From positions 450,001-482,000 of the forward strand of contig JAUWGH010000002.1 of the NCBI GenBank assembly GCA_030606485.1: 32,000 bases of DNA, read 5' to 3'. Positions 1 through 32,000 of this stretch are shown here, piece by piece. Numbering within the stretch: the stretch's first letter is position 1; the number at the start of each line of letters is the position of its first letter. The notes below the pieces were generated by a model. The model was not told the origin of the DNA and ran no database searches. It worked only from the letters and a program-made list of their open reading frames with translations. The translations under genes and the position numbers were made by a program. Origin of the DNA: Promethearchaeota archaeon. Its GTDB lineage: Archaea > Asgardarchaeota > Lokiarchaeia > Sigyniarchaeales > SOKP01.

Positions 1-294
1 TCCAGGAGATTTTAAATACGAATTCCAACCACATTTTTTATCAGTGCATTTTAAGTAGAATTGACCAGAAGATAATTTATCTAACTGCACAAGCGATTTA
101 CATTCAGGACATGAGCTTCTTTCTATTATGGAACAGCGATATCTTAGGACTTTAGCATTAGCTCTTGAATAATATAAATTATGTTCTTTACAATACCATT
201 TTTCTGTACTGATTACATGGTTTATGCAAAAGGAAGCCCCACACTTCTCACAAGTAAATACTATGTTTTTATCTTCACAAAATTCGCATTTCAT
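1..294 (-). CDS. Cys/His-rich zinc-finger protein, 3' end runs off the window (partial, 98 aa visible)
   Basis: Not in the ORF track; translated by hand from ATG at 294: MKCEFCEDKNIVFTCEKCGASFCINHVISTEKWYCKEHNLYYSRANAKVLRYRCSIIERSSCPECKSLVQLDKLSSGQFYLKCTDKKCGWNSYLKSPG, with no stop before position 1. Contains CxxC, CxxC, CxxH, CxxH, CxxC and Cx4C motifs. Confidence 0.8.
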   Translation of the reverse strand, partial: MKCEFCEDKNIVFTCEKCGASFCINHVISTEKWYCKEHNLYYSRANAKVLRYRCSIIERSSCPECKSLVQLDKLSSGQFYLKCTDKKCGWNSYLKSPG

Positions 295-413
295 TTTTAT
301 AAAACAATTGTTCTTTTACTAAAGATATATATTGTATTATTAAAAATTTTTATAGTCCAATAATTAATTATTATTATTATTAGCAAATTTAAAGAAAATT
401 AAAATTTAGGCTA

Positions 414-1082
414 TTACAGAGGAAAAATATCTATTCGAAGTACCGAGAGAACTAATATTAGGATATTAAAAAAAATTATTAATATAATCATAATAATGGA
501 AACCTTACTAGATTTTTGATTTTTTATCTTTCTTCTTTTTGAACTATATTCACTTATTATTGCTAATGGAAACAATCCAAGAAATGTACCTACAGAAAAG
601 GATATAATTGTCAAGAATCCACTCAATAATCCGTAGCTTAAAGTCCAAGTAAAACATTGAGTATAAATTAATATCTCAAAAATACAAGGTGGAAGACCTG
701 CTAAAATCCCGATAACATAAGGTGTTCTTTTTTTGTCCCAATCAATATCAATCTTTAATTCATCAGCATATTTAGAATGAGGGGCATAATGGTGAGTAAT
801 AATATAAATTAACATAAAGACTGATACTATACAGCTTATTAATGCTCCAAAAAAATTTTTCACATAATTCTCTGTTGGAATAAATGTAAAAAATAAACTA
901 AATAATGAAGCTAATGTGCCAATAAATACATTGGCAGTCATCAACCCTGCACCATATATGGATAACATAACCATACTATTTTTCCAATCTTTACTTACCC
1001 CAAATGACCAAAAGCAAAAAATTGCTTTGTCTTCACAAGGCATAAGTGTATGCAGAATTCCGATGATGAAGGCTGGCCACAA
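414..1082 (-). CDS. Multi-pass membrane protein, UreH/NiCoT/DsbD_2 (sulfite exporter TauE/SafE-like) superfamily; possible metal transporter
   Basis: About 6 hydrophobic segments; N-terminal GILHTLMPCED resembles the HAxxPDH motif of UreH/NiCoT; internal GILAGLPPC resembles the DsbD_2 motif. TTG start, so the exact start is uncertain. Confidence 0.55.
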   Translation of the reverse strand: MWPAFIIGILHTLMPCEDKAIFCFWSFGVSKDWKNSMVMLSIYGAGLMTANVFIGTLASLFSLFFTFIPTENYVKNFFGALISCIVSVFMLIYIITHHYAPHSKYADELKIDIDWDKKRTPYVIGILAGLPPCIFEILIYTQCFTWTLSYGLLSGFLTIISFSVGTFLGLFPLAIISEYSSKRRKIKNQKSSKVSIIMIILIIFFNILILVLSVLRIDIFPL

Positions 1083-1212
1083 TACCAGCAGTTGTTCAAG
1101 AATCTTGGATCCGCCTAAATTAAAATATTAAATTATTATTCAATATCTAAATCTGTATCTTTTTATTTTAAATTTTACATTTAATATTAAGATCTGTATA
1201 TTTATTATTGTT

Positions 1213-2472
1213 TCATTTAATTGAAGAATTCTTTAATGAAAATTTAATTAATCCATAAAAACATATTAGTAAGAATATAGTAGGGACAAAATTATAAGGA
1301 AATACGTCATGAATCAGATACCAGAGACCAGTAAAAAGCATACTAAAAAAACTCAATCCAAAGAAACCGGGTTTTATATACTTTTTTAGAATTATTAGGC
1401 TATTTGAAGAATGAAAAAATGTTATTGCTAAAATCGGTCCTAAAATTATAAGGTGATGATCCCAACTATCAAAATAAACTAATAACATAATTATTAATCC
1501 AAAACTAAAAGCATGAGTTATGTCAAATTGTGGATTAACTCTTACAAAATATATGAAAATACCTAACATCCCAATTATTATAAAAATTACTAAAAAGATG
1601 AGAAAGGAACTTACGGGAATTCCATATAAAATAATCACATTTAAGACTAATCGCGTAATGCTAAATGAATGATTTACAATTTCTGGTGTTGAACCAAAAA
1701 AATTTACTTCTAAAAAGCCATTCCATAAACCTGGAATAAATAAAAAAAATAAAATATTGAAACTTAATGGGAATATAATACCAACCAATCTCAGTATGCT
1801 TCTAAAGAAATCAATCTTGATTTTTTTATTTTTTAAATCAATTTTTAATAGGATTACAAAAGGTACTATAAAAATTGTTATAGGTTTTATAATTATACTT
1901 ATTCCTAAGCAAATTCCTCCAAGAATTTCCATATAAAGCGATGTTTTTGTTTTAAAAAAATAAATCGAAATTAGGAGAAAAAAAGTTACAAATAAATTGA
2001 TTTGTCCAAGAATGTAATTAAATGAATGCGGAATAAGTGAGAGAAAAATGCTAATATAAAGAATTACTCTTTTCTTATCCAAATCTTCAATATTGGAATT
2101 TGCCGAAATTAATTTAACCATTAATACACAAATCGAAAAGGCTGTAAATAAATTCAATAATTGAAATATAATAAAACCTAAATCATAACCTAATAAGTAA
2201 AATGGTACAAAAATATACGCCGAAATTGGAAAATATCTAAATGGAAAATCATAATTTGCCTCATTATATAAGTCAGGGAGGTCGGTTATTGCTATTTTCG
2301 AAACATTGAAATACGTTAAGAAATCATTTTTATAATAAAGAACGGTAAAAAACAATATTAGAGAAAGTGCAAAATAAAATAAATGTATGAAAAATGCGAT
2401 TTTAAATAATTTTTCATCCCAAAATTCTTTGAAGCTTTTCTTTTTGTTTAATAAAAAAGATTTAAAATCCAT
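1213..2472 (-). CDS. Glycosyltransferase family 87 (DUF2029, GT-C fold) integral membrane protein
   Basis: Many TM helices with FRYFP..A.IF.P, LGQINL, IKP and WDHH motifs typical of GT87. Confidence 0.8.
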   Translation of the reverse strand: MDFKSFLLNKKKSFKEFWDEKLFKIAFFIHLFYFALSLILFFTVLYYKNDFLTYFNVSKIAITDLPDLYNEANYDFPFRYFPISAYIFVPFYLLGYDLGFIIFQLLNLFTAFSICVLMVKLISANSNIEDLDKKRVILYISIFLSLIPHSFNYILGQINLFVTFFLLISIYFFKTKTSLYMEILGGICLGISIIIKPITIFIVPFVILLKIDLKNKKIKIDFFRSILRLVGIIFPLSFNILFFLFIPGLWNGFLEVNFFGSTPEIVNHSFSITRLVLNVIILYGIPVSSFLIFLVIFIIIGMLGIFIYFVRVNPQFDITHAFSFGLIIMLLVYFDSWDHHLIILGPILAITFFHSSNSLIILKKYIKPGFFGLSFFSMLFTGLWYLIHDVFPYNFVPTIFLLICFYGLIKFSLKNSSIK

Positions 2473-2545
2473 TAAGATAAAAGAAAATAATTTTTTAAAA
2501 AAGTCTTACTAAAATTTTTTAATTTTAAACTATAAAAGTTAAATT

Positions 2546-2773
2546 ATGTCATTGATCGATAAAAAAAGACAATTAAAACTATTACAGGAACATACTGAAG
2601 CTATAACACCCATTTTAGAGAAGAGAGAATGGGAAGAATACTTTAATGTCGATAGAATGAAGAAAATCAGTAAAGAAGTGTATACGAGTAGTTTATTCTG
2701 GGAAATTATTAAATCGGGAAAAAATTATTTCAAAAAGGTGAAAAGAATTGTGAGTAAAGAAAATAAAAATTAA
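2546..2773 (+). CDS. Small hypothetical protein (75 aa)
   Basis: ATG start, divergent from GT87 with a 73 bp gap, not overlapping other genes; no motif recognised. Confidence 0.5.
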   Translation: MSLIDKKRQLKLLQEHTEAITPILEKREWEEYFNVDRMKKISKEVYTSSLFWEIIKSGKNYFKKVKRIVSKENKN

Positions 2774-2986
2774 GCCTTATTTTTTCTTTATTTATACATT
2801 GCTTTTTTCCAAGATTAAAAAAAGTAGAATTACGAATAACCTTATTTATTAACTAAATAACACTTCTTTATCATTATTTCAATACTTATTATTAAACTTT
2901 CAAGCTCTTTATTTTAAATAGCTAAATTGCATTATAAATCATAGAATTATGTAATTGTTATTTCCAAAAAGTGGTGTAATTCAATA

Positions 2987-5380
2987 ATGAACGATGTAGA
3001 CGAAAAAACATTGAAAAGATATGGAAATCGAAAATGCCCAGATTGTAAATCAAACATTTTAATAAAAATAGTTCAAAAACAAGTAATTGGAATATGTCAA
3101 AATAATAATTGTAAAAAATTTTGGATATTCTACAAAGATAAAAATAGTAAGGTCAATTCTATTGAAGCCTTAGAAGTTAATGGACTTATGGAATTTTACG
3201 TGGAGTTACCATTTAATCTAAGTATTCCAACAGGATTATATGCTCTTAATAAACCAAAGCAAATAATGTTAAGAAGAGATATGTATCATTTTCAAAAAGG
3301 CAACGAATTAGAAAATTTTCAAACATCCCAACCGATTTATGCTCCCCAAGATAAGGTATTTAATGAGCATGGTTTAATTAAAGAAGAATTTGACGAATTT
3401 AAATTTAAAAGAAAAATGAGATCTGTACTTTTTAAAAGATATCCATTGAAATCGTTAATAAATAAAAAAATAACTATTGAGCGACTTATTGAAAAAGGAT
3501 TCTTTAATTCATATATTTATAAAACTCAAAATCAGTTTTTTCAAGATGTTAATGAATTTCTATCATATTACTCATTATATTTTCCATCAAACGATATAAA
3601 TATGATGTCTCAACATGAAGTAAGACCCCTTTCGATTTATGAATTCAGTAAATGCATTTTCAATAGTCATATTATCATAAACCAGAGATATTACCCATTT
3701 ATTCCAATAATTCAAGATATAACCAATTTGAAAGGTATTCCAGATATCACTTATCTCACAAATAATGGTAAAATAGAAGAATTTGATACGATTTTACAAA
3801 ATCGGAAGAATTATCCTATCTTTCCCCATCAAGAATTATTTCTTTTAGCTCGTTCGCTTTATAGGACTAATAATATCCATATGGGTGCCTCTGTTATTAC
3901 TACCTCGATTGCTGCTTTAGAATCTTTAATCCATAAATTAGAAAATAATCATCCTGAATTTCAAAACTTAAAGAAATTAAAAAAGAAATGGGAAAGTGAC
4001 CTAGACGATAAAAATCTAAATTTGGATAAATATAGAAATAAAAGTGGAAGGAAATATTTCGGTTTTTTGGAATTTTATACAAATATCCAACCTTTATTAG
4101 CAAAAATCATAAAAAAGAATTACCCAAATAATTCTCTCTCCATAAAAATGATTCTAAATTATTTAAAAAATTTAAACATAACAAGATGGATTAGAAATGA
4201 CATAACACATAGAGCCAAAATCGAGCGTGAGATTGAATTCAGTTATGATAATGAAACTGGATTTACAGAAAAGTATTTAATTTCATATAAAAATAAAATA
4301 ACAGGTCAAAATAAAACTATAAAATTTTCAGACCTTTGGCAAAGTATTTTGAAGACATATGACTATCTTGATAAAATTCTATTAGAAACAATTTATCCCC
4401 AAATTAATTGGGATCTAAAATCAATTTACAAAAATGAAATTGCAGCTAGAAGTACAAAACCAGGTAAAGGTATTATTCAAGTCTTAATGAATTTGGATTG
4501 GAGAGAAACCAATTCATATAATATTAACTTAAGTAAATTTGCTGTTCCTCCTGAGCGATTTCCCATAGGAGTCGAAACTACTGATGGGAAATGTATCAAT
4601 ATGAATATTAATTATGAAAAAGGAAGGTATGAATTTGTTGGAAAGGGAGAAGAAAATGGTGATGGATCATTCTCATACAAAGTGATGTCATTTCCTATTG
4701 ATCTTTCCTATGAAGAAGTTCAAAAACATATTAAAAATAAAACTCTAAATTTTTATATCGATGGTAATGCGAATTATTATAATTATAGAAGTTGTGAGAA
4801 ATGTGGTTATATAATTCCAATTCATCATCATTTATTGTATTTCAATAATGAATGCCCTAATCCAGAATGTAAACATAACTTCAGTTTCAGAGATTATTGG
4901 TATGTAAAAGGTCATCTTTTACTTGAGCAACCAAAGTATCGAGAAGCAATAAAATGTTATAATAACGCAATATGTATAGATCCCACCTTTCAAGAAGCAT
5001 TGAACGATATTGGTGTTTGTTTCGATAATTTGGATTTACTTAATGAAGCTTTAGAAACATTTAATAAAATTATTGGAATCAATCCATCAAATAAATTAGC
5101 CCTCTACAATAAAGGAGCTATCTTTATTAAATTAAAACAATTTGATAAAACTAATATAATCATTGATAAATTGTTGGAATTAGATGCAAACTATGCTCGG
5201 GCATATTATCTAAGGGCTTGCTTGAAAGCTGTCAAAAATCACAGACTTGATGCGATTAAAGAATTAAAATTAGCATTAAATCTCGACAAAGATTTATTAA
5301 ATGATGCAAAAACAGATCCCGATCTAAAAAATATTAGAAAATTAAAAGAATTCAAAAAATTATCGAGAAACTTTAAGTAA
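2987..5380 (+). CDS. Zn-ribbon / HEPN-like (Rx4H) / Zn-ribbon / TPR multidomain protein
   Basis: CPDC...CQNNNC at the N-terminus; SIAALE (E312) followed by RNDITH (R403-H408); CEKC...CPNPEC; about 4 C-terminal TPRs ending in a TPR-cap helix (AYYLRAC...AKTDPDLKNIR). Confidence 0.65.
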   Translation: MNDVDEKTLKRYGNRKCPDCKSNILIKIVQKQVIGICQNNNCKKFWIFYKDKNSKVNSIEALEVNGLMEFYVELPFNLSIPTGLYALNKPKQIMLRRDMYHFQKGNELENFQTSQPIYAPQDKVFNEHGLIKEEFDEFKFKRKMRSVLFKRYPLKSLINKKITIERLIEKGFFNSYIYKTQNQFFQDVNEFLSYYSLYFPSNDINMMSQHEVRPLSIYEFSKCIFNSHIIINQRYYPFIPIIQDITNLKGIPDITYLTNNGKIEEFDTILQNRKNYPIFPHQELFLLARSLYRTNNIHMGASVITTSIAALESLIHKLENNHPEFQNLKKLKKKWESDLDDKNLNLDKYRNKSGRKYFGFLEFYTNIQPLLAKIIKKNYPNNSLSIKMILNYLKNLNITRWIRNDITHRAKIEREIEFSYDNETGFTEKYLISYKNKITGQNKTIKFSDLWQSILKTYDYLDKILLETIYPQINWDLKSIYKNEIAARSTKPGKGIIQVLMNLDWRETNSYNINLSKFAVPPERFPIGVETTDGKCINMNINYEKGRYEFVGKGEENGDGSFSYKVMSFPIDLSYEEVQKHIKNKTLNFYIDGNANYYNYRSCEKCGYIIPIHHHLLYFNNECPNPECKHNFSFRDYWYVKGHLLLEQPKYREAIKCYNNAICIDPTFQEALNDIGVCFDNLDLLNEALETFNKIIGINPSNKLALYNKGAIFIKLKQFDKTNIIIDKLLELDANYARAYYLRACLKAVKNHRLDAIKELKLALNLDKDLLNDAKTDPDLKNIRKLKEFKKLSRNFK

Positions 5381-5595
5381 AAAATAAGATCAGCAAGTTA
5401 GCTAAGGTTAAATTGGATTATGAAGATCTATGAGATATTGCACAAAATTAATTGAGTGAAAAAGATATATTTCTATTGGATATATTATAGGTTAAGATAA
5501 TAATGAAATGAAGTTTAATTTGTAGAACTCAAATATATCAGTTTTTAATACTATATTATATTAAAGAAATTTAAAGGAAAATAAATTGAGATGTC

Positions 5596-6555
5596 ATGTT
5601 TGTAAGAAGTTTAAATATTAGAGAATTTAGAGGAATTAAAGCTTGTGATAAAGCTTTAAAATTTAGCAATTTTACAATTTTAATTGGAAAGAATAATGCT
5701 GGAAAATCATCAATATTAGAAGCATTGTCCTTATTACCCGACCCAGGTATAAAAGATTATTTCACTCGACAAAATAAATTAAATAATTTACAAGAACTTC
5801 ATCAGGGTTCAATTAAAGATCTTATCTATCTTTATGCGGGAACTGCAAATTTACAATTTGGGATTGAAAAATCAACTGCAATAATTGAAATAAGTGAAGA
5901 AGGTTTTCGAACATCTTGGAATAACAAATCAACTTCCACGGGTGCAGCAATCTCAAATATGTATGAATTGCCTCATAATAAATTATCCGAAATGGTTCTA
6001 TTCGTTCCCTTTACGACATCTATACTGAGTGATTTAGAGGATAGAATGAGGTCTCTTAAGGAATTAATAATGAAAAAAGGATATCATATTGAACTTGCAA
6101 ACTTTCTTAATGAATGTGTTAATGATGTCTATAGCGAGCTTGTTTTCCTCGAGCCTATTAGTTTAAGAAAAGTATATCCTGATAACAAAGTGTATCTCAA
6201 ATTGAAAGATCTTGGAACAGGAGCAGAAAAATTAATAAAAATTATGGCGTTATTTGAAGTATTATCTCCTAAGCTTATAATAATTGATGATTTTGAAACA
6301 GGTTTTCATCCCACAATGATAAAATTATTTCTAAAATGGTTAAAAAAAAAAAAATGGCAGACAATAATTTCAACCCATAGTATAGATGTGTTGTATCACT
6401 TGGTTGATATTAAGCCAATAGATACTAGTATTCTCCAATTAAATAAATCGAATGAGGATATCTTAAGTCATGAAGTTTTAACTTTAGATGAGCTAGAAGA
6501 TTTATTAGACGCAAACACAGACCCACGCTTATTATTAGATGCACTTCGATTATGA
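5596..6555 (+). CDS. ABC/AAA-type ATPase (AAA_15/AAA_21, OLD/AbiEii-like)
   Basis: Walker A GKNNAGKSS near the N-terminus after the typical IRxFRGIK strand; signature-like DLGTG; Walker B/D-loop LIIIDDFETGFHP; H-loop ISTHS. Confidence 0.85.
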   Translation: MFVRSLNIREFRGIKACDKALKFSNFTILIGKNNAGKSSILEALSLLPDPGIKDYFTRQNKLNNLQELHQGSIKDLIYLYAGTANLQFGIEKSTAIIEISEEGFRTSWNNKSTSTGAAISNMYELPHNKLSEMVLFVPFTTSILSDLEDRMRSLKELIMKKGYHIELANFLNECVNDVYSELVFLEPISLRKVYPDNKVYLKLKDLGTGAEKLIKIMALFEVLSPKLIIIDDFETGFHPTMIKLFLKWLKKKKWQTIISTHSIDVLYHLVDIKPIDTSILQLNKSNEDILSHEVLTLDELEDLLDANTDPRLLLDALRL

Positions 6556-6564
6556 ATTTTCGAT

Positions 6565-7209
6565 GTGATTTTAATGAGATTAGTGGACAATTTGAAAGGA
6601 ATTGAATCTTACTATTTAGTAATTTCTGGTAATGGAACATTTCCAGAGAAGGTTATATTAAAAAATCTTTGTAGGAAATATAATGGACATGACAAAGCTA
6701 TATTTTATATAAGCACACCAATTAAGAAACAAACGGGATTGAATGCTCTTAATGCTATACAATTATATACTAAAAAATTTCAGATAAATTCTATAATTTT
6801 CATTGTAGATGGGGAACACATTAAGCAGAATGCTAGGATCGAGATTAAGAAGCATTTAAAATCTAAAGGAATAGGGATTAATGAAGTTATACCCCTCCAA
6901 GGAGCATTCTTAATAAAATGTAAATCAGGACCAGATGACATCATTCTATTTTGCATCACATTAGGACCAGAAGTTTTCATTGAAGAGGAAGTTGCTGAAT
7001 TGATTGAACTCAAATTGGGTGTAAAAATTGACCTCTCACGAAAAAGAGAACCCAATGGGAGAAAAACTATTAAAAATCAGATAAAACAAGTTTTAAGGGA
7101 AAAGGGGAAAACTATTGAAGAGTTAGTAAATAACACTGGAAAAACTAAACTTGAACAAACATTTCCCAACATATGTGCAGTTCTTAAAAAAATAGAAGAA
7201 GAGCAGTAA
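6565..7209 (+). CDS. Hypothetical partner of the ATPase, TOPRIM-like (DUF3226/DUF4435-type) putative nuclease; true start may be ATG 6574
   Basis: 9 bp downstream of the ATPase. Strand-loop-E helix (YLVISGNGTFPEKVIL), later IIFIVDGE (DxD/E) and a further acidic motif FIEEEV, as in TOPRIM partners of such ATPases. Confidence 0.5.
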   Translation: MILMRLVDNLKGIESYYLVISGNGTFPEKVILKNLCRKYNGHDKAIFYISTPIKKQTGLNALNAIQLYTKKFQINSIIFIVDGEHIKQNARIEIKKHLKSKGIGINEVIPLQGAFLIKCKSGPDDIILFCITLGPEVFIEEEVAELIELKLGVKIDLSRKREPNGRKTIKNQIKQVLREKGKTIEELVNNTGKTKLEQTFPNICAVLKKIEEEQ

Positions 7210-7379
7210 AAATTTTCTTTAACATTTTTCACTAAATTTTCATGAAAACCAGACTTTGAATTTACCATTCCAAAAGTAATCGGCATTCAAGAAAGAAGAG
7301 TTCCTAATAATTTCAATAATCCTCAAATATAAATTAAATATTAAATTTCATATCTTAATCAATTATAGGGAATTTCAAA

Positions 7380-8816
7380 ATGTCTTTTATCAAATCTAAA
7401 GTAATAGAAACTATTTTTGGAGTAATTGTTGGAAATAGAGATGTATTCCCCGATCAATTAGTAATGGAGGGAAGAAAGGAAATTTTAGAAGTATTAAACG
7501 AATTAAAATATAAATATGTGGTTTTAAATGAGGAAGATACTCAGTTTGGTGCAGTAGAGACATATAAAGATGCAATAAAATGTGGTAAATTATTCAGAGA
7601 ACATGCTGATGAAATTGTGGGGATAATAATCGTACTAAGCAATTTTGGCAATGAAAGGGGAATTGCAAATTCTATAAAGATAGCGAATCTGAATGTTCCG
7701 ATCTTAATTCAAGCCTCATCTGATGATATAAACCAAATGGATCGAAAATTTAGAAGAGATGCTTTTTGTGGAAAAATTTCGGTCTGCAATAACCTATATC
7801 AATATGCAATTCCTTTTACTTTAACTAAATCTCACACATGTCCAATTAATTCAAAAGATTTCAAGAATGATATTATAAAGTTTGAAGCAATCTGTAGAAT
7901 CGTTTATAAAGTAAAAAATGCGAGATTGGGACAAATTGGAACAAGACCAGCGGCTTTCAATACGGTTCGATATAGTGAAAAGATTTTAGAAAAAAATGGA
8001 ATTTCCGTAGAACCGATAGATTTATCAGAAATTCTGGCTGCAATAAATACCTTAAGCAATGATGATATATATGTAAAAGAGACAGTGGAATATATAAAAA
8101 ACTATACAGAAACTAAGATATTCCCTGAAGAAGGTATAATAAAATTAGCCAAATTAACTGTAGTTATAAAAAATTGGGTAGAGGAGAATGATTTAGATGG
8201 TTTTGCATTTCAATGTTGGCCTAGCATTCAAGATAATTTTGGGATTGTGCCTTGTGCAGTATTAAGTATGTTTAGTGAAGGATTAATACCAGGAGCATGT
8301 GAAGTAGACATTTCTGGTTTAATAGGAATGCTTATATTACAATTAGCTTCGGGAAGCCCTTCAGCAATACTGGATTGGAATAATAATTATAAATATGAAG
8401 AAGATAAAATGGTAACATTTCATTGTTCAAATCTACCGAGATCATTTTTAAAAGAAGCAGAAATTACAACTCATCCAATTATTTCTGATGGAAAAGGTGC
8501 AGAAAAATCATTCGGCGCTATACAAGGTAGAATTCCTGCTGAATCTTGTACTTTTCTTAGAATTGAAACCGATGACATCAATGGAAAAATAAAAGGAATA
8601 TTAGGTGAGGGAAGATATACCGAAGATCCTCTACAAACTTTCGGTGGTTATGGCGTTCTTCAAATTTTACATTTACAGAAATTATTAAAGAAATTATGTA
8701 AGAATGGATTTGCCCATCATGTTGCAGCTACTTTAAATAAAGTAGGGGATATAGTATATGAAGCGTTAACAACATATTTAGGATGGGATATTGATTATCA
8801 TACCGGAAATCTGTAA
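7380..8816 (+). CDS. L-fucose/L-arabinose isomerase family protein
   Basis: GNRDVFP, NFGNE, RRDAFCGKISVCNNL, QCWP, CEVD, FHCSN and GFAHHVA motifs of the fucose-isomerase-like family. Confidence 0.85.
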   Translation: MSFIKSKVIETIFGVIVGNRDVFPDQLVMEGRKEILEVLNELKYKYVVLNEEDTQFGAVETYKDAIKCGKLFREHADEIVGIIIVLSNFGNERGIANSIKIANLNVPILIQASSDDINQMDRKFRRDAFCGKISVCNNLYQYAIPFTLTKSHTCPINSKDFKNDIIKFEAICRIVYKVKNARLGQIGTRPAAFNTVRYSEKILEKNGISVEPIDLSEILAAINTLSNDDIYVKETVEYIKNYTETKIFPEEGIIKLAKLTVVIKNWVEENDLDGFAFQCWPSIQDNFGIVPCAVLSMFSEGLIPGACEVDISGLIGMLILQLASGSPSAILDWNNNYKYEEDKMVTFHCSNLPRSFLKEAEITTHPIISDGKGAEKSFGAIQGRIPAESCTFLRIETDDINGKIKGILGEGRYTEDPLQTFGGYGVLQILHLQKLLKKLCKNGFAHHVAATLNKVGDIVYEALTTYLGWDIDYHTGNL

Positions 8817-8821
8817 TTTTT

Positions 8822-9904
8822 TCATTTTCCTCTTAGGATTTCTATCGTTTTATTAAAGAATCCTGAATTAAAAACTTTCAAAGTCTTTTCATTTTTTATA
8901 GCCAACAATTCTATTGGATAATAATCATTATCTCTGGAATTTCTAACTCTTTGTTTTAAAAATTTTTGTATGGCAATTGAGATAGCATATTTTGAATTAT
9001 CACATCCAATCCATTTACGATTTAACTTCTCTGCCACATGTAAAGTTGTTCCAGAACCGCAAAAAAAATCTGCAATTAAATCACCCTCATTACTCCCTAT
9101 CTGAATTAATCGCTCTAATAACATTGGATGTTTTTGAGTAGGATATCCAGTCCATTCTGAAGAAGCTGGTTGAATACATGGTATCCGCCAAACATCATCG
9201 GCTTTTTTATCATGAACAATTCTGTATTTTACATGACCATTTTCATCCTTTACATTCTTTAAGACACCATTTACCGATTCTCGCATTAATTGTTTTACAG
9301 GTTTATCTCTAAGAATGCGGAATTCATTAAAAGTATAAGATTTTCCTTTAGAATAAATTAAAATATTATCATGAGCTCTTGGAAGATTTTTCTTTCCAGC
9401 TGAATATTTATTGTAGTAATACCATATAATTTCATTAACAAATCTATCCTTTCCGAAAATTTCATCCAATATTGCTCTTATGTAATGTGAAACGTGCCAA
9501 TCTAAATGAATAATAATAAGACCATTACTTGTTAAAAGTTCTTTCATTAAAATTAAACGTTCATACATCATTTGGAGATATATGTCTAAATTCTTTCCCC
9601 AATTATCTTTATACCCAAATTCCTTAAGTATATTTCCATCCATCCGAATTTTTAAAATATAATCAGAACCCGTTGCAAAGGGAGGATCAATATAAATTAA
9701 ATTAATTTTATCTGTAAATTTTGAGAGTAAATAGAAAATTACAAGCTTATTATCCCCCCAAAAAAGTTTATTAGACCAGACATTAATCATTTCACCGGAA
9801 GAATTAATTGGTCTAATTAACTTTACTCTCTCGAAGGTTATGCTATTATCCTTTAATTCATTAACGTCTAAATCTTTTTTATTAGTCCAAGAGAGTCTAA
9901 CCAT
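8822..9904 (-). CDS. Site-specific DNA methyltransferase (N6-adenine/N4-cytosine, beta class, type III Mod-like), apparently orphan
   Basis: WGDN motif, catalytic motif IV IYIDPPF preceding SAM-binding motif I DFFCGSGTT, and YPTQKH. Confidence 0.9.
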   Translation of the reverse strand: MVRLSWTNKKDLDVNELKDNSITFERVKLIRPINSSGEMINVWSNKLFWGDNKLVIFYLLSKFTDKINLIYIDPPFATGSDYILKIRMDGNILKEFGYKDNWGKNLDIYLQMMYERLILMKELLTSNGLIIIHLDWHVSHYIRAILDEIFGKDRFVNEIIWYYYNKYSAGKKNLPRAHDNILIYSKGKSYTFNEFRILRDKPVKQLMRESVNGVLKNVKDENGHVKYRIVHDKKADDVWRIPCIQPASSEWTGYPTQKHPMLLERLIQIGSNEGDLIADFFCGSGTTLHVAEKLNRKWIGCDNSKYAISIAIQKFLKQRVRNSRDNDYYPIELLAIKNEKTLKVFNSGFFNKTIEILRGK

Positions 9905-9954
9905 TTTATTATTCCTAAATAGTAGATAATATTTTCAAAAATTTGCATTTGAAT

Positions 9955-12900
9955 CTAATAATTATAAGAGCCTTGATTTTCAGGATAAATAAACTCGAAT
10001 TTATTAGTGAGTGATTTATGATTAAGCCATTTTTTTATGTTTTTATCCCAGAGATGACAATCCAATGGATTCGGATGTTTGAATTTATCAAATAAATTAT
10101 TAACAAAAAGATCTCCTTTAACTAAATCAAAAAATAAAAGATAATGTTCTATTTTAAAATAATTGAATAATTGAGTAATAATTTTCTTAAAATGATTGAA
10201 AGCGGAATCTGGTAAATAAAATTTCAAAAATAATCCATTTTCAAATTTAATCATTTTATCTTCTTCTTTAAAATAATATTCCCCCTCTATTTCATAAATG
10301 AATCCATAATTAAGGAAATTAAAAATCTTAATAATTATTTCGATTTGTTCGCGTGTCAAATCTGGAACAATTGCATAAAATTTAAATTTAAGACCCGTAT
10401 TTTCTCTAAGTTTTATTTGGGGAAAAATTAATTTTTTATTAATCAAATCTTTAATGTTATTTAATCTGGATTTATGTCTTAATTTTATCATATCCAAAAA
10501 ATTTTGACCATTTAAATCTATGATATTTTGAAAATCTTGGTCGAATTTTCCTTTAATATTTTTTTCATCTCTTTCAGAAACATTAAAAACTTTACAATCT
10601 ATAGAAGGATCAAAATTTTTATCAAATAATATTTTTTGAACAAATATTTCAAAAGTTTGGTATCCAAAATAAAAGCCATCAGGGCTAATATTAAAATTAA
10701 AATTCAAAATTGGAATGATTTTTTTAACTGAAAATGATAAATATTCATCAATTTCTCTTTTACTTTTTAAAACCCAGTTCAAATATGAGAAATTAGGATT
10801 TTTGGAAGGAAATATATATTTAAAAAGATAAGAATTTGCACTTTCCAATGAACAAGTGTATTTTATGCTCTTGAATCCTAATGGAAATAGCATCTTCCAT
10901 TCAATTTCATTAGGAATACTTGGTTTTATGTATAAGTAAAAATTTTCTAAACCGAATTTTTGATACGAAGGAATAAGTTTAATATTTTCAATATTTTTTG
11001 AATGTTTAATAATGTTTGAAAGATCATCACTTTTTACAAGTTTTTCTTCAAGATTATTGTGTAAATCTTCAATTTCTTGAGAGATTTCTAAATTTAATGT
11101 TATTTCTTTTTTTAATTTTAGATTTTTTGAATAAGTTTCAAAAGAAATTTTTTTAACCAAATCAGTGTTAAAATTAGTGAGTTCTATACTCTCTTCCTTA
11201 TGATATGAAGATATTTTGCGATCTTTAATAAGAGAGATACTAAATTTTGATAATTCATCAAAAAAATCTTTACTATAAAAGAAATCATTATTTTCAACAT
11301 CAAAGAAATTTTCTAAGCTGAAAATTGAAATTATGTATGAATCAATAAATTGTTTAAAGAGAATGAGATCATGATTAAATAATTTGTAAATTAGACCCAA
11401 TAAATTTATTTTTTCATTGTCATTTAACTCAATACAATATAAATATAGAAAAGTGTATTTTTCCCCGGAAATTAGGTCAATGCTTCTATTTATGACTACT
11501 CTTGGAAAAATATCCTTAAGAGAATTAATCTTTTTTTCTGTTGTTACAGAATCCTTTATTAATAAAGTATAAAAAATTGGGCAGATTTTTCTGGCAGAAA
11601 TGGAAGTAATTAAAAATGGAACTGCTCCTGGAGGGTCAGATTGAACAGTTTGAGTTAATCTCGCATCAATATCTTGAAAAGTAATTTTTTTTAATCTATA
11701 CTCCTTTAGGATTTTTTGGATTTTTTGAAATTTTGTAGTATAAATATTTTCTGCTAATTCTTTTTTTGTTAAAATGGCTTCAATCACTTTTAAATTAAAT
11801 ATTTTCAGATTCTCTGATGTTTTAAGTAATTGTAAAAAGTTTTCATATTCACTCTTCTCATGCAGAAAATTAGAATTGTTCATAAAATACACTGAAAATA
11901 AGTTAAATAAATTCTTCTTGAACTGAGAGTAATTATATTCAATATTTTCATCAAACTTTGGACCGATTCCGTTTTGTTCAATGAAATCAAATAGCATAAT
12001 TTCATTTTTTAGTTCTGGGTGAGTTTTTAGAATTTTTTCTGTGAGATCTATTAATTTTAAAAAGAAAGAAATTTGTTCCTTAATATAAAAAAATCCGAAA
12101 TTTTTATTTGAATCGATTAATGTGAGGAATTTTCGTTTTAATTCCGGGTCTTCGTAAAAAATATTCAAAATCTTTTTTAAATCCTTAATAATATTTTTTT
12201 GAGTTAATAAATAACTAAATACATCACTTTTCACTTTCTGTAATTGCTTCCATTTTTCCTCAAAACTAAAACCAGTTGTTGCAAACCATCTAATCCTATT
12301 GAGGAGTATAATATCAAATAGATCCATAACCTTTTCTTCTTTAGAAGTGTATTTTAAAGAAGGAGAAAATATTAAATGTTCGTTAAAATCCTTATCTCCT
12401 CTCAGTAATAACTTTTTATTCAAAATATTTTTTTTAAAGTAATTTAGGTTTAGGAAATTTTCATGGAAAACAAATTTTAACAAAAAAAATTTCTTGATAA
12501 TTCCATAATTAATTAAGGTTTTAAAAAATTTTTTTAAATCATCAATATATTTCATAGGGATTACAAAAATTCCTGTAACTTCAACCCCAAACTTTGATTC
12601 TTGAGTTCTATTTACCCAATAAAATGGTAAATGTTGTAGAATTTTTTGTACCTTATAATTTCCAAGTTGAGGGTTAAAAAATATATAACAATAAACCATA
12701 TTACAAAAATAATACTGCCAATTAATTTGATAATTTGGGGAAATCACATTTTGAGGTAAAAAAGTCTTAAAATACCGATTAAATTTCTTTGGAGTAAAAG
12801 AGGTATTAATTTTTTGCTCTAATTTTAATTTTTTAAACATATTTTCAAAATCCGCTCTTCTCGTATAGCGTTTTGTTATTTGAAAAATACCGTATATTAA

Positions 12901-13497
12901 TGAAAAGAATTCTAATTCATCTTCATTCTCAAAATAACCTTGTATTATGTTTTGTGTCATAATATCGCGAAATAGATTATATTCCACATCGAGATTCAAA
13001 AAAAGAGATGAATGTTTATGAATGTAATCAAATAGATTTTTTAAATTTTTTATTATAAAATCGCCAAATCTAAATTTCCACCATGCATATAAAGGATCTG
13101 TTTTGAAGTAATTTTCCCATTCATTAAAATTCGGAAGTCTATTTAATAGATCTGAAACCTTTACTAACACTATCGTTTTTAACAATGAATAATTCTGTAA
13201 AGGGATTGGTATAAAAAGGTAAAATGACTCTCGTAGGAGAATAAATTTTATTATTTTCTGCATATCTGAATGGATCTGCAGAGTAATTTTTTTATTTTGT
13301 TTGGAAGTTCTTTTAACACCAAAATCAAACCTTTCATTTTCAAAATTTGCTAAGTAATCAATTTTTGAAATAAAAACTTTTTGAGGGTGAATTGATGGTT
13401 TTCTTTTTAGATATTCTTCTAATTCTTCCAAACAATAATTAAACCAATATTCTACATTGTCGGGAGAAATCGTATTTTTAATAAATTCTTCTAGCAT
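9955..13497 (-). CDS. Large hypothetical protein (1180 aa) with about four degenerate Lrp/AsnC-like wHTH-RAM modules
   Basis: Long clean ORF. Repeating pattern: ISPNYQINWQYYFCNMVYCYIFF; VPFLITSISARKICPIFYTLLIK; LIPSYQKFGLENFYLYIK; IFPQIKLRENTGLKFKFYAIV. The CDS is certain; the fold call is an inference. Confidence 0.55.
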   Translation of the reverse strand: MLEEFIKNTISPDNVEYWFNYCLEELEEYLKRKPSIHPQKVFISKIDYLANFENERFDFGVKRTSKQNKKITLQIHSDMQKIIKFILLRESFYLFIPIPLQNYSLLKTIVLVKVSDLLNRLPNFNEWENYFKTDPLYAWWKFRFGDFIIKNLKNLFDYIHKHSSLFLNLDVEYNLFRDIMTQNIIQGYFENEDELEFFSLIYGIFQITKRYTRRADFENMFKKLKLEQKINTSFTPKKFNRYFKTFLPQNVISPNYQINWQYYFCNMVYCYIFFNPQLGNYKVQKILQHLPFYWVNRTQESKFGVEVTGIFVIPMKYIDDLKKFFKTLINYGIIKKFFLLKFVFHENFLNLNYFKKNILNKKLLLRGDKDFNEHLIFSPSLKYTSKEEKVMDLFDIILLNRIRWFATTGFSFEEKWKQLQKVKSDVFSYLLTQKNIIKDLKKILNIFYEDPELKRKFLTLIDSNKNFGFFYIKEQISFFLKLIDLTEKILKTHPELKNEIMLFDFIEQNGIGPKFDENIEYNYSQFKKNLFNLFSVYFMNNSNFLHEKSEYENFLQLLKTSENLKIFNLKVIEAILTKKELAENIYTTKFQKIQKILKEYRLKKITFQDIDARLTQTVQSDPPGAVPFLITSISARKICPIFYTLLIKDSVTTEKKINSLKDIFPRVVINRSIDLISGEKYTFLYLYCIELNDNEKINLLGLIYKLFNHDLILFKQFIDSYIISIFSLENFFDVENNDFFYSKDFFDELSKFSISLIKDRKISSYHKEESIELTNFNTDLVKKISFETYSKNLKLKKEITLNLEISQEIEDLHNNLEEKLVKSDDLSNIIKHSKNIENIKLIPSYQKFGLENFYLYIKPSIPNEIEWKMLFPLGFKSIKYTCSLESANSYLFKYIFPSKNPNFSYLNWVLKSKREIDEYLSFSVKKIIPILNFNFNISPDGFYFGYQTFEIFVQKILFDKNFDPSIDCKVFNVSERDEKNIKGKFDQDFQNIIDLNGQNFLDMIKLRHKSRLNNIKDLINKKLIFPQIKLRENTGLKFKFYAIVPDLTREQIEIIIKIFNFLNYGFIYEIEGEYYFKEEDKMIKFENGLFLKFYLPDSAFNHFKKIITQLFNYFKIEHYLLFFDLVKGDLFVNNLFDKFKHPNPLDCHLWDKNIKKWLNHKSLTNKFEFIYPENQGSYNY

Positions 13498-13537
13498 ACT
13501 ATAATATTATAAAACTTAATCTTATTTTTATTTTAAT

Positions 13538-14062
13538 TCATTTTTCTCTTAGGTCTAAATCATAATACTCCAAATCTTCTAAAGTATTACTGACCTTTAC
13601 AAAATCTTTTACAACACATCTAAATTTAAAATTTAGTTTATTGAGAAGATATTTCATATTTAAATTTCTTGATAAAGTATTACAAGTAATCCATTCAAAA
13701 CCTTTATCTTCAATTTGTTTTATTGTTTCTGAAAAAAAATGCGTACCGATTCCTTTTTTTCTATATTTACTCTTAATAATCACTCCCATATTAACAGATT
13801 TTGGAAATATCGGGTTAAAATCGTTTATTACCGCATATTCACAAATACCAATAATATCTTTCTTATAATCTTTATTATTAGAGTAAATTACATTAACATA
13901 ATATTTCGGATTTTTCAGTTGCTCGAAATAGATGTTTTGGGGTATCTTAACTGCAAATGAATCGGAGTAATAGTCTTCAAAAAGTTCCCATAACAAATCC
14001 CTTAATTCAAATTTTTCTTTATGTTCTAAAGTTTTGAATTTTAATGAATCAATAATTGCCAT
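13538..14062 (-). CDS. GNAT family N-acetyltransferase
   Basis: Acetyl-CoA binding motif VIIKSKYRKKGIGT and C-terminal NLNMKYLLNKLNF. Confidence 0.85.
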   Translation of the reverse strand: MAIIDSLKFKTLEHKEKFELRDLLWELFEDYYSDSFAVKIPQNIYFEQLKNPKYYVNVIYSNNKDYKKDIIGICEYAVINDFNPIFPKSVNMGVIIKSKYRKKGIGTHFFSETIKQIEDKGFEWITCNTLSRNLNMKYLLNKLNFKFRCVVKDFVKVSNTLEDLEYYDLDLREK

Positions 14063-14293
14063 TGTAATATTCTCATTATAATGAATAAATGAATTCTAAG
14101 ATATTGTTATTCATTAGATGTATTAAAACCATCTATTTTCAATAATTTTTTCTATATCTTAAGAATTTTTAATATTTTAAAGTTTTATTAAGAGTAAGAG
14201 TTATAATTTAATTTTTCTTATTAAAAAATTATTTAAATTCCGGTATTATATTCAAGATTAAGTTTAATAAAAAAAAAATTTAAACTGATAATT

Positions 14294-15274
14294 ATGGGAT
14301 TTATTTCTGGATTAAAAGAATTATTAAAAAAAGGAATTTTTGCTTTTATCTTATTATCGTTTATTCTAGCTTGGTTTCTAATCTTGTTCGGAATAACTTT
14401 TATTCCTACTGCAAATTTTCACATTTTTGCAGGGTGGTTTATTGCCATTTTAATTGGATTTAACATTGTTTTATTTATTTTTTCATTTTTTAAATCTGTT
14501 GATAAAATGGGAACAGCTTTAATAATAATTGCATTTATAATTTCATTACCCTTATTAATTATTTTTACTTCAATCGTTGGATTTTTTTTTATATTTTGCT
14601 TCTTCGCAAATCTCATTTTAACATCATTTTTTTACTTTAAAGTTTCAATAGACTCCGCTACTAAAGTAGATGATTATTTATATAAAAAGAAAGGCTCCAG
14701 AAAAGTAACACGAACACTAGAATTTTTAATTTTTGGAATTCTTGATTTTTGGTTATTAATAATCACAGCTAATTTTTTTGTGAGTTTAAACCCAGCAAGC
14801 TTTATCATATTCCAAATTATTTTCTATGTAAATTTAATATTAATAGTCTTTGTAATATTACAACTTTTATTTACAAAAAAATTCGCTGCATATATCACCT
14901 TATTTTTTCTATTATCATTATTTTATATTATTTACATATTTGTTGATATATTAGCTGAATTAATTTTCACTGGTCTTGGAACCTATACTTGGATTTCATT
15001 CTTCATTGATTTAATTCTATTTTTATATATTATTGGGGCGATTTACGACAGAGTTGATTACTTAAAAGAAAAACTCAAAATATTTAGAGCTGATACGATT
15101 GCTTTATTCGTTATAATAATAAAGCTCCTCGTTCAAATTAATGAATTATTGAATTTAGGGGCTCCACCAAATGTCGCTGAAGAATTGATGGTGTTATATG
15201 TATTTATTGCGTTTAATTTGCTGATTGGAATTTATTCGATTTTTGCTCATAAAGAGGGAAAAACTGGAAAATAA
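14294..15274 (+). CDS. Polytopic membrane protein of unknown function (about 9 TM)
   Basis: Hydrophobic segments throughout; no family motif recognised. Confidence 0.7.
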   Translation: MGFISGLKELLKKGIFAFILLSFILAWFLILFGITFIPTANFHIFAGWFIAILIGFNIVLFIFSFFKSVDKMGTALIIIAFIISLPLLIIFTSIVGFFFIFCFFANLILTSFFYFKVSIDSATKVDDYLYKKKGSRKVTRTLEFLIFGILDFWLLIITANFFVSLNPASFIIFQIIFYVNLILIVFVILQLLFTKKFAAYITLFFLLSLFYIIYIFVDILAELIFTGLGTYTWISFFIDLILFLYIIGAIYDRVDYLKEKLKIFRADTIALFVIIIKLLVQINELLNLGAPPNVAEELMVLYVFIAFNLLIGIYSIFAHKEGKTGK

Positions 15275-15344
15275 TATATTTTATTAATTCACTATTTTTT
15301 TATATATCTAATATTTAAATTCTCGGTAGATCACAAAGCTTTGT

Positions 15345-15848
15345 ATGGATGATAGAATTGATGATCTTTACAATAAACTTGGACAATTATTTGTAGCAGT
15401 GGAAAAAATAACTGATGATGTTGCATTAATAAAAAATAATCTTGATACGATTTCTAAGACTAAGGGATCATTTGGTTTAAAAGCGATTGCAAAATCAAGC
15501 CTTCTAAAAGATTTTGAACCTATTGAAGGTATAGGGACTGGAACTAAAAGATATAAATTATTTTTCAGATTTATTAAGGATGAGTGGAAATCAACTGTAA
15601 ATGATTTTCTGATTGGCGTAAAACAACAAGATCGTAGTTCTAATTATGATTTAAAAGCATTGGGTATAAGAATTCATATTAATGATACACGAAAATTACG
15701 ACAATTAGCTAAACAAGTTATTTCACTCCTCCATATTTCATGTGAGATTAATAGTATTGATAGTACTACTATTTTACGTGAGATTATCCAAGAGATAAAC
15801 GCAAAAAGTGATGCTATGGTTAGAGAGATAAGGGAAAAAATTCATTAG
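15345..15848 (+). CDS. Hypothetical protein: N-terminal coiled coil plus possible PC4/PUR-like beta-sheet-helix domain
   Basis: Heptad-like N-terminus (IDDLYNKLGQLFVAVEKITDDVALIK); later alternating beta pattern ending GIRIHINDTRKLRQL. The CDS is solid; the fold is speculative. Confidence 0.6.
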   Translation: MDDRIDDLYNKLGQLFVAVEKITDDVALIKNNLDTISKTKGSFGLKAIAKSSLLKDFEPIEGIGTGTKRYKLFFRFIKDEWKSTVNDFLIGVKQQDRSSNYDLKALGIRIHINDTRKLRQLAKQVISLLHISCEINSIDSTTILREIIQEINAKSDAMVREIREKIH

Positions 15849-16472
15849 CACAAGTAAAAATCTATATATATAATTACAATTTTAGATTCTCTTTATATAT
15901 GATTACTACACTGGAAATCTTAGAATGGCATCATTATTGCACAACATCAATTTGTATTAGCCATCCTTTTGAGATATTGAATTCCATTCTTAGATGATGC
16001 CAAATATTTTTAGCAAATATATCTGAAGTACATATTTAAAGGTCTTAGTTGCCGAGAAGAAGATCAATAAAAAACAAGACTTTTTAAAAAGAATTTTCTT
16101 TAGAGTATCATTTTGAGTTATTTACTACGTCATTTCTTATAGAATATAAAGAGTTTAAATATTATCTGAACATAAATAAAAATTATCAAAGTGAATTTAC
16201 AATATTGTTAACAAAATTATCATGAATAAAATTTTAAAAATTCTCTATAAAGAAATTATAAAACAATAATACTATTCCTTATATCAATTAGTCATTTTAT
16301 AGATCGAGGTTTTTATTAATTTTTTAAATTTTTCACTATTTCTTTCATTGAAATGAAAGATTTTTATATTAAAAAACCGAATATATATCAAAGTTAAAAA
16401 CGAGATTTTAAATAGATTTCCTCTAAGAACTAATTAATCCAATTATAAATTCATCTTAAAAATAATTTAATA

Positions 16473-19400
16473 ATGCCTGATTCGAAGCGTAAAATAAGGC
16501 GCAAATATGTTTTATCTTCAATTATAATTGTTTTCATATTGTTTTCTTGTTTTTATCAGATTAAAAACTCTTATTACTATTCCAGTGAGAATTATAGACC
16601 TATAAACACAAGTAATGGCCATGAACGGATTTTTATTGATGGAGATGCTACTGGAGTAGGTGCCCAAAATTGGACTTATGCGTTACAGCAAAATTGGTGT
16701 ACTGGATCTGGAACTTGGGATGAACCATATATTATAGAGAATAAAAGAATAGATGGTCAGGAAATAGGAAACTGTATTGAAATAAGAGATTCCATAGCTT
16801 ATTTTCAAATAAAGAATTGCACTCTCTATAATTCTAGCATAACGACGTCGGGAATACAATTAACATACGTTGATAATGGAATCATATTAAGCAATAATTG
16901 TTCTTTTAATAATGGTAATGGTATAGATATTTTTATGTGTGATAACAATACCGTAATAAATAATACTGTGAGCAATAACACACTTTCAGGCATAAATTTG
17001 ACTACCTTTAGCCACGATAACAACATTACCGGTAATCTTGTTAAAAATAATTTAAAAGATGGTATAAAAATTGGAAAAGAATTATTTTCAAACTGTAATG
17101 ACAATATCCTTTCTAATAATTCAGTGATATCAAACGATGGTAATGGTATATCGATATTAAGTGATTATAATGATCTTCTTAACAATAGCGTTTTATATAA
17201 TAAATTAAATGGTATTTTTTTGAATCAAAGCCGTTATGGAAATATATGGAAAAATAATTGTTCTTACAATTATGACTCTGGAATTTTAATTGATCGAGGT
17301 GATTATAATAATATTTCAGGTAACGAAATCAGTTATAATTACAAAGGTATTGATATTTCAGGGTTGTGGTTTTGGGAAGAATGTTTAGATAATGAGATCT
17401 CTAATAATAATATACATAATAATAGGGGAGGAGGGATTGAACAAGATTATTGTAAAAATACAATAATTTCAAATAATAACTTTACTAACAACAAATTATA
17501 TGGGGGATATAATAATAATAATACAAAGATTTATAAAAATACTTTCGAAAATAGTGGGATTTACTCACATGATAGCAATTACTCAGTTATCTATGACAAT
17601 AAAATAAACGCTAGTGATGATTATTGTATAAATATAAATCGGGCTTATTATTCCAATATAACGGGAAACACGATATATAATGGCGGCATATATTATGGAG
17701 GTATTCGCATTAATGAATGTAATTCTTCAATTCTTTCTAATAATACTTTAGACTTGAATACAAAAAAGGGAATTTATATATATTTAAGTAATCACACGAC
17801 TTTGACTCAAAACAAAATGTATAATTGTGGTATCAAATTCGAGGATTCGTTAGAAAGCGCTTCTACTTCTAATATTGATGCATCGAATACCATTAATGGT
17901 AACCCTGTGTATTTTTATTATAACAAATCCAACTTAAAACCAATTAATTTTACTGACGCAGGGCAAGTAATAGCGATTTATTGTAATGATTCGATTTTAT
18001 CTAATTTTAACATCAGTTCTATTTTAAGCGGAATTTCAATGCATTTTTGCAAAAACATCTCTATTTCAGAAGTAAATATTAGTGAAAACGATTATGGTAT
18101 TTATCTAAGCCAATGTATTAATATTACGATGAATAATATCACTCTTTCAGATAACGAATATGGAATCTACCTTCCAAACAGTAATAATACAGTCATTTCA
18201 ACGATCACATCTTTATTTAACGAGTACGGTATTATTTGTTATAGAAACCACAATATTACTATAAACGAATGTAATATTAATTATAGCGAATATGGAATTA
18301 TATCATCGGCTTGTAATAATATCAATCTTACTGGCAATACTATAGTCAATTGTGATTATGGTATTTATACAACCTCAAATCGTAATGTCACTTTATGTTC
18401 AAATAGATTATTTAACTGTGGAGTAATATTAAATGATGTTATTTCAAATTTTTTAACTTATAAAATAAATACCTCTAATAAGGTTAATAACAAACCTTTA
18501 TATTTTTATACCAATAAACTTGGACTAAAACCTTTCAATTTTTCTAATGCGGGTCAAATAATATTAGTTAATTGTAATAACTCACGTATTTCGGATGTAA
18601 AAATGTCAAATTGTTCTCGTGGTGTTTCATTACTTTCTTGTAAAAACATTTCTATTTACAATGTTACTTCAATAAATAATATAGATAGGGGTTTTTACTT
18701 AGGTGGAGGTTTTAACAACACTGTTCAAAAGTGTAATTTTTCATATAATTTAATTGGATTATATCTGGGAAATACACATAATAATACAATTTTAGAAACA
18801 AATACATCTCACAACACACAAGTGGGGATATATATTTCTGGAAGTAGAAATATCACTCTTATAGGAAATAGACTAAGTTACGACCTAGTGGGTATTAAGC
18901 TAGATAATAGTTATGATTGCAATCTTACAGATAATAATATGAAAAATTGCGGCATAGAAATTAAGGAATCTATTGACTGGGAAACTTATTCAACAAATTC
19001 TATTGATACAACAAATAAAGTAAATGGAAAAGATGTTTATTATTATTTTAATAAAACTAATCTAAATTCAAATGATTTTATTAACGCAGGTCAAGTGATC
19101 CTTGTCAAATGCAACGACTCCTTAATAAATAACTTAAATATTACAAATATTTCTAATGGAATTTATATGTATTATTGCAATAATCATATTATTTCAAATT
19201 GTCAAATTACAAATAATAATTATGGAATTTATCTATATTTTGGGAATAATTTTTTACTAACAGGAAATACCATAAATCGAAATTTTGTTGGTTTATCGTT
19301 AATCTCTAATAATAGTACAATAACTCAATGTGACTTTATAGAGAACAATCATTCCATTAGTGGAGAAGGAAGCAATAATCTAATTTATAACAATTATATT

Positions 19401-21542
19401 GACGGTAGTGCGTACCTTTGGCCTTCCAACAATTGGAATAATTCTTATGCAGGTAATTATTGGAGCAACTATAGCGGCGTTGATTCTGATAATGATGGAA
19501 TTGGTGATACCCCTTATTTAATTTATGTGACTGGAGCGCCAGAAGTCTATTATGATTATAAACCCCTTATGAATCCACCAAATATAGATACAGACGGAGA
19601 TGGATTATTAAATTCAGAAGAATATGATTTAGGAAATGATGGATATCTAACAAATGTAACCAATCCAGATTCGGATTACGATGGATTAAGTGATTATGAC
19701 GAATGGATAAATCTAGCAAATCCATGGGATAATGACACAGATAATGACAGTATGCCAGATGGATGGGAAGTTTTAAATAGTTTAAATGTTATAGATGGTA
19801 ATGATAATATAACAGACGCAGATAACGATGGAATATCAAATCTTAACGAGTTTTTTTACGGGACCAATCCTCAAATGGCGGATACAGATCTGGATGGAAT
19901 GCCAGATGGATGGGAATTAGATAATTCTTTAAATTTATTTGCAAATGATGCCATGGAAGATCCTGACCTAGATACAATACTAAATTATTACGAATACTTG
20001 AATGGAACAGATCCAAGGAACAACGATACAGAATTTGATGGGATGCCTGACGGATGGGAGATTAATAACTCATTAGACCCTTTAAATAATGACGCTATGA
20101 GCGATGCGGATAACGATCAGTTGGAAAATATTTACGAATTTTTGAACGGGACAGACCCTCATAACGACGATTCTGATGGTGATACTATACTAGATGGTAT
20201 TGAGGTTGGTTTACACACAGATCCTTTAGACGGTTTCTGGTTTCCGATGCCAAATTTGAAAATTTCAAGTTTTAGTGTAAGTGATGTTTACGAGGGTCAG
20301 GCATTTATTTTAAATTTTACGATTACTAATAATGGTATCTGGAAAGCAAATGGGATTATACTTTCGATTCGATGTGAAGCGCTGAATTTAACGCTATATG
20401 AAAATATGGCTGAGCCATTTGATTTAGAAGTTAACAAGTCAAAAAATTTCCTCATAGATTGTACCTCAATATCTACAGCTGGAATTTTTGTACTAACATT
20501 GGATCTCGATCCAGGAAATTTATTAAACGAAACCTATAGTTCTCCTGATGGTTCGTATCGTTCTGATTGGACAGAGGACAATATAAAACAAATAGAAATG
20601 CAAATTATCGAGGGGGATGGAGGTATTGCAGTAGAGATGTTTATCATTGTTGTTTCTGTAGCAGGGGTTATTATTGGTATGATAGGTCTTACAATTTTAG
20701 TAAGACCAAAAATAAAAAAAATCATATATTCAAAAAACCAACGGAACAAAGCTAAAGCAGAACTCGAAGACTTCGAGTTTAAAGTTCGAAATTTTATAAG
20801 AGAACAACTGGAAGAATTCTACGGAGCAGAATGGTGGGAAAAAGGAATACCAGAATATATTAGATTAGGTGTAGAAAATAAAATAAGAACCGAACAAATT
20901 AAAGCGCCAAAAATGAAAGTTCAAAATATTAATTATCTCGACTTCAATCATTATTTTCTAATTATTAATGAAAAAGAAAATTGGGACAATATTTTTTCAG
21001 ATGTTTTTCAAGATAAAAATAAACTCGCAGAAAATTTCGAGAATTTAAGAGTATTTAAGAACAATATTTCTCAAAATGTAGCTACTTCCCAGGAAATAGA
21101 TGCGTATCTGTTTTATATTTATGGCATAACAACCTTTTTTACTAAAGGTTTTAATGTATTTCTTAGTTATTCGACATTGGATTCAGAATATTTTCAAATC
21201 TCAGAGATCGTGTCCCGCCTTGAGACTTATCCAAAAATGGATAAGATTTTCTTTTGGGAAGCAGATAGTGGAGAAAATATTGTTGAATATATGGAAAGGA
21301 TTTTAAACATTAGCAAAGTGTTTGTTATGTTTTGTTCTGAAAACTCTATAAAATCAAAAGCGGTAGAAGATGAATGGCAAGCTGCTTTTCAATTAAGAAA
21401 AAAGGGATTGATGAAAATAGTACCCGTGTATGAAGATGACCAATTTATCCCTAAATTATTAATGCCACTTTTAAATGTGAAATTTTCTAAAGACGATTTT
21501 GATGGGTTTATCGACAAACTCTATGAAGAAATATTAAGGTAA
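16473..21542 (+). CDS. Single-pass surface receptor: signal anchor - NosD/right-handed beta-helix - DxDxDG Ca-binding repeats - CARDB - TM - Swt1-like HEPN (degenerate) - TIR domain
   Basis: Basic plus hydrophobic N-terminus; N/I/C-rich parallel beta-helix repeats; about 10 DxDxDG repeats; PNLKI...TITNNG...LDPGNLLNET (CARDB); TM about 20628-20703 followed by RPKIKK; FEFKVRNFI...WWEKGIP...YLDF (Swt1-HEPN); C-terminal NVFLSYS...FWE.DSG...VFVMFCSENSIKSKAVEDEW...IVPV (TIR, about 21150-21542). Confidence 0.9.
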   Translation: MPDSKRKIRRKYVLSSIIIVFILFSCFYQIKNSYYYSSENYRPINTSNGHERIFIDGDATGVGAQNWTYALQQNWCTGSGTWDEPYIIENKRIDGQEIGNCIEIRDSIAYFQIKNCTLYNSSITTSGIQLTYVDNGIILSNNCSFNNGNGIDIFMCDNNTVINNTVSNNTLSGINLTTFSHDNNITGNLVKNNLKDGIKIGKELFSNCNDNILSNNSVISNDGNGISILSDYNDLLNNSVLYNKLNGIFLNQSRYGNIWKNNCSYNYDSGILIDRGDYNNISGNEISYNYKGIDISGLWFWEECLDNEISNNNIHNNRGGGIEQDYCKNTIISNNNFTNNKLYGGYNNNNTKIYKNTFENSGIYSHDSNYSVIYDNKINASDDYCININRAYYSNITGNTIYNGGIYYGGIRINECNSSILSNNTLDLNTKKGIYIYLSNHTTLTQNKMYNCGIKFEDSLESASTSNIDASNTINGNPVYFYYNKSNLKPINFTDAGQVIAIYCNDSILSNFNISSILSGISMHFCKNISISEVNISENDYGIYLSQCINITMNNITLSDNEYGIYLPNSNNTVISTITSLFNEYGIICYRNHNITINECNINYSEYGIISSACNNINLTGNTIVNCDYGIYTTSNRNVTLCSNRLFNCGVILNDVISNFLTYKINTSNKVNNKPLYFYTNKLGLKPFNFSNAGQIILVNCNNSRISDVKMSNCSRGVSLLSCKNISIYNVTSINNIDRGFYLGGGFNNTVQKCNFSYNLIGLYLGNTHNNTILETNTSHNTQVGIYISGSRNITLIGNRLSYDLVGIKLDNSYDCNLTDNNMKNCGIEIKESIDWETYSTNSIDTTNKVNGKDVYYYFNKTNLNSNDFINAGQVILVKCNDSLINNLNITNISNGIYMYYCNNHIISNCQITNNNYGIYLYFGNNFLLTGNTINRNFVGLSLISNNSTITQCDFIENNHSISGEGSNNLIYNNYIDGSAYLWPSNNWNNSYAGNYWSNYSGVDSDNDGIGDTPYLIYVTGAPEVYYDYKPLMNPPNIDTDGDGLLNSEEYDLGNDGYLTNVTNPDSDYDGLSDYDEWINLANPWDNDTDNDSMPDGWEVLNSLNVIDGNDNITDADNDGISNLNEFFYGTNPQMADTDLDGMPDGWELDNSLNLFANDAMEDPDLDTILNYYEYLNGTDPRNNDTEFDGMPDGWEINNSLDPLNNDAMSDADNDQLENIYEFLNGTDPHNDDSDGDTILDGIEVGLHTDPLDGFWFPMPNLKISSFSVSDVYEGQAFILNFTITNNGIWKANGIILSIRCEALNLTLYENMAEPFDLEVNKSKNFLIDCTSISTAGIFVLTLDLDPGNLLNETYSSPDGSYRSDWTEDNIKQIEMQIIEGDGGIAVEMFIIVVSVAGVIIGMIGLTILVRPKIKKIIYSKNQRNKAKAELEDFEFKVRNFIREQLEEFYGAEWWEKGIPEYIRLGVENKIRTEQIKAPKMKVQNINYLDFNHYFLIINEKENWDNIFSDVFQDKNKLAENFENLRVFKNNISQNVATSQEIDAYLFYIYGITTFFTKGFNVFLSYSTLDSEYFQISEIVSRLETYPKMDKIFFWEADSGENIVEYMERILNISKVFVMFCSENSIKSKAVEDEWQAAFQLRKKGLMKIVPVYEDDQFIPKLLMPLLNVKFSKDDFDGFIDKLYEEILR
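17823..19150 (+). repeat. Three tandem internal beta-helix super-repeats in the receptor ectodomain
   Basis: NCG....SN.(I/V)N.K..Y(F/Y)Y.NK..L....F..AGQ.I...CN.S units start at 17823, 18414 and 18945 (aa 451, 648, 825). Confidence 0.8.
19482..20230 (+). repeat. About 10 DxDxDG acidic calcium-binding (thrombospondin type 3-like) repeats
   Basis: DSDNDG, DTDGDG, DSDYDG, DTDNDS, DADNDG, DTDLDG, DPDLDT, DTEFDG, DADNDQ, DSDGDT, several alternating with MPDGWE and GT.P motifs. Confidence 0.85.
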
Positions 21543-21700
21543 AAATTTACAGTATTCTATTACAATACTTTTTGCTTCATTGGATTTTTATTTTATCCAA
21601 AATATGTAAGATTTTTATAATAAATCGACCAATATTTTCATAAATAAATAAAGCGATTTCAATAGGATTTATATTAAGAAATCAAATGGGTATTTTACAA

Positions 21701-21960
21701 TTGGAAATTAAGAAACTGATTTAAAAATGTTAAAAAATTAATAGATTATTATGAAGATGATTGGTGGGATAATGGGATTCGTAATTTGGAAAGTAGACAG
21801 TGGTGAAAGTGTTGTTAAATTGATGAAGGAAGCTTTAACCATAAGTTATGTGTTTATACTTTTTTGTTCAGAAAATTCAAAAAAGTCTGAGGCTGTAAAA
21901 GGTGAATGACAAGCAGTTTTTGATTATGGAGGAAATGGATAATTTTCCTATTTTACTGCC
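21701..21960 (+). pseudogene. Decayed HEPN-TIR paralog, N-terminal part of TIR
   Basis: 21772-21942 reads MGFVIWKVDSGESVVKLMKEALTISYVFILFCSENSKKSEAVKGE*QAVF, against FFWEADSGENIVEYMERILNISKVFVMFCSENSIKSKAVEDEWQAAF in the intact TIR (TGA at 21907 replaces Trp). An upstream shifted frame reads DYYEDDWWDNGI, like EFYGAEWWEKGI of the HEPN. Confidence 0.85.
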
Positions 21961-21965
21961 ATTTT

Positions 21966-24482
21966 TTAAATATTCTCAAAGAATTTTAAAATTTCTTGCC
22001 CAAAAACTCTAGACATGATTTCCGCCATTCTTTTTTCATTTCTATAACTTCTAACTTGTTGAAGATTTTTAAAATCATCCATTAATTCTTCTTCACATAT
22101 TTTAGTATAATCTTCTATTTTTTTTGTTAAAGATTTTGAAGGTTTTTCAAAAAGAAAAAAGAATATTCTAAAATCTTCTGTTCTAAAAGGAGTCATCGTT
22201 ATAGCACCTCCTTCAGCGGATAGGATAGGAATCTCTCCAAATCCAATTTCACTAGCAAAACTTTGAATTGCTGATAAAAGACCAGACATTAAATCACCTG
22301 GTTGAGATATATCTGAGAAATCCTTTTCATAGATACTTGCTCCATAAATATGTTGAATTAAAAGTTTTCGAAGATTTTCGATATCAGGATCAGTAGTAAA
22401 TGGTTTTGTAAGAAACTCATGGATTTCTTCTGAAGTATTATTGATTACTTTAAATAGTCTTTTAGGTTTTTCAAGATGCTTAATGTTATTCTTTTCTAAC
22501 CAATTTTTATCATTAATCAATTCTGATGCTTCGCGTCCACTATTTTTTATAATAGCCACTTGTGCTCCAAAAGCAATTGCCATTCGATATTCAAGTGCAG
22601 CAATTTTTCCTCCATTAATTCCAATTAATTTTACATTACTATGATCTAATCCAGATTTTAAAATATCATACCAATATTGTAATGCTTCAAGAATACTAAA
22701 ATCTGTTCCTATTGTTGAGTGAATCTTTTTATAACGTTCGTCAATCTTGATATCATAAGGTAGTAGATGTGGAATGTATCCAATAGTTTTTATAGTTTCG
22801 GGATATTTTTCTTGAATATCACCAACAATTCTACAAATTCCTGATTTAGTACCTCCAGATATAATTGTTCCTTTAAAATCACAAAACCCATCAGTAAGAG
22901 TATTTTTGTAGTTTTGGAGCAGTTTTTCTAATCTTGCATCAGTCCCACCTGCTATAATTACAATGGGTTCTTTAAGATCATTTTCTTTTATTTCCATACA
23001 ATTATCCAATTTCTTTAGAGCATCACTGTACATTTTTTGATTGTATGAGAGATTTTTATTAGGATGAAACAGTATCCCTAATAATAATAAACTTCTGATT
23101 AATTCAATCCCAGGCATTTGGTTATGAATATTTTTAAGTTCATCTAAAGTATTTAGAGTTGTATCAATCATCCACATATTCTGACTATGATTTATTCCAT
23201 TTAAGTAATAAATAAGACTGTCGTCTAACTTACCAAGAAAAAACGAAAAAAGTCCCATATCAAAAAATGCCCAAGGTATCTCAACTTTAACTTCTATTTG
23301 ATTTAATCTTCTTTCAATACCTTTTTGAATCAATTCTTTATTATATTTAATATGTTTTAAATTTCCAGTTTTCTGAATTTTCATTATTAGGTAATTTAAT
23401 AAAGGATATGGATGCGAAGGATCAGCCTTTAAAGCTTTTTTGTAATATTTATATGCTTTTTCATAATCTTTAAGAATTTTATAAGATCCACCTAAGGAAG
23501 CAAAAGCATCTGAATCCATTGGATTTTTTTCAACTGCTGTTTTCAAATATGATTGCCCCTCTACATATCTTGAACTTCTTGGATTATTTTTATTTTTTTT
23601 ATATAATGCTATTCCAAGATCTCGTAAAACGGACGCTTGTTTTAAATCAGGATACTTTTTCCATTCATCTATTTTTAAAATATTTTCAATAATCACTATA
23701 GTTTTATCCCATTCATTAATTGCCATTGCTAACTTAGCGATTTTATGAGCAATATCGAAATCGTTTTTATTCGCAGAATATACTAATTCTAATTTTTTTA
23801 TCTCATCTTTAATTCTTTCATTGGACATGTAAGCTCCATAGCTAGATTCGTAATCACGCATTTTCTTTATTAGAGTATTTAAGGATATATCAGCAGTCTC
23901 TAAAAGCGCTTTTATTCGATTAAATTCTCGAATATATGGTTTAGGGATTTTAAATTCAGTTTTATAAAGACTTCCATATTTATTTACTTCCCAGCCATGT
24001 TGCAAGAAAGTACGTATTTGAATTTCTGCTTTTAAACCAAAAATTTCGTCGGGAACATGTAATTCTAATCTCTTATAGAGATCTGATTTGGGATTGAGTT
24101 CTACAATAAAATTTTTCAGTAATTCTTGAAGTTCTAATTTATCGGTTTTACTTTTTTCATTTTCTTCAATTATAATAAAATGTTTTTGCATTAACTTGCT
24201 GACAGTATTTAATTCGTCCAAATTGGGTAATATTATTTTTAATCCAATTAAATCATTCATTTCTTCAGTTACATTTGAATTATTTATATTTGAATTAAAA
24301 ATTTCATCAATAAAACCATAAATAGTCTTTGTCTTTCCCTCAATCATGAATTCAGAAGAATAACTTCCAATAATATGAGTCAGAATTTTTTCTAATATTT
24401 CACAATATTGTTCATAAAGAGGAAGTGAGTAACAGTAAGAATTTATTTGACTTTTGATAAAATTAAGCGTTTTTTCATCCAT
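21966..24482 (-). CDS. Multidomain protein: RelA/SpoT-like nucleotidyltransferase (degenerate) - TPR - SLOG - longin-like domain
   Basis: DLIGLKII and AEIQIRTFLQHGWE (RelA/SpoT); TPRs (DAFASLGGSYK...KAYKYYKKAL); IIAGGT, IISGGTKSGI...VG, TIGYIP, GINGG..AALE...A, SGR (SLOG, aa about 504-690); IQHIYGASIYEKDF...DLMSGLLSAIQSFASEI (longin-like, aa about 703-838). Confidence 0.8.
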   Translation of the reverse strand: MDEKTLNFIKSQINSYCYSLPLYEQYCEILEKILTHIIGSYSSEFMIEGKTKTIYGFIDEIFNSNINNSNVTEEMNDLIGLKIILPNLDELNTVSKLMQKHFIIIEENEKSKTDKLELQELLKNFIVELNPKSDLYKRLELHVPDEIFGLKAEIQIRTFLQHGWEVNKYGSLYKTEFKIPKPYIREFNRIKALLETADISLNTLIKKMRDYESSYGAYMSNERIKDEIKKLELVYSANKNDFDIAHKIAKLAMAINEWDKTIVIIENILKIDEWKKYPDLKQASVLRDLGIALYKKNKNNPRSSRYVEGQSYLKTAVEKNPMDSDAFASLGGSYKILKDYEKAYKYYKKALKADPSHPYPLLNYLIMKIQKTGNLKHIKYNKELIQKGIERRLNQIEVKVEIPWAFFDMGLFSFFLGKLDDSLIYYLNGINHSQNMWMIDTTLNTLDELKNIHNQMPGIELIRSLLLLGILFHPNKNLSYNQKMYSDALKKLDNCMEIKENDLKEPIVIIAGGTDARLEKLLQNYKNTLTDGFCDFKGTIISGGTKSGICRIVGDIQEKYPETIKTIGYIPHLLPYDIKIDERYKKIHSTIGTDFSILEALQYWYDILKSGLDHSNVKLIGINGGKIAALEYRMAIAFGAQVAIIKNSGREASELINDKNWLEKNNIKHLEKPKRLFKVINNTSEEIHEFLTKPFTTDPDIENLRKLLIQHIYGASIYEKDFSDISQPGDLMSGLLSAIQSFASEIGFGEIPILSAEGGAITMTPFRTEDFRIFFFLFEKPSKSLTKKIEDYTKICEEELMDDFKNLQQVRSYRNEKRMAEIMSRVFGQEILKFFENI

Positions 24483-24888
24483 AAAATTCTCATCTTTTAG
24501 AATAAAATTTTTTAAATTTTAATTGAATCTCCTTTTTAATAAATCTTTAAGATATTATAAATTTCTTACAATATAATTGAGAATGACTAATTATTAAATC
24601 TTTTCTTCAAATGAAATCATGTAAATAACGCACTCTTAAGTATATATTTATGATATCCAAATAATACATGTTTATGTTCTTTTTCTCCACATTTTTTCAG
24701 AAACTCGTAAACACGTTTAAGTTATGTTGAAAATATAAATAGCAAGAAATTTGATATCTTAAATATTTTATAATTTCAGAAAGGAAATAAATTCTTAATC
24801 AACTCTTTTTTGGCAGAAATTTTTAAATGCCTACAATAAGTTGTAAATCCAATTTTTTTAGTGATTAAAAAGGATAAGAAGACCGAAA

Positions 24889-24915
24889 TAAAAAAAAATT
24901 AAAAAAAAAAGTAAA
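24889..24915 (-). terminator. Oligo-U tract, possible archaeal intrinsic terminator
   Basis: Minus strand reads ...ACTTTTTTTTTTTAATTTTTTTTATTT about 55 nt after the TIR-remnant stop (24968) and about 215 nt after the GTPase stop; weak evidence in an AT-rich genome. Confidence 0.3.
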
Positions 24916-24967
24916 AGTTAAAAGCTCGAACTTTCAAGTCACCGTTTTAGTAAATTTCTTTAGCATT

Positions 24968-25060
24968 CTACCATAGAAATTCCTTATAGAGTTTCTTAAT
25001 AAACCAATCGAAATCATCTATAGTAAACTCAACATTTAAAAGCGGCCAGAAAAAAAACTC
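24968..25060 (-). pseudogene. Decayed TIR paralog, C-terminal end
   Basis: Minus strand reads EFFFWPLLNVEFTIDDFDWFIKKLYKEFLW* (TAG at 24968-24970), against MPLLNVKFSKDDFDGFIDKLYEEILR* at the end of the intact TIR; no start codon and an upstream in-frame stop. Confidence 0.85.
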
Positions 25061-25129
25061 TTAGAACTAAAGAATGAATAAATGTTATTATTGATTGCAA
25101 TACGGTTGTTTTTATTATTATGGTTATTA

Positions 25130-25690
25130 TTATTGTGAGATTGAACGAGACTTATTAAATTTATTATATAACTCTTTAATAATTGCATGGAATCCTTGGG
25201 AAACTCGAGTCCCTGTTAATGCTGATGTTCTGTAATATCCAAGAAAGTTTCGCTTTTTTACTATTTTCAGAACCTTATTATCGTTTAAATTTTTCTCATC
25301 AACTAAATCAACTTTATTGCCAAATAATACGGTAGGTATATTGCCACAATAATTTTTAATATTATCATGCCAATTCGTAATATGTTTAAAACTTTCTTGA
25401 CCAAGATCATTTTCTTCAAGAGAATATACGATAATAGCAGCTTTACTCTCTTTATAGAAAGAGGGGCGTAAAAAATTAAAATCATCTTGTCCGGCTATAT
25501 CCCAAAATAAAAGTTTGAAATAATTGCCATCTATTTCCTCTTCATAGCTAAAAAATTGCGCTCCTATGGTTTTAATATATTCCTTTTGAAACCTACCTTT
25601 TGTAAATTTAGTAATTAATGATGTTTTTCCTACTGCTCCGTCTCCTACAACTGATATTTTAAATGTAAATTTATCGCCGCCTTTATTCAT
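25130..25690 (-). CDS. Rab-like small GTPase (Ras superfamily; eukaryotic signature protein)
   Basis: G1 GDGAVGKTS, G2 YIKTIG, G3 WDIAGQ, G4 NKVD, G5 TSAL; no C-terminal Cys prenylation motif. Confidence 0.92.
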   Translation of the reverse strand: MNKGGDKFTFKISVVGDGAVGKTSLITKFTKGRFQKEYIKTIGAQFFSYEEEIDGNYFKLLFWDIAGQDDFNFLRPSFYKESKAAIIVYSLEENDLGQESFKHITNWHDNIKNYCGNIPTVLFGNKVDLVDEKNLNDNKVLKIVKKRNFLGYYRTSALTGTRVSQGFHAIIKELYNKFNKSRSISQ

Positions 25691-25712
25691 TAAATTGCAC
25701 TTTAAAAATTTT

Positions 25713-25720
25713 TTTATATA
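25713..25720 (-). promoter_or_regulatory. Possible archaeal TATA box for the Rab-like GTPase (leaderless transcript)
   Basis: TATATAAA on the minus strand 23-30 nt upstream of the ATG at 25690; the spacing fits, but the background is AT-rich. Confidence 0.3.
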
Positions 25721-25944
25721 ATATTTTGGTTATTTGTAAATAATTTAATTTTTTCTAAATTTAAATTTGTTTCTTACATTGTTAACAAAAAATACAAAAC
25801 AAAACTAAAAAATCATCAAAAACATAAGAAATCCATGAGTATAGAAGTTAAAAATCAGAATTAAATAATTTTCAATAATAAAAGGACGAAAAAATTAAAT
25901 GCTATAGAAATTGATATAGGTATAAAGCTTAAAGTGTTGATTTA

Positions 25945-26724
25945 ATGGTCGAAAAATTAGAAAGTAAAATGGAAGTCGTATTTGGATTTTTTGGTATAAT
26001 TTTTTCTAATGTTTTTATACTTATGGCTGTATTTTTCACTCCAGGATATAATCCATTATTCAATACTGTAAGTTCATTAGGGGAAGGACCAGCAAAATCA
26101 TTATTCAGTATTGCTTTTGTAGTAGCTGGTACATTAGGTATTCCATTTTTCATATATCTCGAAAGAGAATTAACAAATATAAAAGAAAGTATTAGAAGAC
26201 TTGCAACAGGTGTGTCAATATTTACATGTGTTTGTATTGCTTTAGTTGGAATAATTCCAGACGAGACCTATCCTGCTATTTGGCTTGCATTTCATGGTTT
26301 TGTAGCGATGGTTAGTTTTATAGGAAACTGTATTTATATTGATCTTTACAGTTATTTATTTTATAAAGGTCTTAAATCTAAAATTTATACAGGTCCAAGA
26401 TTTAAAAAATATCTAGCATACTTTGGTTTCAGTATCAGTATTGTGTTAATTACTTTAATAATTACGATGCAACCAATAGTAGAATGGATATTGACTATAC
26501 TTATACTTTTGTGGATTCTAATAACATCTTGTCAAATGATTATATTCAAATTTTTTAACATTCCAGGGATTTATTATCGACGATCTAAATATCCCGAAGC
26601 GCTAACCCGGTTTGAAGAGGCGCTCCAGATTTTAGATCGACTTGATATGAGTGAAGATCCAATAGCAAAAACTCTAAAAAAAAATATTGAATTTCTAAAG
26701 AGTGAATTGGAAAAAAAAACATAA
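25945..26724 (+). CDS. DUF998 family membrane protein with a C-terminal TPR-like helix pair
   Basis: PGYNPLFNTVSSLG and ...AFHGFVA typical of DUF998, about 5 TM; C-terminal YYRRSKYPEALTRFEEALQI. Confidence 0.7.
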   Translation: MVEKLESKMEVVFGFFGIIFSNVFILMAVFFTPGYNPLFNTVSSLGEGPAKSLFSIAFVVAGTLGIPFFIYLERELTNIKESIRRLATGVSIFTCVCIALVGIIPDETYPAIWLAFHGFVAMVSFIGNCIYIDLYSYLFYKGLKSKIYTGPRFKKYLAYFGFSISIVLITLIITMQPIVEWILTILILLWILITSCQMIIFKFFNIPGIYYRRSKYPEALTRFEEALQILDRLDMSEDPIAKTLKKNIEFLKSELEKKT

Positions 26725-26865
26725 AATGAAATTTTAAAAGTGTCAATTTAACATTCTTTTGGAAATACCTTTTAATCTATATTATAAAGAGAGATTTTTT
26801 TAAATATATTAATCTCATTTTAAGTGATAAATCATAAAAAATGAAATTATTATAATATAATAGAT

Positions 26866-27663
26866 TTGAAAATAATGAGTTATGAAGATATAATTTATGA
26901 AAAAAAAGAGGGTGTTGCTCGTATAACTATCAATCGGCCTCAGCGTTATAACGCGTGCACACAGCACACCGTTCATGAATTGATCGACGCTTTCAATCGG
27001 TGCATGGACAATGAAATTGGCGTCGTGGTATTCACCGGTGCCGGGGACAAGGCGTTTTGTACCGGTGGAGATCAAACAACCCGCGAGAAGGGCGGATACA
27101 AGGGAGAGTATATATTACCGTTAGAAGTAGGCTGGCAACGCGTGACGCATTTGATCCGCACCCTACCCAAACCGGTCATCGCTCGAGTGAACGGGTACGC
27201 GATCGGGGGAGGTCATGTATGGCACGTTAATTGTGATCTCAGCATTGCAGCAGAGCATGCGCAGCTTGGGCAAGCAGGTCCTCGCGTAGGTTCTTTTGAT
27301 CCAGGATATGGAACTGGTGACTTAATGCGTGCCGTAGGCATGAAACGTGCCAAAGAAATTTGGTTTCTATGTCGCCGATATACTGCGCAACAAGCATTGG
27401 AAATGGGACTTGTGAACGCTGTTGTACCCTATGAAAAATTGGATGAGGAAGTGGATAAATGGTGTCAAGAACTGTTAGAAAAGAGCCCAACGGCGCTGAA
27501 AATGCTGAAATATGCTTTCCTGGCCGAGACTGATGGAGTAACAGGCATCACACAGTTAGGAGTTGGGGGACTGGGTCTTTATTATGGCACCGAGGAGGCT
27601 GTGGAAGGAAAGAATGCATTTTTAGAAAAACGTAAACCTGATTTTAATAAATTCAGAAAATAG
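26866..27663 (+). CDS. Crotonase-family enzyme, MenB (naphthoate synthase) / BadI (2-ketocyclohexanecarboxyl-CoA hydrolase) subfamily; true start may be the downstream ATG (MSYEDI)
   Basis: ITINRP..YNA, AFCTGGDQ, NGYAIGGGHV, GPRVGSFDPGYG, AKEIWFLCRRY, AFLEKRKPDF. Confidence 0.85.
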   Translation: MKIMSYEDIIYEKKEGVARITINRPQRYNACTQHTVHELIDAFNRCMDNEIGVVVFTGAGDKAFCTGGDQTTREKGGYKGEYILPLEVGWQRVTHLIRTLPKPVIARVNGYAIGGGHVWHVNCDLSIAAEHAQLGQAGPRVGSFDPGYGTGDLMRAVGMKRAKEIWFLCRRYTAQQALEMGLVNAVVPYEKLDEEVDKWCQELLEKSPTALKMLKYAFLAETDGVTGITQLGVGGLGLYYGTEEAVEGKNAFLEKRKPDFNKFRK

Positions 27664-28532
27664 TGAGGATTATGGATATTAAAAAAATTTGTGTAATTGG
27701 AGCAGGTATTATGGGTCATGGGATTGCTCAATTAGCTGCAACTCATGGGTATGATGTAAACCTTGTAGATGTAGATGATGAAGTTTTAAATAAAGCCAAA
27801 GCCTCTATTGAAAAGAGTCTTAACAGATTTTTTGTAGCAAAAGATAAGATTACTACTGAAGAGGCTGAAAAAATTCTTGATAGGATTAGTTTAAATGTTA
27901 ATAGGGATGAAGCTATTAAAGACGTACAAATGGTAATTGAGGCTGTGTTTGAAGACATGAATTTAAAGCAACAATTATTCTCTGAGCTGGATGCAATATG
28001 CGATAAAGATGTAATTCTTTCGTCTAATACCTCTTCATTAAGTATAACAGATATTGCCTTAAAATCTAAAAATCAAGAAAGGATCATAGGAATTCATTTC
28101 TTCAATCCGGCTCCAGTTATGAGATTAATAGAATTGATAAAAGGGAAGAATACATCTGACGAAGTCTTAGAAACGTCAAAAAAGTTCTCTGAGAGCTTAG
28201 ATAAAACTGTAGTAATTGTAAATGATGCTCCTGGCTTCGTAACAACTCGGCTTATTTATGTATTATGTAATGAAGCTGCAAACATGAAAATGGAAGGAAT
28301 CGCCAGCATAGAAGATATTGATATTGCTTGTAAATTGGCATTCAATTTTCCCATGGGTCCTTTAGAACTCAGTGATCTCGTAGGGAACGATATTTATTTG
28401 CATATTGGAGAATATTTAGAAAAGGAACTTGGAGATAAATATAAACCGTGCCCTCTTCTAAAAGAAATGGTCGAAAATAATTTATTGGGAAGAAAATCAA
28501 AAAAAGGGTTTTATAATTATAATAAACCATAA
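27663..28532 (+). CDS. 3-hydroxyacyl-CoA dehydrogenase (3-hydroxybutyryl-CoA dehydrogenase-like); likely start ATG 27672
   Basis: GAGIMGHGIA Rossmann motif, IEAVFE, SNTSSL, IHFFNPAP, PGFV, PMGP; GAGG-like SD element just before ATG 27672. Confidence 0.92.
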   Translation: MRIMDIKKICVIGAGIMGHGIAQLAATHGYDVNLVDVDDEVLNKAKASIEKSLNRFFVAKDKITTEEAEKILDRISLNVNRDEAIKDVQMVIEAVFEDMNLKQQLFSELDAICDKDVILSSNTSSLSITDIALKSKNQERIIGIHFFNPAPVMRLIELIKGKNTSDEVLETSKKFSESLDKTVVIVNDAPGFVTTRLIYVLCNEAANMKMEGIASIEDIDIACKLAFNFPMGPLELSDLVGNDIYLHIGEYLEKELGDKYKPCPLLKEMVENNLLGRKSKKGFYNYNKP

Positions 28533-28631
28533 AGAAAATTCTTAATTTCCAAAGAATTATCCTATAATTCTTCTTTTATTTTCTTTAAGCGGGAGATATA
28601 CATATTTTGATTAAAATTAAAGGATAAAATC

Positions 28632-29312
28632 ATGAAAAGATATTATAAAGATAAACTCTCGGCTGAAAGATTAAAACAATGTTATGATATTGCTCCATCC
28701 CGAGTTCAGCGATATTTAAAAGCAGAGATCGACTATATTCAGCAAAAATTCAGTCCAGGGGATCTAATTTTGGATTTGGGTTGCGGTTATGGGCGAGAAC
28801 TCCAACAAATCACTAATAATGATGTAACAATAATTGGAATTGATATATCATATTCCAGTTTAATTTTTGGAAAGGAACTGCTCCATAATATTGCTAATTG
28901 CTTTTTAATGAAGATGAATGCAGTTGAACTAGCCTTTCAGGACCAATTTTTCGATATTGTACTATGCATTCAGAATGGGATTTCTGCCTTTCACGTCGAT
29001 CAACGAGAATTAATAAAAGAAAGTATTCGAGTTACCAGACCTGGTGGAATTATTCTATTTTCAAGTTATAGTGATAAATTTTGGAAGGACCGATTGGAAT
29101 GGTTTCAATTGCAGTCTGAAAACGGACTTTTAGGGGAAATTGACTATGAAAAAACTCGTAATGGGGTAATCATATGTAAAGATGGTTTTAAAGCGACAAC
29201 AATTCGACCGCACCAATTCTTATTACTGACTTCTGAGTTTAATGTAGAAACGAATATTATGGAAGTTGATGAATCAAGCCTCTTTTATGAGATAAAAACA
29301 AAAGAGAAATAA
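28632..29312 (+). CDS. Class I SAM-dependent methyltransferase
   Basis: ILDLGCGYGR motif I, IGIDIS, FDIV, RVTRPGG. Confidence 0.88.
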   Translation: MKRYYKDKLSAERLKQCYDIAPSRVQRYLKAEIDYIQQKFSPGDLILDLGCGYGRELQQITNNDVTIIGIDISYSSLIFGKELLHNIANCFLMKMNAVELAFQDQFFDIVLCIQNGISAFHVDQRELIKESIRVTRPGGIILFSSYSDKFWKDRLEWFQLQSENGLLGEIDYEKTRNGVIICKDGFKATTIRPHQFLLLTSEFNVETNIMEVDESSLFYEIKTKEK

Positions 29313-29357
29313 GATTTACAGGCGACAATTTTTAACTTATAATAAATATTTTTAAAA

Positions 29358-30500
29358 TTATTTTAATTCTTCCCGTGCAATAATTAGGTTCTGTATCTCG
29401 GTAGTGCCTCCCCCAATCATAAAAAATTTCGCATCTCTCATATATCTCTCAACTGAATAGATATCTGTATATCCATCTCCACCGTGAATCTGAACTGCTT
29501 CTGATGTAATTTCTACAGCAGTTTTACTTGAGAAAACTTTTGCCATTGAAGCTTCCTTGGTTATATTCATGTTTATTTCATTTAATTTTGCGGCATTATA
29601 AGTTAATAATCGTGCAGCCTGTAGTTTTGTAGCCATTTCTGCAATTTTTAATTTAATAAGTTGAAATGATGAGATTGGTTTATTAAATTGAATTCGATTT
29701 TTTGCATAATATTTAGAATCCTCTAAAGCCGCTAGAGATATACCATTACTCTCAGAACTCAAGGTCAATCTTTCAATATTAAAAGTTGCCATCAAACTTT
29801 TAAATCCACTTCCCTCTTCACCGATAAGATTCTCTTCTGAAACTTCTATGTTATTAAGTTGAAGAGTTCCATTATAAATTCCATTTATTCCCATTAAATC
29901 ATAAGGATTTTCAATCGTTAAGCCGGGACTATCTTTTTCCACTAAGAATACGCTCATCCCATTCCGAGAATTAACATTCTGATTTGTAATACACCAAATA
30001 AAATAATAATCTGCAATTCCAGCATTTGTTATAAATTTTTTAGAACCGTTTAAGAGATAAATATCTCCCTTTTTCGTTGCTACGGTCTTTATTCCCGCCA
30101 CATTAGAACCGGCACCTTCTTCAGTAACACAAATACTGCATATTTTTTCTCCGGTTGCAATTTTTTTTAGATAATTTTCTTTCTGATCTTCATTTCCAAA
30201 TTTATTAAGAAGATATCCATCTAAAATACAAGGCGTTCGAGTAACCGAAGCAGCTACATTAATTTTGGAAATCTCTTCAGTTATCATACAATGAGCAATC
30301 ATTCCAAGCTCCGAACCATTGTATCTTTTTGGAATTAATGGTCCAAATAATCCCTTTTTTCCAATTTCTTTAATCAAAGAAAGAGGAATTTTTTTATTCT
30401 GATTAATTTCATTCTTTATCGGTTCTAATTCTGTTAATAGAAATTTTCTTACATCTTCTTGTAATGGGTAGTGTTTCTCTGTAAAAAATAACTCGTTCAT
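29358..30500 (-). CDS. Acyl-CoA dehydrogenase
   Basis: CVTEEGAGS, LNGSKKFITNA, R.QFNKPI..FQ, QIHGGDGY, IGGGTTEIQ. Confidence 0.93.
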   Translation of the reverse strand: MNELFFTEKHYPLQEDVRKFLLTELEPIKNEINQNKKIPLSLIKEIGKKGLFGPLIPKRYNGSELGMIAHCMITEEISKINVAASVTRTPCILDGYLLNKFGNEDQKENYLKKIATGEKICSICVTEEGAGSNVAGIKTVATKKGDIYLLNGSKKFITNAGIADYYFIWCITNQNVNSRNGMSVFLVEKDSPGLTIENPYDLMGINGIYNGTLQLNNIEVSEENLIGEEGSGFKSLMATFNIERLTLSSESNGISLAALEDSKYYAKNRIQFNKPISSFQLIKLKIAEMATKLQAARLLTYNAAKLNEINMNITKEASMAKVFSSKTAVEITSEAVQIHGGDGYTDIYSVERYMRDAKFFMIGGGTTEIQNLIIAREELK

Positions 30501-30641
30501 CTTATCATCCTTGCTTTGTTTTTTTCTAATATTTTATGTTAAATATTTAATTTTTAATTAATTAAAATATTCGTCTATTAAAACAATTCTGCAAATCATA
30601 TACATAATCACAAGGAAAAATATAACAATTAAAAATTTAAA

Positions 30642-31037
30642 ATGAAAGGAACTTATATTTTAGAAATTAGCCTTCAAAATGATATTGAATTGTCAATTGG
30701 AAGTTTAGGGTTAATTCATTTTAAAAAGGGTTTATATTATTATATAGGATCAGCAATGGGACCTCAAGGATCTTCTACTTTATTAAATAGAGTTAAACGA
30801 CATCTGAAAAAATCACATGAAAAGAAAAGATTTTGGCATATAGATTTTCTTTTAGAAAATAATAATGCTCTTTTAACCAAAATTATTCTTATCCCCTGTA
30901 AAATAAAATTAGAATGTAAGTTTGCAAGATATTTCTTACAATTGGCAGATAATTTTATACCAAACTTTGGAAGTAGTGATTGTAATTGTAAAACTCATTT
31001 ATTATATTTTAAGAAATCCAATAATTTGTTCAAATAA
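30642..31037 (+). CDS. GIY-YIG (Uri superfamily) nuclease, DUF123 family
   Basis: KGTYIL, YYYIGSA, R..RH, WHIDFLL, FGSSDCNCKTHL. Confidence 0.85.
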   Translation: MKGTYILEISLQNDIELSIGSLGLIHFKKGLYYYIGSAMGPQGSSTLLNRVKRHLKKSHEKKRFWHIDFLLENNNALLTKIILIPCKIKLECKFARYFLQLADNFIPNFGSSDCNCKTHLLYFKKSNNLFK

Positions 31038-31119
31038 TCAGTTGTAAGAAAGAAAAAATCAAAATTAATATTTAATTTTTCATTTATTTTTAGAAAAGAA
31101 GAATACTATTGATTTTATT

Positions 31120-31608
31120 ATGCAAATGATTACTCACTTTTTAGTCGGAATTATCATACAAAAATTTCTTTTTGGAATAATTCCATTTCCCTTTGATATC
31201 ATATTAATATTAATATTAGCGTTTTTATCCCATATCCTTTTAGATTGTCTCGCTAGATTAACGTATCATACCCCCGACCCACAAAAAGGAGATAAAATCT
31301 GGCTGGGGTGGCACATTGTTATTTATGTGACAAGTTTTCTAGTTTTTATAATTTTTTGTAATCCGTATTGGCTGGTTATGATTATATCGATTCTATTCGA
31401 TATTTGGGACTGGTACACATTAAGGATGATACAGCGTCATATTAAAAAGGATCCAAACTGGGGAAAAAAATATTTTTTACACCCGATAATTGATAAAGTG
31501 CGAAGTAAATTCTTCATGTGGCTCCCAGATCTTACCTACAACCATAAAGGTATATTAGTTGAGATATTTATCATAATTTCCTTATTGTGTATTATCTTAT
31601 TTCTCTGA
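31120..31608 (+). CDS. Membrane protein, possible YdjM-like metal-dependent hydrolase
   Basis: N-terminal THFLVG, LSHILLD in the second TM and a later His, matching the His/Asp pattern of YdjM-like proteins. Confidence 0.5.
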   Translation: MQMITHFLVGIIIQKFLFGIIPFPFDIILILILAFLSHILLDCLARLTYHTPDPQKGDKIWLGWHIVIYVTSFLVFIIFCNPYWLVMIISILFDIWDWYTLRMIQRHIKKDPNWGKKYFLHPIIDKVRSKFFMWLPDLTYNHKGILVEIFIIISLLCIILFL

Positions 31609-31709
31609 AATAATTTCGTTTTTAAATACAAATAATAAGATCTGTTTATTCTAATTATTTATAGTTAAATTTTAAAACAAAATTTGTTTCACAAAAAGGT
31701 ACTGACAAA

Positions 31710-32000
31710 ATGGAAAATATAACCCAAAAAGAATTGAGAAAGATACAGAAACTGGAGAAACGTCAAGGAATTTTGACAGGATATGTTAGCAAAATAGGAA
31801 AATTGCTGCTGTATATTCTTCCACTGGTGCTTGTGGTAATTACAATACTAACAATCTTTCAGATTTCGCAAGATGCAATTTTATACGCTATTTTTTATAT
31901 AGTCTTAGTTATTTATGGAATAAATTCATTGATCTTATTCTATGGCGCAAGTCTAACAAAGAAATCATTTCAATCCAGGTTAAAATTTGAAAGAAAGCGG
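31710..32000 (+). CDS. Membrane protein of unknown function, partial (runs off the 3' edge; 97 aa visible)
   Basis: Not in the ORF track; ATG 31710, open to 32000: MENITQKELRKIQKLEKRQGILTGYVSKIGKLLLYILPLVLVVITILTIFQ...KFERKR, with two hydrophobic segments. Confidence 0.75.
   Translation, partial: MENITQKELRKIQKLEKRQGILTGYVSKIGKLLLYILPLVLVVITILTIFQISQDAILYAIFYIVLVIYGINSLILFYGASLTKKSFQSRLKFERKR

Follow-up and report, generated by a model that had tools for sequence, protein, structure and literature searches.

Does the membrane TIR protein encoded at this locus of a Lokiarchaeia-type Asgard archaeon signal to the SLOG protein encoded beside it, and does the Rab-like GTPase gene that follows belong to the same pathway? 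The window, that is, the whole stretch of DNA that was analysed, is 32,000 nt long, and the gene pair with its flanks occupies positions 16473-25690. An earlier note on this DNA had described here a TIR receptor, a TPR-SLOG-longin protein, remnants of a second TIR and a Rab-like GTPase, and all of these elements were found where it had placed them. We think, with a probability of about 0.6, that the locus encodes a Thoeris-like second-messenger module in a Lokiarchaeia-type-specific form, composed of membrane TIR sensors and a four-domain SLOG protein. The Rab-like GTPase appears to be a bystander outside the module.

The TIR receptor gene and its parts are as follows.

16473..21542, + strand: TIR receptor gene P0001, 1689 aa (Pfam, hydropathy, composition)
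16563..20642, + strand: predicted extracellular part, aa ~31-1390, about 1350 aa (Pfam NosD 198 bits, Beta_helix 194 bits; composition)
20643..20699, + strand: TM helix, aa 1391-1409 (hydropathy 2.76; sequence)
20778..21050, + strand: HEPN_Swt1-like helical region (Pfam 22.8 bits, cut-off 27.5; PADLOC candidate PDC-M34B 46.8 bits)
21156..21521, + strand: TIR_2 domain, aa 1562-1683 (Pfam 54.2 bits, cut-off 28)

From its N-terminus, P0001 consists of an anchor, an ectodomain of NosD/beta-helix and Asp-rich repeats, one TM helix, the HEPN_Swt1-like stretch and TIR_2. The ectodomain possesses 69 N-x-S/T sites, against 35 expected, and 33 Cys residues, against 1 in the tail. Because the excess of N-x-S/T sites and the Cys contrast with the tail both fit such a location, the ectodomain is predicted to lie outside the cell. 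A positively charged stretch, rich in Lys and Arg, directly follows the TM helix. The membrane-receptor topology that had been proposed for the TIR protein is thus borne out by the TM helix and by the distribution of N-x-S/T sites and Cys.

In the TIR_2 search of the genome the domain scored 60.1 bits, and the Pfam ThsB_TIR model gave 16.1 bits, which is under its cut-off. The best PDB sequence match of the domain was Cat1. In the alignments, the DEW motif has its Glu at the position of the catalytic DEL Glu in Cat1 and in the plant TIR AT1G72930, and this Glu is invariant in the partner TIRs (17/17); the putative catalytic Glu in AVEDEW is therefore kept, as the earlier note had said. Judging from the profile and the position of this Glu, the TIR of P0001 is putatively competent as an NADase. 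The HEPN-like region that separates the TM helix from the TIR is not considered an active nuclease, since its match is below the cut-off and it has no R-x4-6-H motif.

The neighbouring gene, which is read from the opposite strand, encodes the following protein.

21966..24482, - strand: P0002, cytosolic, 838 aa, with RelA/SpoT-like, TPR/TPR-S, LSDAT-type SLOG and longin domains
23979..24332, - strand: RelA/SpoT-like nucleotidyltransferase domain, aa 51-168 (RelA_SpoT 38.8 bits, cut-off 27)
23382..23672, - strand: TPR / TPR-S repeats, aa 271-367 (TPR_2 33.5 bits; TPR-S 27.2 bits, borderline to the cut-off of 27.6)
22413..22985, - strand: SLOG domain of the LSDAT/TRPM clade, aa ~500-690 (LSDAT_prok 29.7 bits vs 25.4; fold model)
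21969..22385, - strand: longin-fold domain, aa ~700-838 (fold model, pLDDT 85)

The N-terminal domain of P0002 had its best sequence matches among RelP/RelQ-type enzymes (3l9d, E 1.4e-5). The full motif set of RSH synthetases consists of R-x-K, D-x-x-G-x-R, G-Y-R-S-x-H, E-x-Q-x-R-T and H-x-x-x-Y-K. P0002 does not possess this full set: it retains EIQIRT and the Asp, but K replaces R in each of the first two motifs, and the GYRSxH acceptor motif is lost. GYRSxH was found in 0 of the 14 aligned Asgard sequences, the donor-site residues are also gone in the homologues P0010 and P0018, and the synthetase site is the least conserved part of the protein in the Asgard clade. Because the RelA/SpoT domain is degenerate and the donor residues of P0010 and P0018 are lost, no clear effector is left in this clade. 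The description of P0002 as a TPR-SLOG-longin protein was right about these three domains but overlooked the N-terminal RelA_SpoT domain. For the same reason the claim that the system has no cell-affecting effector is not established, because P0002 has a RelA/SpoT-like nucleotidyltransferase, and in the bacterial relatives this domain is the obvious effector.

The SLOG domain was modelled with a pLDDT of 90. In a fold search of this model against the PDB, the top 50 matches were all TRPM MHR1/2 (E 5e-7); the sequence profile gave a marginal TRPM2-like match (E 0.2), and the question was settled by the fold search. The fold is Rossmannoid, and the Gly-rich loops of the domain, with the motifs GG(T), SGGT.SG, GINGG and SGR, are invariant. 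The SLOG had been proposed as a sensor of ADPR-type signals, and its fold is indeed of the TRPM2 type. We consider it a putative ADPR-binding domain, from its likeness to TRPM2 and from the NUDIX and TIR neighbours of its relatives described below. A six-frame PF18171 search of the genome gave zero matches and missed P0002 itself, and it is read as a failure of sensitivity and not as absence.

The C-terminal domain has the topology beta-beta-alpha-beta-beta-beta-alpha-alpha. Its model matched TRAPPC1/Bet5 with Z 11.9, and the longin matches as a whole, including Trs23, AP mu/sigma and VAMP7, extended over 115-127 residues with Z 11.9-10. The longin assignment that had been made from the sequence was thus correct at the level of the fold. 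A roadblock fold ranked below longin, with Z of at most 9.6 over about 100 residues.

The genome possesses one copy of the P0002 gene, and only 2 intact TIR_2 genes were found in its 3.75 Mb. Because TIR_2 genes are so scarce, the location of one of them beside P0002 is not due to chance. The P0002 family is sporadic and is present in 5 of 41 relatives. Only candidate PADLOC models matched the pair (PDC-M34B and PDC-S33); the Thoeris ThsA/ThsB models gave no match for P0001 or P0002, and neither protein is a known member of a validated PADLOC system. The window also encodes an AbiL/GajA/OLD-like ATPase and a methylase with a large partner gene, which are of defence type.

Among the Asgard loci of P0002 and its homologues, 15 of the 19 with readable flanks have a TIR gene of the same strand as their immediate upstream neighbour (L005, L007, L008, L009, L011, L012, L014, L015, L016, L019, L020, L021, L022, L024 and the window). 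The copy number of the partner TIR ranges from 1 to 4 over the loci, and L011 has 3-4 tandem copies. The N-terminal architectures of these proteins vary: some have a NosD ectodomain, some a laminin-G neighbour, and others 3-4 TM helices with a coiled coil. Their TIR domains, compared by eye in the sequences, are much alike. The downstream contexts of the TIR-positive loci are of at least 4 different kinds, and 11 of these loci share a common downstream synteny (Aminotran_3, BKACE). Because of this shared synteny, much of the Asgard TIR count reflects vertical inheritance and not independent events. At L010, the gene downstream of the P0002 homologue is a DUF4062-nSTAND3-LRR gene. No TIR gene was found within 10 kb at L001 and L003, the closest homologue loci outside this species. 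The recurrence of the TIR-SLOG neighbourhood, for which the earlier note had called as a check, was therefore found, and it extends to distant homologues with unrelated TIR architectures; the TIR-SLOG link is well supported. In the syntenic genomes the chromosomal block around the locus is stable, which is atypical of mobile defence islands, and in many Lokiarchaeia the pair stands in this block beside lysine-fermentation genes.

The distant homologues are RelA/SpoT-TPR-SLOG-RyR proteins of bacteria and methanogens, which have RyR where the Asgard clade has longin. They were found in at least 582 metagenome stretches and share 28-38% identity with P0002 over about 79% of its length, with the same domain order over the first about 690 residues. 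In the source annotations they are called 'RyR domain-containing protein' or 'ppGpp synthetase/RelA/SpoT-type nucleotidyltransferase'. The immediate neighbours at 72 such loci include TIR_2, TIR, ThsB_TIR or DUF4062 at roughly 18-23 loci, NUDIX at 22, SLATT_1 at 3 and NACHT at 3. For example, a TIR-NACHT gene lies 45 nt downstream at a Methanobacterium locus, and a Roc-COR-TIR gene is nearby on a Bacillota contig. The NUDIX and SLATT neighbours suggest an ADPR-type ligand for the SLOG. All RelA/SpoT synthetase motifs are kept in these relatives; with the domain intact, they very likely synthesise alarmone-type nucleotides as their output. The SLOG/LSDAT clades were reportedly defined by Burroughs et al. 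in 2015. The RelA/SpoT-TPR-SLOG-RyR architecture is not mentioned in PMC9503650 or PMC7159879, two papers of that group. One homologue, P0059, was examined as a GTPase-TPR-SLOG fusion and rejected: of an EF-Tu-type G domain it has no more than the initial 66 positions, its contig is 2 kb long, and it is probably chimeric or truncated rather than a small GTPase.

The module may be considered to act as follows. At least one membrane-anchored protein would present a conserved cytoplasmic TIR behind a highly variable sensor part, which at this locus would be the 1350-aa ectodomain of beta-helix type, predicted to be glycosylated, giving the layout of a Toll-like receptor. A cue at the membrane or cell surface would activate the TIR, and the TIR would turn NAD+ into a signal derived from ADP-ribose. 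This signal would be bound by the SLOG pocket, possibly with participation of TPR-S, and the binding would switch the output of the four-domain protein. What this output would be in Asgard archaea is uncertain, since the acceptor-site motifs have disappeared from their RelA/SpoT domain; the longin domain may have taken it over, or the substrate may have changed. The role of the module is most likely defence or conflict signalling.

The remaining features of the locus concern its rearrangement and the GTPase gene.

about 21696..21939, + strand: relic A of a second TIR gene (E 4e-16; stop codons)
24968..25060, - strand: relic B, the end of a TIR gene (last ~25 codons), opposite in strand to relic A (17/24 residues identical)
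25130..25690, - strand: Rab-like small GTPase P0003, 186 aa (Ras 146.7 bits)

Remnants of a second TIR are thus present on both sides of P0002, as had been noticed. Relic A contains a HEPN-like WW motif and the middle of a TIR domain, with an internal deletion and a TGA right behind the Glu. Relic B is one arm of a 102-nt inverted repeat (21464-21565 and 24945-25046). A 3.1 kb inversion broke the second TIR gene and made the present gene order. Before the inversion P0002 and P0003 were convergent, and 647 nt of relic DNA now lie between them. On the right-hand side the inverted order is not due to misassembly, since independent contigs of 98.6% identity are collinear with 21936-25338. The structure of the TIR side is polymorphic between natural populations, and alternative left flanks join at 21920 in cold-seep samples.

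The earlier note had gone on to propose that the longin passes the signal to the small GTPase, in which case the longin would act on P0003 or another small GTPase as GEF, GAP or adaptor, and Thoeris-type chemistry would drive a eukaryote-type GTPase switch instead of a growth-arresting effector. The Rab-like gene does follow P0002 (Ras family, 147 bits), its G motifs GxxxxGKT, DxxGQ and NKxD are invariant, and the order of Rab gene, relic B and P0002 is bridged by contigs of three independent studies. The longin fold is true, and its best matches, namely TRAPPC1/C4, Mon1-Ccz1, AP sigma/mu and SRX, are longins that regulate GTPases. A longin output is also plausible because the Asgard clade replaced RyR by longin and lost the RelA/SpoT acceptor motifs, and the 57 Ras-family genes of the genome offer possible partners. 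Against this, a search with a Rab profile detected no Rab/Ras-like gene in the 316 kb that surround 22 non-redundant Asgard homologues of P0002, where about 5 would be expected from the genome density, so that the recurrence anticipated for such a gene at SLOG-longin loci did not appear. P0003 belongs to a highly conserved Asgard-wide family (65-74% identity; homologues annotated as Rab family GTPase of Promethearchaeota), and in genomes of the same family it is near-universal (23/24) whereas P0002 is sporadic (3/24). The adjacency is unique to the window, and the order arose from the local inversion of a formerly convergent pair. Predictions of a complex between the longin domain and P0003 reached 0.12 and 0.06, where the mark is 0.32, and speak neither for nor against the relay. 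From the neighbourhoods, the phyletic patterns and the inversion, we consider the relay quite improbable. We give equally little credence to its most eukaryote-like version, in which a surface TIR, an ADPR-type messenger, the TRPM2-like SLOG, the longin and a small GTPase would form one Asgard receptor pathway; there the nucleotidyltransferase would be a pseudoenzyme, and the GTPase would remodel membranes or the cytoskeleton.

The direction of the signal may also be reversed. That is, P0002 would sense, its RelA/SpoT domain would make a nucleotide signal, and the membrane TIRs would be effectors that deplete NAD+. TIR domains serve as NADase effectors in several systems, such as TIR-STING, SPARTA and Cat1, the last of which is the best PDB match of the P0001 TIR, and the RyR-type relatives keep every synthetase motif. 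However, the TIR proteins share no common nucleotide-sensor domain; they look like sensors because their non-TIR parts vary completely between loci, as with the multiple ThsB proteins of Thoeris. The conserved sensor-type domains (SLOG, TPR-S) are located in P0002, the NUDIX and SLATT neighbours of the relatives suggest an ADPR-type ligand, and the synthetase site is the part least conserved in the Asgard clade, so reversed wiring seems to us a poor prospect. It is unlikely, too, that the same TIR-to-SLOG mechanism serves physiology and not immunity, with receptors that read cues from the environment or from partner cells, such as polysaccharides to which the beta-helix ectodomain would bind, and adjust metabolism or growth. 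The NosD/beta-helix ectodomain is of carbohydrate-binding or lyase-like type, the extracellular sensor has no nameable phage-type trigger, and the stable block beside lysine-fermentation genes would suit such a role; but the family is sporadic among close relatives, the TIR genes are tandem-duplicated and turn over at a locus polymorphic between populations, the relatives have NLR-like partners (NACHT, nSTAND3-LRR, Roc-COR), and other defence genes are present in the window. Finally, the two genes might have no functional link and be neighbours solely through inherited synteny, as the same downstream genes at 11 TIR-positive loci could suggest. We regard this as very improbable indeed, because the pairing survives changes in TIR architecture and copy number, is seen again at loci that lack this synteny and, with unrelated TIR proteins, in distant relatives among bacteria and methanogens, and involves a gene type that is scarce in the genome.

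Among known systems, the pair most invites comparison with type I Thoeris (ThsB TIR with ThsA SIR2-SLOG; wider types I-XI), in which a TIR also stands beside a SLOG-sensor protein. The conserved adjacency of TIR and signal-sensor gene that marks Thoeris was found here at the 15 Asgard loci and in the distant relatives. As in Thoeris, the TIRs are often several and variable and retain the catalytic Glu, the system has a sporadic distribution, and relatives occur among immune-type genes. In contrast to Thoeris, P0002 has a SLOG of the LSDAT/TRPM clade, whereas the cADPR-sensing SLOGs were placed in the YpsA-like clade (PMC9503650). Its fusions are RelA/SpoT-like, TPR-S and longin, without SIR2 or Macro; the TIRs are membrane receptors, the host is an Asgard archaeon, and no PADLOC Thoeris model matched. 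The RyR-type proteins, which resemble P0002 in their domain order and in the recurrence of TIR neighbours, differ in ending with RyR and not longin, in their complete synthetase motifs, in being widespread in bacteria and methanogens, and in their partners, which are soluble TIR-NACHT, Roc-COR-TIR or small TIRs, often with NUDIX.

TRPM2 MHR1/2 binds ADP-ribose. This LSDAT SLOG, which TRPM2 combines with NUDT9-H, is the best structural match of the P0002 SLOG, and the prokaryotic RyR-type relatives pair their SLOG with NUDIX genes in parallel to NUDT9-H; however, P0002 has no ion channel, and the sequence similarity is marginal. Toxic RSH enzymes (toxSAS) include CapRel and FaRel. P0002 resembles the small alarmone synthetases RelQ/RelP, the best matches of its N-terminus, in keeping the Asp and EIQIRT, and it differs from these and from toxSAS in the absence of GYRSxH throughout the Asgard clade, in the two Arg-to-Lys changes and in the fusion to sensor domains. 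P0001 has the layout of animal Toll-like receptors, with a single TM helix between a solenoid ectodomain and a cytoplasmic TIR; but the ectodomain is a beta-helix and not LRR, the enzymatic Glu is kept, and the TIR is paired with a SLOG protein instead of a TIR adaptor, and the resemblance is probably convergent. The longin regulators of GTPases (TRAPP core, Mon1-Ccz1, AP sigma/mu, SRX) share the fold of the P0002 domain (Z 9-12 over 115-127 residues), although identity is 6-14%, the P0002 longin is fused to SLOG, and no conserved GTPase partner emerged from the gene neighbourhoods. Longin and roadblock proteins of Asgard archaea have been described (PMC10933270).

If the proposed module is true, TIR-to-SLOG signalling of the Thoeris type extends to Asgard archaea, with membrane sensors shaped like Toll-like receptors and a new receiver protein. 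Among prokaryotic domains, the SLOG of P0002 would be the one most like the ADPR-sensing module in TRPM2, and because its relatives travel with NUDIX and TIR genes, a prokaryotic origin of the TRPM2 sensor is directly testable. The intact RelA/SpoT under SLOG control in the bacterial relatives predicts a candidate type of effector, in which a TIR signal would lead to alarmone synthesis. If the improbable eukaryote-like pathway were true, a TLR-like receptor, ADPR sensing and longin-GTPase switching would be joined in one prokaryotic pathway. The replacement of RyR by longin, together with the decay of the nucleotidyltransferase, would mean that an immune-type module was rewired in the lineage closest to eukaryotes.

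The window is AT-rich (about 27% GC) and comes from a genome of 3.75 Mb in 13 contigs. The Asgard assignment is sound, because the closest protein relatives belong to Promethearchaeota/Lokiarchaeia genomes assembled from metagenomes and the window DNA itself was found in cold-seep and marine-sediment metagenomes. The features (window positions) are as follows.

5596-7209: AAA_15/AAA_21 ATPase, AbiL/GajA/OLD-like, with a small partner gene; scores as high as 70 bits with the AbiLi, AriA, GajA and OLD defence models
8822-13497, minus strand: N6/N4 DNA methylase (type III/II-like, 223 bits, PADLOC) and an adjoining 1180-aa protein
16473-21542, plus strand: open reading frame of the TIR receptor P0001, 1689 aa
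about 21696-21939, plus strand: relic A, a decayed TIR copy that keeps the central part of the TIR domain and a HEPN-like WW motif
21966-24482, minus strand: open reading frame of the four-domain protein P0002, 838 aa
24968-25060, minus strand: relic B, the last 25 codons of a TIR
25130-25690, minus strand: Rab-like GTPase P0003, Ras family, 147 bits

The earlier note described P0001 as a membrane receptor with a cytoplasmic TIR and a retained putative catalytic Glu, and our analysis agrees with this. Behind an N-terminal hydrophobic anchor come some 1350 residues of NosD/right-handed beta-helix and Asp-rich TSP3-like repeats, a single TM helix (aa 1391-1409), a Lys/Arg-rich stretch and, at the C-terminal end, a TIR_2 domain (Pfam, 54 bits). 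Its DEW-motif Glu falls in the same alignment column as the Glu at the catalytic position in Cat1 and in a plant TIR. The helical region before TIR_2 weakly resembled Swt1-type HEPN (22.8 bits, below the cut-off), and the R-x4-6-H motif was absent from it. The long N-terminal part contains 69 N-x-S/T sites against 35 expected and 33 of the 34 cysteines; this composition fits an extracellular, probably glycosylated domain with the TIR in the cytoplasm.

P0002 had been read as a TPR-SLOG-longin protein. All three parts are there, but an N-terminal RelA_SpoT nucleotidyltransferase domain (aa 51-168, 38.8 bits, Pfam) had been overlooked; the further Pfam matches were TPR, a borderline TPR-S and LSDAT_prok SLOG. 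Fold models of the last two domains, built from alignments of 26 Asgard homologues, bore out both assignments. The SLOG model (pLDDT 90) had TRPM-channel MHR1/2 domains as all of its top 50 PDB matches, with ADPR-bound TRPM2 among the matches (E 5e-7), and its home is the TRPM/LSDAT clade. The C-terminal model (pLDDT 85) has the order beta-beta-alpha-beta-beta-beta-alpha-alpha and matched TRAPPC1/Bet5, Trs23, AP mu/sigma, the VAMP7 longin and Mon1-Ccz1 with Z values of 10-12 over 115-127 residues. A roadblock fold gave lower scores and less coverage. The modelled C-terminal domain is therefore assigned to the longin fold. Elsewhere in the same genome, a 1567-aa open reading frame (L035, G000:C10:909360-909683) contains a stretch 30% identical to the P0002 longin (aa 690-797).

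Full-length homologues of P0002 number in the dozens (39-59% identity), almost all in Promethearchaeota. We collected 28 homologue loci and searched their six-frame open reading frames with profiles. The co-occurrence of TIR and SLOG genes that the earlier note expected was found: in 15 of the 19 loci with readable flanks, a TIR gene lay directly upstream on the same strand. TIR genes stand in tandem in L011 (three to four copies) and on either side of a laminin-G protein gene in L009 (two copies), and L005 encodes a P0001-like NosD-TM-TIR protein of 1638 aa. Because the downstream genes Aminotran_3 and BKACE are common to 11 TIR-positive loci, these mainly represent a single block passed on by descent. 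The contexts that count as independent are those of the window, of L015 and L021, and of L010, whose neighbour is DUF4062-nSTAND3-LRR; we take DUF4062 to be a member of the TIR clan. Since TIR_2 is rare in the genome of the window (two intact genes) and P0002 is single-copy, the two would be neighbours by chance with a probability on the order of 1 in 1000. The earlier interpretation is supported in its TIR-to-SLOG half.

Judged by eye, with no percentage computed, the partner TIR domains resemble one another closely, and the Glu is kept in all of them. Outside the TIR domain the proteins differ: some have a beta-helix ectodomain, others combine a signal peptide with an ectodomain and a coiled coil, and others again have 3-4 TM helices at the N-terminus in addition to a coiled coil and a winged-helix-like segment. 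The pattern is that of diversifying sensors placed in front of a single conserved signalling domain, as in the several thsB genes of Thoeris. In two TIR-less Asgard loci (L001 8108-8770 and L003 8284-8946), a 220-aa Lactamase_B protein with a weak match to the Anti-Pycsar Apyc1 lies near the P0002 homologue and could be a nucleotide-signal hydrolase. In G024:C47 of the same family (L036/L040), the P0002 homologue is split (616 + 339 aa), as is the TIR gene upstream of it (408 + 114 aa), through either joint decay or assembly frameshift errors.

The remnants of a second TIR on either side of P0002, as noticed earlier, were located as relics A and B. Relic A has an internal deletion and stop codons, one directly after the Glu; a 102-nt inverted repeat pairs 21464-21565 with 24945-25046. 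The relics are complementary halves of one gene, and re-inverting 21940-25060 would give TIR(+), a spacer of about 460 nt and P0002(+), the order of the other genomes. The tandem orientation of P0002 and the Rab-like gene was produced by a local inversion, and in the ancestral order the two genes are convergent. Independent contigs (98.6% identity) were collinear with 21936-25338, and contigs from three studies extended from P0002 across relic B into the Rab-like gene. At the left junction, in four public runs, each of a different study, contigs broke or branched at 21920-21965; two runs (depth 7.8 and 24.8) carried a form joining 21401 to 21920 and skipping 518 nt, and two further runs had a different sequence before 21920. 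Because of these breaks and alternative joins, the TIR side appears structurally polymorphic between natural populations; the Rab side appears stable.

A Rab-like GTPase does follow the SLOG gene, but the proposed relay from the longin to this neighbour is not supported. Across 316 kb surrounding 22 non-redundant Asgard homologues, the Rab profile detected no Rab-like gene, against about 5 expected from genome density (the genome of the window has 57 Ras-family matches). The P0003 family is highly conserved Asgard-wide (65-74% identity in Promethearchaeota, Hod-, Hermod- and Thorarchaeota) and occurs in 23 of 24 same-family genomes and 30 of 41 relatives, against 3 of 24 and 5 of 41 for P0002. 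Because the phyletic patterns differ and the tandem orientation arose by inversion, P0003 is best read as a housekeeping-type bystander outside the system.

Outside Asgard, the RelA/SpoT-TPR-SLOG core ends in a RyR domain, without a longin, in a family of at least 582 stretches of a metagenome collection. Immediate neighbours in 72 such RyR-type loci were NUDIX (22), TIR_2, TIR, ThsB_TIR or DUF4062 (roughly 18-23), stand-alone RyR (7), SLATT_1 (3) and NACHT (3). NUDIX often lies immediately upstream on the same strand (e.g. L043, L051, L054, L063, L065); 17 of 61 upstream neighbours matched it, the size fitting upstream open reading frames of about 135-170 aa, and it is fused in some homologues (P0100, P0111). 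ADPR binds to the corresponding SLOG-type region of TRPM2, a channel that carries a NUDT9-type NUDIX domain as well. By this analogy, TIR and NUDIX genes around a TRPM2-like SLOG point to an ADPR-type ligand. A Methanobacterium locus has a TIR-NACHT gene 45 nt after the RyR-type gene and a CHAT protease nearby, and a Bacillota contig has Roc-COR-TIR and LRR-Roc-COR genes close by; these partners are NLR-like immune-type sensors. In one further protein (P0059, 501 aa, on a 1974-nt contig), TPR-SLOG directly follows the 66 initial positions of an EF-Tu-type G domain; this is probably a chimeric contig or truncation.

The RSH synthetase motifs are R-x-K, D-x-x-G-x-R, G-Y-R-S-x-H, E-I-Q-x-R-T and H-x-x-x-Y-K. 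As RyR-type proteins retain all five, SLOG-controlled alarmone-type synthesis would be their natural output. In all Asgard sequences aligned, the G-Y-R-S-x-H acceptor motif is missing, and the last motif mostly so; the Arg of E-I-Q-I-R-T is variable (kept in 15 of 26), donor-site residues are also lost in two orthologues, and in P0002 Lys replaces the Arg of motifs one and two. This domain is the least conserved part of P0002 (mean pairwise identity 43%, against 56% for SLOG). Such changes suggest either a changed substrate or a domain turning into a pseudoenzyme. In the latter case, the Asgard-specific longin domain would be the likeliest output, and a version of the earlier longin-output idea may therefore still hold.

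Thoeris is functionally closest, with TIR signal generators and a SLOG-bearing receiver. The Asgard pair nevertheless falls outside its defined types, as the effector architecture differs and no model matches. Thoeris type VIII effectors have a TPR domain, predicted earlier by Aravind and colleagues for bacterial TIR-mediated signalling (bioRxiv 10.64898/2025.12.03.692087); for P0002 the TPR-S match is borderline. In the literature covered, which did not include the founding SLOG paper, our searches turned up no account of either the longin-bearing Asgard form or the RelA/SpoT-TPR-SLOG-RyR family.

Even among members of its genus, P0002 occurs sporadically. It is absent from one congener whose genome is 100% complete, and two others (L037 1483-2631, G003; L038 1531-2517, G002) encode only a SLOG-longin form of 383 aa, which lies next to a 109-aa LRR protein and shares 33-34% identity with P0002 aa 462-835. 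In G002 this form is interrupted by two in-frame TAA stops. In the window, the ATPase and its 214-aa partner, 10 nt further on, are probably a separate two-gene defence system, and the 1180-aa protein, with no Pfam or PADLOC match, is possibly a restriction or helicase partner of the methylase. GC rises to 0.43 at 27001-28000 (about 0.27 elsewhere), over enoyl-CoA hydratase and 3-hydroxyacyl-CoA dehydrogenase genes, which may reflect foreign origin or strong codon constraint. P0001 and P0002 matched only 'candidate' defence models in PADLOC. The layout of the Asgard TIR receptors is that of Toll-like receptors, probably by convergence. A physiological role of the pair in surface sensing seems less likely than one in defence or conflict. 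We favour a role of the TIR-SLOG pair in defence or conflict, because P0002 is sporadic, defence-type genes lie in the window, PADLOC gives candidates, the relatives' partners are NLR-like and the TIR side is polymorphic.

Follow-up and report, generated by a model that had tools for sequence, protein, structure and literature searches.

A predicted single-pass TIR receptor with a beta-helix ectodomain in a Loki-type Asgard archaeon

INTRODUCTION

TIR domains are known to signal in bacterial cytosolic defence (Thoeris, SPARTA, CBASS and Pycsar effectors), in plant NLRs and in the animal TLR/IL-1R receptors. To our knowledge, among these systems only the animal receptors link a TIR domain to an extracellular sensor across the membrane. 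Membrane-anchored bacterial TIR proteins of the Rst_2TM_1TM_TIR type are small, lack an ectodomain of more than 1300 amino acids and are partnered with a 2-TM protein. Genes of this type are reported to be enriched in Asgard genomes (PMC11291487). In type I Thoeris, the effector has a SLOG domain to which a cADPR isomer made by the TIR protein binds (preprint 10.64898/2025.12.03.692087).

Here we analyse P0001, a gene coding for a 1689 amino acid protein in a 32 000-nucleotide stretch of archaeal DNA (hereafter the window). From the sequence of the window it had been predicted that this protein has the architecture of a Toll-like receptor, i.e. a solenoid ectodomain, a single transmembrane (TM) helix and, in the cytoplasm, a TIR domain, and that the likeness is more probably convergent than ancestral. 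It had also been proposed that the ectodomain could bind glycans or surfaces and trigger clustering of the TIR domains, and that the protein may bear on the origins of innate immune signalling. The features of the locus are collected in Table 1.

Table 1. Features of the receptor gene and of its surroundings (positions in the window)
Feature	Position	Strand	Basis
Whole receptor gene P0001, 1689 aa	16473..21542	+	single ORF, no stops; collinear orthologs P0002, P0196
Basic N-terminus with hydrophobic segment, aa 1-32, either a signal peptide or an anchor	16473..16568	+	hydropathy
Beta-helix ectodomain, aa ~41-1000	16593..19472	+	NosD, Beta_helix Pfam matches
TSP3-type calcium-binding repeats, aa 1001-1235	19473..20177	+	TSP3_bac 30 bits, 5 stretches
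Juxtamembrane CARDB-like beta-sandwich, weak, aa 1236-1382	20178..20618	+	CARDB 16.5 bits, below cut-off
Single TM helix, aa 1383-1410, then RPKIKK	20619..20702	+	hydropathy, charge
Cytoplasmic (predicted) helical domain, aa 1411-1555, Swt1-like HEPN without Rx4-6H	20703..21137	+	HEPN_Swt1, PDC-M34B
TIR domain, aa 1556-1689	21138..21539	+	TIR_2 profile, AF2 fold
E1634 codon, catalytic-Glu position of TIR NADases	21372..21374	+	alignment
Relic, middle of a second TIR gene	21775..21939	+	genome-search matches; tblastn 53% identity
RelA/SpoT-like nucleotidyltransferase - TPR - SLOG (LSDAT_prok) - C-terminal domain, 838 aa	21966..24482	-	Pfam; candidate signal receiver/effector
Relic, 3' end of a TIR gene (~29 codons with the stop)	24968..25060	-	translation ...WPLLNVEFTIDDFDWFIKKLYKEFLW, then stop

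RESULTS

Integrity of the receptor gene

The window derives from a metagenome-assembled genome and other runs cover the receptor gene in fragmented contigs, which could suggest a pseudogene or an assembly chimera in which ectodomain and tail were mis-joined. However, the reading frame is open, and a contig from an independent cold-seep run (X6) bridges positions 20340-21965, so that the end of the ectodomain, the TM helix, the HEPN-like domain and the TIR domain all lie on one contig; a contig of a further run (X2) spans 19855-20709 of the gene. Two ENA orthologs from other assemblies (P0002 and P0196; the two lengths are 1689 and 1712 aa) are collinear with P0001 and 94-98% identical to it in every region, and the same layout is common to at least 66 homologs. 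Since independent assemblies have a collinear gene, P0001 is not a chimera; the ectodomain-tail junction is real and the artefact explanation is effectively refuted. P0001 is an intact gene of a Loki-type (Promethearchaeota) Asgard archaeon. The public runs listed include no RNA data set that carries it. Scans of the window for tRNAs and Rfam families gave zero matches each.

Ectodomain and membrane topology

The domain order predicted from the sequence was largely borne out. In Pfam, NosD matches with 198 bits in 8 stretches and Beta_helix with 194 bits in 7; together they extend over residues ~60-1000, where a beta-helix of about 1000 amino acids had been proposed. The repeats total about 960 amino acids, include three modules repeated within the ectodomain, which begin at aa 475, 672 and 851, and carry the repeated motif N[GN][NK][PD][VL]Y[FY]Y. 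The predicted calcium-binding repeats are matched by TSP3_bac and are 19% Asp, with seven DxDxD[GNSQ] motifs read directly from the sequence. The CARDB domain, which was also part of the prediction, scores below the cut-off in P0001 (22.7 bits being needed), whereas the equivalent juxtamembrane module of the homolog P0073 passes it with 23.8 bits.

Hydropathy analysis revealed exactly two hydrophobic segments in P0001 (aa 12-30 and 1386-1410). The first has a Kyte-Doolittle (KD) peak of 2.15, is preceded by six Lys/Arg residues and has a counterpart in 49 of the 66 long homologs with a TM helix in the tail; it may be a cleaved signal peptide or the uncleaved signal anchor initially proposed. 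The second (KD peak 2.76) is preceded by six Asp/Glu residues and followed by eight Lys/Arg within 24 residues, beginning with RPKIKK, in agreement with the predicted single TM helix and basic stop-transfer sequence. One TM helix, located 176-428 amino acids ahead of the C-terminus, is present in 66 of 71 long homologs, and all but one of these 66 (65/66) obey the positive-inside rule, with more Lys/Arg after the helix than before it. Because of this charge bias, the HEPN-TIR tail is predicted to be cytoplasmic, against a topology that would place the TIR domain outside the cell.

The helical domain of the tail

A HEPN domain had been proposed between the TM helix and the TIR domain. The match to HEPN_Swt1 straddles the cut-off in P0001 (22.8-28.3 bits, depending on the piece scanned, versus 27.5) and covers only positions 8-86 of the 115 of the profile; a match at E <= 0.01 was obtained for 33 of 39 family tails. 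The PADLOC candidate PDC-M34B also matches this domain (E 7.6e-13), which forms seven helices at high pLDDT in the AF2 model of the tail, and a profile search against solved structures returned chance-level matches only (eL31 and coiled coils). It lacks the HEPN nuclease motif Rx4-6H, a loss that the original prediction had overlooked: the sequence reads LRVFKNNISQ in P0001, and across the family alignment (A1) the Arg position varies (R/S/K/T/Q) and there is no conserved His. Since the motif is absent and unconserved in the family, the domain is probably catalytically dead and a spacer or assembly domain.

The TIR domain

That the C-terminal domain is a TIR domain was confirmed both by profile and by fold. 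TIR_2 (PF13676) spans residues 1562-1683 with 54-60 bits for a cut-off of 28, TIR (PF01582) likewise passes its own cut-off in a scan of the tail by itself, and a TIR profile is matched by all 39 family tails. With a single sequence AF2 modelled the tail (aa 1376-1689) at pLDDT 41, and with an alignment of 39 sequences a usable model was obtained (pLDDT 87, pTM 0.80). Foldseek assigned the TIR fold to it with a probability of 1.00, TIR matches took up the fold-search lists, and an ESM Atlas shape search with the tail found generic TIR clusters only (archaea, bacteria and rotifers). Fold comparison gave Z-scores of 12.6-14.5 for MyD88, RPS4, Hydra TRR-2, IL-18Rbeta and ThsB, the first three being at 14-14.5, and of 15.5 for Cat1 (rmsd 1.6 A over 115 residues). 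Cat1, a CRISPR-associated TIR protein (PDB 9mud), is the nearest solved TIR both in sequence, where the family profile finds it at E 0.0016, and in structure; it differs in being activated by cA4 via a CARF domain and in forming filaments, whereas the input of P0001 is presumed to be extracellular.

In alignments, residue E1634 takes the catalytic position in alphaC and falls on the Glu of CWDEL in Cat1 and of CLDEL in AtTIR (3jrn), within an S..S....DE motif that P0001 shares with Cat1 and other NADase TIRs (SARM1, SPARTA and AbTir). The TIR of P0001 looks catalytic, with a predicted NADase site at E1634, although a conserved Glu is no guarantee of NADase activity in TIR domains (PMC7075850). 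The motifs that mark animal signalling TIRs are box 2 (RDxxPG) and box 3 (FW) (PMC7075850). Neither was found on direct reading of the P0001 TIR: the BB-loop region reads FFWEADSGENIV and the last helix contains no FW. The TIR of P0001 is of the prokaryotic type, as both boxes are missing and the solved TIR nearest to it is a CRISPR-associated one from bacteria.

The TIR could nevertheless act as a non-catalytic assembly platform, as in TLR/MyD88 signalling, if dimerisation by a ligand recruited other TIR proteins, including small soluble ones of the same clade serving as relays. MAL and MyD88 TIR filaments are indeed among the top Foldseek matches, with E-values near those of NADase TIRs, the family includes TIR-only proteins of 128-133 amino acids (P0134, P0153 and P0192; some may be gene fragments), and the HEPN-like domain, having apparently lost catalysis, may serve only assembly. 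However, 39/39 tails (alignment A1) keep the catalytic-position Glu and the adjacent Asp-Glu-Trp without variation, as expected of an enzyme, the boxes of animal signalling TIRs are absent, and the neighbourhoods inspected revealed no death-domain or kinase partner; we judge this explanation improbable. The predicted complex of two tail copies (score 0.00, obtained without controls) speaks neither for nor against self-association.

Comparison with animal receptors

Pfam matches, hydropathy and charge bias together support the proposed layout of solenoid ectodomain, single TM helix and cytoplasmic TIR. Like animal Toll-like/IL-1 receptors, P0001 has an N-terminal targeting segment, a large solenoid or repeat ectodomain, one TM helix and a C-terminal TIR that is predicted to be cytoplasmic, and it belongs to a multigene family in which the tail is conserved while the ectodomains diverge. 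It differs from them in several respects: (i) their ectodomain consists of LRR or Ig domains, whereas that of P0001 is a right-handed NosD beta-helix followed by TSP3 and CARDB-like regions, and no LRR family was matched there in Pfam at E <= 0.1, (ii) a HEPN-like domain of ~145 amino acids, probably dead, is inserted between TM helix and TIR, (iii) the TIR keeps the NADase Glu without box 2 and box 3 and (iv) no MyD88-like adaptor was seen. Because there are neither LRRs nor box 2/3 motifs, the resemblance is best regarded as convergent and not as membership of the TLRs, which is also what had been preferred at the outset. A TIR tethered by one TM helix is a feature shared with the Rst_2TM_1TM_TIR defence genes.

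A family with one tail and many ectodomains

The suggestion to look for the same tail on different ectodomains gave a positive result: the TM-tail-TIR module is found with N-termini consisting of NosD beta-helix, FG-GAP/PQQ propeller, SBP_bac_5, Peripla_BP_6/ANF_receptor, PKD or 4-TM regions. This sharing of one tail by different ectodomains is the best support for the receptor reading. P0001 belongs to a large multigene receptor family which, judging from the named records (all of them Asgard MAGs), is restricted to Asgard archaea. Five relatives have 6-13 copies per genome, whereas the genome of P0001 has just one intact copy, so that P0001 is dispensable or replaceable.

A mainly structural surface protein (an adhesin, an S-layer-associated beta-helix or a glycan-processing protein), with a tail used for anchoring or turnover and a TIR without signalling role, would be consistent with the N-rich ectodomain and its 56 NxS/T sequons, which recall archaeal surface glycoproteins and suggest that the beta-helix may be glycosylated, and also with TIR-less NosD/beta-helix surface genes adjoining family members (an 812-aa gene in locus L006 and a 314-aa gene in L009). 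Yet it is the tail that is best conserved (54-62% identity versus 29-43% over long alignments for the ectodomain), it is common to unrelated ectodomains including classical ligand-binding SBP folds, and a 280-aa module of two domains with an invariant residue at the active site is more than an anchor would need. The structural explanation is thus very improbable, and we retain the receptor reading.

Asgard genomes abound in beta-helix surface proteins, and these are not necessarily sensors of ligands. Public annotation labels the family by ectodomain only ("NosD domain-containing", "ABC transporter substrate-binding protein"), which makes it easy to overlook. None of the named TIR systems in PADLOC (E <= 0.01) or among the NCBIfam defence models matches the tail, the sole defence-model matches being that of PDC-M34B to the helical domain and a far sub-threshold one to retron-TIR. 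An incomplete literature search found no paper mentioning a TIR domain together with Lokiarchaeota; an earlier description is possible.

A linked RelA/SpoT-TPR-SLOG gene

The original prediction had overlooked a pairing of TIR with SLOG, which is apparent from a conserved genetic link to the adjacent gene (RelA/SLOG in what follows), which codes for a RelA/SpoT-like protein with a domain of the nucleotide-sensing SLOG type. Its full-length orthologs are 45-50% identical to it, and in the two orthologs tested the LSDAT_prok SLOG domain scores above the cut-off. Twelve relatives could be assessed, and in 11 of them the RelA/SLOG ortholog lies immediately downstream of a TIR-family gene of the same orientation. 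The relatives with this linkage come from two or three genera of a single family and do not count as independent cases. The TIR proteins encoded upstream differ in their N-termini (a 1907-aa beta-helix protein, one of 986 aa, a 4-TM protein of ~834 aa and one of 686 aa). The 671-aa RelA/TPR/SLOG paralogs have no TIR gene within 4 kb upstream at the three loci with that much sequence.

In the window, P0001 and the RelA/SLOG gene are adjacent but convergent, and two TIR relics flank the latter. In one of them, TGA replaces the Trp that follows the catalytic Glu (read directly); the other lies 486 bp upstream of the RelA/SLOG start, a distance similar to the spacing of the two genes in relatives. 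A rearrangement broke the pairing and left the two relics. Since the original upstream TIR gene is wrecked and P0001 is convergent, the coupling of P0001 to RelA/SLOG rests here on proximity and on one relative (G206, locus L009), in which the nearest TIR gene, 2.5 kb upstream of RelA/SLOG, codes for a HEPN-TIR beta-helix receptor.

At the end of the 838-aa protein, no longin domain was matched in Pfam at E <= 1, and an Atlas feature search gave weak leads only (0.80-0.83), including a Roadblock/LAMTOR2 cluster. Three neighbours were considered as parts of the system and rejected, namely a Ras-family GTPase gene (25130-25690) and the upstream ORFs 14294-15274 and 15345-15848, all absent near RelA/SLOG orthologs in the loci of 20 relatives. 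A 526-aa coiled-coil gene that comes after HEPN-TIR receptors in relatives was likewise rejected as part of this locus, its ortholog (39% identity) being on another contig of this genome.

The arrangement in relatives, a catalytic-Glu TIR paired with a SLOG-enzyme fusion protein, resembles that of Thoeris types I and III (ThsB TIR and SLOG effector). The differences are that the Thoeris TIR is a soluble cytoplasmic phage sensor whereas P0001 is a large membrane protein predicted to face outwards, that the SLOG domain here is of the LSDAT_prok/TRPM type with RelA/SpoT-like and TPR domains in place of SIR2 as output, and that in the window the two genes converge, with the original TIR partner being degraded.

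Alternatively, in a receptor with unchanged TIR chemistry, the TIR could be a terminal suicide or dormancy effector that on triggering drains NAD+, as SARM1 and SPARTA do, with no messenger involved and with a RelA/SLOG neighbour unrelated to P0001. The invariant catalytic Glu fits this explanation, as do the structural matches to NAD+-depleting Cat1, SARM1 and SPARTA and the convergent genes in the window; many family members, moreover, have no RelA/SLOG gene nearby, homologs of the latter being found in 31/135 genomes as opposed to 87/134 genomes of the same taxonomic family with a TIR-family match. Against it stand the 11/12 linkage of the four-domain orthologs to TIR-family genes with divergent N-termini and the established role of Thoeris SLOG domains as sensors of TIR products. 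We consider pure NAD+ drainage unlikely.

DISCUSSION

The reading that we prefer, to which we give about an even chance, is that P0001 is an outside-in receptor whose clustered TIR domains cleave NAD+ and signal to a SLOG sensor, in a Thoeris-like manner but triggered at the cell surface. It is built on the architecture, the topology indicated by charge bias, the TIR fold with its Glu, the loss of the HEPN motif, the modularity of the family and the SLOG linkage in relatives; we infer the ligand, clustering, NADase activity, messenger and output, and whether the role is in defence or in general sensing. Outside the cell, the beta-helix, the calcium repeats and a CARDB-like stalk would be displayed. 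The TM helix would run on into a long juxtamembrane helix of the dead HEPN-like domain, holding the TIR in the cytoplasm. Binding of an extracellular ligand or surface (a virus, a neighbouring cell or a polymer) may then cluster or re-orient the tails, upon which E1634 would come to lie within an active site built by the TIR domains, which would then cleave NAD+. An ADP-ribose-derived product and/or the fall in NAD+ could be read by the SLOG domain of the RelA/SpoT-TPR-SLOG protein, and its nucleotidyltransferase domain might change the growth state via alarmone synthesis or a toxSAS-like activity.

A broader proposal is that Asgard archaea of the Loki lineage possess germline-encoded single-pass receptors in which swappable ectodomains are joined to one TIR module that signals through an NAD+-derived messenger to SLOG-RelA/SpoT proteins, which would be the first prokaryotic case of outside-in TIR signalling. 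We offer it tentatively, as a possible but somewhat doubtful generalization. The candidate pathway would have three parts: the receptor tail, the NAD+-derived product and the SLOG-RelA/SpoT protein. If true, a Thoeris-like pathway would be triggered from outside the cell in the lineage closest to eukaryotes. An Asgard family that couples TIR to an extracellular ectodomain would mean that such receptor logic had an origin independent of metazoans, or one predating them.

Integrity of the receptor gene

The genome carrying the receptor gene (G000) is assembled in 13 contigs totalling 3.75 Mb, with a completeness rating of 100%; G+C content of the window is ~25–30%. Public runs containing window DNA are cold-seep and marine-sediment metagenomes. 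In a source-like run (X1) a single 22.5-kb contig is identical across 16400–25104. One contig from marine sediment (run X2) spans 19855–20709, and an independent cold-seep run from another study (X6) has one spanning 20340–21965, i.e. ectodomain end, TM, HEPN, TIR and stop codon. The original prediction had raised the possibility of a chimera at the ectodomain-tail junction. Since the X6 contig bridges this junction, and since orthologs in two ENA assemblies (P0002, 1689 aa; P0196, 1712 aa; 93–100% identity per region) are collinear, there is no chimera; the gene is not an assembly artefact, an explanation whose probability we consider negligible.

In X2 and X6, the receptor gene (16400–21965) lies in many short, numerously differing contigs and the neighbouring RelA/SpoT-TPR-SLOG gene (RelA/SLOG; 21932–25104) on single ~3-kb contigs. 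This fragmentation over the receptor gene may reflect strain-level receptor diversity. One X6 contig links the TIR (21401) with the relic downstream of it (21920), a join of the kind that would be expected either from recombination between the two TIR copies or from a relative without the intervening 518 bp.

Cytoplasmic tail

The terminal TIR proposed for the receptor protein, P0001, is well supported: TIR_2 matches residues 1562–1683 with 54–60 bits (cut-off 28), and PF01582 is likewise above cut-off. The structure of the tail (aa 1411–1689) was predicted with confidence (pLDDT 87.4, pTM 0.80) from 39 aligned family tails (A1; columns 65% identical on average). The model comprises two domains: one is helical (tail residues 1–143), and its first helix, of 47 residues, adjoins the TM; the other is alpha/beta (tail residues 150–279). 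The latter superposes on solved TIRs: Cat1 (Z 15.5; rmsd 1.6 Å over 115 residues), MyD88 (Z 14.5), RPS4 (Z 14.5), Hydra TRR-2 (Z 14.0) and ThsB (Z 12.6); Foldseek matches of the tail model are MAL, MyD88, SPARTA and SARM1 (E ~2e-4). By sequence, Cat1 and AtTIR of Arabidopsis are the closest TIRs of solved structure; when P0001 is aligned with either, its motif S-x-x-S-x-A-V-E-D-E-W pairs E1634 with the catalytic Glu (CWDEL/CLDEL). Neither E1634 nor W1635 varies (39/39 tails). That the TIR acts as a non-catalytic, TLR-like scaffold seems to us quite improbable.

The HEPN assignment is weaker than originally stated. HEPN_Swt1 scores about at cut-off in P0001 and matches 33 of the 39 tails at E <= 0.01; the Rx4-6H motif is absent. 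Because its site reads LRVFKNNISQ in P0001 and neither Arg nor His is kept in the 39 tails, we read the helical domain as a putative nuclease-dead spacer or assembly domain. It also matches the PADLOC candidate family PDC-M34B (E 7.6e-13).

Ectodomain and membrane topology

Both the beta-helix and the Ca-binding repeats of the original prediction were recovered: NosD (198 bits) and Beta_helix (194 bits) repeats cover P0001 residues ~60–1000 in Pfam searches, with three internal modules starting at aa 475, 672 and 851, and residues 1001–1235 (19% Asp) contain TSP3_bac (30 bits in five stretches) and seven DxDxD[GNSQ] motifs. The CARDB-like juxtamembrane piece of P0001 is weak and under cut-off (16.5 bits); the equivalent module of a homolog, P0073, passes (23.8 bits). 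P0001 has exactly two hydrophobic segments, aa 12–30, preceded by six K/R, and aa 1386–1410, preceded by acidic residues and followed by eight K/R. On the basis of these segments and their flanking charges, the predicted topology is N-in (or cleaved), ectodomain out and C-in, which agrees with the proposed single TM, basic stop-transfer and cytoplasmic TIR. In 66 of 71 long homologs one TM lies 176–428 aa ahead of the C-terminus, with positive charge on its C-terminal side in 65 of these 66.

The receptor family

Searching with the tail retrieved 1236 cluster representatives at E <= 1e-3 (126 at E <= 1e-30), nearly all with the TIR at the very C-terminal end. As envisaged originally, the HEPN-TIR tail occurs in Asgard archaea on other ectodomains: the full TM-HEPN-TIR tail (50–60% identity) is found on NosD beta-helices and FG-GAP/PQQ propellers in proteins of 928–2956 aa, among which the TIR alone, with other linkers (60–74% identity), is joined to beta-helices, SBP_bac_5, Peripla_BP_6/ANF_receptor, PKD/Ig ectodomains or a 4-TM region with an ArnB_C-like domain. 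The tail (54–62% identity) is more conserved than the ectodomain (29–43% in long alignments). Solute-binding-protein ectodomains are classical ligand sensors. Finding them joined to the same tail argues more strongly than anything else for a family of receptors, as opposed to anchored structural proteins; that P0001 is mainly a structural surface protein is very unlikely.

Named relatives are all from Asgard MAGs; they carry the label Promethearchaeota/Promethearchaeia, apart from a few Odin-, Hermod- or Hodarchaeota. When a single genome of each prokaryotic species was scanned for sequence patterns, 53 loci were recovered, all in Asgard MAGs; the motifs used are clade-specific, so that the scan shows the presence of the clade and not its absence. 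Matches at E <= 1e-10 occur in 110 of 400 genomes in the phylum; the taxonomic family to which the window belongs accounts for 87 of these, out of 134 genomes. Five relatives carry 6–13 copies each (all candidates scored), often as same-strand arrays. G000 has one intact copy and two relics, plus one unrelated TIR_2 match on contig 4 (31 bits, within a 693-aa ORF), the sole other such match in the genome.

Linkage of TIR genes to a RelA/SpoT-TPR-SLOG gene

The RelA/SLOG protein contains a RelA_SpoT nucleotidyltransferase domain (38.8 bits), TPRs, an LSDAT_prok-type SLOG (32.2 bits against a cut-off of 25.4; C-terminal half scanned) and a further C-terminal domain of ~170 aa without family assignment. 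This last domain exists as its own ORF in some relatives (G224:C7, G268:C47), and a longin/roadblock identity is a weak Atlas lead. Of 135 genomes in the family, 31 carry homologs (E <= 1e-20), and ~15 of these homologs span most or all of the protein at 45–50% identity.

In 20 RelA/SLOG loci from relatives, domains were placed by tblastn. Twelve four-domain orthologs have enough upstream contig sequence, and directly upstream of 11 of them is a same-strand TIR-family gene: in nine the TIR match ends ~130–750 bp ahead of the first RelA/SLOG match, in one the TIR is broken and 1.7 kb upstream, and in G206 a HEPN-TIR beta-helix receptor lies 2.5 kb upstream, separated from RelA/SLOG by a 526-aa coiled-coil gene. 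The lone exception, G217, has no TIR in 1.5 kb of upstream sequence. Since the upstream proteins differ widely (a 1907-aa beta-helix, 986 aa, a ~834-aa 4-TM protein, 686 aa), the shared element is the TIR itself. A shorter, 671-aa paralog without the C-terminal domain has no TIR within 4 kb upstream at the three loci with that much sequence. The linkage is suggestive, the genomes being kin of two or three genera, and is not statistically proven.

The 526-aa protein, soluble and with no Pfam family, is encoded downstream of HEPN-TIR receptors in several relatives, inside the receptor-RelA/SLOG module (75–85% identity among three compared); the G000 ortholog (39% identity) is unlinked to the receptor locus. 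At relative locus L007, a same-strand array comprises a beta-helix HEPN-TIR receptor, the 526-aa gene, an SBP_bac_5 protein, three further TIR proteins (503, 991 and 986 aa) and last the RelA/TPR/SLOG gene. The array resembles a cluster of receptor genes that closes with the putative signal receiver.

In the window, two non-overlapping relics of a single TIR gene, on opposite strands, flank the RelA/SLOG gene. In the plus-strand relic a TGA replaces the Trp following the catalytic Glu; the minus-strand relic precedes the RelA/SLOG start by 486 bp, which is similar to the TIR-RelA/SLOG distance in relatives. The arrangement fits a ~3.1-kb inversion with one breakpoint within a second TIR gene whose 5' part was also lost, and the ancestral order, on one strand, would be receptor, second TIR gene, RelA/SLOG. 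The SLOG protein's dedicated TIR partner is thus dead in G000, with P0001 the last intact family member.

Features of the window and of related loci
Feature	Position	Strand	Remarks
Defence-type gene	5596–7209	+	upstream of receptor
Defence-type genes	8822–13497	-	upstream of receptor
Receptor gene (P0001)	16473–21542	+	uninterrupted frame, 1689 codons
Relic, middle of a TIR	21775–21939	+	between receptor stop and RelA/SLOG gene; ...DSGESVV..FILFCSENSKKSEAVKGE*QAVF
RelA/SLOG gene	21966–24482	-	838 aa; convergent with receptor gene
Relic, C-terminal ~29 residues of a TIR, with stop	24968–25060	-	WPLLNVEFTIDDFDWFIKKLYKEFLW*
Ras/Rab-like small GTPase	25130–25690	-	Ras 147 bits; beside minus-strand relic
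Enoyl-CoA hydratase and 3-hydroxyacyl-CoA dehydrogenase genes	26866–28532		under G+C rise
TIR_2 match, contig 4	G000:C4:232453–232722		
526-aa gene	L006:15547–17127		
526-aa gene	L007:14904–16484		
526-aa gene	L009:15225–16805		
526-aa gene	L013:750–2330		
526-aa gene, G000 ortholog	G000:C2:445285–446865		
L007 array	G216:C34, ~69.6–93 kb		same strand

Other genes in the window

The Ras/Rab-like GTPase was not found near RelA/SLOG orthologs in the 20 relatives' loci, and for this reason its adjacency here is probably incidental. Upstream of the receptor are an AAA_15/AAA_21 ATPase (best PADLOC matches AbiLi, AriA, GajA and Old), followed by a 214-aa ORF without family, and an N6_N4 DNA methylase adjoining a 1180-aa ORF, possibly its restriction partner, which has no match in Pfam, PADLOC or NCBIfam. 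G+C rises to 0.43 at 27001–28000, compared with ~0.25–0.30 elsewhere.

Proposed mechanism and relation to known systems

The family combines a modular ectodomain, predicted to face outward, with one TM and an inward catalytic-type TIR accompanied by a dead HEPN-like domain, and is genetically linked to a SLOG-RelA/SpoT protein. TIR NADases require self-association for active-site formation (SARM1, plant TIRs, AbTir and Cat1). In type I Thoeris, a cADPR isomer made by the TIR binds the effector's SLOG domain (10.64898/2025.12.03.692087). In the mechanism we propose, contact with a ligand or surface would cluster the receptors, the clustered TIRs would assemble, cleaving NAD+, and the SLOG domain would sense a product of ADPR type and switch the RelA/SpoT-like enzyme. 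We give this chain as a whole about an even chance. Depletion of NAD+ alone, with no messenger, is an unlikely alternative to this signalling chain. The physiological role may be antiviral or anti-competitor defence, or partner or nutrient sensing; defence-type genes are present in the window and the neighbourhoods of homologs are largely metabolic.

P0001 resembles TLRs in overall layout; however, it is not a TLR, since it has no LRRs, box 2 or box 3, keeps the NADase Glu and has the additional HEPN-like domain. It shares with Thoeris the TIR-SLOG pairing, but differs in its transmembrane sensor and RelA/SpoT output. A recent systematic Thoeris survey, based on defence-island scanning, deals with operons of TIR and effector genes, and its available passages mention no TIR protein that has an extracellular part (10.64898/2025.12.03.692087). 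In the open literature searched, we came across no account of TIR domains from Lokiarchaeota; in two Asgard defensome papers (PMC11291487, PMC13700489) TIR appears only in defence-system name lists and references, the former listing a 2TM/TIR system among those commoner in Asgard genomes. Nucleotide signalling by TIRs is of a known kind; what would differ here is the predicted extracellular input.

Follow-up and report, generated by a model that had tools for sequence, protein, structure and literature searches.

A longin-tailed RelA/SpoT–TPR–SLOG protein beside a receptor-like TIR gene in a Lokiarchaeial genome, a candidate half of a Thoeris-like module

The window, i.e. the whole 32,000-nucleotide stretch of contig JAUWGH010000002.1 that was analysed, comes from a Lokiarchaeial genome of 3.75 Mb. 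It harbours on its minus strand an ORF (21966–24482) whose frame is open over 838 aa and whose product is predicted to be soluble, without a TM segment. The Met1 of this protein aligns with Met1 in about 35 full-length homologues. The ORF codes for a RelA/SpoT-like nucleotidyltransferase (NTase) fold with a partly eroded active site (aa 1–210; 23853–24482), a TPR/helical region (aa 211–495; 22998–23852), a SLOG domain of the LSDAT/TRPM MHR1/2 type (aa 496–690; 22413–22997) and a longin-fold domain in place of the RyR domain usual in this family (aa 691–838; 21969–22412), all on the minus strand. Convergent with it, across a gap of 423 bp, is a plus-strand gene (16473–21542) for a receptor-like partner protein of 1689 aa with a TIR domain. 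Two relics of a second, decayed TIR copy are also present, relic A on the plus strand (21787–21939) and relic B on the minus strand (24945–25046). A gene for a Rab/Ras-like small GTPase of 186 aa with intact G1, G3 and G4 motifs (25130–25690, minus strand) lies 647 bp upstream of the ORF in the same orientation. PADLOC recognised no named system in the window, and its candidate model PDC-S33 matched the NTase region only partially; the NCBIfam search gave no match near the cut-offs.

Pfam identified RelA_SpoT (PF04607) at aa 51–168 with an E value of 1.3e-9 (38.8 bits for a cut-off of 27), and the family profile retrieved from the PDB the small alarmone synthetases RelQ/RelP at E values of 1e-16 to 1e-19 over aa ~35–215. 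The following region matches TPR_2/TPR_1/TPR_8 at aa 325–357 (TPR_2 at aa 326–357). TPR-S (PF20308), the sensor TPR of NTP-dependent conflict systems, scores 27.2 bits on aa 271–367, just below its cut-off of 27.6, and is a precomputed annotation of a few homologues.

Fold searches were required for the SLOG and longin domains because sequence searches gave chance-level or weak matches. For the SLOG domain, LSDAT_prok (PF18171), the prokaryotic counterpart of the TRPM2 MHR1/2 LSDAT, was matched at E 4.9e-7 (29.7 bits for a cut-off of 25.4) and is a precomputed annotation of most homologues; when the SLOG profile was run against PDB sequences, TRPM2 came up at no better than E 0.75–1.8. The AF2 model of aa 490–695 (pLDDT 94.5) has the Rossmannoid SLOG fold with glycine-rich loops that are conserved family-wide, and G512, G543-G544, G548, G624-G625, G639 and E631 show little or no variation. 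Its best Foldseek matches are the MHR1/2 regions of TRPM8/2/4/3 (E ~1e-6). VIA gave Z scores of 18.5 to the LOG-like TM1055, 15.9 and 15.5 to TRPM2 over ~190 residues, 13.7 to DprA and 11.1 to the ThsA SLOG with 3'cADPR. The best family-specific structural match is TRPM2 MHR1/2, a eukaryotic LSDAT SLOG with an ADPR site. Unlike TRPM2, the 838-aa protein has neither a channel nor a NUDT9H domain, and ligand binding here is a prediction. The SLOG and LSDAT groups are said to have been defined by Burroughs et al. in NAR in 2015.

For the C-terminal 154 aa and 18 homologues, Pfam found no significant match, a weak Sedlin_N signal (E 0.1) appearing in two of 19 homologues, and the C-terminal profile gave chance-level matches only in a PDB sequence search. 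The sole sequence link to the Pfam longin family is an hhalign match (E 9.7e-5, probability 58%) to a Pfam-positive longin from the same genome. The AF2 model of aa ~691–838 (pLDDT 85, pTM 0.81) displays the order bb-a-bbb-a-a, with DSSP elements E20–27, E32–37, H45–62, E69–72, E75–81, E87–93, H99–121 and H132–150 in model numbering. Its best Foldseek matches are TRAPP Bet5/TRAPPC1 (E 1.7e-5), and VIA aligned model residues 17–147 with TRAPPC1 (Z 11.3) and Bet5 (Z 11.1); AP mu/sigma, synbindin, sedlin and VAMP7 followed at Z 10–10.8 (10.8 for AP2 mu, 10.1 for VAMP7). Roadblock/MglB proteins scored lower (Z 8–9.8) and covered just model residues ~15–120. A roadblock fold, whose order is alpha-beta-beta-alpha-beta-beta-beta, was rejected on the grounds of topology and coverage of the C-terminal helices. 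The predicted domain shares its topology with the longins of TRAPP (Bet5/TRAPPC1, sedlin, synbindin), AP/COPI sigma-mu-zeta-delta, VAMP7 and Mon1-Ccz1 (Z 10–11.3 over ~120 residues), and Asgard longin or roadblock-longin proteins (PDB 8YQG) are among its nearest known kin. It differs from known longins in being C-terminal on a prokaryote-type nucleotide-signalling protein. These results agree with an earlier note on this DNA, which had read from the sequence a fusion of RelA/SpoT-like, TPR, SLOG and longin domains in one ORF: Pfam finds the first three, the SLOG assignment is strengthened by the structural matches to TRPM2 and LOG proteins, the longin call is upheld by the model and its fold matches, and the boundaries given were correct to within about 15 residues.

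The window gene represents the archaeal branch of a large family whose members are mostly bacterial. The three-domain core (RelA/SpoT, TPR and SLOG) is found in 572 clusters at E<1e-30 from many bacterial phyla. In the bacterial RelA/SpoT–TPR–SLOG(LSDAT_prok)–RyR proteins, the first ~690 aa are homologous to ours, with 25–40% identity along their full length and the same domain order, and a TIR-domain gene is likewise found nearby. A literature search, with a scope that did not include Burroughs et al. 2015, returned no paper on this large family itself. Among 197 pooled relatives, the longin tail occurs in 45 and a different tail in 95, and 48 end without any; 94 of the 95 non-longin tails scanned are RyR domains. 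The longin tail is restricted to one clade of Lokiarchaeota/Promethearchaeota-type sequences, which is monophyletic (SH-aLRT 100) in an unrooted, composition-biased tree from a quick search. Nearest to it in that tree is a protein from Promethearchaeota, followed by one from Isosphaerales; neither has a longin domain, and the synthetase motifs are intact in both. Thus, RyR was replaced by longin once, on the Lokiarchaeial branch. Given the properties of the tree, the direction of transfer, from bacteria to archaea, is read from distribution alone. The proposal in the earlier note that a bacterial-type sensor acquired an Asgard longin fits the overwhelmingly bacterial core and the clade-specific tail, but the protein is not a stand-alone sensor, as a TIR partner adjoins. 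The effector swapping that it anticipated did occur, within a narrow range (RyR, none or longin) rather than from a broad menu.

The replacement of the tail is accompanied by erosion of the NTase domain. In 73 non-longin sequences, 16 key synthetase positions are invariant or nearly so, with at least 84% conservation at every tabulated position. The window protein retains K52, D77, G80, E153, Q155, R157, T158 and H162, and thereby the metal and catalytic motifs D-x-x-G-x-R, with R replaced by K at position 82, and E-x-Q-x-R-T. In contrast, the ATP-phosphate motif R-x-K-x3-S-x3-K, whose R, K, S and K are found in 97–100% of the 73 non-longin relatives, reads K-x-K-x3-G-x3-E (R to K, S to G and K to E). 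The acceptor motif G-Y-x-S-x-H, whose G and Y are present in 73/73 of those relatives and whose S and H are missing from very few, has lost its G and Y by deletion, and its S and H are replaced by L and N. Its Tyr is equivalent to the residue that is mutated to inactivate RelQ-type and toxSAS enzymes. The erosion is common in the longin clade: G-Y-x-S-x-H is lost in 12 of 16 sequences, the closest relative of the window protein (L001) has Lys for the catalytic-type Glu, and most synthetase motifs are gone in L091. The deep-branching forms L003 and L097 still have the acceptor-motif Tyr, and D77 and K52 are invariant throughout the clade. Outside this clade, conservation within the core peaks in the NTase (41.9%, vs 40.6% for SLOG and 32.2% for TPR), whereas inside the clade this domain ranks last (33% vs 44–46%). 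Compared with RelQ/RelP (PDB 5DEC, 6FGK, 6EWZ, 2BE3 and 3L9D), the window protein has E-x-Q-x-R-T and D-x-x-G in common, lacks G-Y-x-S-x-H and parts of R-x-K-x3-S-x3-K and carries ~630 extra residues. As the acceptor motif and several ATP-site residues are missing, the domain is not to be assumed to be an active nucleotidyltransferase, and we infer that it is inactive as an enzyme.

We analysed the genomic neighbourhoods of the family, using a home-made TIR HMM, which misses DUF4062-type TIRs, on ORFs within 5 kb. In the window, a TIR gene adjoins the SLOG gene. The 1689-aa partner comprises a signal anchor (aa 12–31), a beta-helix/NosD ectodomain, a TM helix (aa 1382–1414) and a C-terminal TIR domain (aa 1562–1683); a weak HEPN_Swt1 match at aa 1436–1526 (22.8 bits) is below the 27.5 cut-off. 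All partner TIRs have a Glu of the catalytic type at the aligned column (motif AVEDEWQ). Across its 3.75 Mb, the window genome contains just three TIR ORFs. Of the 26 longin-clade loci, 12 have a TIR ORF no more than 5 kb away, a proportion that rises to 9/13 for loci with adequate flanks; about half of the loci show no TIR ORF, and many of these contigs are short. One such locus (L003) has a DUF4062-LRR gene in place of the TIR ORF. The TIR ORF is directly upstream, on the same strand and 127–682 bp away in 9 of the 12 TIR-positive loci. The TIR domains of the clade match that of the window partner at E values of 1e-50 to 1e-90, and L094, L104 and L108 encode full-length homologues of this partner. 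The clade's partners belong to Pfam TIR_2, and their ectodomains are varied (beta-helix, SBP_bac_5 or LRR).

Among non-longin loci, TIR, NUDIX and separate RyR proteins are encoded within 5 kb in 33/76, 32/76 and 34/76 cases, respectively, and any of the three in 64/76. TIR_2 positions in 40 genomes coincide with the loci of the bacterial family, with 0–15 TIR_2 matches per genome. In contrast, no RyR or NUDIX neighbours were found in the longin clade, and the window protein accordingly differs from the bacterial family in its longin tail, its eroded motifs and the lack of a NUDIX neighbour and of a separate RyR protein. The TIR domains also differ in context, being C-terminal on membrane receptor-like proteins in the longin clade and N-terminal on TPR/NACHT proteins in the bacterial family.

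This gene pair resembles type I Thoeris (ThsB TIR and ThsA SIR2-SLOG), in which a TIR gene is likewise paired with a gene for a protein composed of SLOG and another module. The window SLOG is of the TRPM/LSDAT type rather than ThsA/YpsA-like, the attached module is RelA/SpoT-like, TPR and longin rather than SIR2, and any anti-viral role of the window system is hypothetical. In the main text of a preprint on Thoeris types V–XI, effectors of the RelA, alarmone, RyR or Nudix kind go unmentioned. ADPR is described as a ligand of TRPM2 MHR1/2 (PMC13143021, citing Huang 2018), 3'cADPR is bound by the ThsA SLOG (10.64898/2025.12.03.692087) and 2'/3'cADPR is bound or cleaved by RyR-domain proteins (10.64898/2026.05.28.727677).

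The convergent arrangement in the window results from an inversion of ~3.1 kb, which left the two TIR relics. Relic A corresponds to the middle of the decayed TIR copy (53% identity to partner aa 1595–1645; E 2e-13), with the Trp after the conserved Glu replaced by TGA. Relic B is the inverted 3' end of the same copy. Over 102 nt it is 73% complementary to the end of the intact TIR gene (3' end, 21464–21565), with which it makes up an inverted repeat. It precedes the ORF start by 491 bp, a distance like that usually seen between TIR and gene in relatives. The TIR copy nearest to the ORF is therefore a pseudogene, and the intact partner is not co-transcribed with the ORF.

With moderate confidence, we propose that two genes form a Thoeris-like TIR-to-SLOG module, that the 838-aa protein is its sensor half in the cytoplasm and that the output has shifted away from nucleotide synthesis and towards the longin. 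Because the protein pairs with an adjacent TIR-domain protein, the most plausible role of its SLOG is to receive a nucleotide made by the TIR. Stimulation of the receptor-like partner, with its variable ectodomain, TM helix and TIR, would convert NAD+ into an ADP-ribose-type signal, which the TRPM2-like SLOG would bind. In the bacterial parent family, this signal would switch on an intact RelA/SpoT-type synthetase, and the C-terminal RyR and the NUDIX partner would handle the ADPR-type ligand. On the Lokiarchaeial branch, the single replacement of RyR by longin and the loss of NUDIX would have been followed by decay of the synthetase acceptor site. Together, these changes make it likelier that the output is a ligand-dependent association with other proteins, or an assembly, that involves the TPR and longin regions than that it is alarmone synthesis; the decayed enzyme domain would fit an output carried by the longin. 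Weighing against this reading are the catalytic-type residues that the window protein retains, the longin-clade loci in which no TIR ORF was seen, and, in the window, the convergent partner and the pseudogene as nearest TIR copy.

It is possible, but unlikely in our view, that the protein has remained what its bacterial relatives are presumed to be, a nucleotide synthetase or toxSAS-like effector switched on by a signal, with a changed acceptor, the longin being a mere dimerization or regulatory appendage. A RelA_SpoT score above the Pfam cut-off and the retained K52 and Mg/catalytic-type residues would suit such an enzyme. Judging from its residues, D77, E153, Q155, R157, T158 and H162 may support nucleotidyl or pyrophosphoryl chemistry with another acceptor, and the persistence of the acceptor Tyr in the deep-branching forms and of D77 and K52 in the whole clade points the same way. 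Against this, an acceptor motif (nearly) invariant in 73 relatives is disrupted by deletion, three basic/Ser residues of the ATP motif are replaced, the closest relative has lost the catalytic-type Glu and another member most motifs, and the NTase evolves fastest of the domains within the clade. The erosion might alternatively reflect a whole module that is pseudogenizing after the inversion and the loss of the TIR copy, and that has no current function. We regard this as very improbable. The adjacent TIR copy is indeed split into two pieces and interrupted by an in-frame TGA, erosion has affected the synthetase motifs and other strains differ structurally at position 21920. However, the 838-codon frame is intact, clade-invariant residues are kept in the SLOG, TPR and longin domains, an intact full-length TIR partner adjoins and near-identical copies, including a 99%-identical 838-aa protein, come from several independent cold-seep and marine-sediment studies. 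The sequencing runs listed for this DNA include no RNA run. Since motif erosion is common to most of the longin clade, it appears to be old and tolerated under continued selection on the remaining protein.

A longin output also raises the issue of what this domain binds. Related longin folds are abundant in Promethearchaeota, including longin-GTPase fusions, and a 376-member Promethearchaeota cluster of the Atlas combines the same fold with Arf/Ras/Roc domains. In the window genome, 10 proteins carry this longin subfamily, one of them a longin-GTPase fusion recognised by Pfam Longin; eight others are devoid of Pfam domains and give no clue to partners, and this genome-wide look at the subfamily identified no partner for the window longin. 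The upstream GTPase gene suggests a three-part chain, from TIR receptor to SLOG-longin protein to Rab-like GTPase, with the longin as a GEF/GAP platform for the GTPase or as its effector. Small GTPase genes occur within 1.5 kb of 4 of the 10 subfamily proteins, compared with 3.9% of ORFs of at least 200 aa in the genome, and the model resembles longin or roadblock domains in the solved GTPase-bound complexes TRAPP-Ypt1, Mon1-Ccz1-Rab7 and MglB-MglA. Yet none of the 25 other longin-clade loci has a small GTPase gene within 5 kb, the 41 small GTPases of the genome would by chance place one within 700 bp of 2.7% of genes, and the ORF and the GTPase gene would have been convergent, not co-transcribed, before the inferred inversion. 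Membership of this GTPase in the system is thus doubtful, and the three-part chain is quite unlikely. A complex prediction for the longin domain and this GTPase scored 0.18, compared with a mark of 0.32, which has no bearing on binding either way. More broadly, a prokaryote-style second-messenger pathway may have been wired into the Asgard longin/small-GTPase machinery, running from a Toll-like TIR receptor through an NAD-derived signal, SLOG and longin to a GTPase or a longin/roadblock platform, with the message relayed by the longin rather than by an enzyme. We consider this similarly improbable; if true, it would connect nucleotide immunity or signalling of the bacterial type, directly and at the level of mechanism, with the eukaryote-like toolkit for trafficking and regulation.

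For the proposed sensor half of a TIR-to-SLOG module, the interest lies in its relation to an active field, that of Thoeris and TRPM2-like ADPR sensing, and in its history. The Lokiarchaeial branch represents a natural experiment, in which the ligand-handling RyR and NUDIX were dropped, a longin, a protein-interaction fold that is a signature of eukaryotes, was gained once and the active site was then relaxed under continued constraint on SLOG and TPR. Such a dated order of events may indicate how a nucleotide-signalling effector can become an adaptor, and the 838-aa protein is a concrete, testable candidate with which to address the binding partners of Asgard longin domains. The TIR partners merit attention in their own right, because a receptor-like protein with a solute-binding, beta-helix or LRR ectodomain represents a Toll-like architecture in archaea.

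The ORF check found 838 open codons on the minus strand (21966-24482), and the alignment of Met1 with Met1 of about 35 full-length homologues supports its start. No transmembrane segment is predicted in the 838-aa protein (maximal 19-residue hydropathy 1.49). Pfam detected a RelA_SpoT domain (NTase) at residues 51-168 (38.8 bits; cut-off 27), classical TPR repeats at residues 325-357, a near-threshold TPR-S match at residues 271-367 and LSDAT_prok, the prokaryotic TRPM-type SLOG domain (29.7 bits; cut-off 25.4). With a model of the SLOG region folded from a 41-sequence alignment (pLDDT 94.5), the top Foldseek matches were MHR1/2 of TRPM8, TRPM2, TRPM4 and TRPM3 (E ~1e-6). An exhaustive structural scan ranked LOG-like proteins at the top (Z 18.5) and TRPM2 second (Z 15.9 and 15.5), followed by DprA (Z 13.7) and the ThsA SLOG with bound 3'cADPR (Z 11.1). 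Thus, the SLOG assignment of the middle domain, made in an earlier note that described a RelA/SpoT-TPR-SLOG-longin fusion, holds.

Pfam found no match in the last ~150 residues of the ORF. A model of this tail, built from 19 homologous tails (pLDDT 85, pTM 0.81), has the order beta-beta-alpha-beta-beta-beta-alpha-alpha. Its residues 17-147 match TRAPPC1/Bet5 in a structural search (Z 11.3 and 11.1), as well as AP-complex mu/sigma N-domains, synbindin, sedlin, the VAMP7 longin and SRX. The roadblock/MglB fold was also considered; it gave lower scores and covered only the first ~105 residues. The topology, the whole-domain longin matches and these weaker, shorter alternatives identify the fold as longin rather than roadblock, and the predicted structure is thus in line with the C-terminal longin of the earlier note. 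A tail profile search of the window's genome found nine further proteins, including a 294-aa longin-Ras fusion recognized by Pfam as Longin (E 1.7e-5) and Fuz_longin_1. The hhalign comparison of the ORF tail profile with this fusion (E 9.7e-5) suggests a weak sequence link to a Pfam-recognized longin.

Scanned in full with HMMER, 1.84 billion cluster representatives yielded 572 clusters of the core family (NTase, TPR and SLOG) at E<1e-30. Alignments to the window protein mostly stop near residue 665-690, where the SLOG ends. Among 197 relatives pooled from two homologue searches, 45 align through the longin, 48 stop after the SLOG and 95 carry another tail of ~170 aa, which Pfam identifies as the RyR domain PF02026 in all but one case (94/95). 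In species-representative genomes, the core is present across many bacterial phyla (Chloroflexota, Planctomycetota, Verrucomicrobiota, Bacteroidota, Actinomycetota, Acidobacteriota, Nitrospirota, KSB1 and others) and in a few archaea (Bathyarchaeia, Thermoplasmata, Methanomicrobiales, Hodarchaeota and Promethearchaeota). Every longin-tailed protein with a name carries the label Lokiarchaeota or Promethearchaeota. A maximum-likelihood tree of 89 core regions groups the 16 longin-tailed sequences in a single clade (SH-aLRT 100) with one state change; closest to this clade is a Promethearchaeota protein devoid of longin, and an Isosphaerales protein comes next. As this tree is unrooted, was obtained by a quick search and is flagged for compositional bias, the proposed direction, a bacterial family followed by one archaeal longin acquisition, rests on the distribution.

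In the first bacterial loci opened, TIR, NUDIX and RyR genes surround the core gene. Pfam TIR_2 has only 0-15 matches per genome in the 40 genomes behind the loci, yet many of these matches lie within a locus, and none of 17 translated in-locus matches contains a stop. Neighbours within 5 kb of 76 full-length non-longin loci were counted using HMMs from in-locus seeds; the counts are lower bounds, since DUF4062-type TIR-like domains escape these HMMs. These loci include 33 with a TIR ORF, 32 with a NUDIX gene, usually abutting the gene start, and 34 with a separate RyR protein; 64/76 have one or more of the three, as do 42 of the 46 loci whose flanks reach 5 kb on each side. The HMM search of 26 longin-clade loci revealed neither a NUDIX gene nor a separate RyR protein. 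A TIR ORF lies within 5 kb in 12 of these 26 loci (9/13 with usable flanks), and in nine of the 12 it is directly upstream on the same strand, at 127-682 bp. Where no TIR_2-type gene was seen, the core gene is flanked by DUF4062-LRR in an Asgard locus (L003, 8782-12360) and by DUF4062-NACHT in a Victivallales genome (L006, 1-2334); a TIR-like DUF4062 protein can take the place of the TIR_2-type gene at such loci.

The C-terminal TIR domains of the longin-clade upstream ORFs match that of the window partner (E 1e-50 to 1e-90). Pfam confirms TIR_2 in these partners, whose N-terminal regions are variable (NosD/beta-helix, SBP_bac_5 plus beta-helix, ArnB_C or LRR). The 1689-aa window partner (16473-21542, plus strand) is built in the style of a Toll-like receptor, with a signal anchor (residues 12-31), a beta-helix ectodomain of ~1350 aa, one transmembrane helix (residues 1382-1414) and the TIR at its C-terminus; a weak, sub-threshold HEPN_Swt1 match lies between the helix and the TIR. 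Full-length homologues are found in three loci (L094, L104 and L108), and the conserved Glu is kept in all partner TIRs of the alignment. Paralogues in L094, L104 and L092 have the ectodomain exchanged for SBP_bac_5 plus beta-helix or LRR. TIR ORFs number just three in the 3.75-Mb genome of the window, so the adjacency at the window locus is not due to chance.

The window locus departs from the usual upstream, same-strand arrangement of its relatives: here, the partner gene and the ORF converge. Searching with the partner C-terminus by tblastn revealed a relic at 21787-21939 (plus strand; 53% identity to residues 1595-1645, E 2e-13), in which TGA stands where Trp would follow the conserved Glu. 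Another at 24974-25036 (minus strand) matches the last 21 TIR residues (E 3e-4); it belongs to an inverted repeat of 102 nt (24945-25046) whose other arm is the intact TIR gene's 3' end. The 491 bp between this upstream relic and the ORF start match the TIR-to-gene spacing of five relatives (479-525 bp). The two relics are complementary and bracket the gene. A HEPN-like stub ahead of the first relic (from 21696, plus strand; tblastn E 0.075) is at chance level on its own. These remnants are most simply read as the footprint of a ~3.1-kb inversion (~21940-25040) that flipped the ORF along with its upstream region, with one breakpoint inside a second, now decayed TIR copy. Contigs from independent studies, in metagenome assemblies with near-identical DNA, cross the right-hand junction (X6 21936-25489, X2 24926-25318 and X13 24398-25104). 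At ~21920, three other assemblies continue into different sequence, with X10 and X13 doing so exactly at 21920; thus, strains differ structurally at the left junction. One X6 contig joins 21401 to 21920. The diverging contigs carry the 3' end of the gene and come from cold-seep and sediment metagenomes.

From an alignment of the N-terminal 260 residues of 89 core sequences, we read 18 positions in four RelA/SpoT homologue (RSH) synthetase motifs. The 16 core positions (R,K,S,K; D,G,R; G,Y,S,H; E,Q,R,T,H) vary little or not at all among the 73 non-longin sequences. All 16 sequences of the longin clade have the D and the first K, and only four of them (L001, L003, L090 and L097) retain the acceptor motif G-Y-x-S-x-H with its Tyr. 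The first two motifs of the window protein read K-x-K-x3-G-x3-E and D-x-x-G-x-K; its acceptor motif has GY deleted, S replaced by L and H by N, and E-I-Q-I-R-T-x3-H is intact. The Glu of E-x-Q is a Lys in L001, its closest relative, and L091 has lost most motif positions. Among the core domains, the NTase ranks highest in conservation outside the longin clade (mean pairwise identity 41.9%, versus SLOG 40.6% and TPR 32.2%) and lowest inside it (33% versus 44-46%; 48.5% versus 57-60% in a larger set of 35 longin sequences). Since deep-branching longin forms still have intact motifs, longin gain and RyR loss came first and enzyme erosion later.

The ThsA SLOG is the receptor for TIR-made 3'cADPR (10.64898/2025.12.03.692087), the TRPM2 LSDAT SLOG is an ADPR site (PMC13143021), and RyR-domain proteins bind or cleave 2'/3'cADPR (10.64898/2026.05.28.727677). 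On this literature and the gene neighbourhoods combined, a Thoeris-like reading has the best support: an ADPR-type signal would be made by the TIR partner and sensed by the SLOG domain. Bacterial members would respond through an alarmone-type synthetase that is intact, and their RyR and NUDIX would deal with the ligand. For the Lokiarchaeial clade, we favour an output by protein interaction or assembly under ligand control, because the enzyme is relaxing while SLOG, TPR and longin stay constrained. We give even odds to the whole proposal, i.e. Thoeris-like TIR-to-SLOG signalling with such a Lokiarchaeial output. A Rab-like GTPase with intact G motifs, encoded 647 bp upstream of the ORF, might also belong to the system through the longin-bearing protein. 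Small GTPases cluster with this longin subfamily in the window's genome: 4 of 10 longin-subfamily proteins have a small GTPase within 1.5 kb, versus 3.9% of all ORFs of at least 200 aa, and one is a direct longin-GTPase fusion. However, a GTPase within 5 kb is absent from all 25 other longin-clade loci, which makes its membership improbable. Other longin-subfamily proteins of this genome adjoin small GTPase genes (contig C10, 640296-644878, 903686-910616 and 877919-880265); they include three giants of 1318-1553 aa devoid of Pfam domains, and a 190-aa GTPase is encoded 60 bp after one 1318-aa giant.

In the literature covered, which excludes the LSDAT-defining paper, neither the RelA/SpoT-SLOG-RyR family nor its longin variant was found described. 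The preprint on Thoeris types V-XI names no such effector in its main text, and PADLOC gave only a partial candidate-model match for the window protein. To the family, the window adds the single-origin longin replacement, the RyR and NUDIX loss, the receptor-like TIR partner and the synthetase-site decay.

Elsewhere in the window, an AAA_15/AAA_21 (AbiEii-type) ATPase gene is followed by that of a 214-aa protein without Pfam domain (5596-7209, plus strand), and an N6_N4 DNA methylase gene adjoins that of a 1180-aa protein, also without Pfam domain (8822-13497, minus strand). The region 5596-13497 looks like a defence-island neighbourhood. At 27001-28000, over enoyl-CoA hydratase/3-hydroxyacyl-CoA dehydrogenase genes, the GC content is 0.43, versus ~0.27 elsewhere in the window, a rise that may reflect foreign origin or strong codon constraint.
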